DNA of 64,000 nt, from contig JAUCBJ010009072.1 in NCBI GenBank assembly GCA_032718475.1, forward strand, positions 1 to 64,000, given 5' to 3'. Both the position numbers and the translations under genes were made by a program. Each line of letters opens with the position of its first letter. The first letter of the stretch is position 1. This DNA is from Nemertoderma westbladi (taxonomy: Eukaryota; Animalia; Xenacoelomorpha). The notes under the pieces are model-generated. The model saw nothing but the letters and a program-made list of their open reading frames with translations. It had not been told where the DNA came from and made no database searches. This document shows, one piece after another, positions 1-64,000 of this stretch.

Positions 1-593
1 TTGGAATCCTTTCAACGCAAGCTTTCTATTGATATGAAAATGATATATTACGACTAAAGTGAAGAATGGCAATGATACGGATGGTGCGATTTCGCAAGTT
101 ACACTTTTTTAAAACGCTTATAAATAAAATTTAAAGGCGAAATCGAAAATTCCGGCTTCATGGTAACAATCACGGTGAGTTGAACTAGTTGTGTTTCAAA
201 TTTCAAGCAATATGATAAAGATTTGTAGAAAAATCTGGGGGGGGGTCCGTGTTATCAGAAAATGACGGTCATGGTGTATAGTTTGTAATGAGGGGTCAAC
301 GTGTTTGGGGACCTCCACATAATACAGTAATATTGTAGGCCTAATATAAGTAACACACGTCATAAAGCAATTGAGGAGCAGGTTACTGGGTTACAGAGGC
401 AGGCTTTTCTAACAAAAACAATAAACGGCCACTTTACAAATTGAGGGAAAGGAGCAGGTTACAGAAACACTGCACCAGTACTACTGTACAACTACCTACT
501 GTAGGCCTACCGGTACAGTACAGGTGGAGGCCTGAAACACGTTAGTCCTTGTAAAGATACTGCAGTAAAGCCCTACAATAATATGGGGCGAGC

Positions 594-797
594 GGGTGTA
601 AACTCTACGCCGACAACCAACGCCGACACCCTTTATTCAAAAAAAAATCAATGTAAATTTTAAATTGAGGGAAAGGAACAGGTTACAGCAGTGGAAGGTT
701 AACTAAAACAATAAACGAGAGTGACTAACTCAGGTTACATTTTCATATTTGCTGTTGTCGACAGTGGATGTCGGCTATCGGCGTAGCGTTTACACCC
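594..797. mobile_element. 204-bp MITE with 9-bp TSD (Mutator-like); duplicate at 3229-3432
   Basis: TIRs GGGTGTAAACTCTACGCCGA.../...TCGGCGTAGCGTTTACACCC. Perfect direct repeat GGGGCGAGC at 585-593 and 798-806. Superfamily inferred from G-rich termini and the 9-bp TSD. Confidence 0.8.
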
Positions 798-1971
798 GGG
801 GCGAGCCACGCAAGTCTAGTGCTGAGGTACTGAGGTGACCTTAGCGTAGGGGTGTATAATTAGTGGACCCGTGCGTGGCCGCCGTTGTCGAAAATGTTTG
901 AACGCTAACAAATCGGTCAATCTTTAATGAAATGGAAGCGAACTTGGTACACATGTAGTCTATCAAAAGATGATTGAATTGACTGATGCTGGTGATACCA
1001 GCGATGAGGAATTGGAGTTCGAGTGGTTTGAAGACTAGACTGTTTAGTGTTTAGTTTTAACAAACAAAGATTGGGTTAGGACTTACTCTATTGTTATATT
1101 ATTCAATTGATTGTATAATGAAACAACTTATTATTGATGATTTTAAACCTTACATCGATGATTATTAATGTAGTGGGAGGAGGCAGAACCAGAATACAGT
1201 CTAGTAAAACAGTAACTCGAAAATAAAATATATAAAACAGTGTAAAACTAATAAAGCAGTAATGGACTATGTGACGAATTAGAGGAGTCGCTGAATTATC
1301 TGATTGGAATAAATTTTCATGAAATTTCAAAAATGTTAAATTTCAAAAATTTCATAGAAATATTTCACGTGAAATAATTATTCACTTCTATGAATTTTTT
1401 AACTCCAATCGAAAGTCAAGGGAACTGTTTACAGTTTTATTTTTGGGTGTACTACTACTACAGTACCCTCATTATATATATACATTACTACCTACCTACA
1501 TAAGAATGCTACGCTGTGAAGAATATCCATTGTATTGAAAGTAAGTGCAGTATATCATGCAGTACTGTATGTTTGATTTTGAGAAATTTTATTTTTTACA
1601 AAAATAATGACTATACAGTAGGCTATTTCGGCCTATTTTATGTATATGGGCCAAATTGGATTTGGGGCGGCCTGTATTTATTTGTACTTATTATTATTAA
1701 TATTATTTTTACTTTTTACCAAGGGAATCCGAAGTTTGGGACTGCTTGGGACCTGAAAATCCACAATCCGTCCTATATATGGGCATTGGGTCCAAAGTCT
1801 CTAAAGCAAGCTTTTATTATGTAGCTCTGGATAGATTGAGTCCTGCCATAGACTTACTGGATTATAAATCTGAAACAATATCTGAATTTGAGAGAATTGC
1901 GGAGATATCGTCGGTAAAAAGGCAAAAGGGCATTTGGTAAAAAGGCATTATGCATGGGGATTCCTGGCAAT

Positions 1972-2909
1972 TACCATGAAGCCGGAATTTTCGATTTCGC
2001 CTTTAAATTTTATTTATAAGCGTTTTAAAAAAGTGTCTTTTGCGAAATCACACCCTCTGTATCATTGCCATTCTTCACTTTAGTCGTAATTTTTTCGCAT
2101 CAATAGAAAGCTTGCGTTGAAAGGATTCCAAATATGTAGCAATATCTGAATTTCATTGAGAAATAGCTGAGAAATAGGCGTTCAAAGATTGCAAGAATTA
2201 TTGTTGGCTGCAAGCCATTTATTCTATTTAATAAATACACAAAATTCTAGAACGTGTTATTTATTTTATGAGTTGGTAATTCGTTGTGTTATCTCGTTAT
2301 ATATCTTCTTCCGGTAAACTAAAATGTTATGGTTATTTTTATGTACTATGTTTAAAATTATATTAGTTGTGGTTAACAAAAAAAAAGAAAGAAAAGAAGA
2401 AAAAAAAAATTTATGAGTTGGTAGGCAACAGCGGTATGCCTATACAATATCTCTATTGCATAGCTAATCATACATAAACAAATTGTTCCAGAATATTGTG
2501 TATTTATTAAATAGAATAAATGGCCTGCAGCGAACAATAATTCTTGCAATATTTGAACGCCTATACTGTATCTCAGTTGTTTCTCAATGAAATTCAGATA
2601 TTGCTACATATTTGGAATCCTTTCAACGCAAGCTTTCTATTGATATGAAAATGATATATTACGACTAAAGTGAAGAATGGCAATGATACGGATGGTGCGA
2701 TTTCGCAAGTTACACTTTTTTAAAACGCTTATAAATAAAATTTAAAGGCGAAATCGAAAATTCCGGCTTCATGGTAACAATCACGGTGAGTTGAACTAGT
2801 TGTGTTTCAAATTTCAAGCAATATGATAAAGATTTGTAGAAAAATCTGGGGGGGGGGGGGGGGGGGGTCCGTGTTATCAGAAAATGACACTATATTACGG
2901 GTCATGGTG
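1972..2909. mobile_element. Foldback-type MITE with long TIRs, left arm truncated (right arm also at 1-276)
   Basis: 1972-2253 is an imperfect reverse complement of 2485-2776 around a ~230-bp spacer. The right arm continues to ...CGGGTCATGGTG followed by TA (Tc1/mariner-like TA site). A diverged arm of the same family lies at ~37155-37500. Confidence 0.7.
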
Positions 2910-4537
2910 TATAGTTTGTAATGAGGGGTCAACGTGTTTGGGGACCTCCACATAATACAGTATAATACTGTAGGCCTAATATAAGTAACACACGTCATAA
3001 AGCAATTGAGGAGCAGGTTACTGGGTTACAGAGGCAGGCTTTTCTAACAAAAACAATAAACGGCCACTTTACAAATTGAGGGAAAGGAGCAGGTTACAGA
3101 AACACTGCACCAGTACTACTGTACAACTACCTACTGTAGGCCTACCGGTACAGTACAGGTGGAGGCCTGAAACACGTTAGTCCTTGTAAAGATACTGCAG
3201 TAAAGCCCTACAATAATATGGGGCGAGCGGGTGTAAACTCTACGCCGACAACCAACGCCGACACCCTTTATTCAAAAAAAAATCAATGTAAATTTTAAAT
3301 TGAGGGAAAGGAACAGGTTACAGCAGTGGAAGGTTAACTAAAACAATAAACGAGAGTGACTAACTCAGGTTACATTTTCATATTTGCTGTTGTCGACAGT
3401 GGATGTCGGCTATCGGCGTAGCGTTTACACCCGGGGCGAGCCACGCAAGTCTAGTGCTGAGGTACTGAGGTGACCTTAGCGTAGGGGTGTATAATTAGTG
3501 GACCCGTGCGTGGCCGCCGTTGTCGAAAATGTTTGAACGCTAACAAATCGGTCAATCTTTAATGAAATGGAAGCGAACTTGGTACACATGTAGTCTATCA
3601 AAAGATGATTGAATTGACTGATGCTGGTGATACCAGCGATGAGGAATTGGAGTTCGAGTGGTTTGAAGACTAGACTGTTTAGTGTTTAGTTTTAACAAAC
3701 AAAGATTGGGTTAGGACTTACTCTATTGTTATATTATTCAATTGATTGTATAATGAAACAACTTATTATTGATGATTTTAAACCTTACATCGATGATTAT
3801 TAATGTAGTGGGAGGAGGCAGAACCAGAATACAGTCTAGTAAAACAGTAACTCGAAAATAAAATATATAAAACAGTGTAAAACTAATAAAGCAGTAATGG
3901 ACTATGTGACGAATTAGAGAAGTCGCTGAATTATCTGATTGGAATAAATTTTCATGAAATTTCAAAAATGTTAAATTTCAAAAATTTCATAGAAATATTT
4001 CACGTGAAATAATTATTCACTTCTATGAATTTTTTAACTCCAATCGAAAGTCAAGGGAACTGTTTACAGTTTTATTTTTGGGTGTACTACTACTACAGTA
4101 CCCTCATTATATATATACATTACTACCTACCTACATAAGAATGCTACGCTGTGAAGAATATCCATTGTATTGAAAGTAAGTGCAGTATATCATGCAGTAC
4201 TGTATGTTTGATTTTGAGAAATTTTATTTTTTACAAAAATAATGACTATACAGTAGGCTATTTCGGCCTATTTTATGTATATGGGCCAAATTGGATTTGG
4301 GGCGGCCTGTATTTATTTGTACTTATTATTATTAATATTATTTTTACTTTTTACCAAGGGAATCCGAAGTTTGGGACTGCTTGGGACCTGAAAATCCACA
4401 ATCCGTCCTATATATGGGCATTGGGTCCAAAGTCTCTAAAGCAAGCTTTTATTATGTAGCTCTGGATAGATTGAGTCCTGCCATAGACTTACTGGATTAT
4501 AAATCTGAAACAATATCTGAATTTGAGAGAATTGCGG

Positions 4538-4959
4538 AGATATCGTCGGTAAAAAGGCAAAAGGGCATTTGGTAAAAAGGCATTATGCATGGGGATTCCT
4601 GGCAATATGTCCTCCACTTTCTGGCGGAATATTAAAGCCTCATGTGATTTTTGCGCAAAAATATTGCATTTTTTCGGCAATTTTTCGGGTGAAAAAGAGC
4701 ATATTGTACATTATGTGCACTAAGGGCATATTTTGATAGTACCATTGCCACTAACTTATATATCGCTCCTAGCATGTCAAGTAGGCCTACTATGATATAC
4801 TGTAGAACTTATCAAAGAGATTTCACCAGATACCAAATATGTATATTAAATTTGGTTGAACCAATAAATACTTACAGTATAAGTATTTTATTTTATATTT
4901 TAGTGTCTCCTGAATAATTATTTTATCGAATTCCCTTTTGCCTTTTCCCGACGATATCT
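4538..4959. mobile_element. MITE-like element bounded by ~30-bp inverted repeats
   Basis: AGATATCGTCGGTAAAAAGGCAAAAGGG (4538) versus CCCTTTTGCCTTTTCCCGACGATATCT (ends 4959). No TSD established. Confidence 0.5.
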
Positions 4960-5253
4960 GAGTTCTAATCTCTAGTGTACGGCCGCCCATAGTATACCAT
5001 GTAGGCCTATTCTATAATTCGAGATGCAAGATGCAAAAATAGAACATCGAGGATGTCCTTTTTTGCATCTTACATCTCTAGTGTGCGGCGGGCCTAAGTA
5101 TAATCTTTGTATAATCTAAGTATAAGTTATAATCTAAGTCTACATACAGTAGCCTGCGGTATGACACAAACTGTATGGCGTTACATAACCCGTAGGATTA
5201 AATTTTTTTTAAATGCATAATAATTCTTACATGATTCAACTTACATATCTTAC

Positions 5254-7704
5254 TGTAGGGGAGAGTAAGGATGGTTGAGCCAAAATTTACAAAAAAGTTA
5301 TTTATTCTGTTCCGCAGCGTAGCTTCAGGCTGAAATTGCACAAATACCTGAAACAATCCATTCCGCATCTACTGTATTGTAATACATATTAATGTTTAAA
5401 GGTGCTAAAATATCCAGAATAACCAATAGAAAAGTGGTTCAACCCTCCTACCCATCCATCCGAAGTGGTTCAACCCTCCTACCCATCCATCCGAAGTGGT
5501 TCAACCCTCCTACCCATCCATCCGAAGTGGTTCAACCCTCCTACCCATCCATCCGAAGTGGTTCAACCCTCCTACCCATCCATCCGAAGTGGTTCAACCC
5601 TCCTACCCATCCATCCGAAGTGGTTCAACCCTCCTACCCATCCATCCGAAGTGGTTCAACCCTCCTACCCATCCATCCGAAGTGGTTCAACCCTCCTACC
5701 CATCCATCCGAAGTGGTTCAACCCTCCTACCCATCCATCCGAAGTGGTTCAACCCTCCTACCCATCCATCCGAAGTGGTTCAACCCTCCTACCCATCCAT
5801 CCGAAGTGGTTCAACCCTCCTACCCATCCATCCGAAGTGGTTCAACCCTCCTACCCATCCATCCGAAGTGGTTCAACCCTCCTACCCATCCATCCGAAGT
5901 GGTTCAACCCTCCTACCCATCCATCCGAAGTGGTTCAACCCTCCTACCCATCCATCCGAAGTGGTTCAACCCTCCTACCCATCCATCCGAAGTGGTTCAA
6001 CCCTCCTACCCATCCATCCGAAGTGGTTCAACCCTCCTACCCATCCATCCGAAGTGGTTCAACCCTCCTACCCATCCATCCGAAGTGGTTCAACCCTCCT
6101 ACCCATCCATCCGAAGTGGTTCAACCCTCCTACCCATCCATCCGAAGTGGTTCAACCCTCCTACCCATCCATCCGAAGTGGTTCAACCCTCCTACCCATC
6201 CATCCGAAGTGGTTCAACCCTCCTACCCATCCATCCGAAGTGGTTCAACCCTCCTACCCATCCATCCGAAGTGGTTCAACCCTCCTACCCATCCATCCGA
6301 AGTGGTTCAACCCTCCTACCCATCCATCCGAAGTGGTTCAACCCTCCTACCCATCCATCCGAAGTGGTTCAACCCTCCTACCCATCCATCCGAAGTGGTT
6401 CAACCCTCCTACCCATCCATCCGAAGTGGTTCAACCCTCCTACCCATCCATCCGAAGTGGTTCAACCCTCCTACCCATCCATCCGAAGTGGTTCAACCCT
6501 CCTACCCATCCATCCGAAGTGGTTCAACCCTCCTACCCATCCATCCGAAGTGGTTCAACCCTCCTACCCATCCATCCGAAGTGGTTCAACCCTCCTACCC
6601 ATCCATCCGAAGTGGTTCAACCCTCCTACCCATCCATCCGAAGTGGTTCAACCCTCCTACCCATCCATCCGAAGTGGTTCAACCCTCCTACCCATCCATC
6701 CGAAGTGGTTCAACCCTCCTACCCATCCATCCGAAGTGGTTCAACCCTCCTACCCATCCATCCGAAGTGGTTCAACCCTCCTACCCATCCATCCGAAGTG
6801 GTTCAACCCTCCTACCCATCCATCCGAAGTGGTTCAACCCTCCTACCCATCCATCCGAAGTGGTTCAACCCTCCTACCCATCCATCCGAAGTGGTTCAAC
6901 CCTCCTACCCATCCATCCGAAGTGGTTCAACCCTCCTACCCATCCATCCGAAGTGGTTCAACCCTCCTACCCATCCATCCGAAGTGGTTCAACCCTCCTA
7001 CCCATCCATCCGAAGTGGTTCAACCCTCCTACCCATCCATCCGAAGTGGTTCAACCCTCCTACCCATCCATCCGAAGTGGTTCAACCCTCCTACCCATCC
7101 ATCCGAAGTGGTTCAACCCTCCTACCCATCCATCCGAAGTGGTTCAACCCTCCTACCCATCCATCCGAAGTGGTTCAACCCTCCTACCCATCCATCCGAA
7201 GTGGTTCAACCCTCCTACCCATCCATCCGAAGTGGTTCAACCCTCCTACCCATCCATCCGAAGTGGTTCAACCCTCCTACCCATCCATCCGAAGTGGATC
7301 AACCTTCCTACCCCTCCAACATTGATTCAAGCCTCCCACACTACTCTAGTTTTTGAAAAATGCATTATGTGCGAAAAGTGCAGACCAGTGACGTAATCAT
7401 CCATACCTAATTTTGAAGCAGAATAATTTCTCAACCAGAAAAGTATCATATTTATTGGTGAATTGTCAAATCAATTAAATGGGAGGGATCCAAAACAGCG
7501 GTATCATTTTTAGTAAACAAGTGGGAAAAGTTTACTTTCATTCATAGCAAAACAGTATGTAGGTTAGAGTTGGACTTTAAATACAACCAGTAGTAGATGT
7601 ACTGTACTTTTTAACTGTCTCTCTAATGGTGTATCCATGGAAACGCCAAACCCAAGCGTTCTCCTTTAAATTGCACTGATTCACCCTCCCTGTTCTCCCC
7701 TACA
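5254..7704. mobile_element. Non-autonomous DNA transposon enclosing the 31-bp array
   Basis: Terminal inverted repeats TGTAGGGGAGAGTAAGGATGGTTGAGCCA (5254) and TGATTCACCCTCCCTGTTCTCCCCTACA (ends 7704). No transposase ORF. Confidence 0.65.
5432..7318. repeat. 31-bp minisatellite, 60 apparently identical copies plus 1 degenerate copy
   Basis: Unit AAGTGGTTCAACCCTCCTACCCATCCATCCG from 5432; the 60th copy starts at 7261 and a degenerate copy at 7292. Confidence 0.98.
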
Positions 7705-7911
7705 TGATTCAAATCAGTTTTCTTTCAGCTTTATAAAACTATCGACCAATGCATCCGTTTTTTACTCACAATGATTCTTGTAGAAGAATACCGATGGATA
7801 TTTTCTTCAATTGTAAAACCATTGTTGGCAATATTTCATTTCTTTTCTTCTCTATTTTCTGGGTCAAATTTGACTTGCTAATGTGATGGTGAAAAAGTAG
7901 TCCGCGAATAA

Positions 7912-9016
7912 CGGGTCCTTTGCACAATAAGTGGCCAAATTCAAGGTTAAAAAGTTTTTTTCGCCAACCCTATCAAATCATACATATTTCGAAAGCCCTT
8001 AGCGTGCTGATTTCAAATTTCACATTGGTTCATTTCTTCTACCAATAGTAAAAAAGTTATGGACGAAAAACGTTTTGTCTAGTCGATATCGCTTTGTCTC
8101 ATGTAAATTTCCTTGTTCAAACATGCGATACGTTTTGGACATGTATCATCTGTAAAGAAAGTGATAGGGTTGGCGAAAAAAAATTTTAACGACAGTTTAT
8201 TTGCGTTACATCTTTCTGTGCATGCTTTACAAGTGAGACATCGTTACAATGCGTTACATACCGTTACATGCAGGACAACTGTGGACATGCTTAGCAATCT
8301 CATTAGGTTAACGTGAAAGCTTGACCTTGTATATCATTAGATAGCGCTTTCAGAAGCGGTATAAATAAACTTTATATTAAGTAAATCCGATTTGTGGAAG
8401 AAAAGTTAGAGCAAAAATAACGGCGTTACAAGATGGACATTTTCAATGAGTTAAAAAACTACTTGGCAAACTTTTGGGCATAATTTCTCCTGGACCCATC
8501 GATTAGCGTTCATTCGTATATGTATGGATAGCCGATAAAATTATCTTTCGGAAAATACTTACAATGAAACAAACACATTTCACAATAAAAAGTTAGGTTT
8601 CAAAAACGAGCGTTACAACACCTAAAAAATTTATAAAAAAGAACATGTAGCATTTTTCATTCCTCAAAAAACACAACTATAAAGAAGTGTACCCGCATAA
8701 CGACTATTACTGGATTGTAGATCATGAAATAAGCTTTTAGCTGATATATAGTTTACTGGAAGTATCTCTTACTGACATTTGGTTATGGTCGTTTGTATCT
8801 CAAAAACTTAGCATCGGACATCGCATCATATGTCTATTTCGTGCTTGTAATCTAAGGAAAATATATGTCAAATTGCTTTAAACCAATGGGCGAAATTTCG
8901 CTCTATAGAAATATATATAGGTTTATATGGTTTGGGAAATTTTCTGCTGAGTTATGGCTCATGGAATGGCGAAATTACGTCTGACACAATTTTGGCCACT
9001 TTTTGCGTAATCGAGC
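7912..9016. mobile_element. Probable degenerate non-autonomous DNA transposon
   Basis: Imperfect inverted ends (TGCACAATAAGTGGCCAAATT / AATTTTGGCCACTTTTTGCGTA) and an internal inverted repeat TTTTCGCCAACCCTATCA / TGATAGGGTTGGCGAAAA (~7957 and ~8162). No TSD seen. Confidence 0.4.
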
Positions 9017-9160
9017 CAATATTACACTTTATGTATTCTAGAATTGAATTTAATACTATATCCCGGCATCGTATTAAAAGACAAGGAACGAAAACGAAAG
9101 AGTCAGTGATAATCTAATTATAATCCTCGATTTAATACAACATAACAAAGCACCAAAATA

Positions 9161-9166
9161 TTTATT
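9161..9166 (-). terminator. Candidate polyadenylation signal (AATAAA) of the minus-strand gene
   Basis: AATAAA on the minus strand ~155 nt after the stop at 9320, followed by a GT/T-rich tract. Confidence 0.5.
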
Positions 9167-9319
9167 AAACAATAAAGAACAATGAGCACATGAAAGAAAA
9201 GCCGCTTATGTACTGCCTGTTAGGCCTACTTAATATCCAATCGTAACACATTATAAGGCTATTCGTACAGTATTATATATTGTACTATATACAGTAGTAA
9301 TCAAATTCAGTCTAATTAA

Positions 9320-9464
9320 TTAGTAACAACCCTCCCTCCAAGTTTGGTCATCTCGTGATTGTCCAGAGTTTGTCCACCCTCTGTTAGATCCAGGGATTGG
9401 ACGGAAACTGTATGAAGGAGAGTTTGTGACGTCATCGCTGTGTGGTGGTGTAACTGGGAGCATT
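9320..9464 (-). CDS. Minus-strand gene, exon 11 of 11 found (terminal coding exon): MLPVTPPHSDD...DDQTWREGCY*
   Basis: Acceptor TTTTTTTCCTTAG. Phase 2 matches the exon ending at 29674. Open to TAA at 9322-9320. Confidence 0.65.
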
Positions 9465-9664
9465 CTAAGGAAAAAAATATTACATAAGTGTCAAAAATAA
9501 AATATAATCAATTTGAAACTTCACGATTTAATTATGTTATACAGACAACAATTATTACTTCGTCCTTTATACTAAACTAAGAACACTCTCTATGTATTAC
9601 AGTAGGCCTACTTCGTCCAAGAGCAAACTTTATTTTAAAATTCAGCGTTATCAAATTCACATTT

Positions 9665-10846
9665 AGACATGTCATATTGTGAAAACTGTCATTTTCAAAT
9701 TGACATACTGACATTTATACATGGTATGCATGCTTAACAATTCAATATTTTTATTACCACCGTAATCGAAAATTGGCAAGCCCAATGCAGCGTGCATTAA
9801 GAGTGCTGTGCAGGCTTATCGACGAAGTTGCACCGCCACAACTCCCTATCCCCAGGACTTTCTCCAAGGCCAGTGTCCTTTAGGAGGCGTCTCACGAAAG
9901 TCATGGGCTGTCCACCATGCTTATTTTCTCCATGGGGCTGCCAAATCACAAGATTGTGCACAGGCTTGTCCTCACGGCGAAAACAATGTCCTACAAAGCA
10001 GAGGCGGCTTTGTTCATATGTCAAGCTTGGGGGAACAAATGAGACACCGCCAATGTTATATAGTGTCTGGTTGGAGATGTGTGGATTGTACTTGACACAA
10101 TGAACCCGGCGTAGCATTCTTGTGAATGTGCCCTCCAGAGATTTGGTGTCCTCAGCAGTTAGAGCACAGCATGGACTCCCATAAAGGAGTACTGGAACTA
10201 CTGCTGCTCTAAATAATCGGACCTTAAGTTTCCGATTAATTCTATGTGACTTCCAAATCCTGGAAAGCCCATTCAAGGCTGCCCAATGCCCATGCCTTTC
10301 CCATACGTATTCGAAGGTCCTCACCTGACTTCCGGATCCATGATCCCAGGTAACAGAAGTCGTCCATATGCTCAAACCTACAATCATTTGAGCTTATGCT
10401 CATCTGATCAGAGATGTATCAACGTTATGATGATCTAAGGACATGCGTAGAACATAGTCAACCACAATTATATATAAGAATGACGTGCAAATGTGTCAAC
10501 CTGGAGGACTCCCCAAAACACTTGTCGTAATAGATGTCGTATTATCGAAATGTCATTTGCAGATTGACATTTAGACATGACATGACATGGCAAGACATGA
10601 CTTGATGCTAAAATGTCTTTATCAAATTGACATTTAGACATGGGGGAAATTTCACTATTGTCTCTAGCACTTCTATTGCAGTATGAAAATAACAAAACAC
10701 AGCTTGGCAGACTACTGCATTCAGATCCTATTGTTTGTAGCAGCTACGATGGGGTAAGGGTGTGTTAAATGTCAAAATGTCAATTTGAAAATGACAATTT
10801 GACGTTATGGCATGTCTATTTCCAAAATGACATATTTAACAGGTGT
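9665..10846. mobile_element. Degenerate inverted-repeat element rich in TGACAT/ATGTCA motifs, interrupted by a LINE fragment
   Basis: ~53-bp inverted repeat at 9665-9716 versus 10768-10820. Termini and TSD unclear. Confidence 0.4.
9797..10414 (-). mobile_element. 5'-truncated RTE-like non-LTR retrotransposon (3' part of the RT ORF, frameshifted)
   Basis: Translation ...KLKVRLFRAAVVPVLLYGS...FTRMLRRV...RLCFVGHCFRRE is typical of the post-RT C-terminal region of RTE-clade LINEs. Closely similar to 63203-63533. Confidence 0.85.
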
Positions 10847-11273
10847 AAGAAGACTTTCTATTTTAATTTTATTGAATTATTTTAATGTAGTTTATTAGAA
10901 CATCAATAATTAGTCACCTAAATAAATACGCTTATGCATTTCTCTGTTTAATAAATTGGAATCAGTTACTAATCATGCACACCGGGGGTCCGGGAAATGG
11001 AAAAACGTTGGCCAGACTTAACTAAGAATCATGCACTACGGTGAATGAATACTAATGCACTAACAATGATAACTAATAGAACTCTAAAACCGAGTTATAA
11101 TAAAACATTTATTTTGTAACGATTAATACAGGAGCTCGGGATATTTACTAGGGATGCAACATTTACCCGGAGCCAGAGCCCGGAGGTTTCTACTGGTTAC
11201 AACATGAGTTCCCGCGGGAGCCGAAGATTTGGGGATTGATAATTCCAATGTATTATTATAGTAGAAAGATATG

Positions 11274-11329
11274 TAATATTTGAGTTACCAATGAATCAGT
11301 TGTCCTAATATTTGAGTTACTAATAAATC
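11274..11329. repeat. Two orphan monomers of the 32/33-bp minisatellite (true left edge of the array)
   Basis: TAATATTTGAGTTACCAATGAATCAGTTGTCCTAATATTTGAGTTACTAATAAATC matches the array unit. Confidence 0.9.
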
Positions 11330-12388
11330 TACTACTACTACTACTAGGTCGAGCGAACTCGGACAGTGGAAATGAGATCCTTCCAGGCTTCCCGATTCTC
11401 CATAGTTGTCGCAATTTCGTTTCTCCCAAGTTCAGTATCCCTTTCCAAGTTGATCTATATATGTTATGGCCGGTCGTCCACGACTACTACAATGATTGCG
11501 ATGATGGGCAACAATTACTTCTGGTATTCCATAAGCTCTTAGGATTTCAAGCATTTTACCTCTATGGATGGAATCAAATCAAATCTTGAAGTCCACAAAA
11601 ATCATGACTGCGGGGAGATTCTTTGACTTAATTCCTTCAATCAGTCTCCGTAGTGCAAGTATCTGAGCTATTGTTTATCTACTTGGTCGAAATCCGTTTA
11701 GGCTCTTACGCAGTAGTTTCTCTATGTGAGGCCTAATCCTATATAGAATCATTTTATTATATATTTTGGCAGCTACCACAAGCAGACAGATCCCACGATA
11801 GTTTGTTGGTATGCCGAGGTCTCCTTTCTTTGGGAGAGGCTTTAGTTGACCTTTAGTCCAAATTGGTGGTGGATTTTCCCCTTTTAACATCCGGTTGCAA
11901 ACATTCAATAATGGTCTGTTTAGCACTCCGGTTTTCCATACCTCCGCTGGGATTTCATCTAATCCACTCGCTTTCTTATGGACCCCAGCCTGGTGTACCA
12001 CTGAGGGACGCGGTCCTTGTTGACCCGGGCGACGACCGAGCCGGTATTTCTCCTGGAGGGTTCTCATACTCATATCTTTCAGTTGCGAGAGTAAACCGCT
12101 TGTGGTCGCAACTCCTACAAGCGTCTTTGCAGTAGGTCGCCGTTGGTTGATTACCTTCTGCCGACCTTGTCAGCATGTCTAGCCGTTGGTTGATTACCTT
12201 CCGCCTATCCATGGCCTACAGCCCTGCTGCCGACTGTAGGGGTACTTTTGTTACACCTTGAACCAAGTGTGCCTCCTGGGTTAGGTTACCTAACACTGGT
12301 AGAGGAGCATCCAGTGTAGACAGAGCGGGGCATGTATCATCTATATTGCAGATGCGTATCAAGCCTTTGCCTTCAATGGTGTCCTAGC
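11330..12388 (-). mobile_element. Internally deleted RTE-like LINE with (TAG)n tail
   Basis: RT N-terminal motifs KASGLDEIPAE...PLPKKGDL...NYRGICLL...GFRPSR...FVDF at ~11515-11975. ORF end RGRPAITYIDQL...NREAWKDLISTVRVRST* at ~11345-11475, followed by (TAG)n. The GC-richer 11980-12388 segment is inferred to be the 5' region. Confidence 0.8.
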
Positions 12389-15300
12389 TGAATCAGTTTG
12401 TCCTATTATTTCAGTTACCAATGAATCAGTTGTCCTAATGTTTGTGTTACCAATGAATCAGTTGTCCTAATGTTTGAGTTACCAATGAATCAGTTTGTCC
12501 TATTATTTGATTTACCAATGAAACAGTTCTCCTATTATTTGATTTACCAATGAATCAGTTGACCTATTATTTAATTTACCAATGAATCAGTTGTCCTATT
12601 ATTTGATTTACCAATGAATCAGTTGTCCTAATGTTTGAGTTACCAATGAATCAGTTTGTTCTAATATTTGAGTTACCAATGAATCAGTTGTCCTAATGTT
12701 TGAGTTACCAATGATTCATTTAGTCCTATTATTTGAGTTACCAATAAATCAGTTAACCTATTATTTGAGTTACCAATGAATCAGTTGTCCTAATGTTTGA
12801 GTTACCAATGAATCAGGTGTCCTAATGTTTGAGTTACCAATGAATCAGTTTGTCCTATTATTTGAGTTACCAATAAATCAGTTTATCCTATTATTTGAGT
12901 TACCAATGAATCAGTTGCCCTAATGTTTGAGTTACCAATGAATCTGTTTGTCCTAATGTTTGAGTTACCAATGAATCAGTTGTCCTAATGTTTGAGTTAC
13001 CAATGAATCAGTTTGTCCTAATGTTTGAGTTACCAATGAATCAGTTTGTCCTAATGTTTGAGTTACCAATGAATTGGTTTGTCCTAATGTTTGAGTTACC
13101 AATGAATTAGTTGTCCTAATGTTTGAGTTACCAATGAATCAGTTTGTCCTATTATTTGAGTTACCAATGAATCAGTTGTCCTAATGTTTGGGTTACCAAT
13201 GAATCACTTTGTCCTAATATTTGAGTTACCAATAAATCAGTTTGTCCTAATATTTGTGTTACCAATGAATCAGTTTGTCCTAATATTTGAGTTACCAATG
13301 AATCAGTTTGTCCTATTATTTGAGTTACCAATGAATCAGTTTGTCCTAATATTTGAGTTACCAATGAATCAGTTTGTCCTAATGTTTGAGTTACCAATGA
13401 ATCAGTTTGTCCTAATGTTTGAGTTACCAATGAATCAGTTTGTCCTAATATTTGTGTTACCAATGAATCAGTTTGTCCTATTATTTGAGTTACCAATGAA
13501 TCAGTTGTCCTAATGTTTGAGTTACCAATGAATCACTTTGTCCTAATGTTTGAGTTACCAATGAATCAGTTTGTCCTAATGTTTGAGTTACCAATGAATC
13601 AGTTTGTCCTAATGTTTGAGTTACCAATGAATCTGTTGTCCTAATGTTTGAGTTACCAATGAATCAGTTTGTCCTATTATTTGAGTTACCAATGAATCAG
13701 TTGTCCTAATGTTTGAGTTACCAATGAATCACTTTGTCCTAATATTTGAGTTACCAATGAATCAGTTTGTCCTAATATTTGAGTTACCAATGAATCAGTT
13801 TGCCCAAATATTTGAGTTAACATTGAATCAGTTTGCCCAAATATTTGAGTGAACAATGGATCAGTTTGTCCTAATGTTTGAGTTACCAATGAATCAGTTT
13901 GTCCTAATATTTGAGTTAACAATGAATCAGTTTGTCCTAATGTTTGAGTTACCAATGAATCAGTTTTTCATAATGTTTGAGTTACCAATGAATCAGTTTG
14001 TCCTAATGTTTGAGTTACCAATGAATCAGTTTGTCCTATTATTTGAGTTACCAATGAATCTGTTGTCATAATGTTTGAGTTACCAATGATTCAGTTTGTC
14101 CTATTATTTGAGTTACCAATGAATCAGTTGTCCTAATGTTTGAGTTACCAATGAATCACTTTGTCCTAATATTTGAGTTACCAATGAATCAGTTTGTCCT
14201 AATATTTGAGTTGCCAATGAATCAGTTTGCCCAAATATTTGAGTTACCAATGAATCAGTTTGCCCTAATATTTGTGTTACCAATGAATCAGTTTGTCCTA
14301 ATATTTGAGTTACCAATGAATCAGTTTGTCCTATTATTTGAGTTACCAATGAATCAGTTGTCCTAATGTTTGAGTTACCAATGAATCACTTTGTCCTAAT
14401 ATTTGAGTTGCCAATGAATCAGTTGTCCTATTATTTGAGTTACCAATGAATCAGTTGTCCTAATGTTTGAGTTACCAATGAATCACTTTGTCCTAATATT
14501 TGTGTTACCAATGAATCAGTTGTCCTAATGTTTGAGTTACCAATGAATCAGTTGTCCTAATGTTTGAGTTACCAATGAATCAGTTTGTCCTATTATTTGA
14601 GTTACCAATAAATCAGTTTGTCCTATTATTTGAGTTACCAATGAATCAGTTGTCCTAATGTTTGAGTTACCAATGAATCAGTTTGTCCTAATGTTTGAGT
14701 TACCAATGAATCAGTTGTCCTAATGTTTGAGCTACCAATGAATCAGTTTGTCCTAATGTTTGAGTTACCAATGAATCAGTTTGTCTTAATGTTTGAGTTA
14801 CCAATGAATCAGTTTGTCCTAATGTTTGAGTTACCAATGAATTGGTTTGTCCTAATGTTTGAGTTACCAATGAATTAGTTGTCCTAATGTTTGAGTTACC
14901 AATGAATCAGTTTGTCCTATTATTTGAGTTACCAATGAATCAGTTGTCCTAATGTTTGGGTTACCAATGAATCACTTTGTCCTAATATTTGAGTTNNNNN
15001 NNNNNNNNNNNNNNNNNNNNNNNNNNNNNNNNNNNNNNNNNNNNNNNNNNNNNNNNNNNNNNNNNNNNNNNNNNNNNNNNNNNNNNNNNNNNNNNATCAG
15101 TTTGTCCTAATATTTGAGTTACCAATGAATCAGTTTGTCCTATTATTTGAGTTACCAATAAATCAGTTAACCTATTATTTGAGTTACCAATGAATCAGTT
15201 TGTCCTAATATTTGTGTTACCAATGAATCAGTTTGTCCTAATATTTGAGTTACCAATGAATCAGTTTGTCCTATTATTTGAGTTACCAATGAATCAGTTG

Positions 15301-18300
15301 TCCTAATGTTTGAGTTACCAATGAATCACTTTGTCCTAATATTTGAGTTACCAATGAATCAGTTGTCCTATTATTTGAGTTAACAATGAATCAGTTGTCC
15401 TAATGTTTGAGTTGCCAATGAAACACTTTGTCCTATTATTTGAGTTGCCAATGAAACAGTTGTCCTATTATTTGAGTTACCAATGAATCAGTTGTCCTAA
15501 TGTTTGAGTTACCAATGAATCACTTTGTCCTAATATTTGTGTTACCAATGAATCAGTTGTCCTAATGTTTGAGTTACCAATGAATCAGTTGTCCTAATGT
15601 TTGAGTTACCAATGAATCAGTTTGTCCTATTATTTGAGTTACCAATAAATCAGTTAACCTATTATTTGAGTTACCAATGAATCAGTTGTCCTAATGTTTG
15701 AGTTACCAATGAATCAGTTGTCCTAATGTTTGAGTTACCAATGAATCAGTTTGTCCTATTATTTGAGTTACCAATAAATCAGTTTGTCCTATTATTTGAG
15801 TTACCAATGAATCAGTTGCCCTAATGTTTGAGTTACCAATGAATCTGTTTGTCCTAATGTTTGAGTTACCAATGAATCAGTTGTCCTAATGTTTGAGTTA
15901 CCAATGAATCAGTTTGTCCTAATGTTTGAGTTACCAATGAATCAGTTTGTCCTAATGTTTGAGTTACCAATGAATTGGTTTGTCCTAATGTTTGAGTTAC
16001 CAATGAATTAGTTGTCCTAATGTTTGAGTTACCAATGAATCAGTTTGTCCTATTATTTGAGTTACCAATGAATCAGTTGTCCTAATGTTTGGGTTACCAA
16101 TGAATCACTTTGTCCTAATATTTGAGTTACCAATAAATCAGTTTGTCCTAATATTTGTGTTACCAATGAATCAGTTTGTCCTAATATTTGAGTTACCAAT
16201 GAATCAGTTTGTCCTATTATTTGAGTTACCAATGAATCAGTTTGTCCTAATATTTGAGTTACCAATGAATCAGTTTGTCCTATTATTTGAGTTACCAATA
16301 AATCAGTTAACCTATTATTTGAGTTACCAATGAATCAGTTTGTCCTAATATTTGTGTTACCAATGAATCAGTTTGTCCTAATATTTGAGTTACCAATGAA
16401 TCAGTTTGTCCTATTATTTGAGTTACCAATGAATCAGTTGTCCTAATGTTTGAGTTACCAATGAATCACTTTGTCCTAATATTTGAGTTACCAATGAATC
16501 AGTTGTCCTATTATTTGAGTTAACAATGAATAAGTTGTCCTAATGTTTGAGTTGCCAATGAAACAGTTGTCCTATTATTTGAGTTACCAATGAATCAGTT
16601 GTCCTAATGTTTGAGTTACCAATGAATCACTTTGTCCTAATATTTGTGTTACCAATGAATCAGTTGTCCTAATGTTTGAGTTACCAATGAATCACTTTGT
16701 CCTAATGTTTGAGTTACCAATGAATCAGTTTGTCCTAATGTTTGTGTTACCAATGAATCAGTTTGTCCTAATATTTGAGTTACCAATGAATCTGTTGTCC
16801 TAATGTTTGAGTTACCAATGAATCACTTTGTCCTAATATTTGTGTTACCAATGAATCAGTTGTCCTAATATTTGAGTTACCAATGAATCAGTTTCTCCTA
16901 TTATTTGAGTTACCAATGAATCAGTTTGTCCTATTATTTGAGTTACCAATGAATAAGTTGTCCTAATGTTTGAGTTACCAATGAATCACTTTGTCCTAAT
17001 GTTTGAGTTACCAATGAATCAGTTTGTCCTAATGTTTGAGTTACCAATGAATCAGTTTGTCCTAATATTTGTGTTACCAATGAATCAGTTTGTCCTAATA
17101 TTTGAGTTACCAATGAATCAGTTTGTCCTATTATTTGAGTTACCAATGAATCAGTTGTCCTAATGTTTGAGTTACCAATGAATCACGTTGTCCTAATGTT
17201 TGAGTTACCAATGAATCAGTTTGTCCTATTATTTGAGTTACCAATAAATCAGTTAACCTATTATTTGAGTTACCAATGAATCAGTTTGTCCTAATATTTG
17301 TGTTACCAATGAATCAGTTTGTCCTAATATTTGAGTTACCAATGAATCAGTTTGTCCTATTATTTGAGTTACCAATGAATCAGTTGTCCTAATGTTTGAG
17401 TTACCAATGAATCACTTTGTCCTAATATTTGAGTTACCAATGAATCAGTTGTCCTATTATTTGAGTTAACAATGAATCAGTTGTCCTAATGTTTGAGTTG
17501 CCAATGAAACAGTTGTCCTATTATTTGAGTTACCAATGAATCAGTTGTCCTAATGTTTGAGTTACCAATGAATCACTTTGTCCTAATATTTGTGTTACCA
17601 ATGAATCAGTTGTCCTAATGTTTGAGTTACCAATGAATCACTTTGTCCTAATGTTTGAGTTACCAATGAATCAGTTTGTCCTAATGTTTGTGTTACCAAT
17701 GAATCAGTTTGTCCTAATATTTGAGTTACCAATGAATCAGTTTCTCCTATTATTTGAGTTACCAATGAATCAGTTTGTCCTATTATTTGAGTTACCAATG
17801 AATAAGTTGTCCTAATGTTTGAGTTACCAATGAATCACTTTGTCCTAATGTTTGAGTTACCAATGAATCAGTTTGTCCTAATGTTTGAGTTACCAATGAA
17901 TCAGTTTGTCCTAATATTTGTGTTACCAATGAATCAGTTTGTCCTAATATTTGAGTTACCAATGAATCAGTTTGTCCTATTATTTGAGTTACCAATGAAT
18001 CAGTTGTCCTAATGTTTGAGTTACCAATGAATCACGTTGTCCTAATGTTTGAGTTACCAATGAATCAGTTTGCCCTAATGTTTGAGTTACCAATGAATCA
18101 GTTTGTCCTAATGTTTGAGTTACCAATGAATCTGTTGTCCTAATGTTTGAGTTACCAATGAATCAGTTGTCCTAATGTTTGAGTTACCAATGAATCAGTT
18201 TGCCCAAATATTTGAGTTACCAATGAATCAGTTTGCCCAAATATTTGAGTTAACAATGAATCAGTTTGCCCAAATATTTGAGTTAACAATGAATCAGTTT

Positions 18301-21300
18301 GTCCTAATATTTGTGTTACCAATGAATCAGTTGTCCTAATGTTTGAGTTACCAATGAATCAGTTGTCCTAATGTTTGAGTTACCAATGAATCACTTTGTC
18401 CTAATATTTGAGTTACCAATGAATCAGTTTGTCCTAATATTTGAGTTACCAATGAATCAGTTTGCCCAAATATTTGAGTTACCAATGAATCAGTTTGCCC
18501 AAATATTTGAGTTAACAATGAATCAGTTTGCCCAAATATTTGAGTTAACAATGAATCAGTTTGTCCTAATATTTGTGTTACCAATGAATCAGTTGTCCTA
18601 ATGTTTGAGTTACCAATGAATCAGTTGTCCTAATGTTTGAGTTACCAATGAATCACTTTGTCCTAATATTTGAGTTACCAATGAATCAGTTTGTCCTAAT
18701 ATTTGAGTTACCAATGAATCAGTTTGCCCAAATATTTGAGTTACCAATGAATCAGTTTGCCCAAATATTTGAGTTACCAATGAATCAGTTTGTCCTATTA
18801 TTTGAGTTACCAATGAATCAGTTTGTCCTATTATTTGAGTTACCAATGAATCAGATGTCCTAATGTTTGAGTTACCAATGAATCAGTTGTCCTAATATTT
18901 GAGTTAACAATGAATCAGTTTGCCCAAATATTTGAGTGAACAATGGATCAGTTTGTCCTAATATTTGTGTTACCAATGAATCAGTTTGTCCTAATATTTG
19001 AGTGAACAATGAATCAGTTTGCCCTAATATTTGAGTTAACAATGAATCAGTTTGCCCAAATATTTGAGTGAACAATGGATCAGTCTGTCCTAATATTTGT
19101 GTTACCAATGAATCAGTTTGTCCTAATATTTGAGTGAACAATGAATCAGTTTGCCCTAATATTTGAGTTACCAATGAATCAGTTTGCCCAAATATTTGAG
19201 TTACCAATGAATCAGTTTGCCCAAATATTTGAGTTAACAATGAATCAGTTTGCCCAAATATTTGAGTGAACAATGGATCAGTTTGCCCAAATATTTGAGT
19301 GAACAATGGATCAGTTTGTCCTAATATTTGTGTTACCAATGAATCAGTTTGTCCTAATATTTGAGTGAACAATGAATCAGTTTGCCCAAATATTTGAGTT
19401 AACAATGAATCAGTTTGCCCAAATATTTGAGTTAACAATGAATCAGTTTGTCCTATTATTTGAGTTACCAATGAATCAGTTTGTCCTAATATTTGAGTTA
19501 CCAATGAATCAGTTTGTCCTATTATTTGAGTTACCAATAAATCAGTTAACCTATTATTTGAGTTACCAATGAATCAGTTTGTCCTAATATTTGTGTTACC
19601 AATGAATCAGTTTGTCCTAATATTTGAGTTACCAATGAATCAGTTTGTCCTATTATTTGAGTTACCAATGAATCAGTTGTCCTAATGTTTGAGTTACCAA
19701 TGAATTACTTTGTCCTAATATTTGAGTTACCAATGAATCAGTTGTCCTATTATTTGAGTTAACAATGAATCAGTTGTCCTAATGTTTGAGTTGCCAATGA
19801 AACAATTGTCCTATTATTTGAGTTACCAATGAATCAGTTGTCCTAATGTTTGAGTTACCAATGAATCACTTTGTCCTAATATTTGTGTTACCAATGAATC
19901 AGTTGTCCTAATGTTTGAGTTACCAATGAATCAGTTGTCCTAATGTTTGAGTTACCAATGAATCAGTTTGTCCTATTATTTGAGTTACCAATAAATCAGT
20001 TAACCTATTATTTGAGTTACCAATGAATCAGTTGTCCTAATGTTTGAGTTACCAATGAATCAGTTGTCCTAATGTTTGAGTTACCAATGAATCAGTTTGT
20101 CCTATTATTTGAGTTACCAATAAATCAGTTTGTCCTATTATTTGAGTTACCAATGAATCAGTTGCCCTAATGTTTGAGTTACCAATGAATCTGTTTGTCC
20201 TAATGTTTGAGTTACCAATGAATCAGTTGTCCTAATGTTTGAGTTACCAATGAATCAGTTTGTCCTAATGTTTGAGTTACCAATGAATCAGTTTGTCCTA
20301 ATGTTTGAGTTACCAATGAATTGGTTTGTCCTAATGTTTGAGTTACCAATGAATTAGTTGTCCTAATGTTTGAGTTACCAATGAATCAGTTTGTCCTATT
20401 ATTTGAGTTACCAATGAATCAGTTGTCCTAATGTTTGGGTTACCAATGAATCACTTTGTCCTAATATTTGAGTTACCAATAAATCAGTTTGTCCTAATAT
20501 TTGTGTTACCAATGAATCAGTTTGTCCTAATATTTGAGTTACCAATGAATCAGTTTGTCCTATTATTTGAGTTACCAATGAATCAGTTTGTCCTAATATT
20601 TGAGTTACCAATGAATCAGTTTGTCCTATTATTTGAGTTACCAATAAATCAGTTAACCTATTATTTGAGTTACCAATGAATCAGTTTGTCCTAATATTTG
20701 TGTTACCAATGAATCAGTTTGTCCTAATATTTGAGTTACCAATGAATCAGTTTGTCCTATTATTTGAGTTACCAATGAATCAGTTGTCCTAATGTTTGAG
20801 TTACCAATGAATCACTTTGTCCTAATATTTGAGTTACCAATGAATCAGTTGTCCTATTATTTGAGTTAACAATGAATAAGTTGTCCTAATGTTTGAGTTG
20901 CCAATGAAACAGTTGTCCTATTATTTGAGTTACCAATGAATCAGTTGTCCTAATGTTTGAGTTACCAATGAATCACTTTGTCCTAATATTTGTGTTACCA
21001 ATGAATCAGTTGTCCTAATGTTTGAGTTACCAATGAATCACTTTGTCCTAATGTTTGAGTTACCAATGAATCAGTTTGTCCTAATGTTTGTGTTACCAAT
21101 GAATCAGTTTGTCCTAATATTTGAGTTACCAATGAATCTGTTGTCCTAATGTTTGAGTTACCAATGAATCACTTTGTCCTAATATTTGTGTTACCAATGA
21201 ATCAGTTGTCCTAATATTTGAGTTACCAATGAATCAGTTTCTCCTATTATTTGAGTTACCAATGAATCAGTTTGTCCTATTATTTGAGTTACCAATGAAT

Positions 21301-24300
21301 AAGTTGTCCTAATGTTTGAGTTACCAATGAATCACTTTGTCCTAATGTTTGAGTTACCAATGAATCAGTTTGTCCTAATGTTTGAGTTACCAATGAATCA
21401 GTTTGTCCTAATATTTGTGTTACCAATGAATCAGTTTGTCCTAATATTTGAGTTACCAATGAATCAGTTTGTCCTATTATTTGAGTTACCAATGAATCAG
21501 TTGTCCTAATGTTTGAGTTACCAATGAATCACGTTGTCCTAATGTTTGAGTTACCAATGAATCAGTTTGTCCTATTATTTGAGTTACCAATAAATCAGTT
21601 AACCTATTATTTGAGTTACCAATGAATCAGTTTGTCCTAATATTTGTGTTACCAATGAATCAGTTTGTCCTAATATTTGAGTTACCAATGAATCAGTTTG
21701 TCCTATTATTTGAGTTACCAATGAATCAGTTGTCCTAATGTTTGAGTTACCAATGAATCACTTTGTCCTAATATTTGAGTTACCAATGAATCAGTTGTCC
21801 TATTATTTGAGTTAACAATGAATCAGTTGTCCTAATGTTTGAGTTGCCAATGAAACAGTTGTCCTATTATTTGAGTTACCAATGAATCAGTTGTCCTAAT
21901 GTTTGAGTTACCAATGAATCACTTTGTCCTAATATTTGTGTTACCAATGAATCAGTTGTCCTAATGTTTGAGTTACCAATGAATCACTTTGTCCTAATGT
22001 TTGAGTTACCAATGAATCAGTTTGTCCTAATGTTTGTGTTACCAATGAATCAGTTTGTCCTAATATTTGAGTTACCAATGAATCAGTTTCTCCTATTATT
22101 TGAGTTACCAATGAATCAGTTTGTCCTATTATTTGAGTTACCAATGAATAAGTTGTCCTAATGTTTGAGTTACCAATGAATCACTTTGTCCTAATGTTTG
22201 AGTTACCAATGAATCAGTTTGTCCTAATGTTTGAGTTACCAATGAATCAGTTTGTCCTAATATTTGTGTTACCAATGAATCAGTTTGTCCTAATATTTGA
22301 GTTACCAATGAATCAGTTTGTCCTATTATTTGAGTTACCAATGAATCAGTTGTCCTAATGTTTGAGTTACCAATGAATCACGTTGTCCTAATGTTTGAGT
22401 TACCAATGAATCAGTTTGCCCTAATGTTTGAGTTACCAATGAATCAGTTTGTCCTAATGTTTGAGTTACCAATGAATCTGTTGTCCTAATGTTTGAGTTA
22501 CCAATGAATCAGTTGTCCTAATGTTTGAGTTACCAATGAATCAGTTTGCCCAAATATTTGAGTTACCAATGAATCAGTTTGCCCAAATATTTGAGTTAAC
22601 AATGAATCAGTTTGCCCAAATATTTGAGTTAACAATGAATCAGTTTGTCCTAATATTTGTGTTACCAATGAATCAGTTGTCCTAATGTTTGAGTTACCAA
22701 TGAATCAGTTGTCCTAATGTTTGAGTTACCAATGAATCACTTTGTCCTAATATTTGAGTTACCAATGAATCAGTTTGTCCTAATATTTGAGTTACCAATG
22801 AATCAGTTTGCCCAAATATTTGAGTTACCAATGAATCAGTTTGCCCAAATATTTGAGTTAACAATGAATCAGTTTGCCCAAATATTTGAGTTAACAATGA
22901 ATCAGTTTGTCCTAATATTTGTGTTACCAATGAATCAGTTGTCCTAATGTTTGAGTTACCAATGAATCAGTTGTCCTAATGTTTGAGTTACCAATGAATC
23001 ACTTTGTCCTAATATTTGAGTTACCAATGAATCAGTTTGTCCTAATATTTGAGTTACCAATGAATCAGTTTGCCCAAATATTTGAGTTACCAATGAATCA
23101 GTTTGCCCAAATATTTGAGTTACCAATGAATCAGTTTGTCCTATTATTTGAGTTACCAATGAATCAGTTTGTCCTATTATTTGAGTTACCAATGAATCAG
23201 ATGTCCTAATGTTTGAGTTACCAATGAATCAGTTGTCCTAATATTTGAGTTAACAATGAATCAGTTTGCCCAAATATTTGAGTGAACAATGGATCAGTTT
23301 GTCCTAATATTTGTGTTACCAATGAATCAGTTTGTCCTAATATTTGAGTGAACAATGAATCAGTTTGCCCTAATATTTGAGTTAACAATGAATCAGTTTG
23401 CCCAAATATTTGAGTGAACAATGGATCAGTCTGTCCTAATATTTGTGTTACCAATGAATCAGTTTGTCCTAATATTTGAGTGAACAATGAATCAGTTTGC
23501 CCTAATATTTGAGTTACCAATGAATCAGTTTGCCCAAATATTTGAGTTACCAATGAATCAGTTTGCCCAAATATTTGAGTTAACAATGAATCAGTTTGCC
23601 CAAATATTTGAGTGAACAATGGATCAGTTTGCCCAAATATTTGAGTGAACAATGGATCAGTTTGTCCTAATATTTGTGTTACCAATGAATCAGTTTGTCC
23701 TAATATTTGAGTGAACAATGAATCAGTTTGCCCAAATATTTGAGTTAACAATGAATCAGTTTGCCCAAATATTTGAGTTAACAATGAATCAGTTTGCCCA
23801 AATATTTGAGTGAACAATGGATCAGTCTGTCCTAATATTTGTGTTACCAATGAATCAGTTTGTCCTAATATTTGAGTGAACAATGAATCAGTTTGCCCTA
23901 ATATTTGAGTTACCAATGAATCAGTTTGCCCAAATATTTGAGTTAACAATGAATCAGTTTGCCCAAATATTTGAGTTACCAATGAATCAGTTTGCCCAAA
24001 TATTTGAGTTAACAATGAATCAGTTTGCCCAAATATTTGAGTGAACAATGGATCAGTTTGCCCAAATATTTGAGTGAACAATGGATCAGTTTGTCCTAAT
24101 ATTTGTGTTACCAATGAATCAGTTTGTCCTAATATTTGAGTGAACAATGAATCAGTTTGTCCTAATATTTGAGTTAACAATGAATCAGTTTGCCCAAATA
24201 TTTGAGTTACCAATGAATCAGTTTGCCCAAATATTTGAGTTAACAATGAATCAGTTTGCCCAAATATTTGAGTGAACAATGGATCAGTTTGCCCAAATAT

Positions 24301-27300
24301 TTGAGTGAACAATGGATCAGTTTGTCCTAATATTTGTGTTAACAATGAATCAGTTTGTCCTATTATTTGAGTTACCAATGAATCAGTTTGTCCTAATATT
24401 TGAGTTACCAATGAATCAGTTTGTCCTATTATTTGAGTTACCAATAAATCAGTTAACCTATTATTTGAGTTACCAATGAATCAGTTTGTCCTAATATTTG
24501 TGTTACCAATGAATCAGTTTGTCCTAATATTTGAGTTAGCAATGAATCAGTTTGTCCTATTATTTGAGTTACCAATGAATCAGTTGTCCTAATGTTTGAG
24601 TTACCAATGAATCACTTTGTCCTAATATTTGAGTTACCAATGAATCAGTTGTCCTATTATTTGAGTTAACAATGAATCAGTTGTCCTAATGTTTGAGTTG
24701 CCAATGAAACAATTGTCCTATTATTTGAGTTACCAATGAATCAGTTGTCCTAATGTTTGAGTTACCAATGAATCACTTTGTCCTAATATTTGTGTTACCA
24801 ATGAATCAGTTGTCCTAATGTTTGAGTTACCAATGAATCAGTTGTCCTAATGTTTGAGTTACCAATGAATCAGTTTGTCCTATTATTTGAGTTACCAATA
24901 AATCAGTTAACCTATTATTTGAGTTACCAATGAATCAGTTGTCCTAATGTTTGAGTTACCAATGAATCAGTTGTCCTAATGTTTGAGTTACCAATGAATC
25001 AGTTTGTCCTATTATTTGAGTTACCAATAAATCAGTTTGTCCTATTATTTGAGTTACCAATGAATCAGTTGCCCTAATGTTTGAGTTACCAATGAATCTG
25101 TTTGTCCTAATGTTTGAGTTACCAATGAATCAGTTGTCCTAATGTTTGAGTTACCAATGAATCAGTTTGTCCTAATGTTTGAGTTACCAATGAATCAGTT
25201 TGTCCTAATGTTTGAGTTACCAATGAATTGGTTTGTCCTAATGTTTGAGTTACCAATGAATTAGTTGTCCTAATGTTTGAGTTACCAATGAATCAGTTTG
25301 TCCTATTATTTGAGTTACCAATGAATCAGTTGTCCTAATGTTTGGGTTACCAATGAATCACTTTGTCCTAATATTTGAGTTACCAATAAATCAGTTTGTC
25401 CTAATATTTGTGTTACCAATGAATCAGTTTGTCCTAATATTTGAGTTACCAATGAATCAGTTTGTCCTATTATTTGAGTTACCAATGAATCAGTTTGTCC
25501 TAATATTTGAGTTACCAATGAATCAGTTTGTCCTATTATTTGAGTTACCAATAAATCAGTTAACCTATTATTTGAGTTACCAATGAATCAGTTTGTCCTA
25601 ATATTTGTGTTACCAATGAATCAGTTTGTCCTAATATTTGAGTTACCAATGAATCAGTTTGTCCTATTATTTGAGTTACCAATGAATCAGTTGTCCTAAT
25701 GTTTGAGTTACCAATGAATCACTTTGTCCTAATATTTGAGTTACCAATGAATCAGTTGTCCTATTATTTGAGTTAACAATGAATAAGTTGTCCTAATGTT
25801 TGAGTTGCCAATGAAACAGTTGTCCTATTATTTGAGTTACCAATGAATCAGTTGTCCTAATGTTTGAGTTACCAATGAATCACTTTGTCCTAATATTTGT
25901 GTTACCAATGAATCAGTTGTCCTAATGTTTGAGTTACCAATGAATCACTTTGTCCTAATGTTTGAGTTACCAATGAATCAGTTTGTCCTAATGTTTGTGT
26001 TACCAATGAATCAGTTTGTCCTAATATTTGAGTTACCAATGAATCTGTTGTCCTAATGTTTGAGTTACCAATGAATCACTTTGTCCTAATATTTGTGTTA
26101 CCAATGAATCAGTTGTCCTAATATTTGAGTTACCAATGAATCAGTTTCTCCTATTATTTGAGTTACCAATGAATCAGTTTGTCCTATTATTTGAGTTACC
26201 AATGAATAAGTTGTCCTAATGTTTGAGTTACCAATGAATCACTTTGTCCTAATGTTTGAGTTACCAATGAATCAGTTTGTCCTAATGTTTGAGTTACCAA
26301 TGAATCAGTTTGTCCTAATATTTGTGTTACCAATGAATCAGTTTGTCCTAATATTTGAGTTACCAATGAATCAGTTTGTCCTATTATTTGAGTTACCAAT
26401 GAATCAGTTGTCCTAATGTTTGAGTTACCAATGAATCACGTTGTCCTAATGTTTGAGTTACCAATGAATCAGTTTGTCCTATTATTTGAGTTACCAATAA
26501 ATCAGTTAACCTATTATTTGAGTTACCAATGAATCAGTTTGTCCTAATATTTGTGTTACCAATGAATCAGTTTGTCCTAATATTTGAGTTACCAATGAAT
26601 CAGTTTGTCCTATTATTTGAGTTACCAATGAATCAGTTGTCCTAATGTTTGAGTTACCAATGAATCACTTTGTCCTAATATTTGAGTTACCAATGAATCA
26701 GTTGTCCTATTATTTGAGTTAACAATGAATCAGTTGTCCTAATGTTTGAGTTGCCAATGAAACAGTTGTCCTATTATTTGAGTTACCAATGAATCAGTTG
26801 TCCTAATGTTTGAGTTACCAATGAATCACTTTGTCCTAATATTTGTGTTACCAATGAATCAGTTGTCCTAATGTTTGAGTTACCAATGAATCACTTTGTC
26901 CTAATGTTTGAGTTACCAATGAATCAGTTTGTCCTAATGTTTGTGTTACCAATGAATCAGTTTGTCCTAATATTTGAGTTACCAATGAATCAGTTTCTCC
27001 TATTATTTGAGTTACCAATGAATCAGTTTGTCCTATTATTTGAGTTACCAATGAATAAGTTGTCCTAATGTTTGAGTTACCAATGAATCACTTTGTCCTA
27101 ATGTTTGAGTTACCAATGAATCAGTTTGTCCTAATGTTTGAGTTACCAATGAATCAGTTTGTCCTAATATTTGTGTTACCAATGAATCAGTTTGTCCTAA
27201 TATTTGAGTTACCAATGAATCAGTTTGTCCTATTATTTGAGTTACCAATGAATCAGTTGTCCTAATGTTTGAGTTACCAATGAATCACGTTGTCCTAATG

Positions 27301-29098
27301 TTTGAGTTACCAATGAATCAGTTTGCCCTAATGTTTGAGTTACCAATGAATCAGTTTGTCCTAATGTTTGAGTTACCAATGAATCTGTTGTCCTAATGTT
27401 TGAGTTACCAATGAATCAGTTGTCCTAATGTTTGAGTTACCAATGAATCAGTTTGCCCAAATATTTGAGTTACCAATGAATCAGTTTGCCCAAATATTTG
27501 AGTTAACAATGAATCAGTTTGCCCAAATATTTGAGTTAACAATGAATCAGTTTGTCCTAATATTTGTGTTACCAATGAATCAGTTGTCCTAATGTTTGAG
27601 TTACCAATGAATCAGTTGTCCTAATGTTTGAGTTACCAATGAATCACTTTGTCCTAATATTTGAGTTACCAATGAATCAGTTTGTCCTAATATTTGAGTT
27701 ACCAATGAATCAGTTTGCCCAAATATTTGAGTTACCAATGAATCAGTTTGCCCAAATATTTGAGTTAACAATGAATCAGTTTGCCCAAATATTTGAGTTA
27801 ACAATGAATCAGTTTGTCCTAATATTTGTGTTACCAATGAATCAGTTGTCCTAATGTTTGAGTTACCAATGAATCAGTTGTCCTAATGTTTGAGTTACCA
27901 ATGAATCACTTTGTCCTAATATTTGAGTTACCAATGAATCAGTTTGTCCTAATATTTGAGTTACCAATGAATCAGTTTGCCCAAATATTTGAGTTACCAA
28001 TGAATCAGTTTGCCCAAATATTTGAGTTACCAATGAATCAGTTTGTCCTATTATTTGAGTTACCAATGAATCAGTTTGTCCTATTATTTGAGTTACCAAT
28101 GAATCAGATGTCCTAATGTTTGAGTTACCAATGAATCAGTTGTCCTAATATTTGAGTTAACAATGAATCAGTTTGCCCAAATATTTGAGTGAACAATGGA
28201 TCAGTTTGTCCTAATATTTGTGTTACCAATGAATCAGTTTGTCCTAATATTTGAGTGAACAATGAATCAGTTTGCCCTAATATTTGAGTTAACAATGAAT
28301 CAGTTTGCCCAAATATTTGAGTGAACAATGGATCAGTCTGTCCTAATATTTGTGTTACCAATGAATCAGTTTGTCCTAATATTTGAGTGAACAATGAATC
28401 AGTTTGCCCTAATATTTGAGTTACCAATGAATCAGTTTGCCCAAATATTTGAGTTACCAATGAATCAGTTTGCCCAAATATTTGAGTTAACAATGAATCA
28501 GTTTGCCCAAATATTTGAGTGAACAATGGATCAGTTTGCCCAAATATTTGAGTGAACAATGGATCAGTTTGTCCTAATATTTGTGTTACCAATGAATCAG
28601 TTTGTCCTAATATTTGAGTGAACAATGAATCAGTTTGCCCAAATATTTGAGTTAACAATGAATCAGTTTGCCCAAATATTTGAGTTAACAATGAATCAGT
28701 TTGCCCAAATATTTGAGTGAACAATGGATCAGTCTGTCCTAATATTTGTGTTACCAATGAATCAGTTTGTCCTAATATTTGAGTGAACAATGAATCAGTT
28801 TGCCCTAATATTTGAGTTACCAATGAATCAGTTTGCCCAAATATTTGAGTTAACAATGAATCAGTTTGCCCAAATATTTGAGTTACCAATGAATCAGTTT
28901 GCCCAAATATTTGAGTTAACAATGAATCAGTTTGCCCAAATATTTGAGTGAACAATGGATCAGTTTGCCCAAATATTTGAGTGAACAATGGATCAGTTTG
29001 TCCTAATATTTGTGTTACCAATGAATCAGTTTGTCCTAATATTTGAGTGAACAATGAATCAGTTTGCCCTAATATTTGAGTTAACAATGAATCAGTTG
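12389..29098. repeat. 32/33-bp minisatellite, ~500 monomers, with higher-order repeats
   Basis: Consensus TTGAGTTACCAATGAATCAGT(T)TGTCCTAAT(A/G)T. Variant patterns recur at offsets 4346 and 4907. Confidence 0.98.
14996..15095. other. Assembly gap (100 N)
   Basis: Run of 100 N inside the minisatellite, so the true array length is unknown. Confidence 1.
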
Positions 29099-29463
29099 AC
29101 ATATTTTTCGTTAATGGCTTCATGCTGGAATTTTGAAAGAAAAAACAGCAATGGAAATCAGTTGGCCAGTGATTAAACACTATTATGGGTTGAGGCCCAG
29201 CGATTTATAATTAAACAATCTTAATTCGTGAGTAATATTCATATAACATGCGTAAATGTATACTTTATTTAACCAGTTCGATTCACATTGGGGGAAAGGT
29301 TAGCCTAGCCAATGTTTAATCATGCATTAAAGTTGGAAAATAGTGATCACCCAAACCTGGGAGTTGTAGTTAGTTGTAGGTTCCATCCTCGTAGTTAGAA
29401 ACTCTGTCAAACAAATTACCATATCGAGTATATAATATATATATAATGTAGTTTAGTGACCAG

Positions 29464-29575
29464 ATTGTCCGGACGGAACTGTCCGGGTCCGGATGTAACT
29501 GTGTGGATTGTCCGGACCGAACTGTCCGGGTCCGGATGTAACTGTCCGGATTGTCCGGACCGAACTGTCCGGATT
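29464..29575. repeat. 43-bp tandem repeat, ~2.6 copies, rich in TGTCCGG
   Basis: ATTGTCCGGAC(G/C)GAACTGTCCGGGTCCGGATGTAACTGT.. starts at 29464, 29507 and 29550. Possibly a transposon subterminal remnant. Confidence 0.8.
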
Positions 29576-29673
29576 GATCAAAATCCGATAGATCGCTAAT
29601 ACAGTAAACTTGGCCTACGAGATTACTCGCTGTGGATGGAAGGTTAATGATAATGGAAACAGAAAGGACTCAC

Positions 29674-29791
29674 CTTCTAACTTGCCGATTGGACGGTCTG
29701 CTGTAGCCTGATTGACCACTCAGAGAACGTCTCGGTATGCCACTACTGCGTCCACCGGGTTGTAGTGCCGAGCCGGGAGTGTGCTGCACTC
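29674..29791 (-). CDS. Minus-strand gene exon 10: VQHTPGSALQPGGRSSGIPRRSLSGQSGYSRPSNRQVR
   Basis: Acceptor CCTCTTTAG, donor AAG|GTGAGT, 118 bp, phase 1 to 2. This is the only open frame and it fits both neighbours. Confidence 0.75.
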
Positions 29792-30235
29792 CTAAAGAGG
29801 TAATACAAATGGAATAATAAGAGATGGGAAAGGTTACAGCCTTGTTTATGTTCACCAAGTTGTAACTAAACTGGCCGTATATCATAGCACCACAGTATGG
29901 CTATAGACACCAACTAACAGATGGAAAGCATTCGAAGTTATAATACTTTACTACAATTTGTAATTATGTATTAACTATTTATAATAGTTTAATTATTTGT
30001 GCTAGTTTTGGTGTAAATGTAAACTAACCTTGTGTATAAGAAATATCAACTGGAATCTAAACTGTATTAATACTGTATGATACGGGAAAACTGAAACCTC
30101 AACTGAAATTACTTGAATTTAATTGAAGTATTCAGGATTAACTAAGTGCATTGGCTGAACCATTCATGGTTAACTGATTTTACACCCGATATAACTTTAT
30201 GTAACAACCCACATATACATACATAACTTACAAAC

Positions 30236-30373
30236 CTGAACCCATTATTTCGCCATCTTTTACTTGCAGAGACGCCTTGCGGTGGAACTGGTAATTAGCA
30301 CTGTTATCTCGCATTCCGACGCCAGATGGCGCTTGGGATAATTCAATGTGAGGAAGACTACGCCGTGGATATT
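30236..30373 (-). CDS. Minus-strand gene exon 9: YPRRSLPHIELSQ...HRKASLQVKDGEIMGS
   Basis: Acceptor ATTCATTACAG, donor CAG|GTTTGT, 138 bp, phase 1 to 1. Confidence 0.65.
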
Positions 30374-31368
30374 CTGTAATGAATATTGTTGATATAAAGA
30401 TACACGGTGTACATAACGTACCATAGGGGGGTAATACGCACTCAGGGCGGTCCATGGATTTTATTTTATTTTTTGCTTTATTTTTGGTTGGGCTATTCAC
30501 ATAATTATTCTTTGGATTATTAGTGAATTTTTCAAAAAGTTTTCTAATAATACGTAGTTTATAAAATTGGTGCTTAATTTTGATTGGTCGATTATAATAA
30601 TTGTGGTCATTAACATTAACGGTACGCTTTTGTGCTATTAGTTATAGGAAGTAGTAGTCTGATAGTTTGAGTAGTGCGTTACCATGTTAGTTAGTTGGTA
30701 GACACCCGACGAAGGCCTATTTTTATAATAATAATTAATTATTCATTTACAATAAATACTGTTGGGTTAAAATATTTGGCAATATACCATCATCTTTTAT
30801 TTTGTTATAAGTTATAGATCTGATAAACCCCTAACAAAGAAATTAAATAATAATATCTTGATGATAATTAAACTTCCAACTATAGAATTGGTCCTCAGCA
30901 TTGAAATACAAAAATATAATTTCACGTCTTCCTTTTTGGGAACATATTATAATGTGACATTTAGTAATGTAGCGTTGTAAAAATGGAAAGTAAACCAGAA
31001 TACAGCACCTTTTTCACTAACAGCTGTAAAGGAAACATTTTTAGATTTAAGATAGAAAATTATAAATATAAAGATACGTAGTAATAGTAACTAAGGCAGA
31101 AATAGTTCAGTTACAATAACCGTGGAGGTGGAACTAACAATCATGAAATAAATGAATGCGTTGAATGTTGTCGGGGTCAACATAAATTATTTTAAGAAAG
31201 TGGTAATAACCGTAAACAAAGCGCAAAAAACATTAATATCATTGCAATAAAAAGTCTATGTAATACAGTATATACATTCAATACAACAACACCTATTCAT
31301 GCAAAAGTGAAAATTAACATCAAATAGGAAAAAATAAAAACAAAGCAAAGGAAAAATGTAATAGTAAC

Positions 31369-31437
31369 CTTCGTCCTCATCTATAGAATCGATATCATAT
31401 GTATTGTATGAAGAGTATGATTGGGGTTGAGTTACTC
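31369..31437 (-). CDS. Minus-strand gene exon 8: VTQPQSYSSYNTYDIDSIDEDE
   Basis: Pyrimidine-rich acceptor ...TATTCACCCAG, weak donor AAG|GTTACT, 69 bp, phase 1 to 1 (skippable without frameshift). Confidence 0.5.
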
Positions 31438-32120
31438 CTGGGTGAATAGCAATCAAGGGAAAATGAAGAAAACACTACATTTAGTATTTTAGTGATTAGA
31501 GTATATGTTTAATATTAATTAGAGTATGAAATTTATTATTGAATTAGAAATTACTCGTAATTAAATATATATATAGCCTGCCTAACTTAATATAAAAAAA
31601 GAAACCTGTACAAAGATAAAAAATATCACACAAATTATCCTGATTTTAAAGCTTCTTATCAAATGCTTTACTTGTATCGGCAGGCGGCTGGGTGCGGACA
31701 GATTCTTCCATAAAAGTTCAGTGCAGTAGGCCTGCCTGAACACTTTGAGTTATTCTAGTTCAGTACTAACTCACAGATTCGTTTTATTTGTATATGTCGA
31801 ATATAAAGTTCAGCAATTTATTATTTTCAAAAAACCTAAGTGTGACATACTTTCTGATCTCCCCACGGACTTGGTTAGGAGGGGGCAGTTTATATTTCGA
31901 CGGTATTCAGTGAACTTGCGGAAATTAGCAAAATATTTTTAGATTTTATGTTACGCAGACAGACACTAGATTTATACATTTTCAAGATATTTACAAATTT
32001 AGCCAGAATTTCAGATAGAAACCACTTCAAATAGAACAACTGATTTAAAATTGAGAAAGATCACTAAATTTTAAAATGTAATCCGCACAAAAACCGACGA
32101 AAAATAACCAGCCCCTTAAT

Positions 32121-32485
32121 TAGTGGCGGATTTAGAAATTTCGAAAGGGGTATGTCATACTTGATTTAGGGGGAGGGGGGTGGGGGGGAGGGGGGGGGGG
32201 GGGGGGGGCTCATCTCTGCTGGAATCGAATCAGATGCGCGCCGCGTAAAATTATCAATTAGCGCCGCACGTGCTCAAAGTTCATACCGAGCCACATCAAT
32301 TGTAATTTACTGATTGGTAATCAGACAATAAGTTAAATAAGTTCGCCTTAGCGAGCGGAAATTTTAAGGATTAAAAATATTTTGTTATTGATCAGAAGAG
32401 CTGAAAAGTACGTAGTGTTGCTGAATAAAGATATCGAGAATAAAATAGATAGTTTTTCAATATCAATATTCTAATTCCGCCACTG
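32121..32485. mobile_element. hAT-like MITE remnant with poly-G tract
   Basis: TIRs TAGTGGCGGATTTAGAA / TTCTAATTCCGCCACTG. No matching 8-bp TSD. Confidence 0.45.
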
Positions 32486-32673
32486 AAAGAGCCAATTATA
32501 AATAGAAATTATATTTAGTATTTAAGAAAATATATCCTATCCCTATACAATTAAATAATACCCCCAAAGAACTATATAACACCCACTAATCCCCCAAGAA
32601 ACTGTTACCACCACCAAACCCGAACCCAACCCAACAACCGAAAGCAGCAGGAAGAGAAGCGATCCAATCCAAC

Positions 32674-32874
32674 CTATTTGCTGAGGTACAGTTAGTGTGG
32701 ATGGTGCGGTGTTCCTGGGTCCACTGTGGTGGACAACGGTCTGCCTGGCACGGTATGTCTGGCTAACGCGCGATGGAGGGTCGGAGTGGTTGTTGGACCG
32801 GTTGGTTGTCATTCGGTACGGTTCGGAAGGCGACGTCCGATTGGCGGCACGACGAGGTGACTCCTTTCTTACAT
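32674..32874 (-). CDS. Minus-strand gene exon 7: VRKESPRRAANRTSPSEPY...TLTVPQQI
   Basis: Acceptor TATACACAACAG, donor TAG|GTTGGA, 201 bp, phase 1 to 1. GC-rich island in AT-rich DNA. Confidence 0.65.
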
Positions 32875-32991
32875 CTGTTGTGTATAAATGGAGTGGCAGC
32901 GAAAATAATAACCTGATCTTAAATAGGGCTAGAATAATGCGAATGCCGCTAGTTAATGTAAAAATTAAACATTACCAGGGAGGGATTAGTA

Positions 32992-34290
32992 CGGAGCCCC
33001 TAAAGGGACATGAGAAAAAAATATATTTTTTTTCGCTAACTCGTGCGAACGACTTAGTATGTCGTGCGAACGACTTACTAAGTCGTGCGAACGACATACT
33101 AAGTCGTGCGAACGACTTACTAAGTCGTGCGAACGACTTAACTAACTCGTGCGAACGACTTAGTAAGTCGTGCGAACGACTTACTAAGTCGTGCGAACGA
33201 CTTACTAAGTCGTGCGAACGACTTAACTAACTCGTGCGAACGACTTAGTAAGTCGTTCGAACGACTTACTAACTGTACTTTGATTGGCTAAATAATACTG
33301 GCAATAAAAGCACAACATTTTTAGCGGGTTTTTCAATTCAATCTACAGCATTGTTGTTATACAGCAGCAGTGTTATACTCGTTCAACCAAATCATTTTCG
33401 GGAATATCCATCAATGCACCCACTGGCTTCATTAGGGATGTTACGCATTACTTATTCGAATTAATTTTATTAAGAACGAGCGTAAGCGACTGAGTGAAAT
33501 ATGAAACGAGAGCCTGAAAGTGAAATACGGGTACGTACTTTATTTAAATCGAATATTGTGGTGGAGTCACAATATTGTACAATACTCTAAATAGTAGGAC
33601 CTATCTCACCTCCCCGCAAAACCTGAGATTTCGACTACAGCTGTTCGATACAATAGTGAGATGGGAATGTTGCTTAGCAACACAGCAACAACACCTGACA
33701 CTATTATTAGCTTATCTAACAGCGCTGACCGTAGATAATACTGCTATTTACTGAATAAGTTAAAGTAAAATTAATATGTTAAAGATATTATAATTTGCTA
33801 CAATACAGTATGTCGGTTGTATTGTCGGCCTAAGTTAAAGTACGTCGATATTAACAGAGCGCGTTCAGCCATTGAAAATAATATTTTCAACCAATAATGC
33901 CATCAACAAATGCTGTAGATTGAATTGAAAATCCCGCTAAAAAAGTTGTACTTTCATTACCAGTATTATTTAGCCAATCAAAGTAAAGTTAGTAAGTCGT
34001 TCGCACGAGTTAGTAAGTCGTTCGCACGCGTTAGTTAAGTCGTTCGCACGACTTAGTAAGTCGTTCGCACGACTTAGTAAGTCGTTCGCACGACTTAGTA
34101 AGTCGTTCGCACGACTTAGTATGTCGTTCGCACGACTTAGTTAAGTCGTTCGCACGACTTAGTAAGTCGTTCGCACGACTTAGTAAGTCGTTCGCACGAC
34201 TTAGTAAGTCGTTCGCACGACATACTAAGTCGTTCGCACGAGTTAGCGAAAAAAAATATTTTTTTTTCTCATGTCCCTTTAGGGGCTCCG
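32992..34290. mobile_element. 1.3-kb MITE with ~370-bp TIRs containing 21-bp hairpin arrays, TA-flanked
   Basis: TA|CGGAGCCCCTAAAGGGACATGAG ... CTCATGTCCCTTTAGGGGCTCCG|TA. Arrays of CGTGCGAACGACTTACTAAGT at ~33036-33270 and, inverted, at ~33988-34247. Confidence 0.9.
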
Positions 34291-34677
34291 TAGATTAGTA
34301 TTAGGGAACATAAAATTTGAGGAAAACTAATGTTTTATATATTCAAAAATTACCTACAACATTACTGACTCGGGTGATTTTAACGTAGTCAAGAAATTAG
34401 AATGGCCAGTTTTCATCTAGACGTAATATGTCGCTGTCCGCAACTGTATCTCAACTACACCACCAACCACCAGAACCAACAACCAGATCCTATAACATTT
34501 ATTAAGTACAATCCATACCGGTTGATATCGCCCAATCAATGAATGGCTGATGACAACAATTAATTAGTAAGACAATGATATCGAGGGTTTGGACCAATAC
34601 ACGATCAGTATGAAGGACCATTCATGACGGAGGGCCAGACTGAGAGATAAACAACCAACCTTGGCGCCTTGGGACTT

Positions 34678-36515
34678 TCAGGGTGTGGAGAGGTGAAGAT
34701 TGATAACGATAAGGTATATCAGCTGGGGAGAAGGTTGATTGTCAGCGGAAACAGAGGTGGTTGAGTTGTGGGTTGTTGGTGTAGAACTGGGAGATGGTGG
34801 GGGTACGGGAGGAATGGAATTAGAGTTGGGGTTGGAAGGAGGGGAGGGTGGGAGTTCGAGTTGAGAATATGAACTAATTGATTCTGTGTTAGGATTGTTC
34901 GTATTGAGTAGGAGTTGCATTGAAGCTGTATTGTCTAACACATTGGGGGGAGGGTATGAAGACGATACACTTGCTGTACTAGATTGTGGTTTACGTTTGG
35001 TATTTGTTTGGGGTTCTTTCAAGGCACTTGATAACAGCAGTGTTTGGGTACTGAGAGGCTGTATTTCTCGGGTACTGGGTGGCTGTATTTCTCGGGTACC
35101 GGGTGTCTGTATTTCTCGGGTACTGGGTGGCTGTATTTCTCGGGTACTGGGTGGCTGTATTTCTCGGGTACTGGGTGGCTGTATTTCTCGGGTACTGGGT
35201 GGCTGGAGTTTTTGGGTACTGGTTGGCTGGAGTTTTTGTGTACTGGGTGGCTGTATTTCTCGACTACTGGGTGGCTGGAATGTTTGGGCACTGGTTGGCT
35301 GGAGTTTTTGTAGCTTTTGGGTACTGGGTGGCAGTTTCGTAGGTTTTGGCGGGTTAATGGTTTGTGGTGAACTGCGTGATTGGGTTAGTCTCTGGGTGTT
35401 TGGTATAGGTAAGCATTGGGCAGCGCGCTGTTTTGGACTGGAGGTATACGAGGGTTTAGGAGAAGATATTTCAGATAAATTCGGGTTGGACTTATTAGGC
35501 GTCATTGCTTTTTTATGCCGTGGCAGTACGGGAGAGGGTAGACGTAAGGAATGAGTACTGGTCGCCATGGTACCCAGATCGAGACGATTCTGGTTACGTC
35601 GGGTTTGTACTGGCGAACGCGGATAGACACGCGAATTCGGGTTTGGATTAACAGCTTGTACGATTCGAGTGGAAGATTTATCATTTAGATAAGCTGCGAG
35701 AGGGATGGATGAACAATTTTGTGTTTTACTTGTATCTGTTATTTGGGAAGAAAGAGGTACAACCGGTTCCACGGTATTTTTGAGGGTTTCAGTGGCCGAC
35801 GAGTCAATGATATTAATAGTTGTTGGAGTCGGGCCGAGACTATCGATAATACAGCCAGGTTTGGTCGTGGGAGAGAGGTCTTGGGTATTAGATTTCTGTT
35901 TAATGGTTGTGGATTCTTTTTCATTAATAGGTGGTTCATTGGTTGTAGATACGTCATGTGGATTGGAATGCATTGCTTGAGAAGTAGAAACGGGTTCATT
36001 GGTTGTAGGTACTTGGGAAGTAGAAACGGGTTCATTGGTTGTAGGTACTTGGGAAGTAGAAACGGGTTCATTGGTTGTAGGTACTTGGGAAGTAGAAACG
36101 GGTTCATTGGTTGTAGGTACTTGGGAAGTAGAAACGGGTTCATTGGTTGTAGGTACTTGGGAAGTAGAAACGGGTTCATTGGTTGTAGGTACTTGGGAAG
36201 TAGAAACGGGTTCATTGGTTGTAGGTACTTGAGAAGTAGAAACGGGTTCATTGGTTGTCGTGGAATCTTTTGCAATAATAATCGATTCAATAACAGAGGT
36301 GGTGTTATTTGAACTAAGAATAGGGCCAGTGAAGGATGTGTTATTGAATTCAAACACAGATTTTGGAGTGGCGGAATCCTTAAACAGAGGGGTGGAATCC
36401 TTAAACAAGCTTTCATATGTGCGACGTCCTTCCATATTTTTACAATCGGAATCTTGTGTAACACAGGGAGGAGAAGGAGATGCGCTATTCGAAATATTTC
36501 GACTTATTAGTGGAC
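34678..36515 (-). CDS. Candidate large alternative last exon of the minus-strand gene; Ser/Thr/Pro-rich, ~610 aa
   Basis: Lies in the 637-codon ORF, which is mostly non-repetitive. Strong acceptor TCTTTCTCTCTCTCTTATATTACAG at 36516 in phase 1, matching exon 6. Stop at 34678; minus-strand AATAAA at 34498-34503. Confidence 0.6.
35045..35335. repeat. 24-bp in-frame tandem repeat (~12 copies; PPSTREIQ/PPSTQKLQ on the minus strand)
   Basis: Unit GGCTGTATTTCTCGGGTACTGGGT and variants. Confidence 0.9.
35976..36259. repeat. 36-bp in-frame tandem repeat (8 copies; TTNEPVSTSQVP on the minus strand)
   Basis: GAAGTAGAAACGGG recurs every 36 bp from 35981 to 36233. Confidence 0.95.
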
Positions 36516-36811
36516 CTGTAATATAAGAGAGAGAGAAAGATCTCTCTAGCAGAAGAGAAATAATTGGAGAGTGATCATAATTGAAATTCACCCCAGTCGA
36601 ATAAGATTCTATTCTAATAGAGAAAATAACTAAGTTAAGATCTAAATTTGTCCAGGAATACCATTAAATAACAGGGATTGATGTATATAGTTACGCAGAG
36701 AAAAATATGAATGTTAGCAAGTACTACTACAGCATTAGTACTAAAGTAATAAATACGTATCAACTCAATCTAGTAGTAATTAGTTTAATAAGAAAGTTAC
36801 AGTTTACTAAC

Positions 36812-36978
36812 TCATTCTAGGTTTTGTGTAGGTATCGTAATTGTGCAATGGGCGTAGTTGGTCGTCTCCAGCTGTCCAGGCCTCTCGTCTTGAGTGTCCA
36901 GACCCCGAGTCTGGTACGCGGGGACCTTCAGCCGAACTGCCTCCATACATCTGTCGTTCACGCGACCCTGAATGTCGC
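36812..36978 (-). CDS. Minus-strand gene exon 6: RHSGSRERQMYGG...LHNYDTYTKPRM
   Basis: Acceptor GTTTATTTCCAG, donor TGA|GTTAGT, 167 bp, phase 2 to 1. Confidence 0.7.
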
Positions 36979-37154
36979 CTGGAAATAAACCAACACAAAC
37001 ATGAATTTAAAGAAAACTTATTGAAATCTTGAAACACGAGAAGCGACATTTTGTACAAAAAATCATCAATTAATTTTTTTAATGAGGCAGAGGCTAACGA
37101 CCACTATAATTGAGCGTATAATACGCTTTGAACCGCGTACTCTCGTATTAGTAT

Positions 37155-37500
37155 ACACCATCGACCATCCATACACCATCGACCATGACCCGTAATATAA
37201 TGTTATTTTCAGATGACACATTTTCATGATTAAACTTTGAAAGACAACCAGTTCAACTCACCGTCGAGGAGCCGGAATTTTCGATTTTATAAGTGTTTTA
37301 AAAAGTGCACCATTCGTATCACTGCCATTCTTCACATTAGTCATGATTTATTTCAATATCGTTAGAAAGTTTGCGTTACAACTACAAGAATTCCAAATTT
37401 GTAACAATATATCTGAATTTCGATGAGAAACAGCTGAGATATCTAGGCGTCCAAACATTGCAAGAATTATCGTTCGCTGGAGGCTATTTATTTATTTAAT
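37155..37500. mobile_element. Diverged single arm of the foldback MITE family seen at 1972-2909
   Basis: Shares CCATGACCCGTAATATA, AGCCGGAATTTTCGATTT, TGCCATTCTTCAC and ATTGCAAGAATTAT with the reverse complement of 2485-2909. Confidence 0.75.
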
Positions 37501-37633
37501 AGAATAAAATATCCAAGCAGATAAAAAACCATTTGAAGTTGGTAGAGTTTGGTAAAATGGATCGTATGTAGACTATATATATCTTCTATGAAAATCTTGG
37601 TATAATTATAATATAATTACCGGTATTATTTAA

Positions 37634-38336
37634 GGGGGTTTTAGTATTTTCGGTCTATATTTTGGGGAACAAACATTTTGTGCTTGACAAAGGGTACCAG
37701 TTACAAAATCGGTTCTAGAACATAAAAATTGCCATGTTCTAGAAAACCAATACCCACGATTATTGTAGCCCAAAAGGTGCTGATCATTTTGGCATATGTT
37801 TGATCACAATTGAGTAAAAAATTCAGGTAGTAATGAATTTAGTGATGAAAAATGTCAAAATCGACAAACTGAGAATATGTTGATTTATACAGAGACTCAT
37901 GATCTGATCAGCTATAAATATACCGTTGTTTTTGTTTATACAAATATTATTTGCCTTTTTGGACTCTTCTGTTTCCCGTTCCATGGGGAAATTATTTTAT
38001 TTTTCATATTTTAACGATGGAAATATTGAAAATTGTCAAAATTTTGGAAAAAAGTTTTTAATTTTTTTATATATATAAATATTTTCATCGTTAAAATATG
38101 TGTTTTTGAAAAATTGTAAAAAAATGAAAAATTTTTTCAAATTTTTTTTTATATTTAAAAAATGTAAATAAAATTTTCAAACTTTAATAAGTGCGGTTTT
38201 GTGGCGAAAAAACACTCAACTTGTGAAAACCGATGTAACAACATGAAAGACCTGTCAAACTACAAAAATGGTATAATTTTTTTGGAAATTTTATAAATTT
38301 TCGACAATTTCACTTTCATTCTGGGTAAAATACCCC
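37634..38336. mobile_element. Kolobok-like non-autonomous element (TTAA-flanked)
   Basis: TTAA|GGGGGTTTTA ... TAAAATACCCC|TTAA, with internal inverted repeat CATATTTTAACGATG / CATCGTTAAAATATG. Superfamily inferred from the TTAA site and purine-start termini. Confidence 0.55.
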
Positions 38337-38406
38337 TTAAATACATTGATATAGAAAATATAAAAAGATTTCATCCACGCATACAGAAGTACGTTAGCGA
38401 ACTCAC

Positions 38407-38556
38407 CTTTGTCTATGCCGTGGTCCAGTTAGGTTAGGATTGTTGTACATTCCCTCGTACGCGTCGTATATACCTTGTTCCATAGGAACTCGTCTATAGC
38501 GGGGTTCTTCCTCGTAACCCCTATTCGCCGGGGTATCCCGTCGACTTGTGTAGTAC
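38407..38556 (-). CDS. Minus-strand gene exon 5: YYTSRRDTPANRGYEEEPRY...NLTGPRHRQ
   Basis: Acceptor TTGGTCCATCAG, donor AAG|GTGAGT, 150 bp, phase 2 to 2, open. Confidence 0.75.
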
Positions 38557-39009
38557 CTGATGGACCAATTAAGGAACTAACATTACCTGACCGCCTATAA
38601 ATTACGTATCGCAATGTCGGGTTTGTGGGAGAGTGATTGATTACCAAAATGTATAATTAAATGTTTTAACAATAAAAATTCCATCATATTGATGTAGATT
38701 AAATAAAGCATTGAAAACAAGTTGCTTCTGTAGTATATTTGTCACATTCCTACTGTGTGGGGGGGGGGGGGGGGGGGGGGGTTGATTTTTCTTACATTGA
38801 GTTTCTTTAGCAAACAGTACACTTCGCAGGGAGCCTGATACAGCCTGTTGTGTAGAACATGTCAAGTAGCATCTTTATCGCTTTATCTTTATCTTTATCT
38901 TTCTTTTATTTTTTTTGAAACAACTAACTTTCGGGTTTTCGGTTTCCGATATTATATTTGAAAAGTAGGACTTCCGGCCTATCCATTACTGCTGTATATT
39001 CGACCGAGG

Positions 39010-39292
39010 ACGCCTTGTTGTTTGTAGTGGTTATATTGAAATCAGATCTCTCAAAAGGTCGTGGGTTCGATCCCCGCATGGGGCCAGGGTAGTTTTCGTC
39101 TTGGCACGGATGCTCTGAAGGGACCAGCCAGGGCGCATCTCTGACTTACATCCATAAATAATAGCTAAATGAGTACAGGAGTTTCCTCTGGGGTGTACAG
39201 TTCTGGGGGGACTATACCTGGAAATAAGTCGTCAGACTTCGTGGGTAATCCCTGGCCAAGCGGCCGAAGAAAACTTTTACTTTTTTTACTTT
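39010..39292 (+). mobile_element. tRNA-derived SINE, near full length
   Basis: A-box-like TGTAGTGGTTA, B-box GGTTCGATCCC and a (CTTTA)-like tail. Homologous copies at 39645-39782 and 57995-58287. Confidence 0.85.
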
Positions 39293-39644
39293 TTGTACAT
39301 CCCTTAATCATAAATATTTTCGAAATATTAAACTAATTAAGCCTAATACCCTATTTAAAACAGCTTTGGTAAATCCAATCGATACAATCACATTCTATGT
39401 CAATCTACTTAGAAACAATACCACAAACATGAGTTTAGTTGATATTATAGGAGTTGGTACAAGTGAAGCTGATAGTGATGAACCAGATTTAGAGTTTCAA
39501 AGATTCGATTTTGGTGAAAGAACATTAATAATAAGTAAATATGGTTAATGTTAAATTGTCATTTATACTGTAGTTATTTATAATTCAAACTCTGTAGTTA
39601 GTTAAATTTTAAATTAGTTGTTTTTAATATTTTGTATTGATTAT

Positions 39645-39782
39645 CTATGCCTTGCATCCATAAGTGGTAGATAAATGAGTACTGGAGTTTGCTCTGGGGA
39701 GTATAGTCCTGGGGGGACTATACCTGGAAATAAGTCGTCAGACTTTGTGGGTAATCCTTGGCCAAAGATATCTTTACTTTAC
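39645..39782 (+). mobile_element. 5'-truncated copy of the same SINE
   Basis: Shares TAAATGAGTAC..GGGGGGACTATACCTGGAAATAAGTCGTCAGACTT with 39165-39240 and ends in CTTTACTTTAC. Confidence 0.85.
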
Positions 39783-39987
39783 GTCGTAACTATTGATCCT
39801 TACACACGCCCTATTCGCTCATTGGCTGGCATGGAAACGGAGGGAAATTCAATTTAAATTGTATATCAATGATTTGTTCTTTGTTTGCAAACTTACAAAC
39901 ATTATTCACTACTCGCCGCATTCAGTAGCCTATGTATCGGGTCTGCCCATCCAAATTGTAATTTAATTTTTGTTAAATCGAATAAAT

Positions 39988-40973
39988 ATGGCTGAATTAA
40001 TAAAACTTCATTTTGGAGCTTCGATCCCTTCGGTTGGATTAGGTACGTTGAAGATCGCGGCTGGAGAGGTTGGGAGGGCAGTAGCAACTGCGATAGAGTT
40101 GGGCTACCGGCATATCGATTGCGCTTACTCGTACCGCAACGAGAAGCAGGGGAGGTTCTGAACGACGTGTTTAACGACCCCTTCAAGGGCGTCTCCAGAG
40201 TCGACATGTTCCTCACGTCGAAACTCTGGAACAGTCACCATCACCCAGGCGACGTCGAGGAATACTGCAAGAGGAGCATCTCGAATCTGCGAAGCGATTA
40301 CATCGATCTGTACCTGATGCACTGGCCGATGGCGTATAAACGAGGAGACGTTATCTTCCCGAAAGCGCCAGACGGTACAGTAGAAGGACTAGACGTAGAT
40401 TACTTAGTTACCTATAAGGCGATGGAGGAGCTTGTAGATAAAGGTTTCTGTAAACACATCGGAGTCAGTAATTTCAATTTACAACAGTTGAAACGAGTCG
40501 TGGAAAATTCGAGAATTAAGCCGAGCGCGTTGCAGGTTGAATGCCATCCGTACCTGAACCAATCGGAGCTGCTGACGTACTGCCAGTCCCAGGGGATCGT
40601 ACTGGAGGCCTACTCACCATTGGGCAGCCCAGACAGACCGGGGGCGGGGGACTCTACCGATGACGTCACGCCCTTACTGAAACATCCCGATATAGCGAGT
40701 TTAGCTGCTTGGATAGGGAGGAGTGTGGCCCAGGTGCTAATCCGGTTCCAAGTGCAGCGAGGAGTGGTGGTGCTCCCCAAATCGGTTAACCCCGATAGAC
40801 TCAAGGAGAATGTCAATGTATTCGACTTTGAACTCGATGAGGAAGCTATGACGACACTGATGGGACTGCATTGTAACAGAAGGTACATTCTACCGAGATT
40901 CAAGAATTCCCAAGGCGTCTTTGTCAATAGAGACACAGGACGCAAATATTACCCCTTCCAAGGTGATAACTAA
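39988..40973 (+). pseudogene. Intronless aldo-keto reductase (AKR1-like) with one frameshift at ~40148-40153; pseudogene or assembly error
   Basis: ATG at 39988. Motifs [54 protein letters not shown] and VLPKS are present, and the catalytic Asp/Tyr/Lys/His are intact. ORFs 39970-40161 and 40119-40973 overlap in different frames. AATAAA signals occur ~55-80 nt after the stop. Confidence 0.9.
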
Positions 40974-42055
40974 ATCCCTTGTAGTCTAACAGACAGAGAG
41001 AGTGTGCGTGGTAGTCATATGTTCCAAAATAAAGGTTACTAACAATAAAGACATGGTACCTTATTGGTTGTTTTATTACTTAGAGCCGGGTGTTATAGCC
41101 ACCTAAAAGTTGCTAATTTAATATATTTTGGAATATTTAATGTGATATCTCATCGATGTGTTGTTTACATGTTACTAAAACACACGTTTGATGGCAAACA
41201 AATGGCGATATATTATTATTTTTATCGTACACCATTTCGCAATGTTGTGCGTTATAAATTATAAATTAAATAACTCCGGCAAATAAATTGAAATTCAGTA
41301 ATTTACGGGAAATACTGGGTGAAAACACAGAAAAGTTGCCAAATTGGAGACATTTTTTAGCAAAAAATAAAGTTTCTCAAAACTCAACATATGATATATA
41401 TTCTGATAGCTCAGAGTCTGTAGAATTCAGTGAGAGTATTGGCCGACCTTAAATATGATCTGTAAAAAAAAATATACTGCTTTTCCCTTCCTGTCCACCG
41501 CCTGTAACCATTATTTTAATATGATAATTGGTTACAGGCGTGGGAAATTTGTCGTCCTGTAACCTTCCATGTAAATGTAATGAGAGCCTGGTTACAGGCG
41601 GTTACAGGTGGGGGGACAATTTATGGTATGCAATAGTTTACACAGGCGATGGAATTATAGGAGGGTACGTTGTATTATATATCATTAGAAAACTTGCCTG
41701 GCGGGTGATCTAAATATGATCATGGTTCCTAGTATCTAGATCAAACAAATTTGCTTTTAGCAGATCTGCGTTTGCATACGATGGTTACAGGGATGGACAT
41801 TTATGGTCGGACACCCATGTTTGGAGATACTTATCACCTGTAACTTCAAAGCTATTAAATGAATTTGATTAATTTTTTTTCCATAATTCTGCTGCATAAA
41901 TTATTGCTGTGATTTCAAATATAATTAATTCAAACGTTAAAAAGTAAAGTACCTCACAATAATCTTGGAGGACAATTTTTAGCTATAAATTAAAAAACAG
42001 ACTTTGGTGGCTCATCAAGTGCCGTGTATCTATGTAATCATGTTCGTGAGTACAA

Positions 42056-43430
42056 TTTTTACACCCCTTCCCGGATCCAGTATCAATTTGTAATTAACCT
42101 GAATCCGCGTTTTACACCCCTTCCCGGATCCAGTGACATTTTGAAATTAACCTGAATCCGCGTTTTACACCCCTTCCCGGATCCAGTATCACTTTGTAAT
42201 TAACCTGAATCCGCGTTTTACACCCCTTCCCGGATCCAGTATCACTATGTAATTAACCTGAATCCGCGTTTTACACCCCTTCCCGGATCCAGTGACATTT
42301 TGAAATTAACCTGAATCCGTGTTTTACACCCCTTCCCGGATCCAGTATCACTTTGTAATTAACCTGAATCCGCGTTTTACACCCCTTCCCGGATCCAGTA
42401 TCACTTTGTAATTAACCTGAATCCGCGTTTTACACCCCTACCCGGATCCAGTGACATTTTGAAATTAACCTGAATCCGTGTTTTACACCCCTTCCCGGAT
42501 CCAGTATCACTTTGTAATTAACCTGAATCCGCGTTTTACACCCCTTCCCGGATCCAATAACACTTTGTAATTAACCTGAATCCGTGTTTTACACCCCTTC
42601 CCGGATCCAGTATCACTTTGTAATTAACCTGAATCCGCGTTTTACACCCATTCCCGGATCCAATAACACTTTGTAATTAACCTGAATCCGCGTTTTACAC
42701 CCCTTCCCGGATCCAGTATCACTATGTAATTAACCTGAATCCGCGTTTTACACCCCTTCCCGGATCCAGTGACATTTTGAAATTAACCTGAATCCGTGTT
42801 TTACACCCCTTCCCGGATCCAGTATCACTTTGTAATTAACCTGAATCCGCGTTTTACACCCCTTCCCGGATCCAGTATCACTTTGTAATTAACCTGAATC
42901 CGCGTTTTACACCCCTACCCAGATCCAGTGACATTTTGAAATTAACCTGAATCCGTGTTTTACACCCCTTCCCGGATCCAGTATCACTTTGTAATTAACC
43001 TGAATCCGCGTTTTACACCCCTTCCCGGATCCAATAACACTTTGTAATTAACCTGAATCCGTGTTTTACACCCCTTCCCGGATCCAGTATCACTTTGTAA
43101 TTAACCTGAATCCGCGTTTTACACCCATTCCCGGATCCAATAACACTTTGTAATTAACCTGAATCCGCGTTTTACACCCCTTCCCGGATCCAGTGACATT
43201 TTGAAATTAACCTGAATCCGCGTTTTACTCCCCTTCCCGGATCAGATAACACTTTGTAATAAACATGAATCCGTATTTTACACCCAATCCCGGATTCAGT
43301 AGAAATATGAATCCGCGTTTTACACTCCGTTCAGGATTTAGCCTAAAACATGAATTCGCGCTTTACACTCCTTTCCGGATCTGAAAAAAAAGCCAATCCG
43401 CGTTTTACACTCGGTTACGGATTCGGTAAA
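42056..43430. repeat. 53-bp minisatellite, ~26 copies
   Basis: Unit CCGCGTTTTACACCCCTTCCCGGATCCAGTATCACTTTGTAATTAACCTGAAT; degenerates after ~43240. Confidence 0.95.
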
Positions 43431-43551
43431 TTTAGCAGTGCGCGGATCCGCAGATTACACCCTAAAAATGTAAATTCAGTCGACTTCCATAGGGACAATG
43501 TTAAATGATAGAATCCGGATCCTGATCCGGATCCGCGTTTTACTCTGACCC
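43431..43551. mobile_element. Probable DNA-transposon terminus adjoining the 53-bp array
   Basis: Ends CCGGATCCTGATCCGGATCCGCGTTTTACTCTGACCCC and shares ATCCGCGTTTTAC with the array unit. No partner terminus found. Confidence 0.4.
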
Positions 43552-43675
43552 CAAACAAACCAGTGATTTTATTGAAAATTTGAATTATTGTTGGAAAATG
43601 ACGAAACAAAACTCTCGCTGGAATTTTTCACGTAATCGACCATGCTGATTCCAGGAAGCTGGTCACAAGTACTGC

Positions 43676-46600
43676 ATGTACTTTTCTTTACTCACCTTCC
43701 CGACCCCCCATCCAGTAGTTCCCTAGATGTACTTTACTTTACTCACCTTCCCGACCCCCCATCCAGTAGTTCCCTAGATGTACTTTTCTTTACTCACCTT
43801 CCCGACCCATCCAGTAGTTCCCTAGATGTACTTTTCTTTACTCACCTTCCCGACCCCCCATCCAGTAGTTCCCTAGATGTACTTTTCTTTACTCACCTTC
43901 CCGACCCATCCAGTAGTTCCCTAGATGTACTTTTCTTTACTCACCTTCCCGACCCCCCATCCAGTAGTTCCCTAGATGTACTTTTCTTTACTCACCTTCC
44001 CGACCCATCCAGTAGTTCCCTAGATGTACTTTTCTTTACTCACCTTCCCGACCCTCCATCCAGTAGTTCCCTAGATGTACTTTTCTTTACTCACCTTCCC
44101 GACCCCCCATCCAGTAGTTCCCTAGATGTACTTTTCTTTACTCACCTTCCCGACCCATCCAGTAGTTCCCTAGATGTACTTTTCTTTACTCACCTTCCCG
44201 ACCCTCCATCCAGTAGTTCCCTAGATGTACTTTTCTTTACTCACCTTCTCGACCCTCCATCCAGTAGTTCCCTAGATGTACTTTTCTTTACTCACCTTCC
44301 CGACCCATCCAGTAGTTCCCTAGATGTACTTTTCTTTACTCACCTTCCCGACCCTCCATCCAGTAGTTCCCTAGATGTACTTTTCTTTACTCACCTTCCC
44401 GACCCCCCATCCAGTAGTTCACTAGATGTACTTTTCTTTACTCACCTTCCCGACCCTCCATCCAGTAGTTCCCTAGATGTACTTTTCTTTACTCACCTTC
44501 CCGACCCTCCATCCAGTAGTTCCCTAGATGTACTTTTCTTTACTCACCTTCCCGACCCTCCATCCAGTAGTTCCCTAGATGTACTTTTCTTTACTCACCT
44601 TCCCGACCCTCCATCCAGTAGTTCCCTAGATGTACTTTTCTTTACTCACCTTCCCGACCCATCCAGTAGTTCCCTAGATGTACTTTTCTTTACTCACCTT
44701 CCCGACCCCCCATCCAGTAGTTCCCTAGATGTACTTTTCTTTACTCACCTTCCCGACCCTCCATCCAGTAGTTCCCTAGATGTACTTTTCTTTACTCACC
44801 TTCCCGACCCATCCAGTAGTTCCCTAGATGTACTTTTCTTTACTCACCTTCCCGACCCCCCATCCAGTAGTTCCCTAGATGTACTTTTCTTTACTCACCT
44901 TCCCGACCCTCCATCCAGTAGTTCCCTAGATGTACTTTTCTTTACTCACCTTCCCGACCCCCCATCCAGTAGTTCCCTAGATGTACTTTTCTTTACTCAC
45001 CTTCCCGACCCCCATCCAGTAGTTCCCTAAGATGTACTTTTCTTTACTCACCTTCCCGACCCCCCATCCAGTAGTTCCCTAGATGTACTTTTCTTTACTC
45101 ACCTTCCCGACCCTCCATCCAGTAGTTCCCTAGATGTACTTTTCTTTACTCACCTTCCCGACCCCCCATCCAGTAGTTCCCTAGATGTACTTTTCTTTAC
45201 TCACCTTCCCGACCCCCCATCCAGTAGTTCCCTAGATGTACTTTTCTTTACCCACCTTCCCGACCCTCCATCCAGTAGTTCCCTAGATGTACTTTTCTTT
45301 ACTCACCTTCCCGACCCTCCATCCAGTAGTTCCCTAGATGTACTTTTCTTTACTCACCTTCCCGACCCATCCAGTAGTTCCCTAGATGTACTTTTCTTTA
45401 CTCACCTTCCCGACCCATCCAGTAGTTCCCTAGATGTACTTTTCTTTACTCACCTTTCCGACCCCCATCCAGTAGTTCACTAGATGTACTTTTCTTTACT
45501 CACCTTCCCGACCCTCCATCCAGTAGTTCCCTAGATGTACTTTTCTTTACTCACCTTCCCGACCCTCCATCCAGTAGTTCCCTAGATGTACTTTTCTTTA
45601 CTCACCTTCCCGACCCCATCCAGTAGTTCCCTAGATGTACTTTTCTTTACTCACCTTCCCGACCCCCATCCAGTAGTTCCCTAGATGTACTTTTCTTTAC
45701 TCACCTTCCCGACCCTCCATCCAGTAGTTCCCTAGATGTACTTTTCTTTACTCACCTTCCCGACCCTCCATCCAGTAGTTCCCTAGATGTACTTTTCTTT
45801 ACTCACCTTCCCGACCCTCCATCCAGTAGTTCCCTAAGATGTACTTTTCTTTACTCACCTTCCCGACCCTCCATCCAGTAGTTCCCTAGATGTACTTTTC
45901 TTTACTCACCTTCCCGACCCATCCAGTAGTTCCCTAGATGTACTTTTCTTTACTCACCTTCCCGACCCCCCATCCAGTAGTTCCCTAGATGTACTTTTCT
46001 TTACTCACCTTCCCGACCCTCCATCCAGTAGTTCCCTAGATGTACTTTTCTTTACTCACCTTCCCGACCCCCCATCCAGTAGTTCCCTAGATGTACTTTT
46101 CTTTACTCACCTTTCCGACCCCCATCCAGTAGTTCCCTAAGATGTACTTTTCTTTACTCACCTTCCCGACCCCCCATCCAGTAGTTCCCTAGATGTACTT
46201 TTCTTTACTCACCTTCCCGACCCTCCATCCAGTAGTTCCCTAGATGTACTTTTCTTCACTCACCTTCCCGACCCTCCATCCAGTAGTTCCCTAGATGTAC
46301 TTTTCTTTACTCACCTTTCCGACCCCCCATCCAGTAGTTCCCTAGATGTACTTTTCTTTACTCACCTTCCCGACCCCCCATCCAGTAGTTCCCTAGATGT
46401 ACTTTTCTTTACCCACCTTTCCGACCCTCCATCCAGTAGTTCCCTAGATGTACTTTTCTTTACTCACCTTCCCGACCCTCCATCCAGTAGTTCCCTAGAT
46501 GTACTTTTCTTTACTCACCTTCCCGACCCCATCCAGTAGTTCCCTAGATGTACTTTTCTTTACTCACCTTCCCGACCCATCCAGTAGTTCCCTAGATGTA

Positions 46601-49585
46601 CTTTTCTTTACTCACCTTTCCGACCCCCATCCTTTAGTTCACTAGATGTACTTTTCTTTACTCACCTTCCCGACCCATCCAGTAGTTCCCTAGATGTACT
46701 TTTCTTTACTCACCTTTCCGACCCCCATCCAGTAGTTCCCTAGATGTACTTTTCTTTACTCACCTTCCCGACCCTCCATCCAGTAGTTCCCTAAGATGTA
46801 CTTTTCTTTACTCACCTTCCCGACCCTCCATCCAGTAGTTCCCTAGATGTACTTTTCTTTACTCACCTTCCCGTCCCCCCATCCAGTAGTTCCCTAGATG
46901 TACTTTTCTTTACTCACCTTCCCGACCCTCCATCCAGTAGTTCCCTATAGATGTACTTTTCTTTACTCACCTTCCCGACCCATCCAGTAGTTCCCTAGAC
47001 GTACTTTTCTTTACTCACCTTCCCGACCCATCCAGTAGTTCCCTTAGATGTACTTTTCTTTACTCACCTTCCCGACCCCCCATCCAGTAGTTCCCTAGAT
47101 GCACTTTTCTTTACTCACCTTCCCGACCCCCCATCCAGTAGTTCCCTAGATGTACTTTTCTTTACTCACCTTCCCGACCCTCCATCCAGTAGTTCCCTAG
47201 ATGTACTTTTCTTTACTCACCTTCCCGACCCTCCATCCAGTAGTTCCCTAGATGTACTTTTCTTTACTCACCTTCCCGACCCTCCATCCAGTAGTTCCCT
47301 AGATGTACTTTTCTTTACTCACCTTCCCGACCCTCCATCCAGTAGTTCCCTAGATGTACTTTTCTTTAATCACCTTCCCGACCCATCCAGTAGTTCCCTA
47401 GATGTACTTTTCTTTACTAACCTTCCCGACCCTCCATCCAGTAGTTCCCTAGATGTACTTTTCTTTACTCACCTTCCCGACCCTCCATCCAGTAGTTACC
47501 TAGATGTACTTTTCTTTACTCACCTTCCCGACCCTCCATCCAGTAGTTCCCTAGATGTACTTTTCTTTACTCACCTTCCCGACCCCCCATCCAGTAGTTC
47601 CCTAGATGTACTTTTCTTTACTCACCATCTCGACCCCCCATCCAGTAGTTCCCTAGATGTACTTTTCTTTACTCACCTTCCCGACCCTCCATCCAGTAGT
47701 TCCCTAGATGTACTTTTCTTTACTCACCTTCCCGACCCCCCATCCAGTAGTTCCCTAGATGTACTTTTCTTTACTCACCTTCCCGACCCCCCATCCAGTA
47801 GTTCCCTAGATGTACTTTTCTTTACTCACCTTCCCGACCCATCCAGTAGTTCCCTAGATGTACTTTTCTTTACTCACCTTCCCGACCCCCCATCCAGTAG
47901 TTCCCTAGATGTACTTTTCTTTACTCACCTTCCCGACCCTCCATCCAGTAGTTCCCTAGATGTACTTTTCTTTACTCACCTTCCCGACCCTCCATCCAGT
48001 AGTTCCCTAGATGTACTTTTCTTTACTCACCTTCCCGACCCATCCAGTAGTTCCCTAGATGTACTTTTCTTTACTCACCTTCCCGACCCCCATCCAGTAG
48101 TTCACTAGATGTACTTTTCTTTACTCACTTTTCCGACCCCCCATCCAGTAGTTCCCTAGATGTACTTTTCTTTACTCACCTTCCCGACCCATCCAGTAGT
48201 TCCCTAGATGTACTTTTCTTTACTCACCTTTCCGACCCTCCATCCAGTAGTTCCCTAGATGTACTTTTCTTTACTCACCTTTCCGACCCCCCATCCAGTA
48301 GTTCCCTAGATGTACTTTTCTTTACTCACCTTTCCGACCCCCCATCAAGTAGTTCCCTAGATGTACTTTTCTTTACTCACCTTCCCGACCCATCCAGTAG
48401 TTCCCTAGATGTACTTTTCTTTACTCACCTTTCCGACCCTCCATCCAGTAGTTCCCTAGATGTACTTTTCTTTACTCACCTTTCCGACCCCCCATCCAGT
48501 AGTTTCCTAGATGTACTTTTCTTTACTCACCTTTCCGACCCCCCATCCAGTAGTTCCCTAGATGTACTTTTCTTTACTCACCTTCTCGACCCTCCATCCA
48601 GTAGTTCCCTAGATGTACTTTTCTTTACTCACCTTCCCGACCCATCCAGTAGTTCCCTAGATGTACTTTTCTTTACTCACCTTCCCGACCCCCCATCCAG
48701 TAGTTCCCTAGATGTACTTTTCTTTACTCACCTTTCCGACCCCCCATCCAGTAGTTTCCTAGATGTACTTTTCTTTACTCACCTTTCCGACCCCCCATCC
48801 AGTAGTTCCCTAGATGTACTTTTCTTTACTCACCTTCCCGACCCCCCATCCAGTAGTTTCCTAGATGTACTTTTCTTTACTCACCTTTCCGACCCCCCAT
48901 CCAGTAGTTCCCTAGATGTACTTTTCTTTACTCACCTTCCCGACCCTCCATCCATTAGTTTCCTAGATGTACTTTTCTTTACTCACCTTTCCGACCCCCC
49001 ATCCAGTAGTTTCCTAGATGTACTTTTCTTTACTCACCTTCCCGACCCTCCATCCAGTAGTTCCCTAGATGTACTTTTCTTTACTCACCTTCCCGACCCC
49101 CCATCCAGTAGTTCCCTAGATGTACTTTTCTTTACTCACCTTCCCGACCCCCCATCCAGTAGTTCCCTAGATGTACTTTTCTTTACTCACCTTCCCGACC
49201 CCCCATCCAGTAGTTCCCTAGATGTACTTTTCTTTACTCACCTTCCCGACCCCCCATCCAGTAGTTCCCTAGATGTACTTTTCTTTACTCACCTTTCCGA
49301 CCCCCCATCCAGTAGTTCCCTAGATGTACTTTTCTTTACTCACCTTCCCGACCCCCCATCCAGTAGTTCCCTAGATGTACTTTTCTTTACTCACCTTCCC
49401 GACCCCCCATCCAGTAGTTCCCTAGATGTACTTTTCTTTACTCACCTTCCCGACCCCCCATCCAGTAGTTCCCTAGATGTACTTTTCTTTACTCACCTTC
49501 CCGACCCCCCATCCAGTAGTTCCCTAGATGTACTTTTCTTTACTCACCTTTCCGACCCCCCATCCAGCAGTTCCCTAGATGTACT
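43676..49585. repeat. 48/51-bp minisatellite (~115-120 copies) made of an exon end plus splice donor
   Basis: Plus-strand unit ATGTACTTTTCTTTACTCACCTTCCCGACCC(C/T)CCATCCAGTAGTTCCCTAG; on the minus strand ...GGTCGGGAAG|GTGAGTAAAGAAAAGTACAT. Confidence 0.97.
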
Positions 49586-49682
49586 CCGACGTCGTATATG
49601 TCTCGTTCTGGGTTCATTGTGGCCATCAACATAACCCGGATCGTCAACATCATATGAGAAACTCCTTCGCCGTTCTCGCGAT
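49548..49682 (-). CDS. Minus-strand gene exon 4: SRERRRSFSYDVDDPGYVDGHNEPRTRHIRRRSTSRELLDGGSE
   Basis: Acceptor TATCATTGATTTAG, donor AAG|GTGAGT, 135 bp, phase 2 to 2, matching exons 3 and 5. Its last 38 nt are the first repeat unit. Confidence 0.75.
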
Positions 49683-49880
49683 CTAAATCAATGATAAAAT
49701 TCGAATATTACTAACATCTTCTTTACACCAGTACTCTTGAATCTGTAATCTTAATCAAACTGATTAAACACTACCCCAAGTTAAGTGGCAAGTTAAGAGA
49801 ACTAGCTAATAGGGTGTACGGGAACAATTAAATAGAATGTTCCAGCAAGATAATGCTGACTTTTATTGGTGCACCACACA

Positions 49881-52800
49881 GGTTCAAGGACGAAGGTCCG
49901 AATAGGACGAAGGTCCGAATGAGACCGAGGTCCGAAATACGTATGACGAAGGTCCGAAACAACAGGACGAAGGTCCGAATAGGACGAAGGTCCGAAATAC
50001 GTATGACGAAGGTCCGAAACAACAGGACGAAGGTCCGAATGGGACGAAGGTCCGAATAGGACGAAGGTCCGAAACAACAGGACGAAGGTCCGAATGGGAC
50101 GAAGGTCCGAATAGGACGAAGGTCCGAAACAACAGGACGAAGGTCCGGATGGGACGAAGGTCCGAACAGGACGAAGGTCCGAAACAAAAGGACGAAGGTC
50201 CGAATAGGACGAAGGTCCGAAACAACAGGACGAAGGTCCGAATAGGACGAAGGTCCGAATGAGACGAAGGTCCGAAATACGTATGACGAAGATCCGAAAC
50301 AACAGGAAGAAGGTCCGAATAGGACGAAGGTCCGAAACAACAGGACGAAGGTCCGAATAGGACGAAGGTCCGAATAGGACGAAGGTCCGAATAGGACGAA
50401 GGTCCGAAACAACAGGACGAAGGTCCGAATGGGACGAAGGTCCGAATAGGACGAAGGTCCGAAACAACAGGACGAAGGTCCGAATAGGACGAAGGTCCGA
50501 AACAACAGGACGAAGGTCCGAATAGGACGAAGGTCCGAATAGGACGAAGGTCCGAATGAGACGAAGGTCCGAAATACGTATGACGAAGATCCGAAACAAC
50601 AGGAAGAAGGTCCGAATAGGACGAAGGTCCGAAACAACAGGACGAAGGTCCGAATAGGACGAAGGTCCGAATAGGACGAAGGTCCGAATAGGACGAAGGT
50701 CCGAAACAACAGGACGAAGGTCCGAATGGGACGAAGGTCCGAATAGGACGAAGGTCCGAAACAACAGGACGAAGGTCCGAATAGGACGAAGGTCCGAATA
50801 GGACGAAGGTCCGAAACAACAGGACGAAGGTCCGAATAGGACGAAGGTCCGAATGCGACTGAGGTCCGAAATACGTATGACGAAGATCCGAAACAACAGG
50901 AAGAAGGTCCGAATGCGACTGAGGTCCGAAATACGTATGACGAAGATCCGAAACAACAGGAAGAAGGTCCGAAACAACAGGACGAAGGTCCGAATAGGAC
51001 GAAGGTCCGAATGAGACGGAGGTCCGAATGAGACGGAGGTCCGAATGGGACGAAGGTCCGAATAGGACGAAGGTCCGAAACAACAGGACGAAGGTCCGAA
51101 TGAGACGAAGGTCCGAATGGGACGAAGGTCCGAATAGGACGAAGGTCCGAATGAGACGGAGGTCCGAATGAGACGGAGGTCCGAATGGGACGAAGGTCCG
51201 AATAGGACGAAGGTCCGAAACAACAGGACGAAGGTCCAAATGAGACGAAGGTCCGAATGGGACGAAGGTCCGAATAGGACGAAGGTCCGAAACAACAGGA
51301 AGAAGGTCCGAATAGGACGAAGGTCCGAATGAGACGGAGGTCCGAATGAGACGGAGGTCCGAATGGGACGAAGGTCCGAATAGGACGAAGGTCCGAAACA
51401 ACAGGACGAAGGTCCGAAACAACAGGACGAAGGTCCGAATAGGACGAAGGTCCGAATGAGACGGAGGTCCGAATGAGACAGAGGTCCGAATAGGACGAAG
51501 GTCCGAAACAACAGGACGAAGGTCCGAATAGGACGAAGGTCCGAATGCGACTGAGGTCCGAAATACGTATGACGAAGATCCGAAACAACAGGAAGAAGGT
51601 CCTAAACAACCTGACGAAGGTCCGAATAGGACGAAGGTCCGAAACAACAGGACGAAGATCCGAATGGGACGAAGGTCCGAATAGGACGAAGGTCCGAAAC
51701 AACAGGACGAAGGTCCGAATAGGACGAAGGTCCGAATGCGACTGAGGTCCGAAATACGTATGACGAAGATCCGAAACAACAGGAAGAAGGTCCTAAACAA
51801 CAGGACGAAGGTCCGAATAGGACGAAGGTCCGAAACAACAGGACGAAGGTCCGAATGGGACGAAGGTCCGAATGGGACGAAGGTCCGAATAGGACGGAGG
51901 TCCGAAACAACAGGACGAAGGTCCGAATGGGACGAAGGTCCGAATAGGACGAAGGTCCGAATGGGACGAAGGTCCGAATGGGACGAAGGTCCGAATAGGA
52001 CGAAGGTCCGAAACAACAGGACGAAGGTCCGAATAGGACGAAGGTCCGAATGCGACTGAGGTCCGAAATACGTATGACGAAGATCCGAAACAACAGGAAG
52101 AAGGTCCTAAACAACAGGACGAAGGTCCGAATAGGACGAATGTCCGAAACAACAGGAAGAAGGTCCGAATAGGACGAAGGTCCGAAACAACAGGACGAAG
52201 GTCCGAATAGGACGAAGGTCCGAATAGGACGAAGGTCCGAATAGGACGAAGGTCCGAAACAACAGGACGAAGGTCCGAATAGGACGAAGGTCCGAAACAA
52301 CAGGACGAAGGTCCGAATGGGACGAAGGTCCGAATGGGACGAAGGTCCGAATGGGACGAAGGTCCGAATAGGACGGAGGTCCGAAACAACAGGACGAAGG
52401 TCCGAATGGGACGAAGGTCCGAATAGGACGAAGGTCCGAAACAACAGGACGAAGGTCCGAATAGGACGAAGGTCCGAATGCGACTGAGGTCCGAAATACG
52501 TATGACGAAGATCCGAAACAACAGGAAGAAGGTCCTAAACAACAGGACGAAGGTCCGAATAGGACGAAGGTCCGAAACAACAGGACGAAGGTCCGAATGG
52601 GACGAAGGTCCGAATGGGACGAAGGTCCGAATAGGACGAAGGTCCGAATAGGACGAAGGTCCGAATAGGACGAAGGTCCGAATAGGACGAAGGTCCGAAA
52701 CAACAGGACGAAGGTCCAAATGAGACGGAGGTCCGAAACACATGAATGTCCGAAACACATATGATGAAAGTTCGAACGGGACGAAGGAAGATAATATTTA

Positions 52801-54997
52801 CGTGGGGGGGGGGGGGGGGGGGGGGTCGTAAGATGTGAGGGCTGTAAGATGATTTGTTTTTTAAGGCAATTACAAATAATTATGGTACATTATGTACGTT
52901 GCAATTCAACTTATGGCCAGGACTGTCCGTATAGTTATTGACCTCATCGTTATATTATTGAATGCATTTTGGTTTTTATTGCATTTATTTAATTAATTAA
53001 ATATTAAAGTGTTTATCCTATTTATGTATGAAAATACAAAAATAATAAATATAAAGTAAAAATACATAATATTTTATTATATTATATTATAATATACATA
53101 ATTGGCCAGTAATAGTTGACCGATGCGCCTGTAATTTGCCTCTCGTCAACAAGTCAACCCCCACCGACTAGCGGTACTGGCTGTTTTGCTGACGGGGCTC
53201 TGTCGAACAACGCGCTCCTGATAGCAGTAAAGGGGGTCTCTTTATTGAGGGGCAGTATTATTATTGCCGCGGAACTGCCCCAACTCATCACCTCTCCCAT
53301 TCTCGCCCTCCGACGAAAATGAACATAAAATCAACATACACCAACCCACTATCCTACTCCACACCGCGACACCCACCCTCACCGACGATCTGAAAGATTG
53401 TACCCAATACAAAAAAACAGGATAAGTTGAATCATACAACTAAAGCGGTAAGCTTGCAAGACGAATGCATGATTTACTGAGAATATCGGTCATAATCTCA
53501 CTTAATGGAATACTGTACATATTGTACAAAACTTTTACTAAATTAATTGCAACGCTCACCTATCATTTCGCCGAGTGTCAATACATACTCTTACATATTC
53601 AATGCATGTTAAAAATTAAGGTAAATGGTACTGTACAAATCTGACAAATACTGGGATTGTAATTCAACTAGCATGATATAAACTAACGAACAAATTGGCA
53701 ATTAATATGGCTGATATTTACTTCTTTTTCATGTGGATTTTTCAGAAATATTTCAATTGCATTAATTTACATATTTTCAGGCCTTTTCATCCCATTTTAC
53801 CAAATTTTATACTTTCAGGGATTTTAATTTCCATGCGGTATAGGGTTCCGCAACTTTTAGTGGCAACACTAGAGACATCTAACCCAGGGTAGGGTATTCC
53901 TTAAATACCCCCTGTAGGTGTTGGGCTGGGCTCCTGTGATGGGTAAGATACAGCATAGCGCACTACCCAACTAACAAATTTCCAACTAAATCTTCCACTT
54001 TCTTCTCTAAAACGCTCAAACTACCGTCCCAAATTCAGAAAAATAGAATAAAATTGGATTAGTTAGTAATAAATACTATTACTATGTAATAAAGGTTCTA
54101 TACCTATAACGATAACGGACAATATCTCTACTAAATACCAAACAAAACAACCATCTAAACATCAAAAATCAATGTCACACCACCACTGCCATTTCATTAC
54201 ATTTATAATGATATCAACAACCCAAAGATACCCCATTTGCTATCATCTTATTGATAAAGCGCGATTTTATTGATGGAGATAAAATTATACGGCCCTGTTA
54301 TATTGAATATTCACCAAGCATCAACCTGAAACGAACAAACCAACAACATCTATGGGAAATTTTTAAAATAAACATGTCAACAACTTTATGACTCCAGCTA
54401 ATGGACTATAAACAAACACCAGTGACTCTCGAATTACAGACCTTCCAACCACCACGCAATGCTCCCATTCCTACACCATTAATGAAACACTCATAACCGA
54501 CCTTAGGATTAGCCTCCCCTCCATTCCCCACACGGCGGGCAGCATTATTAGTCCTTCAGAATATAAGTCATCAATCACAGTTTAGGCTATGCTTGCTCTT
54601 GTTTGAATGATGGCTTATCCAAGCAGCGTTTTTAAATTTAAATTACATGTAGCTCGGAATTTCGGTAATTAAATACGTTTGCGAGTTTATGAGAGTTTCA
54701 TAAATCATGTTCGCATGAGTTACAATTCACATGACGGTGTGAGAAAGATTTCCACATTATTTCAGACCTTCGTCCTGGTTATTCGGACCTTCGTCATGGG
54801 ATGATAAACAACTATAATGTTTTTTGCCATTGGCCCATACAAACCTTGTCCTCAAAGTACAGTTCTTGGCCGTAGACGAAGGCCCAACACACCCAGGACG
54901 AAGGTCCGAATGGGACAAAGGTCCGAAAAAACCGACCAAGACTTTCGGACCTTCGACTTTCGGACCTTCGTCTCATTCGGACCTTCGACCCAATACC
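49881..54997. mobile_element. Probable ~5.1-kb non-autonomous DNA transposon with repeat-built TIRs
   Basis: Left end GGTTCAAGGACGAAGGTCCGAA; right end TTCGGACCTTCGACCCAATACC, with inverted motif copies at ~54760-54990. TSD not clean; no transposase ORF. Confidence 0.55.
49884..52790. repeat. Composite tandem array of 17-, 21- and 22-bp units (~150 units)
   Basis: Constant AGGTCCGAA followed by TAGGACGA/TGGGACGA/TGAGACGA (17 bp), ACAACAGGACGA (21 bp) or ATACGTATGACGA (22 bp). Confidence 0.95.
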
Positions 54998-55059
54998 CAC
55001 ACCCACAGTATATTTCATTAAGAATGACACAGCCTTCCCAACAGACACATACAACCAAC

Positions 55060-55213
55060 CTAGTTTTGTTTCGCTCCCTGCTGGGAGGCAAGCCGTGCTG
55101 CCTCTCCCGCCGATCCAGTGATTGACTCCTATTGGCCGATTGTTGCTCATCATCTGAAGATCCTCCGAAATCTAAGTTACGCCGTCCACTAATCCTTCTA
55201 GAATCCCTTAGAT
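55060..55213 (-). CDS. Minus-strand gene exon 3: LRDSRRISGRRNLDFGGSSDDEQQSANRSQSLDRRER...RERNKT
   Basis: Acceptor TTGTTGTTTTGCAG, donor TAG|GTTGGT, 154 bp, phase 1 to 2. Confidence 0.75.
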
Positions 55214-56028
55214 CTGCAAAACAACAAGAATTCATATCGGATTCACTTGTCCAGATATATTAATGTACAATAATTCACTTCAAATACTTTGGGAATTAAT
55301 GTATTTTAAATAAACTCTGGATTTGAGGACATCCACTGGTGTGATAATGAAAAAAATCACTTCTGCATATTTTGTAAAGTTATATATTTTACTTATTATC
55401 TCAATGTGTTATGCGTACTTTTGTATTTAGTTCTAGGTTAAACAATGAAGGGATCAGATCACGGCCTTATGTTACTCTATCTATACTGTTGTAGTGTTAC
55501 TAGGCCCCGAATAAATCACTTCGCTATAAAAGTTACCTTTCTCTTGCATTTTGGCCAAAACGTGAAGATCAGTAACGTCATTGAGTTTATTTATACCGAG
55601 ATTATAATCCTCTTCGTCTTTATATCCCCAGGATTTCTTAGGAGTTTCATCTAAATAAATAAATACAATCTAGTTTCAATTAATTCAATTCAATTCAACA
55701 TTAAAATACAACTAAAACTTCTAGAGATAGTAGTTTATAAACGCAGACAAGTGTCAAAATGAGAACTTAATCCCAAACTACTGGAAACCTTGATAAAAAA
55801 TAAACAGATTCGTATGCCTAATGAAATTACTTTTGTTTGAGTAACTTTTTAAGTCAATACAATAATTAAATATCAGGTATTACAAATTCATCGACAGCCC
55901 AACCCACTATCGTTGGTATCAGGATTAATTCAACCGATGTTTCGAGATCAGGATCCCGCTTCATAAGAAGGTGAAAAGAAAACTTTCACTATGGAATGGA
56001 AAGGACATTATTACTGAGTATATTAAAT

Positions 56029-56606
56029 CAGGGTTGCCATACTCTAGTTCAGTTTCAATTATCCCTGACATATTTCCCTGACTCTTTGAAAAAATTCCCT
56101 GACTGCAGGTACACAGCGGTTGTAAACGCTACGCCGACAACCGACAACCAACGCCGACAACCATTCTTAAAGCTAATGAATGTTAATTATCAATTGATGG
56201 AAAGGAACAGGTTACAGTGGAAAGTTATTCTAACCAAAACAATAAACGAGAGTCACGAACTCAGGTTACATTTTCTTATTTCCCGATGTCGGCAGTTTGT
56301 TGTCGGCTGTCGGTTGTCGGCGTACCGTTTACACCCATACACAACATTTTTATAGAATATAGTATAATATTGGCCGCTTTATTATATTCTAAACAATGTT
56401 CCGACTATTAGAGTGCACCTATATGTTTAGTGATGTGAGGAAATCGAATGGTGAGCGAAGAGAGCAGATTAAATTTTACATATTTTCGCTTATCAAACTT
56501 TTCCTATATATATCACATTCCCTGACGTGTCCATATTTTACAAGAATTCCCTGACATTTCAACAAAATTTACTATTCCTGACAAATCCAGGTGAGTGGTA
56601 ACCCTG
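56029..56606. mobile_element. hAT-like MITE
   Basis: TIRs CAGGGTTGCCA / TGGTAACCCTG and repeated subterminal TCCCTGAC motifs. TSD not preserved. Confidence 0.6.
56118..56336. mobile_element. Copy of the 9-bp-TSD MITE family (594-797) nested in the hAT-like MITE
   Basis: GGTTGTAAACGCTACGCCGAC ... GTCGGCGTACCGTTTACACCC. Flanks GTACACAGC / ATACACAAC match at 7 of 9 positions. Internal sequence is homologous to 594-797. Confidence 0.8.
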
Positions 56607-56741
56607 TATGGTAAAAAGGAGTAAAAGCTACATTCGATGAAATAAAATAACCATAATGTTACCGTATTAGATAATACTGTAAATTAAATACCGGTACCAG
56701 TACTGCAATCCAATAATTGCCTATATTATTATTTATTAAAC

Positions 56742-56801
56742 CTGGGAGTTTCTGATAAGCGTTGGAATTTCCATTGGCATCTTCTGAAACGCGGTACGCC
56801 A
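56742..56801 (-). CDS. Minus-strand gene exon 2: AYRVSEDANGNSNAYQKLP
   Basis: Acceptor TTTATTTTCATTCCCAG, donor CAG|GTTTAA, 60 bp, phase 1 to 1. Confidence 0.6.
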
Positions 56802-57007
56802 CTGGGAATGAAAATAAACAAAACGCAAATATAAAGTGATAAATAAATAACATAATTATTTATTACACGGGGAAAAAGTATACCGGTACCTATTTTTCAT
56901 TATTCTCGAGACATTTTATTTACCGAGCCCAGTTTTATTGTTAAATTGGTACTTTAATTTAATTCTACATATGTATCCTGCTCTCTAAATTGTAAACTTA
57001 CTATTTA

Positions 57008-57276
57008 ACGCCCATGTGAAGAATACAGGATTTCACTTTTGGGTCGACTTTTTATTGGAATTTTATATATGAAGATTTTAAACACTTTTATCAACTTTTA
57101 AATCACCTTTATTGCGCTTATTTCTGTCTTATAACCTGTACATATACTAATTCGTTTATTGTTTTGGTTAGATTCAGCCTTTCTGTGTTTTTGGTGAAAA
57201 CATGGTATTCTTCACATGGGGGTAACTGCAAAGTGAAAAATAACGGCAGAAAGTCTGGTATTCTTCACATGGGCCC
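57008..57276. mobile_element. MITE (possibly PIF/Harbinger-like)
   Basis: TIRs GCCCATGTGAAGAATAC / GTATTCTTCACATGGGC, with an extra internal copy at ~57205-57220. Confidence 0.6.
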
Positions 57277-57994
57277 TATTTAGCACTACAGTGTACCTTT
57301 TTACTTAAGTTTATATGAACATTTGTTACAACTATCATATCAGTAATTATTTTTAGTAATTTTATGCGTTTTATATTTAGCTCTATCCAGCCAGGCCTTC
57401 GTGCAGCAAAAGCTGCAAGCCATATTGGCGAACAATTATAATTATACTATGGCTAGTAAGTTAGAAGACCGTCAGGGCTTCTTGCTGTCAAAAAAAACGT
57501 GTGTGTGTGTGTTTGTCTGTATGTATGTATGTTTGTTTGTGCACATTGATATTGGCTTGGAAGGGTAAGAAGTGCTCTACTTCGTGGCCAACTATACAGA
57601 GAAATGCATGGATTATTTGGGTTCTTATATCGGTTATTAATTATTTAAGCGGGTAAAATTAAGCTCATGTTGAATAAAAATAGCACAGGTCGATTCGCCG
57701 TGTCCCATTCTCACAAAGTTTTTATTTTATTCGAGTGTTTAATATAAAGATGTATGATTATTTATTGATTAAAAATTAAATAGTGTATAAATATGTCATA
57801 TTCCCTCATCTCATGCAGCCTTTACTTTGCCAATGGTAGTAAATGGGGAAGGATTTTCTCTGTATCATAGCAACGTTGTATAATTATTTAACTAGCGAGC
57901 TGGGAAGATAGGTAGCAAGCTGGCCGGAGTGTTGAGTGTGTCTCAGTAAATCCAATGGTTGGGGTGGGTTGTCTGTTGCGAACTGGTCATGGCC

Positions 57995-58287
57995 ACCTTG
58001 GTGCTCATTGTCGGTTGGTCATTGAATTCACATCTCCCGTAGGTCGTGGGTTCGATCCACACATGGGCCAGGGCAATTTTCGTTTCGGCACGAATGCTTT
58101 ATAAAGGGACCAGCCAGGACGCATCTCTACCTTACATCCTTAAGTGGTATAGCTAAATGAGTACTGGAGTTTCCTCTGGGGAGTAAAGTTCTGGGGGGAC
58201 CGCACTGGAAATAAGTCGTCAGAATTTCTGCGTAATTCCTGGCCTAGCGGCCGAAGAAAATTAACTTTTACTTTACTTTTTTTTTAC
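57995..58287 (+). mobile_element. tRNA-derived SINE copy
   Basis: B-box GGTTCGATCC. Body is colinear with 39010-39292 and has a CTTTA-like tail. Confidence 0.85.
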
Positions 58288-59372
58288 ATGACATTGATGC
58301 TGCTTTCCTCCAAGGGTGCATGGAGGGAGAGGTTTACATATTGATTGCGATTGATATTTGATGTGGGATTATATTATCATTTAGTATTTCGGTTTTGTTG
58401 TCTTATCTCATAGCCAGCTTGCTAGCTTTCTAGTTCAAATCCCCAACAACAGTCGCTGTGCAACATCAATTTTGCATGGGAAGTGGCAGGCTGCCTCTGA
58501 CGACAAAAGGTATAAATAAATACTCAGCGTTTATTGGCTACCGGGACTGTGTGTTCAAGGAACAGCAGTTAATTATTGGCTTTCAACAATTATGGCTTCC
58601 GACACACCACCACACACACACAGACTTTTGGAAAACGGCCATAGTATAATTATAACAGTTCGCTGATGGCTCGCAGTTTTGACTCGCCCCACATAAAAAC
58701 CTCAAGCGTAATTCTACTGTGTATTAATTGTAAAATTAATATTTTATTCACTACATTAGTTTATAATTTTGTCCATGTGGGATAATATACTAAACGATTA
58801 TCAAATTGGTACTTCTTTGCTCAATTCTAAAATATAGAACGATAGTGTTACAAAATATATTGAACTGCAGTATTTTACTATATTGCTTCCATAGTTACCG
58901 GTACTACGATATCAATTATTGTTCTTTTCAACTCCTCCTAAAGCTGCCTTACTCAATGTTAAATAATTAAGTGTTCTCGAATATTTATTACGTAACTAGT
59001 GAGCCGCTTAACTCGTATACCAATATTGGATATTGAGTTCCGTTTCGCAGACACTAAAGTTGCAATAACTTTTGAGTGTGTGTGTGGTGACGTGGTGTGT
59101 CTGTGTGTGCATGGATTTTGCTCAAATTACTTGGAAGCTTTTCTATATCAAAGCACTTTCTAAACAAATGAACAAAATTAAGAAATTCCACCAAAAATAT
59201 TTTATTTTAATTTTTTCGCTGGGAAAATAGGCCTAGTATAACCAATGCAATACTATCGGTTACAGTTTTCCCTATGGAAATATCACTGAGTGTTCTCCCG
59301 CTTTTCGGATATATTCGTGCGAATAAAGTAACAATTTAAGTATAAAATATATTGTTATCACCATCCACTCAC

Positions 59373-59524
59373 CATTTGCTAACTCATCGAGTTTAAGAAG
59401 GAAGGCATGTCTGGCAAGGAGCATATGTGGCGTGGGGTTGTCCAAGTCTTGCCGTATGTATTGATAAGGAGAAATGTTCTTCTGCTCAGGGGAAAGATTC
59501 TTCACACCCGGAGACACGAACAAC
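59373..59524 (-). CDS. Minus-strand gene exon 1 of those found (internal exon): LFVSPGVKNLSPEQKNISPYQYIRQDLDNPTPHMLLARHAFLLKLDELAN
   Basis: Acceptor GTTTTGTTTAG, donor ATG|GTGAGT, 152 bp, phase 2 to 1. Composition suggests the end of a folded domain; family not recognised. Confidence 0.75.
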
Positions 59525-61689
59525 CTAAACAAAACATTATCGCATATTATTATACCAAAGACATTAACCGGTATAGACATCATACCTCCAACATTCTATT
59601 GCTCATTGCATCGTTGCTCGTTTTTGTTCACTGTCAGACTGTTGTTCATGGAATCGGAATTGTTTAATTGACATTAAATATAAAAAATAAAATAGAGCTA
59701 ACAATAAGAACATATACAAGAGACACGTATAACCATTATAAACAATGAACATGTGAAAATAGTATGGCTGTATGACGTAAATAACATTTAAAATTATCAA
59801 ATTATACGTACCGGTACCGGTAAGCAAAAAGCAGAATCGGTCACGGTACAGTCGGTCACAGTACAGTCCTGGCTCATAATGGTGTTCGCAAGGGTAATTC
59901 TGTCGTGATCATATCACATCACGGCAGAACTGATGTTGTGATTTTGTAAGATAATAGTGGTGTATCTAATGTCGGGGATAGCCCCAAGAGACAGTTTCCA
60001 TGGGAGTCCCCAATATACAGTAGGGCCTAGATAAGTAGGACGTGTAAAAACACAAGGATGAACTGCACCAAGGGTCATTGTTGCTCGTTCAGTCGCACAC
60101 CTACGCTACCGGTCCGACATACATAACTGCAATAGGTTCCGATACATACAGACATACTGACATACAGAGTCTTATTGCGGTATTTTTACAACGTACTGAC
60201 GTAACCGCGTCAAATAGTTCTCGCCCTCTTCCATCAAACATTATAATAGGCCTACTGTAATACTATAATACCGGTACCAACTTCAAAAATTGCTACCGGT
60301 AACAGAATTCCATGCATACACAATACCGTACCGGTTAATCTTCATTCCACATATGTTTGTATCTCTGGCCTGATCTGCTGATAAAAGCCCTACTGCCCTA
60401 TGCCCTAAACCTAATTGCTGGATTATAAATAAACATGTCAATGTCAAATTGTTAGGGACTAGCGACTAGCTGACTAGCGAGACAGGCAGACAGGCTGACA
60501 GGGGCCTAGTGCCTCTAGGCTGCTGCTGCTAGCTGGCTAGGCCTAATGTTAAACGACAACTAGGCCTACCCTGCTTCCTGCAGTATTGTATAAACTAGGT
60601 AACTGACTAACCACGTATCGTCATCTTCATTTTCCGATTCAGGGAAACTAATCAGTTCCAAACGATCAATAATATCAATATCAGCCATTACCTGTGCTTG
60701 CTGACCGTCTGACTGTCTGACGTTGCCGTACCCACCGACTGACTGGACTGACCGATATACTGCAGTACTGATATTGATATAGGCCTATCAGCCTATCAGC
60801 CTATACCGCTATCAGTCATAATACTGTAATATATTGAATAGGCCTATATATCAGTACCGGTATATCAGATATATATATATCAGTATTCAGTACAGTAAGG
60901 TACAGTGGGTCAGCCTAATCACCCAACTACACCCAACTTTCACCCAACTACACCCAACTACACCCAACTACACCCAACTTTCACCCAACTACACCCAACT
61001 TTCACCCAACTACCACCCAACTACACAGCTACACCCAACTTTCACCGAACTACCACCCAACTACACAGCTACACCCAACTTTCACCAACTACACCCAACT
61101 ATACCACCCATCTACACACAACTCTGCAAATACACCCGACTTCAACGTTCAACACAACAGCATCCAACTTGCACCAAACTATACTGTATGGCACCTATCT
61201 TCCACAAATTACAATATGTACAGTAACAAACTCTGAACTTCTTTGAGGAATTGCTGAGATATGAACTTTTAAAAGTTGCATGTACTCGTGCTGTATTTTG
61301 CCATCACTGCCCTGCAATTATGAAAATAACTAACTAACATTTTATTTTTATTGCAGGTTGATTCTAGAATAATTGATGAATTTAGCAATAAATATACAAA
61401 GGAGAGACACAGAGACTATTGACGAACGATCCAGATACCTATAGATGTCTACACATACCACGCATCAAAACTGCAAACTAAGCTACAGTACAAACTAAAC
61501 TGGCGCTGTGGGATTGCGGTGAAAATGAAAACGGTATTTATACATAGGTGGGTCACCGTCACAGCCTTAACGACGAAATCGCATTATTGGAAACTTCTGC
61601 TGTGGGAATAGCAATGCAGATAATTCGTACAAAGTTAATGGACATAAGTTCTATATTATACAGTATGTTTAATGCAATTATAATAATGT

Positions 61690-62075
61690 AATTATCCTTT
61701 ATGTATCATAGAATACAAGAAAAAAAACTGTAACATTATTTTCAGCTTCTTTATCTTAAACTTTATGGCCTTTATACTGTATTAATTAATTTTTAACGAA
61801 ACAACAGAAATAATTTTAGAACTTTTTACATTTCTCATTACATTTTACATGTCTCAAGTTTACACTCCATTTGGCTCCCTGATCCAATCTTAATGGTTAG
61901 CAAATAAAGTACTTTCTGTATAATATAGGCGAATAATAAATTTATTATGGAACCAAAATAATAAACGAAAGATAAGCTCAAATTAATATAAAGGCCACGA
62001 AGTTTAGAATAAAACTGTTGAAAATAAAGACTATTTTACAATCTTTCTTGTAATATGATACATAAAGGATAATTA
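61690..62075. mobile_element. Nested AT-rich foldback MITE; a related arm begins at ~63930 and runs to the window end
   Basis: AATTATCCTTTATGTATCATA...TGGCCTTTATA (61690-61775) is inverted relative to TATAAAGGCCA...TATGATACATAAAGGATAATT (61987-62075). Confidence 0.55.
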
Positions 62076-62081
62076 TAATAT

Positions 62082-62207
62082 TTTATTGTTAAATTTCTGA
62101 ATTACTTAACGCTCGTCCTTGGACAAGCCGTAAATACAGTAGATAGATGGATTATTTGCGGCTCGTCCATAGACGAGCGTTAAGTAATCAATAAATTTAA
62201 CAATAAA
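62082..62207. repeat. ~125-bp imperfect palindrome (mini-MITE-like)
   Basis: TTATTGTTAAATTT..TTACTTAACGCTCGTC..TGGAC versus GTCCA..GACGAGCGTTAAGTAA..AAATTTAACAATAA. Confidence 0.7.
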
Positions 62208-63045
62208 ACAACGTATTCTAGTGTATAATGTACTTTTATCTCACTTCGGTCCCTCGTTTCAATATTTCACTAACTCGAATATGATAATAACTCGAAATAA
62301 ATTTTCCAGTATTTACTAATTATCATAGTGCGTTAAGGCTCGCCTTTACTACGTGACTCGCATGTTCTCGCTGTTATGCCTCAGAACTAAACATTAGATA
62401 TATTGTACTGTATGTCCTACTCATCTTCACATCCAAAAAAGCGACGTAGATTAGGATTTGTATGGTTTTTGACAATTTTATAATTTGCTTTATAATTTCT
62501 TATTTTCAAAAATCCTGACCTGCGAGAAAGTGGTGAAAGGTAAGTGTAGTTGGGTGGAAGTGAGACAATGTTGAGTGTACTGTAGTTGGGTGATAGTTGG
62601 GTGTAGTTGGGTGGAGAATTGGGTGTAGTTGGGTGAAAGTTGGGTGTTGTTGGGGGTAGTTGGGTGAAAGTTGGGTGTAGTTGGGTGAGAGTTGGGTGGA
62701 AGTGAAGTGTAGTTGGGTGAAAGTGAGTCAAAGTTGAGTGTATTTGGTTGGAGAGTTTGGTGTTCTGTGGGACGAGTCACGCAGTCAGGGCAAGCCTTAG
62801 CGCACAATTGCAATTAGTAAAAATAGGGCAAAATTTCATCTCCAGTCGGTCGTTCTGTCCGCTTGTCTGTCTGTAATGAAAAATTCATTCGTAAGTAACT
62901 TTTGAAGATTTTCGCCAACTGATCCACATTAAAGCCCGATGAGAAACCCCACTTGGGATCCGACTATGTAGCAACATACCTAAAGTGTGTGACATATTAT
63001 TCATTCACATGTGAGAATTTAGCTTGGAAACCTCAATGTTGATCA

Positions 63046-63533
63046 GATAGACTTTGCTGATGACTTAGGAGTACTCTCAGAATCATTAGAGGGAGCCCAA
63101 CGGCTCCTCAGCTCATTAGAACATTCTGCTTCTAGTGTTGGTCTTTTTATTACCTCCAGAAAGACCACAATTTTGACAGTTAACTTTGAAAGTCCTCAGC
63201 AAGTCTCTGATCGGATGAGCATAAGCTCAAAGGATGGTATGCTTGAGCATGTGGACAACTTCTGTTACCTGGGATCATGGATCCGGAAGTCAGGTGAGGA
63301 CCTTCGAATACGTAAGGGAAAGGCATGGGCAGCCTTGAATAGGCTTTCCAGGATTTGGAAGTCACCGAGAATTAATCGGAAACTCAAGGTCCGATTATTT
63401 AGAGCAGCAGTAGTTCCAGTACTCCTCTACGAGAGTCCATGCTGGGCTCTAACTGCTGAGGACACCAAATCTCTGGATGGCACATTCACAAGAATGCTAC
63501 GCCGGGTTCATTGTGTCAAGTACAATGCACACA
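63046..63533 (+). mobile_element. Internal fragment of an RTE-like LINE RT ORF, flanked by 27-bp direct repeats
   Basis: Encodes DFADDLG (RT catalytic motif) ... VDNFCYLGS ... KLKVRLFRAAVVPVLLY ... FTRMLRRV. Flanks 63019-63045 and 63534-63560 match at 26 of 27 positions. Confidence 0.9.
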
Positions 63534-64000
63534 TTAGTTTGGAAACCTCAATGTTGATCACATGAGGATTTTCGAATGGGTGGAATGTCTGAAAGATTAA
63601 ATACACTTTTCCCATTTCGTTGTTTGTAATAAAATAAGCTGAATATTGTCATATCCTACTGTACATATACTGTACAGTATGTACTAGAGACCACAAACCG
63701 CGTCTATATGATTACGTTGATCAACGTCTGCAATTCTCTACCCTAGTGTGATGAATTATTATTTCTACTACTGTAAGATCTGTAATGTACAGTATAACGA
63801 TCTTATCGATTCTCATACTGTAGAGATCTTGTCCATTCTGGCATCGGCTGTATGTGAAGATCATAATAAGTTCCTTGCAGAAATTCCCTTGACCTGTACA
63901 GATCTTACCAGATCCCCTTTCAGTTTATCAAAAATGTTCTAAAATTATTGCTGTTGTTTCGTTAAAAATTAATTAATATAAAGGCCATAAAGTTCGCCCA

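What the first reader, a model, noticed from the sequence alone, without database searches (positions are those of the whole stretch)
43676..49682. Minisatellite built from an exon/intron junction: ~115-120 tandem 5' splice sites behind the real donor
Seen: on the minus strand the 135-bp exon 49682-49548 ends ...AGTACATCTAGGGAACTGCTGGATGGGGGGTCGGAAAG|GTGAGTAAAGAAA. This ~51-nt stretch (exon end plus intron start) is repeated for 5.9 kb, and nearly every copy keeps AAG|GTGAGT. The 7-nt word AGTACAT occurs both in the exon and at the distal intron boundary (plus-strand ATGTACT at 43676 and 49579), a plausible slippage seed. In the exon frame the junction reads AGG TGA, so use of any downstream donor introduces a stop. 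Established: AAG|GTGAGT is a near-perfect U1 snRNP site, and among duplicated 5' splice sites the one nearest the downstream acceptor is often favoured. Inference: the array could act as a copy-number-tunable poison/NMD switch, a U1 sink or a stepwise-splicing ladder, or else the cell must specifically select the first copy.
Basis: partly seen in the sequence, partly recalled or inferred. Interest (0 to 1): 0.85.

Follow-up and report, generated by a model that had tools for sequence, protein, structure and literature searches.

The report
Splice-donor minisatellite in a SLAIN intron
In an animal's SLAIN-family microtubule gene, the last 38 bases of a predicted exon plus its splice signal stand in 117 head-to-tail copies, a large but likely harmless example of a repeat type already known from human and lancelet genes, where the cell mostly keeps using the first signal.

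Summary
A 51-bp unit (38 nt exon end + 13 nt intron start) stands in 117 copies at 43676-49585. All keep GT and 111 keep AAG|GTGAGT. The host is a minus-strand SLAIN-family gene. The 135-nt exon fits its frame and scores as coding. Each of the 116 later donors would stop the protein at residue 231.

The functional readings lack support. Donor positions vary at background rate (5 of 20 variant alleles, 3.5 expected). The unit's AGs lack pyrimidine tracts, so a recursive ladder is unlikely. Tandem arrays fill 47% of the window.

The arrangement is known from human F7, IFI6, CBS, LMNB2 and PDGF, and from lancelet 'mirages'; in the human cases only the first one to three donors are used. No RNA could be examined here. 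These donors are perfect consensus, and perfect sites did compete in F7 minigenes, so some leak is possible.

The scan has noted many such arrays in this genome and others (unchecked). New member of a known kind.

The parts
43676..49585 (-). 51-bp minisatellite, 117 units plus 7 nt; each unit = last 38 nt of exon 6 + first 13 nt of intron 6; fills 53% of the 10,991-nt intron
49548..49682 (-). 135-nt phase 2-2 exon (sixth modelled exon) of the SLAIN-family gene; its last 38 nt are part of unit 1
   Evidence: AG/GT bounded and open in the spliced frame; GC 0.51 against 0.32 upstream; composition score 25.3 against a maximum of 9.0 among 402 open intronic 135-mers; no RNA seen
49539..49550 (-). 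first (authentic) donor AAG|GTGAGT; the strongest U1 pairing among 10 modelled donors (-12.3 kcal/mol); identical over -3..+9 in 110 of 117 copies
49544..49546 (-). TGA at donor +2..+4, in the exon frame; ends the protein at residue 231 if any later donor is used
49579..49585 (-). 7-nt word AGTACAT at the start of unit 1 (candidate slippage seed)
43676..43682 (-). same 7-nt word at the distal edge, followed by unique intron
38407..38556 (-). next exon (150 nt, phase 2-2), acceptor at 38556
59373..59524 (-). exon 2: SLAIN motif, Pfam PF15301 positions 8-47, E 1.5e-5
55537..55650 (-). exon 4: second SLAIN motif, PF15301 positions 130-146, E 0.0038
55060..55213 (-). exon 5, upstream neighbour of the array-bearing exon (phase 2 out)
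60612..60688 (-). first modelled exon; joined to exon 2 it aligns to SLAIN-like P0127; the true start of the gene is not established
9322..9464 (-). last coding exon, ending in W-x-x-G-C-Y-stop like P0127 (W-x-x-G-C-F) and the SLAIN Trp/terminal-Tyr tail

Best explanation
This is a junction-spanning ('mirage') minisatellite: 117 copies of an exon end plus its splice donor in a SLAIN-family gene, likely a tolerated by-product in which the first donor is used and the other 116 stay mostly silent. Origin (inferred): slippage between two 7-nt words 51 nt apart duplicated the exon end and intron start. The repeat turnover that fills much of this window with arrays then expanded and homogenised it. 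Tolerance (inferred from F7 and lancelet data): only copy 1 sits at the end of a whole exon, 135 nt from its acceptor, so exon definition or upstream-first selection picks it. Any product from copy 2 or later carries the in-frame TGA, with further junctions downstream, and would be removed by NMD if this animal has the usual pathway. The coding copy keeps its own bases while the intronic copies drift.
For: Shown here: array anatomy; SLAIN host and an exon that keeps the frame. Donor positions are not protected: 5 of 20 alleles against 3.5 expected, and full protection would have been visible since P(0 of 20)=0.02. The array shows ordinary minisatellite turnover: copy 1 is unique at -21, and the exon-type base at -4 falls from 13 of the first 39 copies to 6 of the last 78, p=0.0009. 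Tandem arrays cover 30,181 of 64,000 bases; of the 8 non-coding-side arrays tested only this one spans a modelled junction. Known: F7, LMNB2 and PDGF use only the first site, IFI6 and CBS the first three; lancelet mirages do not disturb splicing. Earlier notes on this genome mostly report first-donor use at other arrays (unchecked leads, not support).
Against: No RNA was examined, so donor choice is inferred. The donors are perfect consensus, and in F7 minigenes perfect downstream sites took about 70-90% of splicing from a weaker first site; equal perfect sites in series were not tested in the sections read. Later donors are predicted no less accessible than the first (unpaired 0.70-0.76 against 0.55). 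Copies 2-4 would give exons of 186, 237 and 288 nt, which is not prohibitive. The constraint test has only 20 alleles and cannot judge GT alone (0 changes, P=0.45 by chance).
Confidence: 0.8

Rival explanations
1. Leaky or tunable poison donor: copies 2-3 (or more) take a real share of splicing and make a stop-containing mRNA (231 residues, both SLAIN motifs but no C-terminal tail), which lowers or modulates SLAIN output.
For: All 116 later donors give the stop. 110 of 117 are identical perfect sites. Perfect sites competed in F7 minigenes. IFI6 and CBS use two extra sites.
Against: No protection of donor positions. In the known cases only the nearest copies are used, so going from a few copies to 117 should change little. 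A TGA lies inside every GTGA donor after a phase-2 exon, so it needs no selection to be there.
Confidence: 0.11
2. U1 sink, or a recursive-splicing ladder that removes the 11-kb intron in steps.
For: 110 strong U1 sites lie within 5.9 kb and each is preceded by AG. Each intact donor overlaps AGTAAA (113 copies), recalled as a weak poly(A) variant that U1 could mask.
Against: The five AGs of a unit have 20-35% pyrimidines upstream against 55-85% at 11 modelled acceptors. There is no constraint on the sites. The array covers only the first 53% of the intron.
Confidence: 0.03
3. The 135-nt segment is skipped (always or mostly), so the donor array is irrelevant to the mRNA.
For: The exon is symmetrical and skipping it keeps the frame (903 residues open). 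No relative was found for its peptide (0 of 35 candidates). Its acceptor scores 1.8, near the bottom of the modelled sites.
Against: It matches its neighbours in GC and in Arg/Ser/Asp/Glu/Gly content. Only the frame that the gene needs scores high (25.3 against 2.9 and -9.7), and 0 of 402 open intronic windows reach that score. Its donor is the strongest in the gene. The same kind of search also missed the conserved exon 2 (0 of 5 candidates), so the blank is weak.
Confidence: 0.05

Closest known systems
Human F7 intron 7 37-bp VNTR (Borensztajn et al. 2006, PMC1557585; read: abstract, Introduction, one Results section, Discussion), with the IFI6/6-16, CBS intron 13, LMNB2 and PDGF intron 4 cases as summarised in its Introduction (originals not seen)
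   Same: The first unit spans the exon/intron boundary, so the donor is reiterated into the intron as identical pseudo-sites.
   Different: 117 copies against 5-9 (F7), 10-20 (LMNB2, PDGF, CBS) and 25 pseudo-sites (6-16). The unit is mostly exon (38 of 51 nt; F7 4 of 37). The donors are perfect consensus (F7 consensus value 74). Every later donor gives a stop (in F7 two pseudo-sites would not). Donor use was not measured here.
Lancelet 'mirage' minisatellites: Adh3, troponin C, globins BflGb6/BflGb9, PGBD5 (PMC3087553 and PMC3902484; matching passages read, supplements not opened)
   Same: Tandem duplications of an exon-intron boundary in an invertebrate, with edge units excluded from homogenisation; reported not to disturb splicing.
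   Different: Far more copies here (the globin alleles have 3-6). Length instability was not testable here.
SLAIN1/2 family (Pfam PF15301; PMC3115796, passages read)
   Same: Two collinear SLAIN motif matches, a long low-complexity middle, and a Trp plus terminal aromatic tail.
   Different: No N-terminal coiled coil was found in the modelled exons. The 3' end of the large ninth exon is unresolved. No relative close enough to align the array-bearing exon was found.

Membership tests
junction-spanning ('mirage') minisatellite | head-to-tail repeat with a minisatellite-sized unit | tested here: met
   51 bp x 117, 95% matches
junction-spanning ('mirage') minisatellite | terminal unit spans an exon-intron boundary of the host gene | tested here: met
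   unit 1 (49585-49535) covers the modelled donor at 49548/49547; the exon rests on gene model and composition, not RNA
junction-spanning ('mirage') minisatellite | splice signal reiterated in the copies | tested here: met
   117 of 117 keep GT, 111 keep AAG|GTGAGT
junction-spanning ('mirage') minisatellite | edge unit differs from the homogenised interior | tested here: met
   copy 1 unique at -21; gradient of the -4 variant, p=0.0009
junction-spanning ('mirage') minisatellite | normal splicing kept, authentic site dominant | not testable with these tools
   no RNA run could be examined
junction-spanning ('mirage') minisatellite | copy-number polymorphism or somatic instability | not testable with these tools
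   one assembly only
recursive splice sites (ratchet points) | AG|GT with a real pyrimidine tract before the AG (definition recalled) | tested here: not met
   20-35% pyrimidines against 55-85% at 11 modelled acceptors
regulated poison splice site (AS-NMD) | alternative site introduces a premature stop | tested here: met
   116 of 116 later donors stop at residue 231
regulated poison splice site (AS-NMD) | the alternative signal is under purifying selection | tested here: not met
   5 of 20 alleles in 9 of 51 positions; 6/1053 against 23/4680 cells, p=0.81; within-array test only, low power for GT
regulated poison splice site (AS-NMD) | isoform is made and rises on NMD block | not testable with these tools
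   needs RNA
SLAIN family (host gene) | PF15301 match | tested here: met
   two single exons score 25.1 and 17.2 bits, each under the whole-protein cut-off of 27, in collinear order; the joined model aligns to P0127 at E 3e-15 and 4e-5, pairwise
SLAIN family (host gene) | conserved Trp and terminal Tyr | tested here: met
   last exon ends W-x-x-G-C-Y-stop (feature)
SLAIN family (host gene) | N-terminal coiled coil | tested here: inconclusive
   tblastn of P0127 found no such match in the window; the gene's 5' end is not established

The most novel reading that the evidence does not exclude
This animal has a genome-wide process that amplifies exon-intron junctions, donors and acceptors alike, into arrays of hundreds of copies. 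At this locus 110 identical perfect donors leak to a stop-containing isoform, so that array length acts as a heritable dial on the dose of full-length SLAIN.
Probability: 0.1. Interest if true: 0.6.

Novelty: new member of a known kind. Interest (0 to 1): 0.2.

Why it matters
On its own this is one more junction-spanning minisatellite, larger than the published cases read here but smaller than several the scan has noted in the same genome. Its use is as a natural test piece: 110 identical perfect-consensus donors 51 nt apart, each later one marked by a stop and copies 2-5 by a diagnostic base at -4. That tests whether upstream-first selection holds for perfect sites, the one condition under which it weakened in the F7 work. 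The larger question is why this genome carries so many such arrays. That needs a whole-genome count, not this locus.

Tried and rejected
RNA: no RNA holder was listed for 34700-38600, so no reads could be laid; this is no evidence either way. No whole genome is held, so junction enrichment could not be counted. Protein searches with the array-bearing exon (0 of 35 candidates) and with exon 2 (0 of 5) found nothing. The profile search with exon 2 gave 7 hits: five of the six fetched are SLAIN-like, P0121 is an unrelated repetitive protein, and P0122 was not fetched. Higher-order periodicity in the array: the longest repeated run of unit types is 5, reached by 63 of 300 shuffles, so there is none. 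RNA structure hiding the later donors: not predicted. G-quadruplex as the driver: no canonical three-tetrad motif; G4Hunter reaches 1.72 with 22% of windows at 1.2 or more, a lead only. Plus-strand ORFs through the array (up to 527 aa) are repeat translations broken by frameshifts and were rejected as genes. My idea that only donor-side arrays are tolerated was dropped, because earlier notes list acceptor-side arrays in this genome too (unchecked). A second junction array at the 33-bp repeat was tested and is inconclusive. Paper searches (listings) showed no paper on this locus. The library lacks most subscription journals and supplements were not opened.
Full report
Observation. The array is real and as described. 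TRF finds period 51, 117.1 copies and 95% matches at 43676-49585. Splitting it gives 117 whole units and a 7-nt remainder. On the minus strand each unit is the last 38 nt of the 135-nt segment 49682-49548 plus the 13 nt after it. All 117 copies keep GT, 113 keep GTGAGT and 111 keep AAG|GTGAGT. The word AGTACAT opens unit 1 and closes the array. This is what slippage between two short direct repeats would leave, although a leftover partial unit would look the same. The unit has no match longer than 17 nt elsewhere in the window. The mix of 51-, 48- and rarer units with point variants argues against a collapsed or invented assembly, but the copy number rests on one assembly.

Host gene. Eight AG/GT-bounded exons from 60688 to 36812, followed by a large exon at 36515, splice into a frame that is open for 948 residues. 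Two single exons match Pfam SLAIN in collinear order (E 1.5e-5 and 0.0038; each is under the whole-protein cut-off of 27 bits). The joined model aligns to a full-length SLAIN-like protein, P0127, at pairwise E 3e-15 and 4e-5. The last exon ends in W-x-x-G-C-Y-stop, the Trp and terminal Tyr that bind CLIP-170 in SLAIN2 (PMC3115796, passages). The gene's 5' end and the 3' end of the large exon are unresolved. The organism is an animal with no close relative in the protein set: the nested aldo-keto reductase is at most 55% identical to the 120 listed hits.

Is 49682-49548 an exon? It is inferred, not shown. It is phase 2-2 and fits between its neighbours, but skipping it also keeps the frame. It has exon-like GC (0.51 against 0.32 upstream). 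Its required frame scores 25.3 bits on a composition model trained on the three neighbouring exons; the other frames score 2.9 and -9.7, and 0 of 402 open intronic 135-mers (overlapping windows, out of 8105) reach that score. Its donor has the strongest U1 pairing of ten modelled donors. Its acceptor is weak (1.8, leave-one-out); the other ten modelled acceptors score 1.5 to 9.6, apart from one at -8.8. No relative of its peptide was found, but the same search also missed conserved exon 2.

Consequence of later donors. All 116 give a stop at residue 231, from the TGA at +2..+4 of donor 1. The product would keep both SLAIN motifs and lose the C-terminal tail. This stop needs no selection: any GTGA donor after a phase-2 exon has it.

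Tests of function. They do not. Of 20 distinct substitution alleles, 5 fall in positions -3..+6 (3.5 expected) and 3 in GTGAGT (2.4 expected). Per cell the rate is 6/1053 against 23/4680 after setting aside the two common polymorphic positions, p=0.81. Full protection would have been visible (P of 0 = 0.02), but GT alone cannot be judged (0 changes, P=0.45). A recursive ladder needs acceptors, and the five AGs of a unit have 20-35% pyrimidines upstream against 55-85% at 11 modelled acceptors. The array behaves like an ordinary minisatellite: copy 1 carries a private synonymous base, and the exon-type base at -4 fades from 13 of the first 39 copies to 6 of the last 78 (p=0.0009). Tandem arrays fill 47% of the window, and of the eight arrays tested only this one spans a modelled junction.

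Results against my reading. The later donors are not predicted to be hidden by structure (unpaired 0.70-0.76 against 0.55 for donor 1). In F7 minigenes, sites of consensus value up to 91 did not compete with the first site, but perfect sites took about 70-90% from a weaker first site. Here all sites are perfect and equal, a case not tested in the sections I read. A leak at the nearest copies is therefore plausible, as in IFI6 and CBS. No RNA could be examined.

What is known. PMC1557585 (abstract, Introduction, one Results section, Discussion) describes the same arrangement in human F7 and lists 6-16, CBS, LMNB2 and PDGF. Only the first donor, or the first three, are used, and upstream-first selection was shown by mutagenesis. 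Lancelet 'mirages' are the invertebrate counterpart and are reported not to disturb splicing (PMC3087553 and PMC3902484, passages). The second lancelet paper and the weight I give the term came as a lead from earlier scan notes. PMC10078293 (passages) added nothing specific. Earlier notes list many donor-side and acceptor-side arrays in this same genome, up to about 2,100 copies, and in other animals. They are unchecked and I use them only as context. Nothing earlier was noted near this locus or for this sequence.

Verdict. A junction-spanning minisatellite in a SLAIN-family gene, most likely neutral with first-donor use (0.8). A meaningful poison leak (0.11), exon skipping (0.05) and U1-sink or ladder roles (0.03) remain as rivals. 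New member of a known kind, interest 0.2. The genome-wide abundance of such arrays is the more interesting open point and could not be counted here.

Noticed in passing
window 39996-40973 (+): An uninterrupted 325-codon aldo-keto reductase ORF (PF00248, E 8e-45) is nested on the opposite strand inside the same intron as the array; best listed relatives are at most 55% identical. Its start is not established.
   Followed up: partly
window 12389-29124 (-), tail at 11280-11330: A 33-bp array of about 511 copies (one 100-N gap) starts 27 nt after a fair acceptor at 29124. An in-frame 39-nt mini-exon is possible, which would make it a second junction array, but its donor is weak and such acceptors occur about 0.2 times per 40 nt. 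A LINE-like fragment (read by eye) appears to separate the array from its last units.
   Followed up: partly
window 32990-34292: Foldback element with 236-nt arms, 98% complementary, built on 21-bp repeats, with a 6-bp direct repeat on both flanks; likely a non-autonomous DNA transposon.
   Followed up: partly
window 34678-36515 (-): A large Ser/Thr/Pro-rich coding exon of the SLAIN gene holds two in-frame coding minisatellites (36 bp x 7.9 and 24 bp x about 10); its donor is unresolved.
   Followed up: partly
window 1-1971 and 2612-4606: A 2-kb direct duplication, 98.7% identical; a recent tandem duplication or an assembly duplicate.
   Followed up: partly
window 60919-61141 and 62574-62762: Two arrays of a 10/11-bp unit in opposite orientation upstream of the gene, possibly the arms of another foldback element.
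   Followed up: no
window 49887-52740, 42057-43301, 5432-7318: Further arrays (17/38/55-bp, 53-bp and 31-bp units) that touch no modelled junction; a fragment like the 17-bp unit recurs near 54940.
   Followed up: partly
window, SLAIN gene donors: Five of ten modelled donors begin GTT, and they pair weakly with U1; this may be a lineage feature or may partly reflect model error.
   Followed up: no
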